A DNA stretch of 64,000 nucleotides from positions 31,744,001 to 31,808,000 of the forward strand of contig OZ076420.1 in assembly GCA_964187785.1 (NCBI GenBank), read 5' to 3'. This stretch comes from Amphiscolops sp. MND2022 (taxonomy: Eukaryota). Under the pieces are notes generated by a model. That model had not been told where the DNA came from. It saw only the letters and a program-made list of their open reading frames with translations, and did not search any database. Numbering within the stretch: the stretch's first letter is position 1; every line of letters begins with the position of its first letter. The translations under genes were made by a program, and so were the position numbers. Below are positions 1-64,000 of this stretch, piece after piece.

Positions 1-1946
1 TCAATCCCGTCACTATCCTCTACAGCCGTAGTTTGTTGAAGAATATCAGGAGTAGAACGACTGCATTGACCAGGCTCAGCTACTTGAAGAGGTGTATAAA
101 TCTTCGTCGGGGATCGGGAAAAGGTGATTTCTGAGTAGCTCCTAGTTCAACTAAAACAAACAACTAACTGCTAAAAGCGGAAGCGGAAGCAGAAAAATCA
201 CAGGAAGTAGTTTGGTTTGAATCTGAACCGGACGCGGTGAAAGAAATGAAACACTCTACTTCCGCCCTTAAATCAACTCGAAACATATATGTTTTGAAGA
301 AATCCGGTACCGAAAATTGAAAATCGTAACCATCACATAATGGTTATTTTTGATTGCAAGCCTGGCCAGCTTTGCATGATAAACCCCACAATCAAATAAA
401 CCCTGATCTAAATTAAAACGAAAACGAATTTGAACTAACCAGGAGAAGTCTCAGTAGGAGATTTGAACCCCCACGATGCAGCTTGTCGCCTCGTAATCTG
501 GTCCTTGCGTGATTTCCTTCGACTACCAGACTCCATTTATTGGATATGGGATGATACAGATGCAAATACAGTGTCTTTGTCACACAAACAATAAAGAAAC
601 GAATTTCAAATGACGGCAATGGAATACAAGAGTATGGAATTCTAGGAAAGTGTACCAGATGATGAGAAAGACTTTGACTATGAGACAAATTACTCAAAAA
701 ATACAAAAGGACTGGTGAAGATTAGAATGCAAAAGATACTCAAATATGCAAGCATAGAAGGCGTGGCGTACAAATTACAGGCAAAAAGCAAATGTTACCA
801 AACAGCAAACTTTGAATCAAATAGCGCTCGAATCTGATTGGTCAATTAAATGTCAATCACTACTGCCAGAGTGAGAGATTACGTAATTGACACCAACAAG
901 TGACGCATTATTCACTCTTATTGCAAACAAGAGTGAATAGAGAGAATGTGCAGCATATACACTGTATTACATACAATATACGGCATTATGCGGAATTATG
1001 GATACTGAGTGAAACACTATGCGTCATCATGCGGAACTACAGGTGCCGAGTATACGCCATCATACGGAGATACGTATGCCGCGTATGCGGTATCATACGG
1101 AATAACACACAATAACGAACAGCGAAGAAAAGAGATGACCAACGACAGGATGACGTAATAGTATTCATTCTTGACTACACAAAGTCAAATAATACTACGT
1201 GGCAAGATGTGCAGTACATGTGATTAAAACAAACTTATTCTCAGCTAATAGTAAACTATTAGGCAATGAGCAGTATTTGAGGTACGGAAACATGAATTTA
1301 CCTTCGAATGTGAAAACTGAATTTACAAAGATATATGGCACTTGTTATGTGGCAACGTCATATGTAAATCTTTTGAAATTTTAAAATGAGTGAAAAATTG
1401 TTAGATATAACTCCATGGTGCACTTTTTAAGTGCATGACCGATGAAAGTGTGAATGTATTAGATAGACGAACTCATGTTTTAATTTTTGATACATCTGTT
1501 TGAAACTCTTTCATGAAACACTTTCATTATTTTCCCTCAACTCAGTCATGTAATATTGGATGAATTAAACCTGTTCAAAACAACATGAATAATTATTTCA
1601 CTGTAAACCTAATTTACCTTCCTAAATAGGAAGAAAATTGTTGATAAATCATTTAAATCATCATCTCAGTGAGACAGTGAGCAGCAAGAGGTGTAATATC
1701 ACAAGATGAAACTGAGAAAACACCTGAAATCAAATTGTTTACATCTCATTGATGGATACACATCAAACTCATCTCTTTGAAATATCCGACTATATTTCCT
1801 TAAAACCCATAAAAGGGTATCAGATAAGATAGAAATCATGACGCTCAGCATTTCCGCGGGAATCATCGGAAACAACTGGGATTTATGGGACAACTACCAT
1901 AAGGTCTCATTAGAAAACTAGAAGCAGTGGCTCATCCGAATTAAAC
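1..1946 (-). mobile_element. Diverged partial copy of uncharacterised element 'X', inverted homologue of ~58750-60560
   Basis: Collinear reverse-complement similarity over ~1.9 kb. Examples: aatctgattggtcaattaaatgtcaatcac (~833) vs ~59750-59780; gtcatgtaatattggatgaatt (~1545) vs ~59080-59100; minus-strand peptide SRSPTKIYTPLQ (~85-120) vs ARSPTNVYTPLQ (~60490-60525). Similarity runs up to the gap. Confidence 0.7.
439..594 (+). pseudogene. Remnant of a small ORF PGEVSVGDLNPHDAACRLVIWSLRDFLRL..., homologue of 59998-60192
   Basis: Codon-aligned with the minus-strand ORF 59998-60192. The preceding codon is TAA (436-438) where the paralogue has CAA. Confidence 0.55.
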
Positions 1947-2146
1947 NNNNNNNNNNNNNNNNNNNNNNNNNNNNNNNNNNNNNNNNNNNNNNNNNNNNNN
2001 NNNNNNNNNNNNNNNNNNNNNNNNNNNNNNNNNNNNNNNNNNNNNNNNNNNNNNNNNNNNNNNNNNNNNNNNNNNNNNNNNNNNNNNNNNNNNNNNNNNN
2101 NNNNNNNNNNNNNNNNNNNNNNNNNNNNNNNNNNNNNNNNNNNNNN
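1947..2146. other. Assembly gap (200 N)
   Basis: Run of exactly 200 N. Confidence 1.
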
Positions 2147-2580
2147 TATAACTTTCCTGGACTTCTTTTTAAATTTTCCTTCTAACATGGATCCTCTAGT
2201 TCTCTCTCTGACGAGGATAGTCGAGTCGATCTCGTCTTCGAAATCCGACGCATTGAACGTTACGCCTTGGTCTACTTCTGAAACACTTTTAAATTTGTCT
2301 ACGATATTACTTTTTACCGTGTTAGGTTTTCGGCCGTATAATTTTTCGCTATATAATTTTTCAGAAATTCAATCACTTTCTTAGTTGTCGGTTTATGCAA
2401 AAACAAGGCATCTGGCCATGCGAAAAAATTGTCTACTGCTACCAATAAATATTTTTTTCCTTGTTCAGCAATCTGAAAAAGTTCCGCAAAATCTAATGCT
2501 ATTTCTTCGTTCGGTTTTTTCGAACAGGGAGTTTTCCAAATTTGTTTTAGTAAAGGTTTAATGTTTTTACCTGTCTTTTT
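2147..2580 (-). mobile_element. Ty3/Gypsy integrase fragment, near-identical duplicate of ~3957-4385
   Basis: Same sequence at offset 1810; ORFs 2187/3997 and the ends of 2314/4124 are nearly identical. Switches into the modular repeat at ~2580. Confidence 0.85.
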
Positions 2581-3395
2581 TCGGTACAAAGCTCTAAATC
2601 ATTTGAGTTACCGTAGAGAGAAACGCGCATAGAGAGGAAAATGAATATTATATTCCACAAATTTTCGTATTTTTCGAAGTTTCGAAGTTTTTCCCAGTTT
2701 TGAACAAACTGCCAGATCATCACAATCTGCCTTTTTGATGACATGCTGCACTTTTGGTCATGGGTATTTCTATTCGTACTTTGAGATTTTTCGTGTCAAT
2801 AAAAACAATTTCAATTGATAAAAAATTGTTTTAGTTCAAGTTCTTTTGCCTTTCTAAAAATGATCATGCAAATTGAATATAATTAAAATTATTAGAAAAC
2901 GCCAAACAAAAAAATCATAAGTTTCCTGACGGGCAAGACAGAAAACTGAGATTTAAACCTTGAGATTGTTATAGTCGAGCGCAAGGCGAAATAAGAAGAA
3001 AAAGAAGAATGAAGTTAAGAATGAATTACGAATTGAATCTCGATTCCAAGGCAACAGCAACTAAACTTTATGTTATGTATTTCATTCTAGCACTTGTTTA
3101 CAGATGTTTGTAAATAGTAGCATTTATTCACTTCTTTAGTACTTGCTCCTTCTGACACTCTATCACACTCTCCGTTTTATTGTAACACCTGGAGGTAGTT
3201 AGGTACATGTTAATAAATACTTGTAAGTTTCAATGTGTTCATGGATTTTTACATGACTGAATTAGAGGAATACAGCTCGAAGGCTTTTAATGTTTATGTA
3301 TTGCTAGGCCAAACAAATACACTATGACCACAAATAGAAGTTGTTTTTAGGGGGTATCTCCGCCTTTTGCTGAGGCGTTTTTTCGTCTTCAACGC

Positions 3396-5100
3396 TCATG
3401 ATGACATCCCGTATCGCTCTGTTAGTCGTCTGCGGCGAGTTTCTTTTTCCGGAGGTGTCCATGAGAGTGAAGCCTTTACAGCCTTCTTCTTTTTCCCGGG
3501 ATTCGTTGGTTGCTTTTCAGCCTTCTCTTGTTCAGGCATCGCATCCTCCTGGTTGTCCATCACTTCCTGAGGGGCTGTCATTTCCTGACGTACTGCCATT
3601 TCTTGAGGAACTGCCGTTTCCTTGGTGCTCGTCTCCACTGCCTCTGGCGTCACTTCTTCAGTTCCTCCTTCTTCGTATTGCTCCATTGATTTGCTGTTCT
3701 CAGTATTCTCGGTTTCTGTTGTTGTTGTTGTTGTTGTTGTTGTTGAGGCGTAAGTTGGAATGTACGTGTCGTCTTCCGACGATTCTTCCATTTCTTCCCA
3801 TCTCGTAGAGGGGCCTGCCTCTTCTTCGTCCCTTTTTTGTTTCGAGCCTGTGCTGCTCTTCCTTCCCGAATGTGGTTTGGCCACGTCTCTTTTGGAATCA
3901 ACCGTCTCCTTGTTACTTTTCATTGGTAAGAAGGTTATGGTATGAGTAGTCTCTTTTATAACCTTCCTGGACTTCTTTTTAAATTTTCCTTCTAACATGG
4001 ATCCTCTAGTTCTCTCTCTGACGAGGATAGTCGAGTCGATCTTGTCTTCGAAATCCGACGCATTGAACGTTACGCCTTGGTCTACTTCTGAAACACTTTT
4101 AAATTTGTCTACGATATTACTTTTTACCGTGTTAGGTTTTCGGCCGTATAATTTTTCGCTATATAATTTTTCAGAAATTCAATCACTTTCTTAGTTGTCG
4201 GTTTATGCAAAAACAAGGCATCTGGCCATGCGAAAAAATTGTCTACTGCTACCAATAAATATTTTTTTCCTTGTTCAGCGTTCTGAAAAAGTTCCGCAAA
4301 ATCTAATGCTATTTCTTCGTTCGGTTTTTTCGAACAGGGAGTTTTCCAAATTTGTTTTAGTAAAGGTTTAATGTTTTTACCTGCTGCGTTGCATTGGTCA
4401 CAACATTGAGCTGTCTTAACTACCTCTCGGTGTATTTTGGGCCACCATATATCAGCAACGAAACGAAGCATGGTCTCCCTACCGGGATGTTCGTAATGAA
4501 TGGAGCTCATTATAGAGGCGCGCAAATTTGTTGGAATAACCAATCGTTCATCCATGTATAAGTAATTACGGCTATCAACACTAAATGAACTGAATTTTTC
4601 ACGCCAGGGGGCCGGTAGGCGCGATATCTTTGCCCCTTCTTTTGAGTTCACCAATTGGATTATTTTTTGTAGCATTTTATCAGCCTCATAATTTGCAGGC
4701 AGGTACGAATCGTTTATCTTGTCAATTACTTCCGACGTGTTATTTAGCATGTTTTTACACTTTTGTTGAAAGTTCGTTTCTTGTGAATTTGGTACCACAC
4801 TGAATTTACGCTAGTTTGTTCGCGTGTAACTTTTCTGCGATTTGATTGGTTGATTACCTTTTCGTTCTTTCACTTTTTTCGCTCGTTTCACGTCTCGCTC
4901 ATATTGCTTTCAATACCAAATCCGACGCAAGCGGCAGATTCATCGTTTGCGGCGTCTCCTGCGGCGTTGTCTCATTCTCTGAAATAGCATTAAATTTTGT
5001 AACTGTGTTTACTGTGAACCAGTCATTCCATAATTTTTCCGAATTTATGGTACTTCCTTGTATTTCACTGTAGAAAAAATTACTCACGATTGGGACCAAA
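3396..5100 (-). mobile_element. Ty3/Gypsy pol 3' fragment: RH-IN linker, integrase zinc finger, integrase core deleted, acidic tail
   Basis: LPAPWREKF...YMDERLVIP...HYEHPGRETM...WWPKIHREV...C-x2-C...IALDFA...LLVAVDNF is the typical Gypsy integrase N-terminus. The frame jumps from KNYIAK to the post-core region. Tail ORF 3396-3998 contains a (GTT)n poly-Thr run. Confidence 0.9.
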
Positions 5101-5900
5101 ACTATTCGTGATTAATTTCACCTTTGAACTACTTTTTCAGCCAAAATTCGTTGCTATTAGAAGTTAGAGAGACAAAAAGTGTCCTCCATATCTTTCGTGC
5201 GGACAAAAGCCGGCCTCTAAATTGCTAACCATTCGAAAATGTACCATTTCATCAAAATCGGCCAGATTTATATTTTAGGCCAGATATAAATAAATGCCAG
5301 AATATTCTAAAACGCCATTCAAAATTGAGTGATTGTTCCATGACACTAATACGGTATATTAAAATTTAAATATTGACATATACCTCCTTTGGTAGTTGTT
5401 TTCTTACAGTTCAAGATATGTATGCGGATTCCACGACACATGTATAAAGATATGGTCTTACTTTCCATTGTCGTTTTAGTACCATTCAAGAACTAGCTCA
5501 TTCGTTAAATGCTTTTGAAAAACTGGCAGTTGGCAAAAATCTGCTAAATTTTGATGACGAGGTAGTTATAAATATATGCCATGTTTTCTTAAAATGCCGT
5601 GCAAAACTGTTTCTGTGTTTTGGTGAGACTAAGACCTTTTTAGACGAAATTCGTGGAATGCGATTGAAAAATGGCAGTTGATAAAAATCTGCCATATTTT
5701 GACAAAAAGACAATTCTGAATAAATGCTTTTTTATAAATTGCTTGCAAACTTGTTTTCAATGTTTTGTTTTCATTAGACTAGGACTTTGTTAGCCAAATT
5801 TACTGGTTCTAGTTTTACTTTTTGTCCGCTTCCAAAACTTCTCTGTTGGCTAACGCCCTCTTTTCGAAAAACACGAATATTTGTGTTATATAATATTCAT
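5080..5900. repeat. Modular repeat family cluster (hairpin half, linker, A unit, linker)
   Basis: Contains the tgtcgtggaa(a/t)ccgcatacatatctt core (reverse complement). ~5082-6780 is nearly identical to ~27956-29670. Confidence 0.9.
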
Positions 5901-6780
5901 TTTCCTCTCTCTGCGCGTTTCTCTTTCTACGGTAACTCAAACAATTTAGAGCTTTGTACAGAAAATGACTGTAAATGAAAAAATTAATTGATCTTTTAAA
6001 TACAAAAATATATATCAAAAGAACGAATCAACAAATCAATAAGTTTCATCTGTTGAAGCAGTGAAAGAGTGGCTCGAGAGGGCTTATAATATCTTCTTTG
6101 GGTTTCTGCTGTACTGGATTTGATTTGAGGGGTACTGGTTGTGTTTAGAGCTGAGCCCTAAAAGGCTTAACGTGTAGATTATTGTTCGGTCTCCAGATGT
6201 CATCGAAAAAGATCTCTTCATCGTTCGTGTTTTTTTGTGTAACTTCGTACTTTGTTTTCCCGTTGGGGTAGAACACTTGGCAGTAGTAGCAAAACCCAAC
6301 TTTGCGTGGGGTATGCGACTTTCCATGTAACTTATTAACTGCGTTTTCGCCGTTTTGTGAGATGAGTTTATCCATTGAAGCAAGAAGCGAAAATGAGTAC
6401 AGATGTATGAATTGTAGAGAAGAGGGTTTGCGGAGAGACCGAGTACAGATGACCTGGTAAGAGAGACTGATTGATGGCAGAATGAGAACAGAAAGAGGAA
6501 AGAAACTGAATGATGACAAAAAGAACAGAGACTGGATCGTTTGAGTTTGTTTGACAACAATGAAAGAAATGCAATTGAAAGCCAAACTTTTTGGTTAACC
6601 CTTATTGGTTGAAATACTGCTTTGATGTCAGAAAAAAGTTCGAATAAAGTGTTTGGTTCTAATTACTTGATTATAAATGGCTTTTAACATGTTGTCTTTT
6701 TCAAAGGTAATTGTATTTCGTCAATAATTGCGCAAAATTCCCCCTCCCCAAGCGACCGCAGGGGAAATAAGGTTTAATTC
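5900..6780 (-). repeat. ~0.9-kb cassette, copy 1, with a 76-aa ORF (6145-6375) MDKLISQNGE...GFCYYC...RAQL
   Basis: Four copies in the window; each has a 231-nt open frame. Confidence 0.85.
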
Positions 6781-7913
6781 TGACTGTATTGTCCTGGTTT
6801 CCACCAAAATAGCATTCACTGTTCGATGGCCACGAAAGCGACTGTGGAAAGTAAGAACATATATTTATACATGTGTCTTGGAAACCGCATACATATCTTA
6901 AACTGTAAGAAAACAACTCCTAATGTATGGCAGTATGTCAATATTTAAATCTGACTATTGTCCTGGTTTCCACCACTTTAAGCATATTGTCCTGGTTTCC
7001 ACCAAAATAGCATCCACTGTTCGATGGCCACGAAAGCGACTGTGGAAAGTAGGACCATATTAATATACATGTGTCGTGGAAACCGCATACATATCTTAAA
7101 CTGTAAGAAAACAACTACCAAAGAGGGTAGTACGTCAAAATTTAAAGACTAAGATATCTTAATTTTGTCAAGGGAAAATTGTTCAACTTTCAATGACGTT
7201 TTAGAATATTCTGACATTCATATATATCTGGCTTAATATTGAAATCTGGCCGATTTTGATGAAAAGGTATATTTTTGAATGATTGGCAATTTTAGAGGCC
7301 GGCTTTTGTTTGCTCGAAAGGTATTATGGACATATTTTGTCTCTCTGACTTCTAATAGCAACAAATTTTGGCTAAAATGCAATTAAAAAGTGAAACTAAT
7401 TATGACTAATTTTGGTCACAATCGTGAGTACTTTTTTACTCACGATTGGGACCAAAATATCACAGAATCTTTTTTCATTTTAGTATACTGAAAGGCCTCC
7501 TTTTTGTCCTCACGAAAGATATTAGGAACATATTTAACTCTGTATTCTAATAACAACGAAATTTGGCTAAAGAAGTCCTAGTCGCACGAAAACACTGAAA
7601 ACATTTCTGCATGGCATTTTCTGGAAACGTGGCATTTATTTAAAACTGTCTTGTCGTCAAAATATGGCAAATGTTTATCAACTGCCATTTTTCCATAAAC
7701 ATTCAAAGGATGAGTTCGTTCTTAGATGGTCCTAAAACGACTGTGGAAAGTAAGACGATATCTTTATACATGTGTCGTGGAAACCACATACGTATCCTAA
7801 ACTGTTAGAAAACAACTACAAAAGGTAGTACGTCGATATGTAAGTTTTAATATACCGTTTTAGTGTCATGGAAGTATTGCTCAATTTCGAATGACGTTTA
7901 AGAATATTCTGAC
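6780..7913. repeat. Modular repeat family cluster (A units and hairpin unit; hairpin 7410-7457)
   Basis: Tandem ~170-200-bp units containing attgtcctggtttccacc and atacatgtgtcgtggaaaccgcatac. Confidence 0.9.
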
Positions 7914-10900
7914 ATGTCTGATCGGGCTTGCTCATCCCAGTCACAAGAAGTGACCAGTGAGAAATGTGGGCAATTGTTGCCGAACAATAAAAGCAAGAAC
8001 GAAGCACCGTCATACAAGAAGTACAAAAAAAGCCCGACCAACTTAATTTCTTGTACCAATGGCACCTGTGATTACGTCACTGATCGGTTGTTCAACCTCC
8101 AGCGTCATGAGAAGCAGTGTCCAGGTATGCCCTATGAGGACTGGAAGAAAAAAGAAGTGACATGTGAGAATTGTGGACAGTTATTCACTAATAAGAAAAG
8201 TCGGATGCGTCATCAAAAGAACGCTAAATACTGTGTCAAGCAGAAAGCCAAGATTGATGCCGGCATAGAAGTGTCCATGTACAAATATCGTAAGTTATTT
8301 AACATTACTGAAGTCATTGAGTTTTTCGCTCGAATACTTATGATCTGGAAAAATATAAAGGACCGTGTGTGGGCGGGGGGTTTGGGAGGGGGATTAACAA
8401 AAAAGATCCATATCAAAATGCTTACACATCTTTGTGTTTACACATGATGTTTTCCAGCAGCTGCAAAAGGTCGTCATAAAAGTCCTCATATTTGTCTGAG
8501 TTGTGGCAAGTTGTTCGCGTACCAGTACGTACTCCGGAATCACGTCGCAAGATCACTATCTTGCCAAGTAGCCCTAGCTCCAATGCCTGTTGATGTCACA
8601 TTCTCAGAGTATCCCCTATCTCCTTTTGGTACCACAGGGTACTTCGAATTTTGCGAGAGAATTCCTCTGGAATGTGGGTTTTCTTTCGACGAGTGGCAGG
8701 GTCCTCAGGAGAATCCAAGTGTGCACTTAGGCTCTCTGTTGCAACACGGCTTACCTCTGCTTTGGAAAGGTGGTGCAAATCACTGTCCCGGTATAAAGCT
8801 TCCCAAAGTTGACAGGAGTGCGCATTTTCCCAGTGAAGTCCAGCAACTCCTGATGGCATCAAATTTGACTGATCCGGAGCAACAGCTAGATGTGAAATCG
8901 GCAAAGATTGGCACTGTAAGCTTTTCATTATCTTTTCGCAAAAATACTGTTTCTTTTTAAAAGCCAAATTGTCTCGATTATTGGATTCATGTAGTGTTTT
9001 ATCTATCATTATTTTCATCTTTCGCCATGATTATTATTTCACAAAAAAGATTCATTACCTCTCTCCAATAAAACGATATGAATACTTCCTAGTTTCAGAC
9101 GCAATCTCTATCCTTACCGGAGTTCGTGGATGCTTTGAATTCATGTGGCCCCGATGACGGGAATTATCCATTGAATGTTATCGATATCAGGATGAAGCCA
9201 AAAGTGAGTTCGGAAACTTGATGAAAGAATAACCTCTTTTTTCAACTATTTTCATTTTTTTCAAATTAAGTTTTTGTGTTTAAGAAGCTGTACACAGTCC
9301 CAAAGATGGTGAGAGACAATTCCATTGGGCACCTGGTTGAAAAACTCATTGGGAAGAATAGTCTCGAGCCTTATTCATGTGCCACTTCACATTATCTGCT
9401 GATTACGCAGGACTCAGCGCACACAACTTGGCACCAAGACTTTTCAGCAACTTCTGTTTGCTATACTGTTCTTCGTGGCGAGAAAATTTTTTTCTTGTTC
9501 AAGCCAACAAAAAAGAATATGGCAATATTCGAGAAATGGTCAGATGCAGAAAATGACCAAACGTAAGATTTTTTTATTGAAACTAATGAAGAGTTTATAA
9601 AATTTACAAGAGTTTATTATAAAATTAAAAATCAATTCTTTTCAACGAAACAATGGACACCTATAACTACAGAAACAGTGCATAAAAACTATTTTTGATT
9701 TAGTTTGATGTTTTAGGCCCACATTCTTCGGGGCGATCAATGAACTGGAAGAAGGATGCCTCCGACTCACTGTTACACCCAGTGACATGCTAGTTATGCC
9801 TGCCAACTACCTTCATTTTGTCCTCACGAAAGGTATTATGGTCTTCTTTAGTCTCTTTGAGTTATGAAAGATGTGTCAGTTGGTCTTTTTTGTAAATCGC
9901 TTTTACGTACACTTGACTAATTCTAAACGATTTTAGCTGACGATCACTTTCTAGTGTTTGATTCATTTTTTGTAACTTTGGCGTTTTTTCCGGTTATGGC
10001 ACGATGCATAACTTTGCCACAACTTCATTCTTTCTTTTTCACTTGGCAGTGACAATACTCGTTTGCATGTTTTCCGCGTTCAATTTACACTTTCTCGCGA
10101 TTTGATTGGTCCGTTTTTTCTCGCCAATACCGTCCGTTTAATCCGTTTGTTAACTTGTCTTCTAAATTTACGGTGAACCAATCTTTGAATAATTCCTCAG
10201 ATTGAATGATTGATCCTTTACATTAGGAAGGATGCCTTGACAAATAGTCAGCTATTCCCAGAGTTCTCCCCGGTGTTTGTACAATATGAAAATTGTACGG
10301 CAAAAGCCGATCTAATTTACATAATTTACATGTCTACCACAACAGCTAATAATTATAATTAGTTTATGGAATAGTTCATTCCGAAATCTGTTAAAAATCG
10401 AGATGCGTACGAAATTGTTTTCCAGATATCATTTTCACACTGTTGGAGGACCGCGCCCAGTCCATTTTTGCTAGCGTTTGATAAACTGCCATTTTCTTAG
10501 ATTGACATACAACGAATGAGCTCACTCTTGAATGGTCCTAAAACAACTGTGGAAAGTAAGACCATATCATTATACATGTGTCGTGGAAACCGCATACATA
10601 TCTTTAGCTGTAAGAAGACAACTACTAAAGGGGGATGGATGGTTGTACGTCAAAATTTAAGTTTTAATGTACCGTTCTGGTGTCATGGAAATATTTTTCA
10701 ATTTCGAATGGCATTTTTAAATATTCTGGCATTTATTAATATCTGGTTAATCATTGAAATCTGGCAGAGTCCGTTAAAGTCTGACTTGCAATAACAAAAA
10801 CATTGACTCAAAACTAATTTATAAGTGGAATTAATCATGAATAATTTTTGTCCCAATCGTGAGTAATATTTTTACTCACGATTGGAAACAAAAAATAATT

Positions 10901-11592
10901 TCATGTATTTCCTCAATCAAATCGTTACAGGTGACTCAATTGCAGTGGGGACCAATTTTTTGGCCCTTGGACACATCCCTATGATACGGGAGATGATGAT
11001 CCTTGACCATTCGAGGACTTACGCGGATGACAAGTTCCCTGATCTTCCCGAGCTGCTGGCATTGCTTCTTCTCACTGCAACAGAAAAAATTCAGAGAGCT
11101 TGTCCTTTCAAGTTTCGTTTATTCGACGCAGTGAAAACAATTGTTAATGAAAAGGCCGTCCAAGAGGTTTTTACAATTTGATTTGAAAAACTGTTCATTT
11201 TAAATTTCTAGTGTTTCACTCATTCAACCTATTTTCTTTTTAATTTGCAGATTCAACCACAGTTTTGCATGAGCAAGTTGCGATTGCTTCTGGGCAGGAA
11301 ACAACCGACCGGAACCCTCCAAGATGCCGCAATCTCCAAAAAATATCTGGCGTGCGTCAGCATTAAATGCCCCGGTGACTCATACGCAACCATCCCCGAT
11401 TACATTAACAATGTAGATGTTTTGAGTGAGTCGCGTGAGACCCGTGTTTCGACAGTTGAACTGCTGAGGGAGAATTCGCAAACTCCAAAATTTTGCGAAA
11501 ACAAGTTTCGACCTCATGCACTACCGGTAGTGGCTTCACTAAAAGGCATTAGAACTATCCCTAAAGAGGATGAACTCTTTGATATATGTTGA
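7914..11592 (+). CDS. C2H2-like zinc fingers + JmjC histone lysine demethylase, KDM7/PHF8-like; 7 exons, ~636 aa
   Basis: Exons 7914-8289, 8458-8915, 9099-9203, 9285-9562, 9717-9832, 10931-11166, 11251-11592. All junctions are GT-AG with matching phases; total 1911 nt, no internal stop. TTWHQDFSATSVCYTVLRGEKIFFLFKPT...MPANYLHFVLTKGDSIAVGTNFL...KFPDL parallels PHF8 [30 protein letters not shown]...[23 protein letters not shown]...RFPNF. Start codon uncertain because it abuts a repeat. Confidence 0.9.
10040..10430 (-). mobile_element. Gypsy RNase H end/linker fragment inside JmjC intron 5
   Basis: Minus-strand LPYNFHIVQTPGRTLGIADYLSRHPS and WFTVN motifs. Confidence 0.8.
10440..10910. repeat. 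Modular repeat (A unit and degenerate hairpin ~10846-10894) inside JmjC intron 5
   Basis: Core motifs as in the other clusters. Confidence 0.85.
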
Positions 11593-12490
11593 CTGTTTTT
11601 ATTCACCTTTATTCTATTTATTTTCAAATTTGTCATTTAACAGAGTTTCTAGTTTCTTTTATATTTTGAAAGTTTAAATATAAGAAAGCGCAAATTAGAA
11701 AACGAAATGTGAATCCATTGGATTCACAATCTACCACATTTTCATTTCTGAATGGGACAAAAACAAGAAACGAGCTATCTGTTACTGTTGACGTTCAATC
11801 TTATTCTGTCTGAATGAGAAAAATTGGCAAATGTATCTTTATTGGCAAAACTCAACAGAATGGGAAAAACTGAAATACTAAATTTCTCATACTATTTACT
11901 TGGTAAATATGTACTAGGAACAGTTTTTTCGGCACTTTACTTCAACTTTTTGGCGCCGTTTGTGTCACGAAATTCCCATTTTTGGCATTTTTCGACAACT
12001 TCGCAAAAAACAAGTAACAAGTCATAAATTTGCAATTGAAAATCACAAATTCACATTGTCTTTTACAAAAAAAACTTGTTCAGAGTGTTTTCCGTCACGT
12101 TAGGCCGATCAGCCTCGAATGCATTCAGGATAGAAAGAAACTAAAAAGATTGTCATTCACCACATGGTCTCAATACAATTTACAGTTGCTATCGAACTAT
12201 CATTGTTTTCAACGTTAGTCAAGCTCTAGCTATAACAACCTCACAAAGGCGTAAACATCTATCTGCGAAGGGTCTGAAATACTTTTAACACAAACTTGTG
12301 GGAAAAACAGTAACACGCTAAACAACCCGCCTAAAGATTCAAAAGAAGTTGAGCAGAAGATTTCAATTGGGGATAGCAAAAAATACAGTAAACAACACAT
12401 TCTTTGAGTCACATTTTCTTTACTCTATAACACACAATGAAATCGAGTTTGTAGAGGTACAGGACGTTGAGTTTGTCATAAAATTTTCAT

Positions 12491-15400
12491 TCATTGTAAA
12501 CTGGTTTGATATAAGGATCGATAACTGTTCGAACACTTGAAGTGACCACGACATGCTACGAAGCTACATCGAATCATGAAAAACCCGAATTCACGATGTT
12601 CAGTGAACCTCAAAATTTTGATGAAGGCATCTTCACCTTCTTTGTTACTTGCGATCACGTCCCATCGTTTCCCAAGCACACTGTCCCATGACTGATTAGA
12701 CCCTTTGAGGTCATTGCTGATATCCCCAGAAAACTTCACTGTTTCTTTTGAGGACGTCGTTTCAAAACCACACATTTTACGGGTCAACGGCGTCGCTGGA
12801 ATCAATGATTTTGTCATTGAATGTTTTTTCTGGGCAAATCCAACCATCCTTTTGACTGCTGAAAGCACCGCGACAGCTTGGTTAATAGGATGAACTAGAG
12901 TGTGGATATTGAATTCTTCTATTTCGTCATCGATAACTTGAACTTCTAGTGCGGGCATGCGTACTTCAATATCGGGGTTTGTTTCTCCTATCATTTTAAC
13001 AAACGCCTTTCGTTTGCTGCAATCAAAGAACAGTTCTTTTACCTCAAACGTCGCGTTTGCATAGTTGGTGAGAGACCCAACTTTCAGGATGTTGTTATAG
13101 CATGGCGCATACTTCAACTCAACGTTCTCGTCACTGTGTGGTATCAAAGATATTGCATCCACAAAAGGTATTGTTTTTGGGGGGCATCGCTTTTTTGGTA
13201 CGGGAGGCCTGGAATCGATTTTGGTCGGAGGTGATTCAAGTTCTTCGTTGGTGTCATCTGGAGCAGCCTCAACAGGCAAGTTTGCCCGTAATTGTCGATA
13301 AGAGACAAAAAATTCTTTTCCTTCGTCATCAACGACCATGCACTGTCGCAGGAACGGATCGTTGATCATCACTGTCGCAGTAACAACTGATCCGCAGCAA
13401 GTAATCTCGCAATTTTCGAAGTCGCCGATACAGTCACAATCTTCGTCATTTGATTGCCAAAAGAAAACTTCGTCATTGCGCATTAACTTCCTTGGATTGA
13501 AAGGCAAGCTTCTACCCCTTTTCTTGCTCAGCGATTCATCCAGTTTTTGGGCTTTTCTAATATTCCAACGTCGCTGAAAAAAGTTGAAAGTTAGCTCTCG
13601 CGTTTCAAATTTTTATCAACTTCAATAATGGGTTTTTTGAAAAAAATATTGTGGAGAATATCAACACGTGGATTGTCATTGAAATCTGGCAGATTTTGCT
13701 GAACTGCCATTTTTTCCTAAACATTCAACGAATGAGCTTGTTCTTAAATGGTCCTAAAACGATTGTGGAAAGTAAGACCATATCTTTATACATGTGTCGT
13801 GGAAACCACATACATATCTTAAACTACAAGAAAACCATTACCAAAGGGGATAGATAGTACGTCAATATTTAAATCTGACTGTATTGTCCTGGTTTCCACC
13901 ACTTTAAGCATATTGTCCTGGTTTCCACCAAAATAGCATTCACTGTTCGATGGCCACGAAAGCTACTGTGGAAAGTAAGACCATATCATTATACATGTGT
14001 CGTGGAAACCGCATACATATCTTAAACTGTAAGGAAACAAAAACCAAAGGGGGTAAGTACGTCAATATTTAAAATCTAATATACCGTATTAGTGTAATGG
14101 AGCAATGACTCAATTTTGAATGGCGTTTTTTGGAATATTCTGGCAATTATTCATATCTGGCCTAATATTGAAATCTGGCAGATTTGGATAAAATGATACA
14201 TTTTTGATTGATTAGCAATTTTAGAGGCCGGCTTTTGTTCGCTCGGAAGACATTATGGACATATTTTCAAAATAGTTTGAAGCTAAGACAAGTTGTCTCT
14301 CTGACTTCTAATAGCAGCAAATTTTGAGGTCATTGCTGATATCCCCAGAAAACTTCACTGTTTCTTTTGAGGACGTCGTTTCAAAACCACACATTTTACG
14401 GGTCAACGGCGTCGCTGGAATCAATGATTTTGTCATTGAATGTTTTTTCTGGGCAAATCCAACCATCCTTTTGACTGCTGAAAGCACCGCGACAGCTTGG
14501 TTAATAGGATGAACTAGAGTGTGGATATTGAATTCTTCTATTTCGTCATCGATAACTTGAACTTCTAGTGCGGGCATGCGTACTTCAATATCGGGGTTTG
14601 TTTCTCCTATCATTTTAACAAACGCCTTTCGTTTGCTGCAATCAAAGAACAGTTCTTTTACCTCAAACGTCGCGTTTGCATAGTTGGTGAGAGACCCAAC
14701 TTTCAGGATGTTGTTATAGCATGGCGCATACTTCAACTCAACGTTCTCGTCACTGTGTGGTATCAAAGATATTGCATCCACAAAAGGTATTGTTTTTGGG
14801 GGGCATCGCTTTTTTGGTACGGGAGGCCTGGAATCGATTTTGGTCGGAGGTGATTCAAGTTCTTCGTTGGTGTCATCTGGAGCAGCCTCAACAGGCAAGT
14901 TTGCCCGTAATTGTCGATAAGAGACAAAAAATTCTTTTCCTTCGTCATCAACGACCATGCACTGTCGCAGGAACGGATCGTTGATCATCACTGTCGCAGT
15001 AACAACTGATCCGCAGCAAGTAATCTCGCAATTTTCGAAGTCGCCGATACAGTCACAATCTTCGTCATTTGATTGCCAAAAGAAAACTTCGTCATTGCGC
15101 ATTAACTTCCTTGGATTGAAAGGCAAGCTTCTACCCCTTTTCTTGCTCAGCGATTCATCCAGTTTTTGGGCTTTTCTAATATTCCAACGTCGCTGAAAAA
15201 AGTTGAAAGTTAGCTCTCGCGTTTCAAATTTTTATCAACTTCAATAATGGGTTTTTTGAAAAAAATATTGTGGAGAATATCAACACGTGGATTGTCATTG
15301 AAATCTGGCAGATTTTGCTGAACTGCCATTTTTTCCTAAACATTCAACGAATGAGCTTGTTCTTAAATGGTCCTAAAACGATTGTGGAAAGTAAGACCAT

Positions 15401-16617
15401 ATCTTTATACATGTGTCGTGGAAACCACATACATATCTTAAACTACAAGAAAACCATTACCAAAGGGGATAGATAGTACGTCAATATTTAAATCTGACTG
15501 TATTGTCCTGGTTTCCACCACTTTAAGCATATTGTCCTGGTTTCCACCAAAATAGCATTCACTGTTCGATGGCCACGAAAGCTACTGTGGAAAGTAAGAC
15601 CATATCATTATACATGTGTCGTGGAAACCGCATACATATCTTAAACTGTAAGGAAACAAAAACCAAAGGGGGTAAGTACGTCAATATTTAAAATCTAATA
15701 TACCGTATTAGTGTAATGGAGCAATGACTCATTTTTGAATGGCGTTTTTTGGAATATTCTGGCAATTATTCATATCTGGCCTAATATTGAAATCTGGCAG
15801 ATTTGGATAAAATGATACATTTTTGATTGATTAGCAATTTTAGAGGCCGGCTTTTGTTCGCTCGGAAGACATTATGGACATATTTTCAAAATAGTTTGAA
15901 GCTAAGACAAGTTGTCTCTCTGACTTCTAATAGCAGCAAATTTTGGCTAAAAATGCAAACTTATTTTGGTCCCAATCGTGAGTAATTTTTTTACTCACGA
16001 TTGGGACCAAAATATCACAAAATCTTTTTCATTGGAATCATGATTTAACTTTCATTTTTTGAATTTTCCAAGAATGGAAGTAGAACTTCTCAATTTTTGA
16101 TGTTAAATGCTAGCGCTATAAATAGTATGTCAAGGTTTAAATCTCACTTTTCTGTCTTGCCCTCAGGAAATTTTGATTTTTTTGTTTGACATTTTCTAAT
16201 ATTTTGGCATTTTCGAATATCTGGCTTGTCGTCTAAATTTTGCAAACTTTGTTAAACTTCCGGTTTCTAGTTAGTTCACTCCAACGAATGAGCGTAGCGA
16301 GTTATTCAATTTATAATTCGATTTGTGTATTTTTTGTCCTCGAAACCTGTTTAGCATTTCATCGGAACTATGGCCTAAGAAATAAGAGAATTGTGGAAAA
16401 GATTTTGAAAAAAGTTTTGAAATGTTATATCAACCTCATCTTCCCTGTCGATTTCTGGCACTGTTATGTCAACTGCTTTTCTCGTAGCCCACTTCATCCA
16501 TTTGATTCTGACGCTCCAGTCACTCATGATTGCAGTGACTTTTGCAAGCTCCCAAATAAATGTTAGAGGGTCCAGGATATGGACCACTTCGTTCGTTTCG
16601 AACTTTTGAAGAAGCAT
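12491..16617 (-). CDS. Uncharacterised protein, possibly with several Tudor/SH3-like beta-barrels (~421 aa if exon 16617-16435 joins exon 13573-12491); interrupted by a tandem duplication
   Basis: Exon 1 MLLQKFETNEVVHILDPLTFIWELAKVTAIMSDWSVRIKWMKW ends GAG|gt (phase 0). Acceptor ttttcag|cga opens the long exon in phase 0 (RRWNIRKAQK...). A truncated second copy of that exon lies at 15192-14323. The domain call is pattern-based only. Confidence 0.55.
12704..15941. repeat. Near-identical tandem duplication, unit 1619 bp (12704-14322 / 14323-15941)
   Basis: Constant offset 1619 (ORF pairs 12705/14324, 13102/14721, 13651/15270). TTTG microhomology at 12704, 14323 and 15942. Confidence 0.95.
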
Positions 16618-17174
16618 TACTGCGTTTAAAGGTGAATAGTTTGAGACTGACTGGAATAGTCACCTTATCAATAATTCAATTGACATCCACTGGGGAAATA
16701 AAGAGATATTCCAATTCCTGCGTCAATTTCAAAGCTGGTGCAAAATGACGCCGCTTATAATTGAAGTAGAGGCGATGCTTAATTACTGTTGGTGCTCAGA
16801 TCTAATGAACACCCACTGGGAAAGTAAAGTAGGGCAATTGGGGGCATATTCAATTGGGGCGGCAAGTTGACACCGCTTATGATGAGGCGGCAAGTTGAAA
16901 CTGTTTAGGATTGAAGTAGGGACGATGCTTACTGTTTATCCTAAGGTTCAATTAATACTCACCTTTAAAATTAATCAAGAGATCTTTGGGGCATTTCAAC
17001 GCCGCCTATAACTTAAAAAAGATGACGCTCAATTTTGGTTGACAGCAATTGTTTGATAAAGATTTGCTCAGTTTCTTTCAAACCATTTTCACAATCAGTA
17101 GCTTCCAGTCTTCTCGAATATACATCACAGTTCCTTCCAAATTTTTGAATTGCTTGGTTGTAACTAAATAACTT

Positions 17175-20100
17175 ATGAATAATTCAAATTCCCAAAAGCA
17201 AACTCCTGCTCCTGATCCACCATTGTCCTACTCATCTGTTCTAAGTAATTTCTCGACTCCATTGACAATCTTGACCACATGGTTGATCGAATCCTCAACT
17301 CCTTTGCTCAGCGGAAGTTCAGAAACTTCTTTGACAAATTCGACACCCTCATTCGATGCAACAGTCTACTCGCAGAGCTCACAGACAGTCTACACGCAGA
17401 GCTCGCAGAGCTCGATTACTTACAATGTAGACGGGATTATGCAAGAAGAGCATCACGAGCCAAATCAGTCAGTCGAAGATCACGCGGTAACTCAAGCCGT
17501 GGTACATATGAAAGACTACCCTGATGATGAAGACATACCATTTTCCGTCGAGCCAAATGAAAGTAAGTAATTATGCATAACCTAAACCCTTAACCTCTAC
17601 AGTTTTTTTAGACCTTTTCGAACACTTGATGAAAATCAAAGTAGCTATCAATTTTGAATGATCCAAACAAGAATTAGATATATTGTCCTGGTTTCCACCA
17701 TCTTGGGCTGAATTTGAACATTGTAAACGCCGCGACCAGGCCGCCCAAATTTTGTCCCCTGTGTCCCCAACAATCATGACATGTAATAGCAACAAATATT
17801 TGTCTCTTTGACTTGTAATAAACACAAAATTCGTCTCAAAAGTCCTAGTCTCACGAAAACACTGATCAATCTTGTATGGCATTTTATGAAAACATGGCAT
17901 TTATCCATAACTGTTTTGTCATTAGAATATTGCAGATTTTGATGAACTGCCATTTTTCCGTAAATATTCAATGGATGAGTTCGTTCTTAAATGGTCCCAA
18001 AACGACTGTGGAAAGTAAGACGATATCTTTATACATGTGTCGTGGAAACCGCATACATATCTTAAGCTGTAAGAAAACAACTACCATAGGAGTAGTATGT
18101 CAATTTTTAAATCTGACTGTATTGTCCTGGTTTCCACCACTCTAGGCATATTGTCCTGGTTTCCACCAAAATAGCCTTCATTGCTCAATGGCCACGAAAG
18201 CGACTGTGGAAAGTAAGACCATATCTTTATACATGTGTCGTGGAAACCGAATACATATCTTAAACTGTAAGAAAACAACTACCAAAGGGGATAGTACGTC
18301 AATATTTAAAACCGTATTAACCGTCAAATGGTCATGGAAATATTGTTCAGTGTTGAATGGCGTTGTAGAATAACATGTCATTTAATATTATTTGGCTTGT
18401 CATCAAAATCTGGCAAATTTTGTTTAGGTGTGTTTAGATTTTCGATTGGTTAGAGTTCTTAGAGGCCAAAATGTTCTGGGCATATTTTGTCTTTCTGACT
18501 AATAAAAATTTTTGAAAAAACTGAAAACTCCAAACTAACTTACAAGTTGAATAGATGTCTTTTTTTGCAGATTCTGTTTCTCGAGTACAATACAAGCCAC
18601 CACGCTGGCTAATCGAAGGTTTGGTTGAGTATGCCAGCCACACGAGTCCTGACTTTCTCAACAAAACCGAAGGTGTGAAATTCCAACAATGTGTCAACGA
18701 AAGTGATGACCGACCAGTCGTGACAGAGCTCCTGTTCGTCAATTCTGTTGGGAAGTCTTGTTTTAGACCGAGCCATGTTGTCGACCAGTATTTGATCCCT
18801 GTACGTTTGTTTTTTTTTGTCATTTAAATTTATATATAGTTCGGAGTTTTCAAAACAACTTCGATTGAAAAATCTACATCCACTAAACCATTGTAGTTCT
18901 AGTGCAAAAGATCAAAGATTTAATCGAAAGCATGTATTTCAGGTACTTCAACAATGTAAAAAACTAGCCAATCAGCTGAAGTTCAAATTGGAACTCATCT
19001 ATCCAATTGTTGACGACCCTGAAGCACGATTGCCAAAATTGAAAAATCAAATCAGGGAAATGCAAGGAAAATTTGGCAATGAATTTGACCAGGATACCAT
19101 CAAAACATGCGTGAGAAAGCATCAAGATGCTCAACGATACGCGCGACAGTCAGCTCGAGCCACAACGTTCTTCAAATACATGAACGGGAAATGTGACTTG
19201 AACATCTTGGAGAAAAGAATCGAAGGGTTTTTCCAGAGGCAGAAATGGACAACACCAGAAGACGTCAAACAGGATATTAGAAAAGTGTTTCTGTTGGTTC
19301 TACCTATGCTACAAAATCCAGATTCGAGAAGGATGGGCAGTGATGGTTCTGCTAAAATAATGTACAAAGGGATGGCACATAACATGGATTTCGAGTGCCA
19401 GACCGTCCTATTCGAACGATGTGACACGCAGAGCTGGCCAGGCGTATGTCCAGCCACTTTCAAATCTTATGGACACGGAGTGGTCAGCACACAGAAGTTT
19501 TTTAAAAACGAGATTGTTCTTGACTACCACGGTCAAATACTTGAGAAAATGACATTGACACAAGCTCTGGCGATGGAAGGCGTACAGCCCGAGTATCTGA
19601 TGGAGGTACGTAATCTAAAGTTTAAAGTTTTTTGTTAGATACATACCAAGTGAATAAAGACAAATAAAAATAGATCTAAAAAGTCAAAGTATGAGTATTT
19701 GTTCTTTTATCAATTTTGGACCTAGAGAGCTAAAAGTGGAGAAGAAAAAAATTATTAGTTCACTAGGACCTAGCTAAAAGAAAGTACACGAAACTTTTTT
19801 GTGCTTAATACGATCTTTTTCTAAGCTGATAGTTTTTTGTATATTTCCATTTTTTTCATTATTCGCTCTGACGTAAACTCTACCGATTCTTCAAGAATTC
19901 AAATTTCTATCTTTTTTGTTACAATAATCCATTTTAGTCAAATTGGCGTTTGAATTCAATTTGGCGTTTTGAGATAAAATAGCACGTTAAGTAATTTCAG
20001 CAGAATTTTCACTATTTACACACTCGTTGAATACTGTCAATACGCGTCTAGTTGTATTTCGCTTACCGCTCTGGCTTTCTCGCAATTTGATTGGCTCGCT

Positions 20101-20778
20101 TCGTTTCAAACGTTTTGAAGTTCGTCAATAACGTTTTTTTCTAATCCGCCTGTGAATTCTTCTACTACGTTTATAGTAAACCTATCTCTAAACATCTCTT
20201 CTAATTTTATAGATGTTCCATTACAATGGGATGGATGCCTTGATGAATAGTCCGCCATTCCCAGCGTTCGCCCCGGAGTTTGTACCACATTAAACTTATA
20301 TGGTAATAGACGATCTATTCAACGTGTTAAACGGCTTGATGTCGTTTTATTTGCACTCAGAACGCTTTGTAAAGCCTTGTGATCAAATACGACTCCAAAT
20401 TGTGTACCGCATACATAATTTTTGAAATGATCACACGACAGCTAGTAACTCCAATTCATTTTTGGATTATTTCATTCAAATTCTGTTAAATATTGTGGGT
20501 TTTTGTAAGGTGTTCTTGAAACTTCTTTGTTCCAGGTGAAAGGTCCCGGGCGGAGACTGATCAACGCTTCCTCCGAGATATGTGAAAGTCACCCAAAAAA
20601 TCTATGTTTGGGACGCCTTATTAACCACTGTTCCAAAGATGCAAACATAAAGCAAACTGACATAGTGCTTTATGACGAGTCCCGAGTTTGCTGCTTCAGG
20701 GCTATAAGAGATATAAGCCCTTTCGAAGAATTGAAATTCGATTACGAGGACCCAACAGCGTGGTCCCTTTTTTCGTGA
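17175..20778 (+). CDS. SET-domain lysine methyltransferase, KMT5A/SETD8 (PR-Set7)-like; 4 exons, ~539 aa
   Basis: Exons 17175-17562, 18571-18800, 18847(?)-19605, 20536-20778, phase-compatible; the third acceptor is the least certain. YGHGVVSTQKFFKNEIVLDYHGQ, LGRLINHCSK and RAIRDISPFEELKFDYED match SETD8 KGRGVIATKQFSRGDFVVEYHGD, LGRLINHSK and IASRDIAAGEELLYDYGD. Confidence 0.85.
17680..18540. repeat. Modular repeat cluster inside SET intron 1
   Basis: Two A units plus linkers. Confidence 0.85.
20080..20410 (-). mobile_element. Gypsy RNase H end/linker fragment inside SET intron 3
   Basis: VQTPGRTLGMADYSSRHPS...RFTINV (ORF 20106-20288). Confidence 0.8.
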
Positions 20779-20959
20779 AAGATGACTTGTTGACAAATAT
20801 CTTCCTGTGCTTTTTCAAGAGTCTATTTATTCCGAACACTTTTTTTGTTTTTTAAAGCTACTCGTTTTGTTCACTTTTCGAATAATTATCAGATATATAT
20901 GAACCAGACTTTCAACCAGAGGATCAGAATACATGTAAGTTCAGTCAATTATCCATAGC

Positions 20960-21440
20960 ACCCTTTGTCCTGGTTTCCACCAAAATAGCATTCACTGTTC
21001 GATGGCCACGAAAGCGACTGTGGAAAGTAAGACCATATCTTTATACATGTGTCGTGGAAACCGCATACACATCTTAAACTAAGAAAACAATTACCAAAGG
21101 GGATGATAGATAGTACGTCAATTTTTAAATCTGACTGTATTGTCCTGGTTTCCACCACTCTAAGCAAATTGTCCTGGTTTCCACCAAAATAGCATTCACT
21201 GTTCGATGGCCACGAAAGCTACTGTGGAAAGTAAGACCATATCATTATACATGTGTCGTGGAAACCGCATACATATCTTAAACTGTAAGAAAACAACTAC
21301 CAAAGGGGGTAGTACGTCAATATGTAACTTTTAATATACCGTAGTAGTGTCATGGAAATATTGCTCAATTTTGAATGACGTTTTAGAAAATTTTGGCATT
21401 TAAAAAAAACTGGCTTGTCATCGAAATCTGGCATATTCCT
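20960..21440. repeat. Modular repeat cluster (two A units)
   Basis: Core motifs as above. Confidence 0.9.
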
Positions 21441-21703
21441 TTAATCTTCAGTTTTTCGACTACTTTACTTTAACGAATGAGCTTCGTGTTACGTCCATAA
21501 TTATATCAGTTCGTATTGGCTTGGTTTTAAAATATTTTAGTCACGAAAATAGGGGTTCCACGTCACGTAAAGAGAAGGTTGTTAATTATTTATTCAAGAG
21601 CATCTTTTTATTATGGTGTTAAATGTCCCTCTTTTTGTCGGTTCATCTTAACTCCTAATCTCAACTTTTTTCATCAAAGCGTCATTCTGCAAATATATTT
21701 CAG

Positions 21704-24700
21704 ATAGTCACTGTGACCTTCATACATCTTCATCACTAGTTGAGTTGAATACAACGTTGTTGAAATCTCATATCAACGCACTTTTGATGGACCCCTTAGC
21801 ACTTTGGAATGCCCATTCTGTACAAGTCGACAAAAATTTGCTGTTTATCGACTGCAAAATGTTCGAAGTCATGGCCGAGAAACGATTCACGAACAAATAC
21901 AGAAAATTCGAAAAGATCATTGACGATGCATTCGGCGGGTGTGGGTTGAATACCAAAGACTTACTCCGGAGAATTCCCATGAAAGGTCAAAGCAAACCGA
22001 CTGTGTGTATAGCAGTGAGTAACTTTTTAATCATCATTTTTTGCAAATGTCTATCTTTGTCATATTTGGCGCAATAATACTTTTTTCTAATTCTTGCTTC
22101 GCTGGCGTTTTGTATCCAATTCGTTAATTGAGTATATTGCTTCAAAGTCGGTTAAAAATCTGGATGCGTACGCAATTGGTTTTCAATTGTTTTCTTCATT
22201 GTGTTGTAATACCGCCCCTAATCCTTGTTTGCTTGCATCGCAAATGATTCGCAACATGCGGTTTCATTTAAATTGCTAAAAATACATTTACTAAATACAT
22301 TACTAAAACATTTACATATCCACCACAAAAACCGTTTCCGAAAAAATATTCTTTACAGGGAAAAATTGCGATGTTTCTAATCTTCCGAGGGTTCAAGGAT
22401 TTCCAATGGACCGACGCAAGGAAGAGATTTGTGGAATGCTTTGTCCCTCGATATTTGATTCCTTACGAAGATACTTTCAATTTTCCTCCTCTTGTAACAC
22501 CAACTTTGAATCCCCTTGCAATACGTACCTCGAATCTGTCTGCGCCACCAACAATGGTCCTTGAAACAATGGATTCACATACACCACCAACAACGGTCCT
22601 TGAAACAATAAATTCGTTTGCAACACGAAGAATGGACCTTGGAACAATGGATTCGCATACACCACCAACAATGATCCTTGAAACAATAAATCCATTTGCA
22701 ACACCAACAATGGACCTTGGAATAATGGTTTCGCATGCACCACCAACAATGGACCTTGAAACAATGGATTCCCATGCACCACCAACAATGGACATTGAAA
22801 CAATGGATTCGCATGCGCCACCAACAATGGACCTTGAAACAATGGATTCGCATGCACCACCAACAATGGACCTTGAAACAATGGATTCCCATGCACCACC
22901 AACAATGGACCTTGAAACAATGGATTCGCATGCACCACCAACAAAGGACCTTGAAACAATGGATTCGCATGCACCACCAACAGTGGACCTTGAAACAATG
23001 GATTCGCATGCACCACCAACAATGTACCTTGATTCAGCGACAATTCCAAATCCTAAAATGAGGAGAACAAAAAAATTGAACAAAGAAGCAGCCACTTGTT
23101 TCTGGAAAAGGGTCATCGATGAGGCCAACGATAATAAAGAAATTGGGTTCAATGAGTTTATAGAACAAGTGAAAGACAATATGATTAAACGGAAATACCA
23201 GGGATTCACAAAGAAGGAAGAAGTGAATGTGGTGAAAATTCTAATCGACCGTCTTTTTGAGAATCGAGGATCGACCTAGGAATTCAGTCACATTCTATCA
23301 CTTACTGCTCAAACTGGAAATATAGAGGCAGTCATAAAACTTATCAGATCGAAACTTTCGGTAGTTGGCTTGGGATACAACGTAGTACCCTGTATACGCT
23401 TGATCAAGAAATCGACAGCTGAAATCCAGACCTATTTTGTTTCACTATGCCATCCCGAAAGAACGTTCTCCGGTTTCCGATGCGATCTGATAAAATGTGT
23501 TGAGCTGGCCGCATACCTGCTCGGAATGTATGATTTATGTGGTTTGAGAATTGATATCTGGGGCGACGGTTGTGAAATTGGAGGCCTGGAAACAACCCGT
23601 TTTGCTTTTCGAGTGTTTTCGGAAAAAATTAGTTGCCAGTCATCATGTTCGGTGTTCTGTTTTGCATCGTATCGAGGAAAAGACAGCCGATTCGCGATGG
23701 AACAGAACCTTGGACCAACTATAGCTGGTGATCAAAGTTCGGGTTGGCTCTACCAGAAAACGTCGGAGTTGTCAGATCGTGGAGTTAAACTAACCTACAG
23801 TGGAGATACACCATTTTTGCTACGCCTGATACTTGGAATTTCCTGTGAAACGAATTTCAAATCAAAAATGTCACTTCATATTCCTGATAATAGCTTTTTG
23901 CCAACAAATTGCCACCCTGAAACAGGTCTGAGAACCGATCTCAAGATACCTTTCCGAGAAGAACTGCCAAAAACATCCCTTGTTTATTTCCAAGACGTGC
24001 GATGTATATGCCCTGACCCGACGCACATGATCACCAGATGTGTTGAAAACGACTTGAGGAGAGTGGCGCAGAAAATAATCACTGACAAGTATCCCGATTA
24101 TGGCCCCTCACTCAAAGCCTTTGAAGAAAATCTTACACGACGTGATGCAAAAAGGCCATATTTCCAGTTCAATGTGAACACAAAACTAGGTTCTGGTGTT
24201 GGTACTGTGAACAGTGTGTCATTAGCCGGAAGTAATGCCCTATCTATTATAGCAGAAAAAGAGGAATTGGCTGGCGCAAATGATTGTTCAATAGGGAATC
24301 TTTTTGAAGATGTATGGGATCCCAAAAACGATGTTGTTATTGGGAGTGAATCTGCTGCAAGTGCACAAGTACTAAAACAACTTCTCCCAGAACTTTTTGA
24401 TAAGCCTCACCCTAGTGACAAGACAAATCCGCCAATCTCTACATCTCGAAGACAGATGCATGTGAATTGCTGCGCTCCAGCCTGAACCGCTGTGCAATTC
24501 TCTTGAGATCTGAGCAGTTTGACGCCCAATGCTACAAAAAATGGGCTGAAATATATTATCAGACAACCATTTTGTTATTTGGTGAATGCTCATTGACACC
24601 ATATAAGTTGAAGCTCGCAATGATGCCACAGATTGTAGAAGGAGGGTTTGTGGAGAGACCTTTTGACCACATGTGCGAAGGGCTTGAAAAATCCAATCAT

Positions 24701-25714
24701 CACGCAAATCGCTATTTCCAGACAAAAACCATGCGTGGTGGCGGTAAAATTTACCATAAAGATCCTCTTTTCCTGGAATTGTCATCTTCATTTGGAAAGT
24801 TCCTCCGTGCATCAATTGAATTGAAAACAAAGAAGTATGAATGTTTGGAAATATCTGAAATACTTGAGAAACTTGTTGATGATTTGGATGCCAAATACCC
24901 CGGACCAACATACCTCGAAATTTGCAAGACCCCAATTTCCTCGACTTCTCTTGCAATCGGGAAGTCGCATCCCGATTCCCAACTTTTGAGTGGTATGAGG
25001 TTCACTTCAATTGGAAGATTAGGGGTAGTCGACGGGATTTCGTTAACGTAGGATGTTCTGATTAAACTCATCAACGAAATGGAGGGCATATTCATTGAAC
25101 ACGATCAAGCAGACACCCTCATGAAGACACTTTCACGACTGCCTAATTGCTTCGTTCTGGTCAAAGACGAAGAAGACCTAGTAATCGCCACAGGCTCTGT
25201 GCAAGAAATTGAAGACCTGAAAAAGAAAAGGCCGCTGGCGAAAAAAATAAAGCGAAGTAAGTCAAGTCTTTCCACGTCCCAGTCTTCCGATTCGGACAGT
25301 CAATACCCATCATCGCAAGTCACAGCAAGACAGAAAAAAGAAACCGCTCAATACTCACAAATTGCTCAAAAATTTGCCCAAGGAGGTCCAACTTTTTTGA
25401 AGAAAAATTTTCTCATTGATGTCAAAAAAGTAGTTACGTTGTTAGACCCCAAAGATTACACCATTGCCCCCGGAAGTAATTTTCGTCGAGCCAGAGTAAA
25501 TGATATGAGACCACTCTTCCTTGATCAAATATCAGGCAAAAAATCAAACGAGAATATATCGGCTGTGGCTTATCTCAAACGATACAGAAATGGACAAACC
25601 AGATTACCAAAACACTTTTTCGAGAATGATGATGACACTTTTGCCGGAGAAATTGACAACGTTGATGATGATGACGACGACGTCGATGAAGAATGTTCTC
25701 AGATCACTTTGTAG
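21704..25714 (+). pseudogene. RAG1/Transib-like DDE transposase with an N-terminal 13-aa repeat and a BRCT-like C-terminal segment; recently disabled
   Basis: ORFs 22371, 23370, 24467 and 25079 form one frame of ~1117 codons from the acceptor at 22358, after reading through TAG 23277 and TAG 25049 and removing a GACAA duplication (24417-24426). Motifs in RAG1 order: IWGDG (D 23565), YSGDTPFL (D 23805), PDPTH (H 24024), LTPYKLKLAMMPQIVE...MCEGLEKSNHHANRYF (E 24686). Probable upstream exon 21704-22014. Confidence 0.7.
22533..23039 (+). repeat. 39-bp coding minisatellite, ~13 units (DSHAPPTMDLETM)
   Basis: Unit ggattcgcatgcaccaccaacaatggaccttgaaacaat; preserves the reading frame. Confidence 0.95.
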
Positions 25715-25989
25715 ACTCCAGTGTTCAACAAAAAAAGGGACACCGTAATTATGTTGTTGATATTTGTGTTCATATCTAGCGATGCATTACTATTTCGAAA
25801 TAATACTATTAGAATTCTGTTCTTGAATTTGCGTATCTCTGTGATAAACATAACTCCAATTCAAGTTAGTTGTAAGAGACTATATTTTTCATACTCCGCT
25901 GAAGATCAGATACAGTGAAGATACGATACCAACACATCGTACCCCGTTACGTCGCGAGAAGTAGAGGTTATGATAAGCCATGGTAAACC

Positions 25990-28780
25990 AATCGAAAAGT
26001 TGGAGTTAATCAAAATCTGCCAGTTTTTATTTAAGAGCAAAACAATAAAAAATGCCACAAATTTACCAAACTCCATTCAAAAATGAACAATAGTTCCATG
26101 ACACTAATACGGTATTTTAAACTTTACATATTGAAATATTATCTCTGGTAGTTGTTTTCTTACAGTTTAAAATATGTATGCGGTTTCCACGACCCATGTA
26201 TAATGATATGGACTTACTTTCCACAGTAGCTTTCGTGGCCATCGAACAGTGATTGCTCTTTTGGTGGACACCAGGACAATATGCTTAAAGTGGTGGAAAC
26301 CAGGACAATACAGTCAGATTTAAATATTATACTATCTTACCTTTGGTAGTTGTTTTCTTACAGTTAAAGATATGTATGCGGTTTCCACGACACATGTATA
26401 AAAATATGGTCTTACTTTCCATTGTCGTTTTGGGGCCATTTTAAAAACGAACTCATCCGTTGAATGTTTACGGAAAAATGACAGTTCATCAAAATCTGCC
26501 ATAATTTAATGACAAGACAGTTATGGATAAATGCCATGTTTTCATAAAATGCCATGCAAGATTGATCAGTGTTTTCGTGAGACTAGGACTTTTGAGACGA
26601 ATTTCGTGTTTATTACAAGTCAAAGAGACAAATATTCGTTGCTAACAGTCTCGCAGCGCCTCGTTAAAGGGCCCAAAGACTAATAACAGAACTAATGATC
26701 TGTCTAGTTAAAGAGAGATTTGATGAGTGAATACTTTCAACTGACGCATTTGTATTTTACGTTTAGACCATATCGCGAATGATCTTTCACTCTTTTTCTT
26801 TTTCTACGGTTGTTTTTACTAACAATCTGCTAGCGATCTCGAGGTTTGTTCTAGAGCTAGCGCTTTGCCACATGGACCAAATTTAGTCAACAATAATTTC
26901 ACGTTTGAATTGCATTTTTAGTCAAAAGTTGTTGCTATTAAAAGTCAGAGACAAAATAAGTCCATTATATCTTTCGAGCGAACAATTGCTGGCCTCTAAA
27001 AACGCTAACCAATCAAAAATGTACCATTTGATCAAAATCTGCCAGATTTCAACAACAAGTCAGATATAAATAAATGTCAGAATATTCTAAAACGTCATTC
27101 AAAGTTGAGCAAAATTTCCATGACAATATTAAGGTATATTAGATTTTAAATATTGACGTACTATCCCCTTTGGTAGTTGTTTTCTCACAGTTTAAGATAT
27201 GTATGCGGTTTCCACGACACATGTATAATGATATGGTCTTACTTTCCATAGTTGTTTTCATGGCCATCGAACAGTGAATGCTATTTTGGTGGAAACCAGG
27301 ACAAAATGCTTAAAGTGGTGGAAACCAGGACAATACAGTCAGATTTGCATAATAACGTACTACCCTTTGGTAATGGTTTTCTTGTAGTTTAAGATATGTA
27401 TGTGGTTTCCACGACACATGTATAAAGATATCGTCTTACTTTCCACAGACGTTTTAGGACCATCCGAGAACGAACTCATCCGTTGAATGTTTATGAAAAA
27501 ATGGCAGTTGAAAAAAATTTGCCATATTTCGATGACAAGACAGTTTCAAATAAATGCCACGTTCCCAAAAAATGCCATGCAGAAATGTTTTCAGTGTTTT
27601 CGTGTGACTTGGACTTCTTTAGCCAAATTTCGTTGTTATTAGAATACAGAGTTAAAATATGTCCCTAAAATCTTTCGTGAGGAAAAAAGGAGGGCTTTCA
27701 GTATACTAAAATGAAAAAAGATTGTGATATTTTGGTCCCAATAGTGAGTAAAAAAATATTCACGATTGGGACCAAAATTAGTCATGAATAATTTCACTTT
27801 TGAATTGCATTTTTAGTCAAATTTCGTTGTTATTAGAAGTCAGACAGTTAAAATATGTCCTTAATATCTTTCGTGAGGACAAAAGGGAGGCCTTTCAGTA
27901 TACTAAAATGAAAAAAATTTTGTGATATTTTGGTCCCAATCGTGAGTAAAAAAATTACTCACGATTGGGACCAAAACTATTCGTGATTAATTTCACCTTT
28001 GAACTACTTTTTCAGACAAAATTCGTTGCTATTAGAAGTTAGAGAGACAAAAAGTGTCCTCAATATCTTTCGTGCGGACAAAAGCCGGCCTCTAAATTGC
28101 TGACCATTCGAAAATGTACCATTTTATCAAAATCGGCCAGATTTCAATTTTAAGGCAGATATAAATAAATGCCAGAATATTCTAAAACGCCAATCAAAAT
28201 TGAGTGATTGCTCCATGACACTAATACGGTATATTAAAATTTAAATATTGACATATACCCCCTTTGGTAGTTGTTTTCTTACAGTTTAAGATATGTATGC
28301 GGATTCCACGACACATGTATAAAGATATGGTCCTACTTTCCATTGTCGTTTTAGTACCATTCAAGAACTAGCTCATTCGTTAAATGCTTTTGAAAAACTG
28401 GCAGTTGACAAAAATCTGCTAAATTTTGATGACGAGGTAGTTATAAATATATGCCATGTTTTCTTAAAATTCCGTGCAAAACTGTTTCTGTGTTTTGGTG
28501 AGACTAAGACCTTTTTAGCCGAAATTTGTGAAATGCTATTGAAAAATGGCAGTTGATAAAAATCTGCCACATTTTGACAAAAAGACAATTCTGAATAAAG
28601 GCCTTTTTTTTAAATTGCTTGCAAACTTGTTTTCAATGTTTTGTTTTCATTAGACTAGGACTTTGTTAGCCAAATTTACTGGCTCTAGTTTTACTTTTGT
28701 CCGCTTCCAAAGCTTCTCTGTTGGCTAACACCCTCTTTTTGAAAAACACGAATATTTGTGTTATACAATATTCATTTTCC
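25990..28780. repeat. Largest modular repeat array (A units, linkers, hairpin units at 27729-27778 and 27928-27976)
   Basis: Head-to-tail recurrence of the same modules; a short unrelated stretch at ~26640-26880. Confidence 0.9.
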
Positions 28781-29670
28781 TCTCTCTGCGCGTTTCTCTC
28801 TCTACGGTAACTCAAACAATTTAGAGCTTTGTACAGAAAATGACTGTATATGAAAAAATTATTTGATCATTTAAATACAAAAATATATATCAAAAGAACG
28901 AATCAACAAATCAATAAGTTTCATCTGTTGAAGCAGTGAAAGAGTGGCTCGAGAGGGCTTATAATATCTTCTTTGGGTTTCTGCTGTACTGGATTTGATT
29001 TGAGGGGTACTGGTTGTGTTTAGAGCTGAGCCCTAAAAGGCTTAACATGAAGATTATTGTTCGGTCTCCAGATGTCATCGAAAATGATCTCTTCATCGTA
29101 CGTGTTTTTTTGTGTAACTTCGTACTTTGTTTTCCCGTTGGGGTAGAACACTTGGCAGTAGTAGCAAAACCCAACTTTGCGTGGGGTATGCGACTTTCCA
29201 TGTAACTTATTAACTGCGTTTTCGCCGTTTTGTGAGATGAGTTTATCCATTGAAGCAAGAAGCGAAAATGAGTACAGATGTATGAATTGTGGAGAGAGAC
29301 TGGGTGCAGAAGAGGGTTTGCGGAGAGACCGAGTACAGATGACCTGGTAAGAGAGACTGATTGATGGCAGAATGAGAACAGAAGGAGGAGAGAGACTGAA
29401 TGATGACAAAAAGAATAGAGACTGGATCGTTTGATTTTGTTTGGCAACAAGGAAAGAAATGTAATTGAAAGCCAAATTTTTTGGTTAACCCTTATTGGTT
29501 GAAATACTGCTTTGATGTCAGAATAAAATTCGAATAAAGTGTTTGGTTCTAATTACTTGATTATAAATGGCTTTTACCCTGCCGTCTTTTTCAAAGGTAA
29601 TTGTATTTTGTCAATAATTGCGCAAAATGCCCCCTCCCCAAGCGACCGCAGGGGAAATAAGGTTTAATTA
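28780..29670 (-). repeat. ~0.9-kb cassette, copy 2 (ORF 29020-29250)
   Basis: Same 76-aa ORF as copy 1. Confidence 0.85.
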
Positions 29671-29749
29671 TTATTCCAAAGGAGGTAGTACGTCAATATG
29701 TAAATTTTGATATACCGTATTAGTGTCATGGAAATATTGCTCAATTTTG

Positions 29750-30570
29750 AAAGCATCTGTAAAATCAGAGGAGCTGTTCAAAGGTTGGTTCACCATAAAC
29801 GCAGAAGATTTCATAAAAGGGAAAGAACAACAACAAGATTTAATTTCTGACTTGTGAATAGCCGCCGTGAAAATAACATCTGGAAACCAAATTCGTACGC
29901 GTCTCGATTTTTAGCAAAATTCGAAATGAACTATTCCATAAACGAATTATAATTATTAGTTGTTGTGGTAGACATGTAAATTATGTAACAATCGCCGCAA
30001 TCAAACGGCTACTGAAATGCAAGAAAGTAGTGAACAGCCAATCAAAAGCCGAGAATAGCGTGCTTACGGGTGCGAGCGAAAGCAACAGTGGTGAACGAAA
30101 CGAATACATGAACGGCGTTAACAAGTTAATTGAAAACGGATCTAATTCGCAAATTGACAAAACCATGCAAAACGCCAGTGAGTCAAAAATATGTAAAAAT
30201 TACATTCGCGCCAATTATGAAGAAGATAGACATTTGCAGAAAATGATAAAACTTGTAAAATCTAAAGATGCGGCGCAAATCGCCAGACTTCCAGTTCCGT
30301 GGAGAGAAAAGTTTACCGCGTTTAATTTGGATTCGAATAACTTGCTTTACATGAACGAACGCCTCGTTATTCCTAAAAACATGCGAGAAAATATGATGAA
30401 CGCAATACACTTTGGGCACCCAGGCAGGGACGCGATGTTACGCGACGCTGCAGATGTCTGGTGGCCTAAAATACACCGTGAAATTATAGAGAAAGCCAGT
30501 AATTGCCCGCAGTGCAGATTAGAAGGTAAGAATTTAAAATGTGTCAAATCACAAAAAGAATTTGGGGACC
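29750..30570 (+). mobile_element. Gypsy RNase H / linker / integrase zinc-finger fragments
   Basis: KPNSYASRFL..FEMNYSINEL; LPVPWREKF...HFGHPGRDAML...WWPKIHREI...CPQC. Confidence 0.9.
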
Positions 30571-30974
30571 ATGTCATCTATTCCCCCCCAGGTACACCTT
30601 GTTCAAAATAGGACCGCCCCCCTCCCAACACAAAGCACTTTTTGTTCTCGAATAAAACTATTTCACTAATAACAGAATATTATATGAAAGTAAATACTTA
30701 TAGGACTGTCTCTACAACTGTTTTGACACTTCAGGCAAAAACATGCCCTAATTTTGTTGAAAATATTGTCCAAAATAGCAGAAATGCACGTTTAAAACAA
30801 GCTAAAATCGTATAAATTGGGCCTCAATTTAACACAAATTTTCTGCGTGATAGAATCTAATGAGCAACTTTTAACTGACAGTCAATGTAATGGAAAGGAT
30901 TATGTCGACATCAATTATTTTATTGGACCAAATTTTGGATTGACGGAATTGTTTCAGAAAACGACCCAAAGTTA

Positions 30975-31870
30975 GTGTTGGAAGAAGACGACTTCAGCCC
31001 AGACGTCGACTCTACAGTGCTAATTAGAGAAAGAACGCGTGGTTCGAAATTGGAGGGAACATTCAAAAAGAAAACGGCTCAGCCAATTGGAGAATTGGAC
31101 CATACTGTGACAATTCTGCCAAGCAGAGGAAGCCCTGTGGTATTATCCCAAAGAGATATAGCAATCGAGAGAAAAGAGGCGAATAACGCGGGACCGTCAA
31201 AAAGGCAGGAAGTATCGGAAGATGAAATTAGCAGCAGTGAAGAAGGAAGGCCAAAACAAGTCAACTTGCCAAATAGTCAAGAAATGCCAAATGAGGCCGA
31301 ATTGCCAATTGAGGAAGAGGTACTAGAAGGGCCAGAGATGTCAAGTGAGGTGCACATGCCGAAGCGAAAAACAACAAGACTGGAAACAGTATCGACAGAA
31401 GAAGAAGAGATGAAAGAAGACACGAAATTTCCGGAAGAAAAGGAAAAAGAGGAGTCTCCGAGAAAAGGAGGAAAAACAAGATTGGGCAGAACCGTGAAGA
31501 AACCCAAATGGTTGGGTCACAATGTTATGGTTTCGGCCATAAAGAAAGCTGAAGCAAAATAAAAGTCTTCCAATTTTAAACTTTTACTGAAGTGAAGTTC
31601 TTAATTGTGCTATGTTATTCACAATGCGTTTTGTTTCACAATTGTATTATCCATAACCAAGTACTAAATTATCCTAATTTGTAGTCTAATAATCCCTGAA
31701 GTATTATTATAAAAAAGGGAATGTAGACATGTAAATGCGCAAGTACCTGCCATAATACCAATTATTGCCATTCGTTACAGATTCGTCAATACAGTTGTTA
31801 TTGCCAATTCTCTTTCTTTTGCCAAGTCATCGCAAAACGTTAACAGCTGTAGTCAATTGAACATCTTACA
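30975..31870 (+). mobile_element. Gypsy integrase tail, 3' UTR, polypurine tract and start of the 3' LTR
   Basis: DSTVLIRERTRGSKLEGTFKKK motif shared with the other Gypsy tails. Purine run aaaaaagggaa (31711-31721) is directly followed by TGTAGACATG (31722). Confidence 0.75.
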
Positions 31871-32474
31871 AATTACGTAAGGGGTACGTCAAAATTTAAA
31901 ACTAATATACCGAGCCATACAACAAAAAAAGCTAATCTTTCCATGTGCAAATCAATCTAGTTCCAACATATTGGCTGTAACAGCACTAAAAGCTAGTAAT
32001 TTGAATTCTGTTGAATGGGACCAAATTTTCATTTTCTGTTGTATTTGATTGATGGAACATGGATTCCAATGGATTTTTAACAATATTGGGATAATAATCT
32101 ACAGTAGTGAAAGAAATGTTTCGCATTTGATTAGTGGCAAACGTTCCGGGCGATAAATATTTTACCTAAAGACTCTAACATTAAAGCGTCTTCGGAAAAA
32201 TTGTCCAACCCGAAAGTTTTTTTTGCTATTTATTATTTCTACTTTTTTTCAGTAAAGTTTTTGTTTGTATCTACTGAAAAATTCAGATATTTCGCTCCAC
32301 AGTGAGTTTAAGCGAGAGATTTAGTTTATACTGCCAGATTTGGTGACAAGCTGGGTAATATTAAACGCCATGTTATTCGAAAACGCCATTCAATTATTGA
32401 GCAATTTTTCCTTGACCATAGGACGGCATAAGAAATTTTAAATTTTGACGTACTACAATACAGTCAGAGTTAAA

Positions 32475-33360
32475 CCTTGTGTCTTATTTTTTCCTGCGGT
32501 CGCTTTTGGAGGGGCATTTTGCGCAATTATTGACGAAATACAATTACCTTTAAAAAAGACAGCATGGTGAAAACCATTTATAATTAAGTAATTAGACCCA
32601 AACACTTTAATATAACTTTATGCTGACATCAAAGCAGTATTTCAACCAATAAGGGATAACCAAAAAGTTTGGCTTTCAATTGCATTTCTTTCATTGTTGC
32701 CAAACAAATTCAAACGATCCAGTCTCTATTCTTTTTGTCATCATTCAGTCTCTCTCCTCCTTCTGTTCTCATTCTGCCATCAATCAGTCTCTCTTACCAG
32801 GTCATCTGTACTCGGTCTCTCCGCAAACCCTCTTCTGCACCCAGTCTCTCTCCACAATTCATACATCTGTACTCATTTTCGCTTCTTGCTTCAATGGATA
32901 AACTCATCTCACAAAACGGCGAAAACGCAGTTAATAAGTTACATGGAAAGTCGCATACCCCACGCAAAGTTGGGTTTTGCTACTACTGCCAAGTGTTCTA
33001 CCCCAACGGGAAAACAAAGTACGAAGTTACACAAAAAAACACGTACGATGAAGAGATCATTTTCGATGACATCTGGAGACCGAACAATAATCTTCATGTT
33101 AAGCTTTTTAGGGCTCAGCTCTAAACACAACCAGTACCCCTCAAATCAAATCCAGTACAGCAGAAACCCAAAGAAGATATTAGAAGCCCTCTCGAGCCAC
33201 TCTTTCACTGCTTCAACAGATGAAACTTATTGATTTGTTGATTCGTTCTTTTGATATATATTTTTGTATTTAAATGATCAATTAATTTTTTCATATACAG
33301 GCATTTTCTGTACAAAGCTCTAAATTGTTTGAGTTAACGTAGAGAGAGAAACGCGTAGAG
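32475..33360 (+). repeat. ~0.9-kb cassette, copy 3 (ORF 32894-33124)
   Basis: Same 76-aa ORF. Confidence 0.85.
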
Positions 33361-34460
33361 AGAGGAAAATGAATATTAAACAACACAAATATTCGTATTT
33401 TTCAGTTTATTTCATTTTTGAACAAACTGCCAGATCATCACAATCTGCCATTTTTTGATGACATGCTGCAATTTTGGTACCAGTCATGAGTATCTCTATT
33501 CGTACTTTGGGATTCTTCGTTTCAATCAAAACAATTTCCATTGATATAAATTGTTAAAACAAGTCTTTCATGAGGACAAAAAGGAAGCCTTCTAGTATAC
33601 TAAGATGAAAAAAAATTGTGATACATTGGTCCCAATCGTGAGTAAAAAAAATACTCACGATTGGGACCAAAATTAATCAAGATTAATTTCACCTTTAAAA
33701 TACTTTTTAGCCGAATTTCGTTGCTATGAGAAGTCAGAGAGACAAAAAATGTCCTCAATATCTTGCGTGAGGACAAAAAGGAGGCCTTTTAGTATACTAA
33801 AATGAAAAAAAAATATTGTGATATTTTGGTCCCAATCGTGAGTAAAAAAATTACTCACGATTGGGACCTAATTATTCTTGATTAATTTCACCTTTGAATT
33901 GCTTTTTAGCCAAAATTCTTTGCTATTAGAAGTCAGAGAGACAAAGTAAGTCCATAATGTCTTTCGAGCGAACAAAAGCCGGCCTCGAAAAATGCTAACC
34001 AATCGAAAATGTACCATTTCATCAAAATCTGCCAGTTTTCAATTTTAGGCCAGATATATATGCATGTCAGAATATTCTAAAACGTCATTGAAAGTTGAAC
34101 AATTTTCCCATGACAAAATTAAGATATATTAGATTTTAAATTTTGACGTACTATCCCCTTTGGTAGTTGTTTTCTTACAGTTTAAGATATGTATGCGGTT
34201 TCCACGACACATGTATAATGATATGGTCTTACTTTCCACAGTCGCTTTCGTGGCCATCGAACAGTGGATGCTATTTTGGTGGAAACCAGGACAATATGCT
34301 TAAAGTGGTGGAAACCAGGACAATACAGTCAGATTTAAATTTTGACGTACTACCCTCTTTGGTAGTTGTTTTCTTACAGTTTAAGATATGTATGCGGTTT
34401 CCACGACACATGTATATTAATATGGTCCTACTTTCCACAGTCGCTTTCGTGGCCATTGAG
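33360..34460. repeat. Modular repeat cluster (hairpins ~33626-33672 and ~33825-33868, two A units)
   Basis: Core motifs as above. Confidence 0.9.
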
Positions 34461-34464
34461 CAAT

Positions 34465-37140
34465 GTAATAGCGGTCTACGAATCGATGAAGAAAAAAGGA
34501 TATTGAGCAATACTGTATTACAGACAGACCATATGGTGACTGGCCGAAGTTTCTTACTAAAAATACAGCAATTGATAGCTGGGATAATGGGCTTTTTATG
34601 AGTATAAAGTTAGCCCCAGGTTAAGTACGCTGATGATTAATGTAAGTTTAATGTTAAATGTAGTTTAGCATCATGTAGTAATGTTTACAATTACAATGGT
34701 GTGATTGAAGGTACTTTTCACAACACAAATATGCACTCGAAATACATCAGTTTTTAGTTTCTTTGAGCTTTGTAGTAGTTTTACTTGGATCCTTGTGGTT
34801 CTTCATTGTTAGCGGTTGGGCTCTTGATGTTTGAGATCATGGCGTTATTCCCGTAGAAATCGGGTTTGTATCTTTGTCTCTCACCTCTCCTTGCTTGTAA
34901 ATTCTCTTGTTGCACTGTTTTTCTGGGTGGTAGTTTCTCTGGTTTTGTCCTTTCCGCCATTTCTGGCTCATCCATTGGATTTGGCAATTCTTCTTCAGTT
35001 GTCTCTTCGTGTTGTTCTCTTTCGTTCTTTACTTCTGGTTTGTGGTGTGTTTGTTGCATATTCTCTTTGTCGCCGCTTTTGATTTCGATTATTGTTTCCA
35101 AGTTTTCTGCTTGTCTCTTTTGTCGTTCCTTTGCCTTTTGTTTTTTTTGTCTTCTTTTGATTTTTTCTTTTAATTTTGCCATGGGTGGCTTTGTTTTCTT
35201 GCTTCCCTCTACCTCGTTTTTCATTGGTTGTTTTGCCGCGAATTTATTGTTCTCGATTTCTGTCTCGCTGTGTGCGACGTCGCTGCACAATGACCAATCA
35301 ATTCGTATTGGTAGTTCGTTTTTTTTCTGTTAGTTCGTTTCCTTCTGGCAGTTTGTTCTCTTCTGGTAGTTCGTTCTCTTCTGGCAGTTTGTGTTTTTCT
35401 GGTAGTTTGTTTCCTATTGGCAGTTCATTTCGAATTGCAAAAAAATTGTTGTTCTGCCAATTGTTCGTCCGCTTGCTTTGATGAGCATGGTTGGTCGTCT
35501 GCATGGTAACGTCCTTCATCTCTATTTGACAAGATTGTGGCTTTCGTCTTTCCTGCTGGGAGGAACGTAATTGAATGCTCGGATTGGCTTAAGAGGGTTC
35601 CTTTACGCTTTTTGTACGCTCCTTCGAGCTGGCTTCCTCTCACCCTTTCACGGACCAGTATTGTCGAGTCTTGATCAGATTCAAAGTCGGTTTCTGTGAG
35701 TTTGAAATCCTGTGAACCTGAAATAGTATTTCCTTGATTTTTTACTAGCCTTTTAACTGTTTTTGGTTCTTTACCTGTGTATCTCTCATATGGGTATTTT
35801 GCATTTTTTGTGGGATACAATCTTAGTGTAAATAAACTTTATGAAAGGCATGAATTATCACGTTTCAGGACTATTTGTTTATTTGTTCTGAATTTCGTTG
35901 ATTGTTCTCATGAGCCGTTCAATTTTACCATGCCATTTCCGCGATGGTCTCTGATTGGGCATTCGACATGTTGTAATAACCGTTCTTTACAGAATTCTTT
36001 GAAACGTTTACTTTTGAAAATAGTGGCGGAATCCGTTCTAATTCTTTGTGGGATTCCGTGTCTGGCGATATAATTTTTTAGGAATTCGATAACGCGTTCT
36101 GTTGTCGGTTTCCCTCAGAATTTTGATTCGAGGCAACCTGAATAGTGGCCTCTTGAGACTAATAAACATTTTGCTTTCGCAGCGTTTTGGAATGGACCAG
36201 CAAAGGCGATAGCTATCTCCTGGTTATTTTTTTGACATTCTGGCAGTTCACCTACTTGATTTTGACTTAGAAGAGTTTTAATGTTCTTACCTGCTTGTGA
36301 GCATTGCGGGCATGTTCTCGCTATTGCTACCACTTCGCGATGAAGACGCGGCCACCAGAAATTAGATATGGTCGCCAACATGCTGTCCCGTCCCGGGTGT
36401 CGGTAATGGAGCGATCGCATAATGATCGGGCGTAATGGTTAAGGAATAACCAGGCGTTCGTCCATATAAATGAAATCATGCTGGTCGAGGCTTAGACAAC
36501 GAAATTTTTCACGCCACGGCGTGGGGAGACGGTTTATTTTAGTACTGTCTGGTTTTTTCAGTAGTTGTATTATCTTCTGAAGGAATTCGTTGCCTTCGTA
36601 TTGCGACACACACGTAAAATTACCCGCGTTTGGAGTACCTCAATCTGGCTCCCTGAGTTACAAACGGGGGTTTTTATTGGTGGTTGATTAACCACTTGCA
36701 TTATTTCGTCGTTCATGCTGTCGGTCTCGCTTGAGTCGAACATTCGTTCGCTTTTTCGTACGACTGTATTATTGCTGCTATCTGTTCAAGTGGCGTTTTG
36801 TTTGTTTTAGTAATTTTGCTCTCAATTGCCACTTTGATCTCATTTGCCAATTTTTTCTTGAATTGCGTTTTGCCTTCACTTGCCAGCTGCTCTCCTATTG
36901 ACTGATTCTGATTCGTGCTTGATTTTCGATTTGTTGTTGCTGAAACAGATTCATCATTTCTGATTATCCCATACACAGTAAACCAACTATTCCCGAGTTC
37001 TTCCGCTTTAATTTTATTTTCGTTACAATGATTTTCCGAAGGATGTCGTAATAAATAGTCTGCAATTCCCATTGTGCGTCCTTGGGCGTAGATTATTCTA
37101 AATTGAAAAGGTAAGAGTCAGTCTACCTATCTAGTTAACC
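34465..37140 (-). mobile_element. Degenerate Gypsy pol 3' half including the integrase catalytic core, acidic tail and probable LTR sequence
   Basis: Minus strand: GIADYLLRHPS; HYRHPGRDSML; RHGIPQRIRTDSATIF...HRGNGKIERLMRTINE (DDE core, ~35880-36080); ERVRGSQLEGAYKKRKG. Multiple stops and frameshifts. Confidence 0.9.
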
Positions 37141-37649
37141 TTGATGAATATGTTTTATTCGATCTATTGTCCTTTAAAATTGTTGTCAACGCTTTGTGAT
37201 CTACAAATCGATGAAGAAAAGGGACTATTGAGCAGTACTGTATTACAGACAGACCATATGAAGACATGCCAAACTTTCGTTTTACACGGTTACAGTTTTG
37301 TTTGTAAAAACTCTTTCAATAGTATGATAATTTGTATTTACAACTTGCTCAATTTACTTGTTATTTCATGAAAGTTTATTCAAGAGTCGAGCTCAAGGTC
37401 AATTCTCTCACAAGCAATGAAAGCTATTTTGGTGGAATCCAGGACATTATGCTCAAAATGGTGGAAACCAGGACAATACAGTCAGAATTAAATATTGACG
37501 TACTATCCCCTTTGGTAGTTGTTTTCTTACAGTTTAAGATATGTATGTGGTTTCCACGACACATGTATAAAGATATAGTCTTACTTTCCACAGTCGTTTT
37601 CGTGGCCATCGAACAGTGAATGCTATTTTGGTGGAAACCAGGACAATAC

Positions 37650-38550
37650 AGTCAGAATTAAAACTTGTGTCTTCTTATCCCCTGCGGTCGCTTGGGGAGG
37701 GGGCATTTTGCGCAATTATTGACGAAATACAACACCTTTGAAAAAGACAGCATGGTGAAAGTCATTTATAATTAAGTAATTAGACCCAAACACTTTAATA
37801 TAACTTTATGCTGACATCAAAGCAGTGTTTCAACCAATAAGGGTTAACCAAAAAGTTGGGCTTTCAATTACATTTCGTTCATTGTTGCCAAACAAACTCA
37901 AACGATTCAGTCTCTATTCTTTTTGTCATCATTCAGTCTCTCTCCTCCTTCTGTTCTCATTCTGCCATCAATCAGTCTCTCTTACCAGGTCATCTGTACT
38001 CGGTCTCTCCGCAAACCCTCTTCTGCACCCAGTCTCTCTCCACAATTCATACATCTGTACTCATTTTCGCTTCTTGCTTCAATGGATAAACTCATCTCAC
38101 AAAACGGCGAAAACGCAGTTAATAAGTTACATGGAAAGTCGCATACCCCACGCAAAGTTGGGTTTTGCTACTACTGCCAAGTGTTCTACCCCAACGGGAA
38201 AACAAAGTACGAAGTTACACAAAAAAACACGTACGATGAAGAGATCATTTTCGGTGACATCTGGAGACCGAACAATAATCTTCATGTTAAGCCTTTTAGG
38301 GCTCAGCTCTAAACACAACCAGTACCCCTCAAATCAAATCCAGTACAGCAGAAACCCAAAGAAGATATTATAAGCCCTCTCGAGCCACTCTTTCACTGCT
38401 TCAACAGATGAAACTTATTGATTTGTTGATTTGTTTTTTTGATATACATTTTTGTATTTAAATGATCAATTAATTTTTTCATATACAGTCATTTTCTGTA
38501 CAAAGCTCTATATTGTTTGAGTTAACGTAGAGAGAGAAACGCGCTGAGAG
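37650..38550 (+). repeat. ~0.9-kb cassette, copy 4 (ORF 38082-38312), flanked by modular repeat
   Basis: Same 76-aa ORF. Confidence 0.85.
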
Positions 38551-38899
38551 AGGAAAGTGAATTATATTTTACACAAATATTCGTATTTTTCAGTTTATTC
38601 CAATTTTGAACAAACTGCCAGATCATCACAATCTGCCATTTTTTGATGACATGCTGCAATTTTGGTACCAGTCATGAGTATCTCTATTCGTACTTTGGGA
38701 TTTTTCGTTTCAATCAAAACAATTTCCATTAATATACATGTAACTTGTTAAAACATGTCTTTCGTGAGGACAAAAAGAAAGCCTTTTAGTACACCAAAAT
38801 GAAAAAAAATTGTGATATTTTGGTCCCAATCGTGAGTAGAAAAATTACTCACAATTGGGACTAAAATTATTCATGAATAATTTCACCTTTGAAATACTT

Positions 38900-41630
38900 T
38901 TGTTGTCGCCTTGCGAATGCTGATGATAAAGAAGTCGAAGATAGATCAATACTATATTTAACAAAAGACCATGTGGTGAATGGCCGCTGATGTTAATCTG
39001 CTTGAAACGGTTATGTTTGTAAATATGGTATCAATTTGTGTTAAATATATGTTTACAACATGCTCTAATTTAATTGTTAAATTAATTGGTTTTGTTCGAG
39101 AGTGAGGTCAAGGTCAACTCTCTCACATCCCCGCAACTAATAACTTTGGTCGTGAGACCGTAAGGAATATAGTTATAACAAATTAAATGACTGTTGGTGG
39201 TACTCTATGGGTGCTAGCACAAATTGTATGTGCTAGGGTATCGTACTCAATTTAGCAACATAACGAGTTTGTGTATGTATGGGTTATAAAATTTTACATG
39301 ACTTCATGACACCATGCTTCATAACTAACAAAAGAAAAGTTGAGGTTTATGTTTGTTTTTGAGTTTGTTTGTCGCTTCTTTGCTTTTTTGACTTCAGTTT
39401 TGGTCTTCTGCTTGTGTTCCATCAATCCGTGTGGACATGACGTTTTGGCCGTAGAAGTTTGTTTTGTATCTTCGGCGCTCTCCTCTTCTGTTCTCGCTTC
39501 CCTCTTCTTGCGCTGTTTGTCGCCTTGGTGGCAACTCGTTTGGCTCTTTCATCTCTCGTGGTTCTGGCAGCTCTCTCTCTTGTGGCATTGTTTCTTCCTC
39601 TGATTCTTGTTTTATTTGGTGCTGCTCTTCGTCTTTTTCTTTGACCATCATCTCCTCCTCTTCGTCGCTCTCTACTTCGTTCATAGTTTCTAGGTTCGGG
39701 CTGTTTGCTGTTTGTTGTTCCTTTTTCTTGTTTTGTCTTTGTCTCCTTTTCTGTCTTTTTGCCTTCTCCTTCAGTTTTTCTATCGCTGGTCTTTTTTTGT
39801 TTTTGTTTGTTTCTCGCTCCTGATTGGTTGTTCTGTCATTGAGCTGGTTGATTGTTCTGGCGGGAAACTGGCAATTTCTTGTATTGAGTCATTTGACTCA
39901 TTTTGCGCTTCGCTGTTTGTCTGCTGTTCGCCGCTGCTGTGCGTTTCGCTCATTATTGCCGTATCGTTCAGGCTTTCTCTTTCTTCTTGTAGCCATCTGT
40001 CCGCGTCTTTTGAGCAGCATGGTTGATCGTGCCCAATGTCTCTTTTTGACATGATGGTTGCTTTGCCCTTTCCTGCAGGAAAAAATGTCACTGTGTGTTT
40101 GGTCTCTTCTAGCAGGGTCCCCTTCTTCTTCTTGAATGCCCCTTCTAATCTACTTCCCCGCGTTCTTTCTCGCACGAGAATAGCTGAGTCCTGGCCTGAC
40201 TCAAAATCCGTCTCCGTTAGCTTGAAATCTGATGTATCTGAAATACACTGGTCCCGATTTATTACAAGTCTTTTTATCGTGTTAGGTTCTGTAGTTGGCT
40301 TTCTTAAGAACTTTGCCAACCAGAAAAACGATCGAGTGAAACTAAAAGATATTTATGCGCTTTCATGGCGTTTTGGAACGGCCCTGCGAAATCGATTTCT
40401 ATTTCTCAATTGTTTTCTACGGTTCTAGGACAATACGCCCAAAGACATTACGCCCAAGGACATTACGCCCAAGGACATTACGCCCAAGGAAATTACGCCC
40501 AAACGGAAATTACGCCCAAACGGAAATTACGCCCAAGGAAATTAAGCTATTCAAAGCGAACAGCAGCGATTATTTTCAGGTTAATATTTGAAGAAGTTTA
40601 TATATTTGTTGTATGGCTCGGTCGCTTCGCTCCCTTCGCCAAGTAGCAACATTGAGGCATGGCCAAATGGCACGTCGCTCCGCTTTGCTATGCTCCTGCA
40701 TTTAGGGCACTAGGGGTATGTGTGTATAGCTGATTACATAATCTTAATTTCCTTGTGCGTAATTTACGTTTAGGCGTAATGTCTGCTTTGGGCGTAATGT
40801 CCTTGGGCGTAATGTCCGGACACCGTTTTCTACACATTTTGGCAGTTTTCCTATTTGTTTTTGAGTTAGTATAGTTTTGATGTTCGTACCTGATTCGCGG
40901 CATTGTGGGCAAGATCGGGCGATTGCTACTACCTCTCGATGTAATCGAGGCCACCACACGTTAGATAATGTCGCTAGCATCGAATCTCGTCCGGGGTGTC
41001 CATAATGTAATGATCTCATTATTATGGGGCGGAGCGTTTTCGGGATGACCAACCGTTCATCCATGTACAGAAAGTCATGTTGGTCTAAACTGAGGCTTCT
41101 GAATTTCTCTCTCCACGGTGTGGGGAGGCGGTTTAATTTTGTCGAGTCCGGCTTCTTCATTAAAGTTATTATTTTCTGCGGAAACTCATCAGTCTCATAC
41201 TGCGAAGCGAATGTGAAGTTTCCGAGGGTTTGTAGCACCTCTATTTGGTTCACGGAGTAACAGACGGGCGTTTTGATTGGTGGCTTGTCCGCCATTCGCT
41301 GTAGCTCTTCGCTCATTTTATCGTTGCCGATTTCGTCGGAGCTTGTCTCGCTAATTGCATGCGCTTGAATGATTGCGGCTATTTGTTTAGTTGTTTCGCT
41401 TTGGCTTTCGTTTGAATAATTGCGGCTATTCGTTTAGTTGTGAACGCTTTGTGGCGTTGCTTCGCTTTCGCGTGCCGTCGCCTTGTTATCTTGCCGTTTG
41501 CTGGCGTTTGCCAACTTCGTTCCTATTGGCTGATTCTGCTCGGATGGTATCTTCTGCTTATCTGAAACAAATTTATCAGGCTTGGTTATTTCATTTAATG
41601 TAAACCACGTGTTCCACAGTTGATTGCTAT
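38900..41630 (-). mobile_element. Gypsy pol 3' fragment (linker, integrase zinc finger, core deleted, tail, probable LTR), split by a MITE
   Basis: LPTPWREKF...HYGHPGRDSML; IDFAGPFQNA; KPTTE joined directly to PNTIKRL; ERTRGSRLEGAFKKKKG. Confidence 0.9.
40420..40825. mobile_element. 406-bp MITE with imperfect ~21-bp TIRs, subterminal 15-16-bp tandem repeats and a 7-bp TSD
   Basis: Left end CGGTTCTAGGACAATACGCCC; right end (reverse complement) CGGTGTCCGGACATTACGCCC. TTTTCTA at 40413-40419 and 40826-40832. Removing the element and one TSD restores the integrase frame KLPKCVENN*EIEIDFAGPF. Confidence 0.85.
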
Positions 41631-41639
41631 TCACTATTC

Positions 41640-42270
41640 CGAGGATGAAAAGGAAGCCTTTTAGAATACTAAAATGAGAAAAGATTTCGTGATATTTTGG
41701 TCCCAATCGTGAGTAAAAACATTACCCACGATTGGGACCAAAATCATTCGTAATTAATTTCACCTTTGAATTAGTTTTTCAGCCGATTTTTGTTGCTATG
41801 AGAAGTCAGAGGGACGGAATATGTCCATGATATCTTTCGTGAGGATGAAAAGCCTGCCTCTAAAAACGCTAACCAATCGAAAACGGATTATTTTATCAAA
41901 ATTTGCCATGTTTTAATGACAGGCCGAGTTTAAATGAATGTCAGAATATTCTTAAACGGTATTCAATTGAGCAATACTTCCATGACACTATTACGTATAT
42001 CAAAATTTACATATTGACGTACTACCCCCTTTGGTAGTTGTTTTCTTATAGTTTAAGACATGTATGTGGTTTCCACGACACATGTATAAAGATATGGTCT
42101 TACTTTCCACAGTCGTTTTTGTGGCCATTCAAGAACTAGCTCGTTCGTTGAATGCTCATAAAAAATGGCAGTTGATAAAAATCTGCCATATTTTGATGAC
42201 AAGACAGTTATAAATAAATGCCACGTTTTCAAAAAATGCCATGTAAAATTGTTTTCAATCTTTTTGTGTT
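41640..42270. repeat. Modular repeat cluster (hairpin ~41696-41742)
   Basis: Core motifs as above. Confidence 0.85.
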
Positions 42271-43230
42271 TTGACGTACTACTGTTGGAGCAATACTTGT
42301 TGGAAGATAGCAGAACTGGTTGATGAAGAATAAATTAGAAACTATACAGGAAAGTGTAAGGCAACAGCAACTGAATATCTGAACTTGTTGAGAACTATCG
42401 ATGTCTCAAAATATTGGCAGGTGCTAGTAATTAAAGTTTTCACACATATTCGTTTTGTCTAACACAGATTAACTTTCAATGTCAATCTATCCAACTCTCC
42501 ATTTTTTGGACAAAACTTGGGAAACTAACTTTTCATCAATTTGAGTTCATTTATGTTTTACATGTTATCGGTATCACAGGTATTCATTTCAAGTTACATG
42601 ACTTCTCAAAGTGTTCTGGATGTTTTAAAGTTTTTCAGTTTCAAGCTCTCTTGGGCTCTCATTCTTTTTGTTCTGGCCCCAATGGTGAGTATTTTTTACT
42701 AACGATTGGGATCAAAAATTTTCTGGTTCAATTTCACGTTTGAATTACTTTTGTGAGGATCTTCGTTGCTATTACATGTCATGATTGGGGACATTGTCAT
42801 ACTTACAAATTGAAGTTGACCCAATTGAAATATAAAGAAGTGGCTGAGAAGCAGCGAGGTTCTGATTCACGGTTCAATAGCAATAGCTGAACAAAGAAAA
42901 ATTGTTGATCTCACTTGTCAGTAATTAAGGTTCTAATTAATTGTTAGCTCGAAAAAGGTTGTTAATGTGTCTGCGTGTTCAGTAAAGAAAGCAAGTATAG
43001 CATCAAAGCCAATTTAAGTTTGAAAATACGCAAAGGGTTCGTGAGCAAAGGTGACTTTCCCTTTAGTTGAAATCTGTCAATGTTTGCAAAAGTTTCGGTT
43101 ACTGGTTTAACCAGTCATTCATTTGCAATACTGCCTAGCATAACATCGAAATCAAATTCCAATTCTGCTTTTTTCCTACCTTCAAATTTCATCCTATAGT
43201 TTTCATTTCACCATTATCTTATATCGAAAA

Positions 43231-43470
43231 ATGCCTCAGTGCATGGTCTGCCACGAAACCGGAACAAGTGTCCTCCACGATCAACACTTCCTCTGTGGGG
43301 GATGCCGCGATCGTTGGATTGAGGTGAAGGATCGCGATAACGAGCGCAGAGGGGTGGCCCAGGCGAGATTGGAAGTTGCGTGCCCCCTTTGCAGGAAGCA
43401 CTGTGTCTTAAGGAACGGGCCCAGTGGAAGCGTAAGAATCGACCCCTTCCTCGGCTTTAGGATGCGCTGA
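43231..43470 (+). CDS. Single-exon 79-aa RING-finger-like protein (variant ligand set)
   Basis: CMVC...H-x2-H-x2-C-x2-C...CPLC. Intact ATG to TGA, aaaaATG context, visibly GC-richer than its flanks. Confidence 0.6.
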   Translation: MPQCMVCHETGTSVLHDQHFLCGGCRDRWIEVKDRDNERRGVAQARLEVACPLCRKHCVLRNGPSGSVRIDPFLGFRMR

Positions 43471-44259
43471 GTGTCATTTAAACGAAACCTCGCCTACAAT
43501 ATATAATACTTATATCCGATCAATCCTCATATATAACTGCAGAAGAAATTTGAAGATTTTTTACCCGAAGACCATTAGTAATTCTGAGCTCTACATACAT
43601 TGGAGAACAAAAAAATTATCGAATTTTAATGCCCAGAGAAGAAAAACCCACTGGCGACATATTCTGCGACATAACGAAGCTTTCAAAGATGCCTATTTAT
43701 ACCTGAGTACCATCCCATGAAAAAATACACGAAAGCCAACTACTTCAAGACTATCAGCAATGATTTTGAAACGGATGTGCTGAGTATCCCAAGATGAAAG
43801 GCTGTCGAAAGAGAAATTTGAACTGAAATGTTATCTTTGATTGAACTGAACTGAACTGTATTACATTGTACTTGTCATATAGATGTGTGTTATAGATTTT
43901 GTGTTACAATTTTGTTAACAGGATAACTGATGTGAAGTAGATAACCTTTTATATCATGCAATATGCAATAAAATTTCGAAATGAATATATTACGCAGTTT
44001 TCATTTGGTAAACATGATAATCTCAACGATATAAATTATTATCTTTTATCATTACACCTCGAAAATAGATTATTGTATCTAATTTATCAAAGATATTTTT
44101 GATAAAGGTATTTGTTAACGACTACGAACTAAGTTGGCGAAAGTAGAAAACGAAAAGACTGTCAAAACTGTATTCTGTAACGGTAATCTGATTTATGCCG
44201 TTTTGTGATCTGTTGTTACTTTACTTCCTTCAATTTGGCAGGTGGTTTTTTAAATAAAT

Positions 44260-44635
44260 TTTCAATAAATTTTCTCGCATATCTTTTGGGATAACTAAAC
44301 GGTTGTCCATAAATAGTAAACCCTTTTCGTTGGCGCTGAATGAGGTAAATTTTTCCCTCCAAGGAGGTGGGAGACGCGAAATAACTGCAGTGTTTTTTTC
44401 TTTAACCAAGCGAATAACTTTTTGAATTACTTTATCGTTTTCATAGTTTGCTTGAAATTACACTTGGCTTATTTTAGAATTTGCCAAATTGCTCCCATCT
44501 GCCTTTTTAAGAACTTGCTTGTAATGACCAACTAGTTTGCTTTTCTCTACTGTGTGCAACGGCGCGTGAATTTTCAACACTTCTTTGCGATTTTGTTGCT
44601 TCTTATTGGTTCGCTTATTTTAGCCATTACCGTTC
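44260..44635 (-). mobile_element. Gypsy RH-IN linker fragment
   Basis: Minus strand LPPPWREKF...LFMDNRLVIPK. Confidence 0.8.
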
Positions 44636-45760
44636 TTTCGTGAGGACAAAAAAGAAGCCTTTTAGTATACTAAAATGAAAAAAACTGTGATATTTTGGTC
44701 CCAATCGTGATTAAAAAAATTACTCACGATTGGGACCAAAATTAGTCATGATTAATTTCACTTTTGAATTGCATTTTTAGCCGAATTTCGTTGCTATGAG
44801 AAGTCAGAGGGACAAAATATGTCCATAATATCTTTTGTGAGGACAAAAAGGACCTTTAGAAGACTAAAATGAAAAAATCAGTCATTAATTTCTCCTTTGA
44901 ACTACTTTTTTTAGCCAAAATTCGTTCCTATTAGAAGTTAGAGAGACAAAAAATGTCCTCAATATCTTTCGTGAGGACAAAAAGGAGGCATTTTAGTATA
45001 CTAAAATGAAAAAAGATATTGTGATGTTTTGGTCCTCCCAATCGTGAGTAAAAAAAATTACTCACAATTGGGACCAAAAGTAGTCGTGACTAATTTCACT
45101 TTTGAATAGCATTTTTAGCCAAAATTCGTTGCTATTAGAAGTTAGAGAGACAAAATATGTCCAAAATATCTTTCGAGCGAACAATAGGTGGCCTCTAAAA
45201 TCGCTAACCAATCAAAAATGTACTATTTCATCAAAATCTGCCAGATTTCAAAAACAAGCCAGATATGAATAAATGTAAGAATATTCTAAAACGTCATTCA
45301 AAGTTGAGCAATATTTCCATGACAATATTAAGCTTTATTAGATTTTAAATATTGACGTACTATCCCCTTTGGTAGTTGTTTTCTTACAGTTTAAGATATG
45401 TATGCGGTTTCCACGACACATGTATAAAGATATGGTCTTACTTTCCACAATCGCTTTCGTGGCCATTGAGCAATGAATGCTATTTTGGTGGAAACCAGGA
45501 CAATATGCTTAAAGTGGTGGAAACCAGGACAATTTATATATTGACATACTACCTTTGGTAGTTGTTTTCTCACAGTTTAAGATATGTATGTGGTTTCCAC
45601 GACACATGTATAAAGATATGTTCTTACTTTCCACAGTCGTTTTTGCTAATTCGTTGAATCTGAATCTAAGAAAATAGCAGTTTATCAAAATCTGCCAGAT
45701 ATTGATGACAAGCTAGAAAATATTTAACTCCATGTTATTTTAAAACGCAATTCGAACATT
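44635..45760. repeat. Modular repeat cluster (hairpins ~44694-44742 and ~45028-45079)
   Basis: Core motifs as above. Confidence 0.9.
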
Positions 45761-45924
45761 GAGCAATGTTTCTAATATTTCTGTCGTAGAGAAAAGAACA
45801 GTGCCAACTGTGTATTTTGGCAAATTAAGGTCAACTGACCCTTTTATCTATTTTGTCACTTCCCTTCAGAAAGGCAAATCTTGGTTGGTCACCAATATCC
45901 TAGATATCGCAACTTACAACTTCC

Positions 45925-46590
45925 TCACGCTCTGCCATATTCCCCTCTTTGTAAATGAAAGGGCAAAGTACTGTATTTTAAACAAGACCATATGGTGAAC
46001 GACCTAGATGAATACAGTTTTTTTGGTAACAACTTGCTGAATTGAAAGGTCAAACTGCTCTTTTTTGTATTGTTGAGGTGTCCATAATGCAGGGAGCGGA
46101 TAATAATTTGACGTAGCGCTTTTGGGATGACTAAACGTTCATCCATGTATATAAAATCATTAGGATCAAGGCTCAAACAACGAAACTTTTCCCTCCAAGG
46201 TGTGGGAAGACGATATATTTTTGTACTATCGGGCTTTTTAAGGAGGGCCACGATTTTTTGCATGAATTCATCGGTTTCATATTGCGAGGCGAAAGTGAAA
46301 TTGTTCAGTGTTTGTAAGACTTCAATTTGATTAACACTATAGCACATTGGTATTTTTAGTGGCGGTTGATTGGCTGCGTGACGGAATTCTTCGGTCATGA
46401 TTTCGTTCGCTTGTTCAGCTTCACTGCTTTGCGTTGTTTTAATGATTGTGGCAATCTCGTTTAGTGTTTGTTTATTTACATTTTCGGCATCGCTCGCTTT
46501 TGTCATTTCGTTCTCACTTGTTGAACTATTGCTGTTATGCCATTGGCTGTCGTTCACTGCGTGCGATGTTATTGGTTGTTCTCTCGCGTT
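45925..46590 (-). mobile_element. Gypsy RH-IN linker fragment
   Basis: RLPTPWREKFRCLSLD...YMDERLVIPK...LHYGH, then truncated. Confidence 0.85.
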
Positions 46591-48497
46591 TTCTCTAGTC
46601 TTTTAGAAACTAAAATGAAAAAAGATTTCTTGATATTTTGGTCCCAATCGTGAGTAAAAATATTACTCACAATTGGGACCAAAATCGGTGATTAATTTCT
46701 CCTTTGAACTACTTTTTTGCTTCAAAATCCGTTTAAAATCTTAACGCAAATGACACTGGTTTCCATTCTTGGTTATATTGCTGTTGCTAGCGTCGCATAT
46801 GATTCTAATTCGTTTAAAATGTGTCGGAGCGCCATGTTGGAGCAATACTTGTTGAGTAAAATTGCAAAATGACTATTAAATAACACAAATATTTGTGTTT
46901 TCCAGTTTAGTACCAGTTTTGAACAAACTGCCAGATCATCACAATCTGCCACTTTTTAATGACATGCTTCATTTTTGGTACCAGTCACGAGTATCTCTAT
47001 TCGTACTTCTTGGATTTTTCGTGTCGATCAAAACAGTTTCCTTTGATATAAAATTGAACTAATATAAAATGATTACTCAAAATCAGCGGACCAATCAGAG
47101 AGCAGCGGCAAGAGTGTCATTATAGCAGCAGTATTGGCGTGGAATCCAGGACAAGCACTGTCGTGGAATCCAAGACACGCTTAACATCAAAGAGAAATTT
47201 TGTCCTGGATTCCACGACTTTTCTCAATTTTCGTGTCCCGGATTCCACGAAAACAGCAAAATAGCTTGCCTGTGCACTGTAATGTTATCGCATAATCTTC
47301 GAGTAAACATATTTGTAAACTAAATAAAAACCTAAGAAACTTTCACTTTTTTTCATTTTTTAAAAATCGCTGCTGTTTTAGAGATATTCGATTTTGAGAT
47401 TTGCCTTTTGTTGCTTTTAGAAATATCACTACTGTAGAGCAGTCTGTGAAGTCTCATACAAGCGGACTTTTTGTTTTCAGTTTCAACGGACCTTTAGCAG
47501 AAGTCGACTTCAAAGTGTCTGATATTGTTTTGCTTTTGACAAATTTCAGGCCACAGTTGCTCTCCACTTTGCAATTTTCTCGAGAACAAACCTCAGTCAA
47601 TGTAGCCAAGCAGTGCTAATTTGATGTACAATAGTGGTATAAATGTTCCGGAATTCCTAGTTGTGATAAATGTTTCGGACAAAATTTGTTTTGGCTGAAA
47701 ACTGGAAACAACTTTAATTCTTAAAATGTGATCGAAATAAATGTTTCATGAAAATTAAGAATACTTATATATGAAAAATTACATGTAATAGGTCTCGACT
47801 TTGGTTTGTGTTAACTGTTTTGACCGAGAGCCCCAGCACAAAGCGCCTCGCTCATTTTCGAGGTACTTTTCTAACGTCGAGGACACTTTTCAATTAGAGC
47901 TCCGAGCTATCGTGCCGACACACTCAAAGTCCGGACACATCCCACAAGCACGTAAAAACGAATCCTACGGTTCCTGCGCCTTCCTACATATTCCCAAGGT
48001 CCAAAACGGCAGTTATTTAAAATTAATTGTATTGAGGAAACATGAGGAAAGTAAGGGAACTAGCAGATCAAACATCATGATACAGCAGCAAATAACTGCT
48101 AACTAATCACAACATATGCCAAAGAAAAGCTATTAAACAGTCTTTGCAAGTTTTCGCTCTACGAAACAGTACGTAGCTAGGTTGCCCTTTTCTTCTGGGT
48201 TCCGGGCGTGTCCGGTTTTCATGGAAATATCTGAAAAACTTTTCGTCTTGATGTTTATGGCTGAAAAAGCACAATCCTGAGTGTTCTATTCCGGTGGTAT
48301 TCTGTTTGTGTGTTTTCGTTTTCGGGGTGTTCTCTCTTTTTTAGTCGGCGCTTTTATTAATAAAAGAGCCCGACTATTACAGTCACTCGTTTTTTTTTTT
48401 CATTTTTGTCATACAGATTCGAAGCGACGAACGTTAACGTTCAGTATGTTCAACTAAAGGAAACTAAACGAATACCCGGGAAAGGCATCTAAGTCAT

Positions 48498-48745
48498 TCC
48501 AAAGTGTCTCTCTTTTGGTTTTTTTTTACATTTAAACGTAGCCAAAATCGGATGAGTTTAAAGGGTCCCCTTTCGGTTTTTTCGGCACTGTACGAGTTTT
48601 TCTTGAAATAATTTTGTCTCCAAAGTGTCTCCCTTTTGGTTTTTTTTTTACTTTTAAAACGTAGCCAAAATCGGATGAGTTTAAAGGTTTTTTCGGTTTT
48701 TTCGGCACTGTACGACTTTTTCTTGAAATAATTTTGTCTCCAAAG
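48498..48745. repeat. Two tandem copies of a ~120-bp unit within a non-coding repeat-like segment (~47790-49900)
   Basis: tccaaag(t/g)gt at 48498, 48619 and 48739; ttttcggcactgtacga repeated. Confidence 0.8.
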
Positions 48746-51382
48746 GGTCCCCCTTCGATTTTATTTGAGCCTTAGGTATAGCGCCGACTTGAGACGTTCC
48801 CGTCTTGTTTCTCGTGCAACGTCTTCCAAACTGATTTTGGGGTATCTGCCAGGTCGGCCAAGTCACAATTCGAGGTTTTTCAAAAGTTTTCAACAGGTGC
48901 CACCAAACAAAGGACGTTACACATATACGCTAAAAGTTATATTCGAAACCGCTATAAAAATAGTTCGAAATGAAACTATCCAGAGGCTCGATTCGGGTTC
49001 GTTGCTAATTCTTATGCTGAAGGGGAGCACTTCCCATCGAATTATGAAAACTCGAATTAGTAATTTTCCGAGGTTTTCTCAAACAGGTTACACAGTGCCG
49101 AAGTTTCGTGAACAAAAGTATCCTTAGGCTCCAAAAACGCGTTGTTTCAACTAAGAATATCTGAAAAACCAAAGGAGCGACCCTCTAGTGAACAAGAAAA
49201 CAATTGCACAGAGCGAAAAGAACGTTTATTTTTTAAAAAATTCGAAAACTCTTATCAGTCCCACACTAAAAAAACAAACATGCCGGAACGGTCCAAGTCG
49301 GCTCCCCATCCAACTTTTATTTTTAAACACCAAGATTCTTGAATATGCAATGCATATTTTTGTCAACATTTGACCAATTTCACTGACTGAAAAATACCCA
49401 AATAGATACGCATAAGATTCGAAAACCACTTTTCCTCCACTGGAAACAATTTTAATGGAAATGAATTTTTGAAATTTTTTTCTTTAGAAACAAGTCTCAT
49501 AGTGCCGAAAATGTTGCTTCATGCTCGCAAAACGCTTTTTTCAAGCTGAAAACATTCATGAAAGTGAAGCTGGTACACATTTTCACCAAAAGAAATATTT
49601 GAATGTTTATTTTCATATTTCATTTGAATTCAACGATTTTTTTCAGGTCACAGTCGCTGACCTTTTTTCTCCAGTTTCAGCGTTGCACAATTTGAGTATA
49701 CCATGTCGCGATTTTCTTCCATCATCACTCCAAGCCCGTGAACTGCATTGATTTCTCAAAACGTGAACGAATAGTAACCCAGAAACAACAAAGATTGCGA
49801 CTCTATTGCTATATTTGAAACTATTGCGGAAACTTCGCTGTAGAACCATACCGTGCGTTGCACTTGGGTGCTAATGCTATAAGCTAATAATAGTTGGTAA
49901 GTATATTAGAAACAGCAGACAAAAGAAACTGCAGAAGTTCGTCAAGAGCAAAAATTGATTGGTAAAAAACGATGAATGCAAAAAGTAATTGCGAGGAAAA
50001 TAAGTTGAAAAATTCAACCACAACTGCGTCTATAAAAGTTCCGTCCACAAAAAATATTATTTAACTGACATCGAAATTATTCTTTTCATAATACAATGAA
50101 GCCAATTCTCCAGTAAATCAATTTTTGGGGAAAACGTTCATTCAAGAAATATGACAAAAAATATATCACAATTAATTTCACCTCTCACGATGAAAAATGG
50201 GGTAAGAAAGGAATGTAGAAAGATTGGATAGATGATAAAAAAAATTGATTGAGTAAACTTCTTGAAGCTTTAGCAATTCCGAGTGAGTTCACCAACAAAT
50301 CAGTCAATGCGACGGAAATTTCAAAAACTTTCACTAAATTGAGCTAAATTAAAAGTTGTTTTTTGCTTACTCAACGTTTTTGATACTTTTCAAAGAAAAC
50401 AAAACAAATGTTCTCAGCTTTGAAAACACACTGAATTTACATCTAAAGGAGAAATAAAGCTTTCTTCGCACTCAGTGAAGGCATCCTTATTTGAAGTTTC
50501 TAAGTTTCATAGGTTTTGCAACAAAAAAATTTCCAAATGCTGGATCTTTTGGTTCCTGTGTGAACATTCTACATTGACTTCGAATATTGTAACATTTGAA
50601 AAAATAAAGTCAAATTTACTTTTGTAATAAAAAATCTCGTTTTTCATGTCCGCGAGCCTAGGTTTGCACATGCACTTGTTAAAAGTCTTTGCTCAAATTT
50701 AAAGGAGTTATTCATTTGAACTTCTCTGCTTCGGTTTTTCAACATTGGTTAAAATTGAGAAAAGTTGGTTTTGTGAGAATATTTTGAGGCCTTTTTTGAC
50801 AAAAACCTAAACACTCTCTTTTGAAAACGTACTGGATAGTTGTTTTGTTCGTCATTACTGGATACTGTAACTTCGAGAATGCTAGAAAATAGTTCAAAAA
50901 TTGCGAATGAATTGACATAAAAGAAATTTTTGTACTTTTTGGAAATGAACTGGGAATATTTTAAATTTCAAAACTTGAATCTTTTCCTTAGAATCTATAC
51001 TAAATAGCTTTTCAGTTCATTCCTGGACTCCGTGAATACTGGTAATAAAAATCGTAATATCCATAAATTAGACAAAAATTGCATCAACTGTGTCGAAAAA
51101 CGGTAATAGAAAGCATTTTGCTCGATTTGTGCATATTATTATTATTAAAGTTTCCGTGACAGTAGTTAACAGTTAGCAAAAGGAGTAGCAAGGTCAAAGA
51201 GGATCCGAAACAACACATTCAGTGTCAAAAATGTCGGATCCTTTAGAAAAATAGTCAACTCGGAAAACTTTTTAATAGCTACTGCTTGTGAAAAATGGTT
51301 AAAAAAAGAAAACTTTAATTCACAGATTAATACAAAGAAAAATTCATAGGTACTTCTTCGTTCGCTTGCTTCTACCACTTCT

Positions 51383-51567
51383 CGAGTTCCGCAATGGGAC
51401 TCGGTAACATCGCAATCTTCAGTATCGAATGTGTGGAGGGTCCGGTGACCAGCACCGGGAAGCCAACCACACAAAGAGTTTTTCTAACTCCCCTCCACGT
51501 AGCTTTCAGCTTGATCCCTTCGACGAGAGGTGGTCAAGTCTTACAGAAAGTTACGGGGAGTTAGAAA
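51383..51567 (+). ncRNA. Candidate structured RNA (three adjacent hairpins); identity unknown
   Basis: Stems 51383-51403, 51431-51472 and 51481-51567. G-U wobbles are compatible only with the plus strand. Confidence 0.35.
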
Positions 51568-52604
51568 CAGCTATTTAATGATCGAAAACAATGTATCATC
51601 ATGAATTAGTGATAAAAAATCTTTCAAGCTGTGAATTTTATCATTAACAGACCAATCAGTCAGTTCTACTAAATCGTTCGGGTACAGTCCTTCATCTATC
51701 AAAAAATTCAGTACCTTTGTAGCTCGGTAGCGTAATGAATGCTTTTCCCAGTTGTTAGATTGAGGAGGTAATTGAAAAAAGTTTTTTTATTGCCTCTAGA
51801 ACAACGATTGCTGTTTGTTCTTGTGTAGAGATTGTTCAGATGATCACTCGATACCTCTTTTCTGACACCGCTAAAAGCGAATTTGATGAGTTCATATAAA
51901 AACTTTTTCTTTAAAATGAAAGACCTCTGATTTCCTAACAAAGTCTCCTAAAACAAATTGTTCACTAACTATTTGAAGTTGGCGAAACTTGAAAAAAAAC
52001 GTTTTTTTTCTGAAACATTGGTTTTCTGTTTTAAGAGCATGTTGGATAGTCTATTGTGTAAACTTGAAACTCTTTTGGAAACCAATCAATGTTATGTCAG
52101 TTGAATTCTACGGGAGAACCCTTTTAATTTGGGTTTGACATTGCTACATGGAAAATTTTGGAACTAAACGCGGCTCAGTGAATAAATTTCCTTCCCCATA
52201 TTGAAATATGGGCGGCAAATAATAATAACTCTGGTGTGAATAAGCAGAACACTTTCCTAGGTGTCAATCTGAGAAAATGATTCAATCCAGACTGCAGCCA
52301 TATACTGATTGCCTATTTAAACGGAGTTGGGACCGACAGTCAAACAGACGACAACAATACACTGATTGCCTAATAAATTGAATTTGGCACCGACAGTCAA
52401 TCGGACTACAGCAACATATTGAAAAAATTTATTTTTGGTCAAAAAAGACTAGTTTTATCGTTTTATTATAATGTTCACATGTAAAGGAATGTAATACTTT
52501 ATGTACTCCAATTGCGAGGGAAACAAACACTGTGTTTGAAGAGAACATCATTCTGCAGACTCACGTTAGCCTGGGAGTGCTCAAAGGGAATTTGGCGCAA
52601 AATT

Positions 52605-52875
52605 GGACCTTCGGTCCGCGGGACTGCACTGGAACCACGAAGTCGAGTTAAGCCTGTAAGTGGACTTTCGGTCCGCGGGACTGCACTGGAACCACGAAGT
52701 CGAGTTAAGCCTGTAAGTGGACTTTCGGTCCGCGGGACTGCACTGGAACCACAAAGCCGAGTTAAGCCCAAAAGTGGACCTTCGGTCTGCGGGACTGCAC
52801 TGGAACCCCGAAGTCGAGATAAGCGCAAAAAGATCGGACCTTCGGTCAGACGGAGTGCAACGGAACCCCGAAGCT
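52605..52875 (+). repeat. 57-bp GC-rich minisatellite, ~4.5 units
   Basis: Unit ggactttcggtccgcgggactgcactggaaccacgaagtcgagttaagcctgtaagt. Confidence 0.95.
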
Positions 52876-52999
52876 GAAATTAATCGCAAAATGCGTCAAA
52901 ATCACTCCAAAAGGGAATCTAAACAATGTAACAGCAATCACTATAGCAGAGAGAATTCAAAAGACTCCCAAGTAGTGATTTTAGTTACGACAAATGTCA

Positions 53000-54170
53000 A
53001 AATATCTCCATGGAAAAAATGACACCTATCATTCCGATGTACACTGCTTGTGATGAGCTGGAACTATCGATTGGGAAAAGCGTTCTAATGTCTTTCGAGT
53101 TCAACAGTTCACGTGTGAAGCGGGTATGGAATGACAAAGAAATCACCTTGTTTCGAAATGAATTATTTAAACAGGATTTCTCGAATTTTCAATCTGTCGC
53201 CGAACTTGAGACATACGCTTTGGCGATAGTCAATGAAACCAACGCACCGTTAAGTAAATTGTCGCGACACTAGGGGCTCCTCAACTTTAAAAAAGAATTA
53301 GTTAGTCCAAGCAGTAGGTGGCTCAATAAAGGTTGTCAAATGCAACGCTACGAATACCGGAAGAAACCAGGTCTGTATATTAGGAGGGGTAGTCTTTCAG
53401 AACCAAGAGCGGCGACCAAGGAAAAGAAGCATTTCTTGAAGCAAGCAAAAAATGATCGGGGAAGCTGCTTCGAACAAACATTCTCAGATGAAACGCACTG
53501 ACCCTAAGAAATACTGTTAATTAATCCGAATTCTCGTGAGAAATTGAGATGAAGTACCCATCGAAGAACCAGTGAGTTTCCAAACTTTCAAACGCCAAAA
53601 CAGTAATTCGAACATTCCAGAGTAGAATTTAAGAACGCACCTCAGTATCAATACCGCTTTTTACCGAAATCGTGGACACCGGGGAGATGACTGACGACTG
53701 GGCGGTCGCCGTTAATCAGCCAATCTACAAAAAAGGTTACAAAACTGACCCTTTCAACTTCAGAGGTAAATAAATGACAAGCAGTGTGAGGATCGATGGG
53801 GTGTCTGTAGCTTTAAGGCACGGTGATTCGTTGTACCCACTTCTCTTCAGTTTTTTCGAATGGTTTCTTCCTTCTGCTGCGGAGTAGTTGCGGAGTCAGT
53901 CAAATGCAACTCCACAGCTGAGAACGTTAAAGTTTTTTCTCGAAAAGAACTGAAATACGCTTCATGGAAACGAATGTCTTTCCTCTGCACATACATTTCT
54001 ACCAATTATGCGAAACTAGCGATTACTCTCCATGTTGTGACTACAATGAAAAGCCACAGAACAGGTTGGTTTGTAGGTGTCGAGAATTACGGATTAACTC
54101 TGATGTACCAATTACTGGTAAATATGTTAACAATATAAGTGATGCTGAGTTCAGGTGATTCAGGCGACAA
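53000..54170 (+). mobile_element. Highly degenerate non-LTR retrotransposon ORF2 remnant (RTE/CR1-like)
   Basis: GEMTDDWAVAVNQPIYKKGYKTDPFNFRG (~53680-53765), resembling the pre-RT DW..A.I.PIYKKG...NYRG motif; LRHGDSLYPLLF (~53812), resembling LRQGDSLSPLLF. Confidence 0.6.
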
Positions 54171-54263
54171 TGTGAAGACCTAGCTCTTCAATAATGGCGA
54201 TTGAAACTTTGACTCTCCTATCATGGCGATTGAATGGATTAAAATCTACAATAATCTGTGAGT

Positions 54264-54845
54264 CTAACAAATGTGATAATCCTCCTCATCGGATTCTTCA
54301 TTAAGGATAACTGTTGCATCTAATGTTGTATCATTCTGGTGTATAGGTTTAGCGAGATGCCTTAATCCTCTCAATTCTGAGGCTTTAAGGGGGATATCTT
54401 CGTTTTCAGGGTCTAAACTTTCATTATCAGATGCGTTTACTCGCATAGATCCTTTACATCCGGATCCCGATGGTTGCATGTTTCCTATTTCGTTTATCTC
54501 TGATCTAGGATTAGTTGTCATGGATGTGCTTTTACTGGTTTTTATCTCCATCAGAATTGCATGTAGTTTGTTCTCCATTTCTTCTCTCATTTTGGTGATC
54601 CTATCGTTGTTTTTCTGTTCGAAAATCTCGGTCCAAGCTTAAGCTTGAATCTCATTACTGACTTGGCTGGGTTCAACTAGTCTGGGTCTCAAATCAGTCG
54701 GACCTAAACTTTCTTGACTTTGTAAATTAACATTAGTTAAAGTTTCATTACCTTGACTTGGAGTTTCTACGCGTACTTCGCTTGTTTTTTTCTCCGGGGA
54801 CGGAGTCTCTAACCTTCTGGACCATCGATTCCTCCTGTTTCCCAT
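54264..54845 (-). mobile_element. Probable LTR-retrotransposon ORF1/gag-like N-terminal fragment, frameshifted
   Basis: MGNRRNRWSRRLETPSPE...; coiled-coil-like KMREEMENKLHAILMEIK; frameshift at the aagctt duplication (~54635). Family call rests on composition and context only. Confidence 0.4.
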
Positions 54846-55173
54846 TTTGGTCAAGAGAAAAAATGGGTTGAAGTGCAGAAAGAATTTGAATTTATTCGTC
54901 AATGATGTGAAAACACTCCGGGTGAAACAAAGAGTTATCAAGGAAACTGCTTTTACAGTGGTAGGATTTACTGTTATGAAGCAACTGTCTCAGGTACCAG
55001 TTGTATTTCAACTGAAGTAAACTACACTTTTACAAATGAAAAAGTCATAAAGCATGACACTCAAGTTTAGGGTTGTCAGTGATTCAAAAATGCTATAAAT
55101 AAACTAATGTCAGACTGACGTAATTCTATTATTAACTTACAAGTAGTGATTGCATGACTTCCAATAATCTAAC

Positions 55174-57060
55174 TTGGAGTCGATGAAAGAACTTTGGAGT
55201 CGATGAAAGAACTTTTGGAGTCGATGAAAGAACTTTTGGAGTCGATGAAAGAACTTTTGGAGTCGATGAAAGAACTTTGGAGTCGATGAAAGAACTGAAA
55301 AACGGTAAAGCATGTGGCACAGACGGTTTGGAGTCGATGAAAGAACTGAAAAAGGGTAAAGCATGTGGCATAGACGGACTGTTCAAATGAGCAAAAAACT
55401 CACTTCGGACCTATTGCCCGGAACTGGCTGCTACAGTTCTACTGCAACTGTCTAGAACGGTGTCGAGTACCCAAACAATGGCAACATGCAAAAGTAATCG
55501 CTCTCCCTAAACCAAAGAAAGACCCAAGTAAGCCAGAAAATTACCGCCCCATCTCATTACTATCTCATGGATGATTGAAACTGTTCGCGCGATTCATCTA
55601 CAACAGAATCGTTGAACTCCTCGACCCTGCGATGATACCAGAGCAAGCTGGTGTCAGATCCGGAAAGAGTTTTACAGGACAAATTCTGTCAATGTACCAG
55701 CATATCGAAGATGGGTTTGAGAACAAACTTCTAACGGGAGCAGTGTTTGTAGATCTCACTGCAGCGTACGATACCGTCAACAAAAAATAATGCTCCAAAA
55801 ACTGTTCAAAATGACCCAAGACCGACATCTCACCTCCTTGATAGCAGAACTGATGTCTAATCGGCGTTTTTTGTTCAAATGGGTCCATGTAAAAGCAAGT
55901 GGAAAGTGGCGAAAAATAGTCTCCCCCAAGGAGGCGTACTGGCGCCTTTACTGTTCAACGTTTACACAAATGACCAGCCTCTGTCAACAGATACAAGAAG
56001 CTTCATATATGCTGATGACCGTGCCACGCTTGCTCAAGGTAAAAATAAACGCGAAGTGGAGGGAAAGCTGATGAAGTGCCTGTCAGTGCTTAGCGACTAT
56101 TATCATGCGAACAGGTTGAAAGCGAACCCCGGGAAAACAGTCAGTTGTATGTTCTACCTGAATAATCGCCAAGCCGCACATGCATTAGAACTTCAATGGA
56201 ACAGCGTCAAAATTGAACATGATGCAGGTCCCAAATATCTTGGAGTAACGCTAGACCGAACGTTGAGTTTCAAGCAACACTGTGAGAACTTTGCTGGTAA
56301 AATACAATCCAGAAACAACCTGCTTTCGAAACTAGCAAATTCGAGGTGGGGAGCTAACCCTCACGTAATGAGAACCACTGCAGGCACTCAGTGGCTGAAT
56401 ATGCATGCCCAGTCTGGCTCGACAGCACCCACTCAAAGCTCATCGATGTCTTTGACAAGCACTCAAAGAAAAACCTGCCGAAAAATAACAGGATGCATAA
56501 AAAGAACCACCATCAGTCAACTGTACAACCTTAGCGGGATAGCCCCGCCCTTGATACGGAGGAAATGCCATCTTATGACCGAGAAACAGAAACAGGAGAC
56601 TGACCCACGAAATCCACTGTATGGTGCGCTTCCATTGGATCGAAGACTCAAGTCAAGATACAGCTTTCTGAACAAAGAGTTTGCTCTCCAATTGCCACCT
56701 GAGAAATACAAAGAACGTTTCTGGCGTCTCCAAAACAAAAATAACTTCCACCCTACCAACTATCGCGAGGCCCTACCACCCTGAGGTTCCCTGAATGGTT
56801 CTTATGGAAAACACTGATTAGGCTTAGATGTCTGAAAGGAAGAAGCAAGGACACGCTAAAAAAGAGGGCGTAATCACAGACAACAAATGTGCTTTTGGTG
56901 AGGTGCAAACAATGGAGCACATTGTTCGAAGCAGCGGACTCACCATGGACCAGTTGTTCGAAGCTACTCCAGAAGCCGTGCAACTAGCTGAGAAGTGGCA
57001 AGCAAGCAACTCTTTGATTCAGACTTGTGGCATTGGGATGGACACGACGATGATGATGAA
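55174..57060 (+). mobile_element. 5'-truncated LINE reverse transcriptase, Ingi/Vingi-like, with frameshifts
   Basis: AKVIALPKPKKDPSKPENYRPISLLS, VFVDLTAAYDTV, LPQGGVLAPLLFNVY, YADD, KYLGVTLDRTLSF, C-terminal GEVQTMEH. 3' end gacacgacgatgatgatga (~57041-57059). Confidence 0.85.
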
Positions 57061-57544
57061 TAATCTGACTATACGACAGCAACGAATCCCTGGAAGACTG
57101 TAGGATGCTGCATATACGTCATCCAGTTTTGCTCACAGTGACGTATAATCAATCCTTATAAAAAGCACCAAAAATAAATGTTATAAGCACAATTCCGCAG
57201 GATGACGCATATACGTCACTCAGATTACCGCATGAAGACGTATTTTCATCAACACTAAACTTACACAGTAATGTGTCAATGACAATCTGTTCACAATTTT
57301 AGTTCAGAAATAGCACTAAACCATTCTAATTCGAACGTTTGAGATTGTATATGGTCGTTCATGTCAACAAAAGATGAAAGCATCAAAGTTTAAGCACTTG
57401 TTAAACTGTACCCGGTAAACTAATACGACTAAGAAGTTTACATGACAATTCCAAATTACGAAGTGAAAATTAAAGCAACATAAAACAAAAGAAGAGAAAA
57501 TTGGGAATGGTTTAAAGTTTCAGGTCTTTGAGATGTTTGTTCTT

Positions 57545-58636
57545 CCTCTTGAAGATGTCTAACTGTTCTCGTTTAGAGTTGTTGCACAGCTCCAGCACAA
57601 CTGTGGGGTTGTGACAGTCCTGCACTTTTAAACGAGAAGTGTGCAGCTTCAAAACCATCAATGAAAGCACGGGATCTTACACCGCGGTCCCTCACAGTCT
57701 CGGCGTCGTTGGCGGTTGCTATTAGAGACTCGCCCAAAGTTTCCTATGCTATTTGGTCATAGCATTTTCCACACCAATAGCAAAAGCCTGCAACGTGTGG
57801 CATTACAGTTGGGAACAATCTCTGCATCTGTTTTTCATTAGTCGGAGTCAGCAGTAAATTGGAACTGTGTTCCACATTGAAAGGGAACATGAGTACTTGT
57901 TGATTATTCGTAACAGGGGCTTGCTGAGGAATGTCCATTCTTCCCTCAATTGGAGGTATTTGTATCATCAAGGTGGCATTGTTATAGACTACCATATTCT
58001 CCGCCGTTGGTGGGTTCACATTGGTAGGGAAAATCATTTCTTGCTGGTTGTGTAGTTGCTTGGGTAGATCGTTTGCTGATGATTGTTGAAAACGTTGGGC
58101 TGTGGCATTTGGAAGTTGCTTGCGTTAGCCACAAAATTTGGTGGGAAGGTCGCAGCAGGCCAGTTTACGGGTACACATCTTTAAGAATTGTCACGAGGAG
58201 TTGGTAAAATCGCAGCTGTCGGCCTCCGATAACTGTTTGTTGAACCCCCTGCCCTGTGTGGAGACTCCCACGGTGACATTGGAGAATCCTCTAGCTCGGT
58301 GTCGATGAATGAGGTTGATGGGGACTCGTAATTGTGTTGGTCTCCCTCCATCAAATCCACTAATTGGCGCTCAGTTCTGGTCCCAGAGATGTCAATTATC
58401 TCGTCTTCCTCTGATCTTCTTGTTGGGGCGGGGAACAGAGAAGCTGTTGCCGCTCCCATGAAGGCAGTCATGACATCTGATCGGGGGCCACCCGGTCTGA
58501 ATCGATCCTCTATCTCCGACATATCTCCCGGATGAACAATGAATTCATCACCAGAGTCACTTAAGATGTCGATTAGCGCGGCGGACAAAGATGGTAGCAT
58601 TAATTCCTCCTCACGATTGAATTGTAGATTATCCAT
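57545..58636 (-). pseudogene. Element X minus-strand gene: acidic/Pro-Gln-rich N-terminus and a GFCYWC motif; one frameshift and one in-frame TAG
   Basis: ORFs 58181-58636 and 57744-58037. The frame continues after TAG 57744 (ETLGESLIATANDAETVRDRGVRSRAFIDGFEAAH). TATA-like TATATAAGG on the minus strand at 58828-58836. Confidence 0.5.
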
Positions 58637-59997
58637 GGGTTGCGTATGGTTAAATAGCTTCGAGAGAATGGAATTTATGGGTTTTACTCGTTTGGGGCTA
58701 TTACGATTCTGATTAAGATTTGTTTCAGATGGGTTACTGTTTCGGAAATTGCTGTGAGAACTTATGGTAGTCTTCTTGTCTTCTCCAGTGGACTGCGGTG
58801 AGTCATGATTTTGACCTCATCTCCCATCCTTATATAGAGTTTAAGGTAATGCGGTCGGGTATTTGAAAGAGATGAGATTGATCTGCTTCCGTCAATGGGT
58901 GTAAACAATTCAGTTTCAAATGATTCTCTCAGTTTCATCTCGTAAAATTACCTCTCTTGTTGCTCTCCATTTCATTGAATCGATGTTTTAATTGATTTAT
59001 CAACTATTTTCTTCCTTTTTAGGAAGATGAGCTAGGTTTACAATACAACTTTCATTCAAGGCATTTTGAACAGGGTTAATTCATCCAATATTACATGACT
59101 AGGTTGAAAGAACATATTGCAAAGTTGTAAAGAAAAGTTTAAAACTCGCTAACTAAATTATCAAACATAAGTTTATCTATCCAACGTTTTCATGACATCA
59201 CTAGTCTTCCACTTAAAAAGTGCTTAGGGACATGTAAATAGTGATATGTTTCACACATCAATTCCATAAAGGGGATCAAAATATGCTATTGTTGAATACC
59301 AGGTGATAATATTCTCTGGCAAGTTACAGTTTTATTAACAAACACATAGATATATTTCCATGCTTCCAATAATGGTTGTCTAATAGTTCACCATTTTGCT
59401 GAAGGAAGTCTGTCTAAATCACATGGATTGCAAATCTTGCCACGTAGTATTATTTGACTTCAAGCTGGCAATAATGAATTCTTTTACGTCATTTCTTCAT
59501 TGACCATTTTTTCTGCACTGTCCGCTGATGCATACAATTCCGCATAGTACCGCATACTCAGCATCTTGTGATTCCGCATGATGCCGCATAATGCTATACC
59601 TGGAATCCATAATTCCGCATTTTGCCGCATATTGTAAATTGTAGTACTGTATAGAAGCCAAATACTCTTCTCGTTCACTCTTGCTTGTAATGAGAATGGG
59701 TGATGAATCACTCATTTGTGTCAATTATGTAATCTTTCACTCTGGCAGAAGTGATTGACATTTAATCAACCAATCAGATTGGAGAACCACTCTATTTTCG
59801 GGAACGGTATCTGTCACATTTTGCTCTTTGGCCTGTACTTGTACGCCACGCCTTCTCAATTCCATGCAATTACACATTTCTTTCAACTCTTCGACTTCAG
59901 TCTTTTCATATTATTTCTGAAGAAAGTATGTCATAGTCGTAGTCATAGTCATTTTCTTTAACATTTTCCTCTTGAATATTGCACTCCCAGATTTCTT

Positions 59998-60192
59998 CTA
60001 AACGCAAATTGAAATTGTGTTTCCTTTATCCTGCATTGGATCATCGTTTACTAATCTCAATTTGTTGGTATCCTTTATTCGGGATGGAATCTTTTCCAGT
60101 CGGAGGAAATCGCGAAAAGACCAAATTTCGAGACGAGTGACAGGATTGTGGGGGTACAAATCTCCTACTGAGACTTCTCCAGGTTGGTTCAA
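59998..60192 (-). CDS. Small element X ORF (NQPGEVSVGDLYPHNPVTRLEIWSFRDFLRL...), function unknown
   Basis: Conserved at codon level with 439-594; the start shown is TTG. Confidence 0.4.
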   Translation of the reverse strand: MNQPGEVSVGDLYPHNPVTRLEIWSFRDFLRLEKIPSRIKDTNKLRLVNDDPMQDKGNTISICV

Positions 60193-60460
60193 CTTTTGTT
60201 TCGGGTTTTAATTTGTAGTGAAGTTTATTTTGGTTGAGAGATCGTCAAGCAGAGCTGGCCAAGCTTGCAAAATGGAGTAACTAATTCGCATTAGTTGATT
60301 TGTTTGATTTGGTGTGGAAATAGTTCTGTCACACATTGATTTTTTGGGGCGGAAGTAGCTTTGCAGTTTTTCACCGCGTCCGGTTTCAAAGTTAATTCAA
60401 GGCTACTTCCTGTAATTCTTTTGCTTTCGCTTCCGCTTTAAGCATTTGAATTTGTTTCAG

Positions 60461-63400
60461 TTGAACTAGGAGCGACTCAGACGTCACCAGCACGGTCACC
60501 GACAAACGTCTACACGCCTCTACAATCTGTTTCCCCAACAAATCAGAATCTTCCCAAAAGTTTACCAGCTCAGGAATCTTCCACAGGAAGCAACGAAGGG
60601 ATAGAACGAGTTCTCGCTACGAGTTTGGATGAATTTCAGGGTCAGGACAATTTTTGATCCACGATACCACTAATGGTTCTTCGGAGATCCCAATTGAGGA
60701 AATTGAATTGTTTGACAAGAATGTTACCGTGACTGAGGACAACAATCAGACCTTGGAGACTACCACTGCGCCTAACGTAGAAGAACAGCCATCGATTACT
60801 TTTACCACCAACTCTCCTCGTTTTACTGAGTTCTTAAAGATGGTTCAAGAGGCTACCACTTCTAGTCCAAAACTGAATAGGCCCGATGTTGATCAGCCTC
60901 TTCAATCTCCTAGAGAAAATCTGACAGCTAACCCGACAGAGGGGGAAAACAAGGGAGGAAATGAGGAGCTGCCTAACTCCAACGTGGATAATCCTAATAC
61001 CTCACAGGCCACAGACTGTGTTGATATTGAGGTAGAAGCAGTGCAACAAGTTACTGTTACACGACGAGAAGTTTTGACACTTTCAAGCGTGTTGGATAAA
61101 ATTCCACGGACTGCCCTTGTGAGAAGGGATCGTAACGTTCCAGATAATATCACCCTTACTGTTGTCGGACAAGTCCAGAATCCGCCAGTTCAAGACGTAC
61201 GAGGTACTAGCCAAGGTGAAACAACTGAACACCCTCCTGATGATTTGCGTCCACATTCCAGTTCTGAAGAATTTCCATTGGCACGGGGGAAAAGACGAAG
61301 ACCTAAGTATTCGCTAACTGCGTCAATGTGGAAAAAACATCCTGTCGTACAATACTTCGCCACCGGACCACTCGACAGTAACAAGAACCCATACAAATGG
61401 TGGTGTCGAAATTGCAAACTAGAGCCGTCCCTCATGAGCGGAGGGGTTCTGGGGTTATTATCCTATAACAAAACTGAGGCTCGTTTGACAAAAGAACTAA
61501 GGATCCGCTTAGAGACTCCCGGGTTACCTTTATTTGACCACGAGGAAAATGAATTGCGAGGGATAGGGCTACAAGAGGCAAAACGAAGAGCCAGAGAAGC
61601 ACATCCCATTGCTCCTCAATTAGATGGGTGCCGTTTATTAGTCGGGCAAGAGCGATTGCCAGAATTCAGCTCTGCTACCAGTCCTAGCGAAAACGTTCTG
61701 GCTCAAATCTATTCTCGAGAACGGATTCCGCCGTGGACATATAGACGTCTTGCTCGGTCTCTGAGAGGACATGACACGGATGTCTCCAAGTAGCAGCGCC
61801 CAAATTAACACTTACAAGTGGAGCCAGCATCGCATTTATGTAAGTATTTTTCTGCTCCAATTTTATTCTAATCGTGTTTAAGGGTCACAATTTCACCTTC
61901 TGTTCAAGCTATCGTCACATATATGTTCTGAGACCTAATGCATGACTGTGTCGTGACTACTGGAACAACTGGAATTTGTTCTTTATCTTATGAGAGTTCT
62001 TTTACTAGAAATTTCCTTTTCCTAAGTTTTCGGTCGGGAAACGTCTATTACCAAGTTTGTCTTGGATCTGGACCCCGTGAGTTATTGTTACCCAAAAAGC
62101 TTCTTTCCTTGCTCTCATCTGACTTCAGTTTATCAGAGAATCCACCATCTTGCCTTATCCTCATTAATTTTGACGAGAGAGTCGCGACTTGCCTCAATCG
62201 ATCGCTACCTGGAAAGTGTCGTCTTATGGTCATCAATTGGTTTGGAGTTACTGAGTTAGAGAAATGCCTAGCCATGCCAACATCCAAGATCCTTGAGCGA
62301 CACGATTTCAGGACGATATTGGATTTTTTGCTCATGAAACTGAGAACCGCGATGGATCAGGAGTGGTTGCAGTCAATTCCTGTATTGCATAAAGTACATT
62401 TTTCTGTTTTACTCTACTTGCAATATACTGTTGATTTTTAATATCCCGGCTTCTTCCTTTTTGTGCATAACACACTTGAGATACACACTAGAGGAGGCTT
62501 CATCCATCATTGCCCTATTATCTGCACACTGGGACAGGGTGTTGGATCATCTGAATCGGGTTTCCCGATTGCCAACCTTCCGATACCACATGCGTGTGGT
62601 AATATTTCGCTTTAGGCTTCTTCCGAAGTCATGATCAATTCATCGATTACCCATTTCATTCTCAGCCCGGTACGTTAGACTGATGTTTCCGGCTTGATAC
62701 CCTGTACCTGGCCAGGCTTTTCGCCATTCGCTGTGTCTTGGACCACTGTTAGTAACTTTTCATCTTCCAGTTTCCACATATCTTGGCTTGCTTGTTCATC
62801 CCACTTGTCTTCGTTGTGTACTTATATCGATAGTATTGTGTTTCATTGTAGTTTCCCTTTCGTGTAGTTGTGACTTGCGCTTTTAATTAGGTCTCGCTTC
62901 TTTGAAGAATAACACATCAAAGCCGCAGGATGCCGTATATACATCACCCTTTTTTCCGTATAATACCGCATATGCGGCGTCTTTGTTTTCGCATGATGTC
63001 GCATATTTGGGTGAAAGGTAGATTGTAAAACAGCCAAAACCGTAGGATGCCGCATATGCTTTCTTTATATTCTGTACTATACCGCATATTGAGTTGTTGA
63101 CACCCTAACTAGATATGGCTTGTGATTTTACTTTGTCGCTTTGAATGGTTTTGCTCTTTGTGTTTCAGACAACTCATCTTTGTCTGAAGTACAAACCGGA
63201 TATGAAGCTGGGTTTCGCCTGTTTAACCAGTTTGCAGTATTTGTTTACTCTCAGCTCCAAGCATACTTCCAGATAGTATTCTCGGCAGTGTCTCTGATTT
63301 GGACAGCTATCTGAAGCTTGACTTAACCCAACCTGATCTCCCTTTCAAGACTTGCGATGAGTTCATTTCGAATTCTGATTTCCATGAGTTAGTGACTTTG

Positions 63401-64000
63401 AGCAAGCTGCCAAGATCCAGTAAATTTATCGAACAGTCTATTGCTTTTTACAAAGCGTTCTGTCGAATTCTATTGCAGCATAAGATCGCGACTTCAGATT
63501 TGATAAGAGGTTTATCCAGTTTTGATTCCGCCATGATACTCGATGGTGAGGAAAAAATTATCTGCCTGCAATTGAAATGCTGACAACTTACTTTGTCACC
63601 CCTTGGCTGGATTACTGCCAGCGATACGACAAAGGCTGTGAGTCAATACAGGTCTTCAGTTACGAAGTTCCGTTCGAGTCAAGTTTGCCGACCAGATGAT
63701 TGGTTTGGATAACTCTGTTCCTGTTATGAATTATATTGTCGGCCAGAGTTACATCGGATATTTAAGTACTCTTGTCTCTGTTTACCACCGGAAGCAAAGA
63801 TCATCAGTCAGTTTGTTGTACTCATGCCAGAATTGGGACCTGACGAAGAGGTGTCTCGCTCGTGTATTACTAGTATCCAGATGGCTTACAAAACTGTTCC
63901 GAACGTGTCAAGCCTCTTCCGAGACCCCCGATTGCTCAGTCGGTTGTTTGGTCTTATCGGGCAAGGACGTCATTTATTGGACGATTGCAAACTTTCCGTT
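60461..64000 (+). pseudogene. Element X plus-strand multi-exon gene: low-complexity N-terminus, BED-like zinc finger, possible hAT-like C-terminus; degenerate, runs off the window
   Basis: Acceptor tttcag|ttgaactagg conserved in the copy at ~150. KHPVVQYF...YKWWCRNC resembles a BED finger start. Donor gtaagt at ~61840. Distal ELHRIFKYSCLCLPP resembles a hAT dimerisation helix. Several stops and frameshifts. Confidence 0.4.

Follow-up and report, generated by a model that had tools for sequence, protein, structure and literature searches.

A disabled transposase gene of a giant DNA transposon in an Amphiscolops genome, and its probable place in the CACTA/Mirage/Chapaev/Transib clade

Introduction

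RAG1 descends from Transib-type transposases, and the Transibs known so far are rare, low in copy number and mostly fossil. A 64,000-nucleotide stretch of the genome of Amphiscolops sp. MND2022 (contig OZ076420.1; hereafter the window) holds a broken gene that was described in a first-pass annotation as a divergent RAG1/Transib-like transposase, recoverable from four open reading frame pieces. Was this gene part of a mobile element, and to which branch of the DDE transposases did its product belong? We suggest that positions 21787-25714 very probably hold a transposase gene, no longer functional, from a giant DNA transposon of the cut-and-paste type in an animal genome. We also consider it highly likely that the family to which it belongs falls within the CACTA/Mirage/Chapaev/Transib ('CMCT') clade as a sequence orphan, outside Transib and RAG proper.

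Structure of the gene and its lesions

The four ORF pieces lie on the forward strand where the first-pass annotation had put them, at 22359-25714, and they do belong to a single gene, pieces 1 and 2 sharing a frame, as do pieces 3 and 4 (Table 1). This broken main ORF, exon 2 of our gene model, is 98.3% identical to a natural open copy of the gene, L011, and 94.7% identical to a second copy, L004, which has an open frame of 1175 codons. Alignment to L011 identified three disabling lesions in the window copy, together with a 15-bp in-frame indel at 22862 that falls inside a coding tandem repeat whose copy number differs between copies. Contigs assembled from this organism's public DNA runs have A at 23277, and some of them are without the 2 bp at 24425; therefore, at least these two lesions are absent from other copies. 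The same contigs gave no reading at 25049, where AAG comes from L011 alone.

An upstream exon and a predicted GT-AG intron, both read from the sequence, are added here to the gene model. Exon 1 is homologous to the N-termini of the longer homologues P0008, P0011, P0012 and P0018, in which it is contiguous with the remaining protein, and its ORF is also found upstream of intact copies (L021, 5621-6010). When exon 1 is joined to 22359, the predicted product reads ...TVCIA|GKIAMFLIFRGF across the junction and aligns with ...LAAKVAKFIVLRGF of P0008. An intron-skipping joint was not found in the contigs of four public runs of the same organism, which are DNA runs, not RNA.

Table 1. Features of the transposase gene and of the surrounding element, in window positions.
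Feature	Position	Strand	Basis
Body of the giant element, collinear with the C1 copy of the intact family	7904..26644	+	blastn against C1:61011000-61046999, blocks of 89-94% identity
Exon 1, 76 codons, MDPLALWN...TVCIA; outside the coordinates of the first-pass annotation	21787..22014	+	open in the window
Predicted intron, 344 nt, GTGAGT...pyrimidine tract...AG, phase 0	22015..22358	+	read from sequence
Exon 2, broken main ORF in four pieces, with normal stop TAG at 25712-25714	22359..25714	+	ORFs and copy alignment
ORF pieces 1-4	22371-23279, 23370-24485, 24467-25051, 25079-25714	+	program ORF list, read-through frames
Coding tandem repeat, 39 bp, 13-aa units TMDSHAPPTMDLE	22540..23030	+	translation, self-matches at 39-bp steps
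Predicted RAG1/Transib-type catalytic core, ~600 aa	23226..25030	+	AlphaFold model of intact equivalent, Foldseek, VIA-align, conservation
Lesion 1, premature stop TAG (AAG in L011)	23277..23279	+	alignment to L011
Candidate triad D114, D194, E484 (core numbering)	23565-23567, 23805-23807, 24677-24679	+	conservation, model
DxxH motif	24015-24026	+	
Lesion 2, 2-bp insertion (AA), frameshift between pieces 2 and 3	24425..24426	+	alignment to L011
BRCT-like domain, C-terminal, split by a Ser-rich acidic linker	24983..25480	+	profiles, model
Lesion 3, premature stop TAG (AAG in L011)	25049..25051	+	alignment to L011
Right-hand element terminus (...GCTTGCCTGTGCACTGTAATG), the family's only terminus in the window	47263..47284	+	

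The element and its copies

Intact genomic copies, which the first-pass annotation had proposed to look for, do exist: about 45 copies have open frames of at least 1000 aa, among more than 110 copies that were scored in the genome from 1250 candidates. The element ends in a 21-nt terminal inverted repeat that starts with CATTACAGTG and occurs about 3,280 times in the genome (1634 forward and 1647 reverse, as against 1 and 0 for a control), so that an element reads CATTAC...GTAATG from end to end. The right end is precise and common to the copies. A 2-bp target duplication was seen in all 11 elements, of which four are of the giant kind and seven are short. Paired ends lie 47.1-48.3 kb apart, and each pair encloses one transposase copy at a constant distance of about 6.67 kb from one end. 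Autonomous copies thus span about 47-48 kb, a size defined by exact-match termini on one chromosome and by the four matching target duplications. In the 35 kb next to the right end of the C1 copy, no left terminus was found.

The number of copies, together with the termini and target duplications, rules out a domesticated gene or any other gene of the host. Between chromosomes, copies of the 48-kb class have an identity of 99.6-99.7% over stretches of 9 kb and 5 kb, and with near-identical copies and many intact frames the element appears to have spread recently and to have been recently active; transposition, and activity at the present day, are suggested here by the copies alone. The transposase ORF is under purifying selection: dN/dS is 0.37 between L004 and L011 and 0.13 between copies L024 and L025, while comparison of L004 with L024 and L025 gives a pN of 0.31 and a pS of about 0.8.

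In the window, the single terminus of the family (Table 1) may mark where this copy ends on the right, after some 16 kb of extra DNA, and positions 42859-45643 show a loose collinearity (83-88%) with the 3' portion of the C1 copy. Two inverted repeats that flank the gene more closely were considered as element ends and rejected. One of 216 nt (17787-18002 and 26429-26644) is a dispersed short repeat, and the copies are identical far beyond it; one of about 430 nt (21011-21437 and 27036-27464) was discarded on the same grounds of a dispersed repeat with identity beyond.

Protein architecture and conserved residues

The protein of an intact copy is about 1200 aa long. Its short N-terminal region contains the 13-aa repeat in varying number and is followed by a catalytic core of about 600 aa and, at the C-terminus, by a BRCT-like domain. 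All of the motifs quoted by the first-pass annotation are present in the window: DIWGDG (23553-23570), TYSGD (23793-23807), CPDPTH (24009-24026) and, towards the C-terminal side, LTPYKLKL (24593-24616) and HMCEGLEKSNHH (24668-24703). Their likeness to the RAG1 motifs given there could not be reproduced at the level of sequence, as a phmmer search of the PDB with the segment around the E motif returned no RAG1. The E-G-x-E-x-x-N spacing at the glutamate resembles that in RAG1.

Eight residues of the core (D110, D114, D194, D264, H267, E484, E487 and H491) are invariant in 34 homologues, the most distant of them about 21-30% identical, and this invariance is far above chance expectation. The model places D110, D114, D194, E484 and E487 in strand 1, after strand 4 or at a helix end, with D114 within strand 1, D194 directly after strand 4 and E484 at the end of the helix. 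We suggest D114, D194 and E484 as the candidate catalytic triad of a predicted RNase-H-fold DDE core, which also has the invariant DxxH. The 80-aa interval between the two aspartates that had been noted at first pass is that from D114 to D194, and it is shorter than the 108 aa given there for RAG1. The same annotation had found the CxxC and HxxxxH zinc ligands not to be evident, and indeed neither of the family profiles, A1 and A2, has C(2)C or H(3-4)H columns. The only such residues in A1 and A2 are a partly conserved CxC (C260 and C262, 61-64%) and H481 (94%), and Y459-K460-x-K462 stands at the position equivalent to H(3-4)H.

A BRCT-like fold is predicted for the C-terminus. Matches to the Pfam families BRCT and BRCT_2 were found, below the curated cut-offs, in 5 of 21 homologues and in 7 of 10 (best 1.2e-4), and the family profiles matched the BRCT domains of PARP1 and Lig4 in a search of the PDB. 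A model of the C-terminal region (m218b39128611) has a pLDDT of 82, and its best 50 Foldseek matches are almost all BRCT domains, the others being a few chains of pre-60S and NHEJ complexes; the E-values of these matches are only 1.3e-2 to 0.2, with TM-scores by target of 0.55-0.72.

Sequence and profile searches

Sequence and profile searches do not connect the core to RAG1, Transib or CMC. Pfam scans of the four ORF pieces, an intact copy, 21 homologues and 10 distant homologues gave weak BRCT matches only; the RAG1 families are absent from the scans of 31 family members, and Transposase_21, DUF4218 and DUF1280 gave zero signal in the same number of homologues. Searches of the PDB by phmmer and hmmsearch with the pieces, the intact protein, the E-motif segment and both family profiles returned no transposase, and with A1 and A2 no RAG1 or Transib chain appeared at E-values up to 10. 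At the level of the genome, a scan with the Pfam RAG1 family (PF12940) was empty, as it was in control genomes, and a scan with DUF1280 (PF06918) gave nothing usable. The first-pass annotation had seen no RAG2-like gene, and this holds for a genome scan with PF03089, which was empty here and silent in control genomes too. A cluster look-up and an inspection of the neighbourhood of the homologue P0017 yielded neither names nor shared neighbours, and literature searches found no description of this transposase family. The family is a sequence orphan that standard Pfam-based annotation pipelines will miss.

Predicted fold and structural matches

The AlphaFold model of the intact core equivalent has a pLDDT of 81.5 and a pTM of 0.80, with residues 485-509, directly after E484, below a pLDDT of 50. 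It shows the fold of the RAG1 core, with DDBD, PreR, RNase H, insertion and CTD. When the model was compared with the PDB by Foldseek, the top 46 matches were all RAG1, HzTransib or BbRAGL (best E-value 2.1e-5, 550-700 aligned columns), with TM-scores of only 0.40-0.49, and both Foldseek and VIA-align matched these proteins over nearly the whole core, from the DDBD to the CTD region. The first-pass annotation had been prepared to give up its reading if the best structural match were another superfamily or a non-transposase, and neither was the case. Sequence similarity to RAG1, BbRAGL and HzTransib is not detectable, the structural alignments (4wwx, 6cg0, 6b40, 6pqn) having an identity of 9-12%.

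In a structure search of the Atlas, similarity to a CACTA TnpD-type fold was also found among predicted structures. Clusters of Transposase_21 and DUF4218 gave TM-scores by query of 0.55, 0.50 and 0.53 over 376-419 aligned residues, and RAG1 gave 0.53. Since predicted CACTA structures match about as well as RAG1, the fold supports membership of the wider clade alone. Moreover, there is no solved CMC structure, and the PDB ranking is therefore one that cannot separate a Transib/RAG branch from a CMC branch.

Relationship to known transposases

The first-pass annotation had proposed a new branch of the RAG1/Transib/CMC-related transposases, and with the qualifications given here the structural matches support it. 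The clade has been defined by CA..TG termini, target duplications of 2-5 bp and HHpred links to RAG1 (PMC12730594), and the element has both 5'-CA..TG-3' termini and a duplication within that range. It has a 2-bp duplication, a tip that is not a heptamer and no HMM link to RAG1; thus, it does not belong to Transib or RAG in the strict sense. More tentatively, and with real doubt, we propose that the family is an unnamed RAG1-fold DDE lineage at the level of a superfamily, a sister or outlier to Transib and CMC that lost the zinc module, gained a BRCT-like domain, makes 2-bp duplications and remains active today in an animal host, in elements of 47-48 kb with histone-methylation genes of their own.

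Among the closest described systems are ESTA, Plavaka and Lanisha, recently named 'CMCT' outliers whose link to RAG1, like that of our family, shows up only when structure is taken into account (Kojima 2025, PMC12730594). Some of these lineages carry epigenetic enzyme cargo, TET/JBP in fungi, a parallel to the putative histone-methylation cargo of our family. They also share with our family 2-bp (or TA) duplications and CA..TG-type termini; however, in a comparison by description only, they occur in fungi or moss and have kept C(2)C and H(3-4)H, whereas our family is found in an animal, is without these motifs and carries other cargo.

It is also conceivable, although we think it rather unlikely, that the family is an ordinary member of the CMC superfamily, of Mirage, Chapaev or EnSpm type and possibly already in Repbase or Dfam, in which case its likeness to RAG1 is the general likeness of CMC to Transib. 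A 2-bp target duplication is Mirage-like. The element resembles CMC elements (EnSpm/CACTA, Mirage, Chapaev) in its CA..TG termini, its short duplication (2-4 bp in CMC), its subterminal short repeats and its large size with captured extra genes; the predicted fold is equally similar, and these lineages are grouped together in PMC12730594. Against this, the family has no signal for Transposase_21, DUF4218, Transpos_assoc or DUF1280, and the CMC-defining C(2)C and H(3-4)H motifs are missing. A genome scan with PF02992 gave 19 loci, all other than those of the family, and true Transposase_21 elements of this genome are thus detectable. An hhalign comparison of A1 with two Transposase_21 proteins of the same genome gave a probability below 1%, a weak test with single-sequence templates. 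Nor does the family have the N-terminal Chapa or RING zinc finger, and it ends in a BRCT-like domain instead.

That the family is a very divergent member of the Transib/RAG branch itself, with a duplication length and termini that have drifted, we regard as improbable. Among solved structures RAG1, BbRAGL and HzTransib match best, the spacing at the glutamate is like that of RAG1, and RAG1_RNase_H clusters are among the Atlas feature neighbours (scores of 0.84-0.87), which we treat as a lead only; the first of these points is weakened by the PDB ranking described above. However, RAG1 and Transib make a 5-bp duplication and have a CAC heptamer at the tip, whereas the family makes a 2-bp duplication and has CATTACAGTG at the tip, with no CAC at position 1. 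An RSS-like heptamer of the CACAGTG type, a Transib/RAG trait, is not found at its termini, which begin CATTACAGTGCACAGG... and have a TACAGTG stretch further in, at positions 4-10. The family lacks the zinc ligands, a RAG2-like partner, which on this branch only TransibSU, ProtoRAG and RAG have, was not found by a scan that was silent in the controls as well, a BRCT-like domain has been added, and the RAG1 HMM finds nothing in this genome or in the controls. Finally, with hundreds of copies and an element of 47-48 kb, the family differs from Transibs, which typically make a 5-bp duplication and of which autonomous elements are usually single or few (PMC4411706).

The weakest alternative is a generic likeness of RNase-H DDE cores with an alpha-helical insertion, the nearest relative being P, hAT, Kolobok or MULE. 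One match in the AlphaFold DB is automatically named 'MULE transposase domain' and the DxxH motif is reportedly common to several transposase superfamilies, but we find this very hard to believe when the first 46 Foldseek ranks are RAG1 and its relatives, which score 2-6 Z units higher than the P element and Hermes in VIA-align with about 110 more aligned residues, and when target duplications are 7-8 bp in P, 8 bp in hAT, 9-10 bp in MULE and 4 bp in Kolobok. The Drosophila P element transposase (6p5a) in particular is a clearly weaker and shorter structural match, and P elements have 8-bp duplications and THAP and GTP-binding domains, neither of which was seen in the family.

Proposed mechanism and significance

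For a transposase of the CMCT clade of this kind, we suggest the following mechanism. The enzyme would bind the 21-nt inverted repeats at the two ends of the element (CATTACAGTGCACAGGCAAGC) as well as subterminal repeats of the CGTGGAATCC type. The element would then be excised, probably by a nick followed by a putative hairpin step, as in RAG, Transib and hAT, and its 3'-OH ends would be joined to target DNA with a 2-bp stagger, from which the 2-bp duplication of the target would result. A possible role for the BRCT-like domain is in assembly or in bringing in repair factors.

A lineage with the predicted fold of RAG1 is abundant in this genome, where its copies of the autonomous type exceed 100 and its termini make up about 1,600 pairs. 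Its differences from RAG1 are informative, namely the lack of zinc ligands, the 2-bp stagger and the BRCT-like domain, and they make it testable which parts of RAG1 are needed for cutting and hairpin formation, and how the Transib and CACTA branches diverged. If the family does stand at the level of a superfamily, it would be a natural, high-copy and experimentally tractable relative of the RAG recombinase, as well as an example of an animal transposon with chromatin-modifying cargo. Such cargo, like the size of the element, also bears on the ways in which host silencing may be manipulated by transposons. The family accounts for 581 clusters at 50% identity among 1.84 billion representatives.

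A predicted RAG1-type catalytic core

Predicted structure is the entire basis of our kinship claims for the transposase family. A model of the 601-aa core, taken from an intact natural copy (L004:1357-3159) and built with the family alignment A1, reached a pLDDT of 81.5 and a pTM of 0.80. The first-pass annotation had proposed a Foldseek comparison with RAG1, ProtoRAG and HzTransib, and these were indeed the top PDB matches of the model: ranks 1-46 were exclusively RAG1, HzTransib and BbRAGL (best E 2.1e-5, 550-700 aligned columns, TM 0.40-0.49), followed by Hermes (E 1.5e-2, TM 0.24). VIA-align, which is independent of Foldseek and covered 48,161 representative chains, scored mouse RAG1 at 15.9 (4wwx; 402 residues, rmsd 4.4, model 25-539 against RAG1 470-1008), a second RAG1 entry at 14.8 (6dbi; 400 residues, rmsd 4.2), BbRAGL at 14.6 (392 residues, rmsd 4.3), HzTransib at 12.0 (346 residues, rmsd 7.0), the P element at 9.8 (289 residues), helical bundles at 7.4 or less, ISCth4 at 6.5 and Hermes at 6.2. 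The nearest predicted structures in the Atlas were unnamed eukaryotic family clusters (TM 0.58-0.66), with CACTA-type Transposase_21 clusters (TM 0.50-0.55) and RAG1 (0.53) level in a second tier, and the AlphaFold DB matches were uncharacterised proteins (E 5e-11 and weaker).

In the model, D110 and D114 lie within strand 108-118, D194 just after strand 188-192, D264xxH267 at the start of helix 265-288, and E484 and E487 at the end of helix 478-481. Each of these residues is invariant (34/34 sequences); residues 485-509 are poorly modelled. A partly conserved CxC (C260, C262) just precedes the DxxH, and an H-x-C (H481, C483) just precedes the candidate catalytic E; together, the four could form a substitute metal site in place of the C(2)C and H(3-4)H ligands that the family lacks. 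The C-terminal 263 aa were modelled at pLDDT 82, and their best 50 Foldseek matches were mostly BRCT domains, with weak E-values.

Sequence searches gave no Pfam match in the core (window pieces, one intact copy and 31 homologues), and neither single sequences nor the profiles A1 and A2 matched a transposase in the PDB, RAG1, BbRAGL and HzTransib included. The sole recurrent signal was BRCT, matched below threshold in the C-terminal part. A genome scan placed the source genome's Transposase_21 (CMC) elements at other loci, and hhalign, using single-sequence templates, found no relation between two of their proteins and the family. Three such elements (L042-L044; C10:35934949, C3:69805651, C4:6604690) have intact ORFs of 694-729 aa and several identical copies. 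At the level of sequence, the family is an orphan. Searches of the open literature turned up no earlier name or description of it; a prior name in Repbase or Dfam is possible.

The broken gene and its predicted start

The four ORFs of the first-pass annotation were correctly placed, all on the + strand; its quoted motifs were all found in the window, and its D-to-D spacing of 80 aa was reproduced. Pieces 1 and 2 share one reading frame, and pieces 3 and 4 another. Alignment against L011, a natural open-frame copy 98.3% identical to the window copy, revealed three disabling changes (see table) and a 15-bp in-frame indel inside the coding tandem repeat, whose unit number and unit sequence vary among copies and subfamilies. 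Contigs from four public DNA runs on this organism show A at position 23277 and do not contain the 2-bp insertion at 24425; other copies are therefore free of at least these two lesions.

The gene probably starts upstream of the annotated 22359; a predicted intron acceptor (pyrimidine tract and AG) falls just before that exact coordinate. The peptide predicted from the joined exons can be aligned with homologue N-termini from other assemblies, where this region is contiguous with the remainder, and the predicted 76-codon exon also occurs upstream of intact copies.

Features of the window
Feature	Position	Strand	Remarks
Dispersed repeat, about 400-640 bp	6789-7234, 13756-14149, 15375-15768, 17999-18426, 21011-21401, 26074-26439, 27034-27464, 34064-34469, 45206-45643		both orientations
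SET-domain gene	17175-20778		e.g. ORF 20527-20778; also L021 (another locus) 2991-3806
Predicted upstream exon	21787-22014	+	open, 76 codons; 3' end at GTGAGT donor
Coding tandem repeat, 39 bp	22540-23030		13-aa units rich in T, M, D, S, H, A, P; transposase N-terminal region
Premature stop TAG	23277-23279	+	AAG in L011
CxC	about 24003-24011		C260, C262
2-bp insertion	24425-24426	+	alignment against L011
H-x-C	about 24668-24676		H481, C483
Premature stop TAG	25049-25051	+	AAG in L011
Repeats, about 0.9 kb	5866-6420, 28740-29633, 32511-33404, 37734-38592		inverted orientation
Single right terminus of family	47263-47284		loosely collinear 3' sequence before it

Copies and selection

Searched in all six frames, the 1.07-Gb genome yielded 110 scored matches from 1250 candidates. 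The matches group into subfamilies with amino-acid identities of about 97, 92, 67 and 62%. The intact copies that the annotation had suggested looking for were found, about 45 of the scored matches having open frames of at least 1000 aa, many of them exactly 1175 codons long. Over stretches of 9 kb and 5 kb, copies from different chromosomes share 99.6-99.7% identity, so the latest spread was recent; near-identical copies and open frames suggest that the element may be active today. The transposase ORF is under purifying selection between subfamilies: dN/dS was 0.37 for L004 against L011 and 0.13 for another pair (L024 and L025), and pN was 0.31 against a pS of about 0.8 in the most distant pairs. 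Beyond the source genome, 581 clusters among 1.84 billion representatives were matched in a profile search at E<=1e-3, 198 of them at E<=1e-30.

Element ends and size

The element that encodes the transposase has well-defined inverted ends, makes 2-bp target duplications and has given rise to many non-autonomous derivatives. On the right, two copies end at precisely the same point (...GCTTGCCTGTGCACTGTAATG), beyond which their flanks diverge. Genome-wide, the reverse complement of the terminal 21-mer has 1634 forward and 1647 reverse occurrences, against a single one for the reversed control. The roughly 3,280 family termini belong mostly to short derivatives (140-1300 bp) that keep both giant-element ends, a large MITE-like population (e.g. 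L027-L033; C1:31760952-31761932 and others). A 2-bp duplication flanked 11/11 elements, seven short (about 140-1300 bp) and four giant, with variable sequence (ca, ta, ca, ca, cg, ca, tt, ga, ca, tt, at); one such match has a chance of 1/16. Inverted identity is limited to about 21 nt, further in the ends differ, and both carry subterminal repeats of CGTGGAATCC type.

On chromosome 1, end pairs are spaced 47.1-48.3 kb apart, plus one at 53.3 kb and one at 40.0 kb. Each encloses one transposase copy, which lies 6.67 kb (four pairs), 6.44 kb (the 53.3-kb pair) or 9.4 kb (the 40.0-kb pair) from one end and points its 3' end toward it. The C1 copy sequenced furthest has no left terminus within 35 kb of its right end; window 7904-26644 is collinear with it, collinearity is lost upstream of 7904, and the window contains no left terminus.

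Classification and proposed mechanism

The family has the predicted fold of Transib/RAG proper but differs in its duplication (5 bp there), in lacking the heptamer at the tip and the zinc ligands, and in sequence; no RAG2-like gene was found in a genome scan, in which control genomes were also silent. Its terminal features and fold fit CMC proper; it has neither the Pfam signature of that group nor its C(2)C / H(3-4)H motifs. The CMCT (CACTA/Mirage/Chapaev/Transib) clade is defined by termini of the CA..TG type together with 2-5 bp duplications and the C(2)C / H(3-4)H motifs, and takes in lineages tied to RAG1 through HHpred alone (Kojima 2025, PMC12730594). The family fits this wider clade except for the motifs, so we file it as a new variant within CMCT. 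The annotation's reading, a new RAG1/Transib/CMC-related branch, agrees with this placement.

The family's protein is conserved and under selection, with a predicted RAG1-type DDE core. D114, D194 and E484 would be the metal-binding residues; excision would proceed by a nick and then a hairpin formed on the flanking DNA, the route of RAG, Transib and hAT, and integration with a 2-bp stagger. The BRCT-like domain may recruit repair or phospho-protein partners, or aid assembly.

Other features of the repeated unit

Upstream of the transposase, the repeated unit contains a SET-domain gene with SETD8-like C-terminal motifs (GRLINH...ELKFDY); its copies on separate chromosomes share 99.7% identity. 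The dispersed repeat occurs many times inside and around the element, and its two orientations create misleading inverted-repeat pairs. The ~0.9-kb repeats, at 96-97% identity, look like one nested element that has long inverted ends, or like several copies of such an element, between 26644 and 42859.
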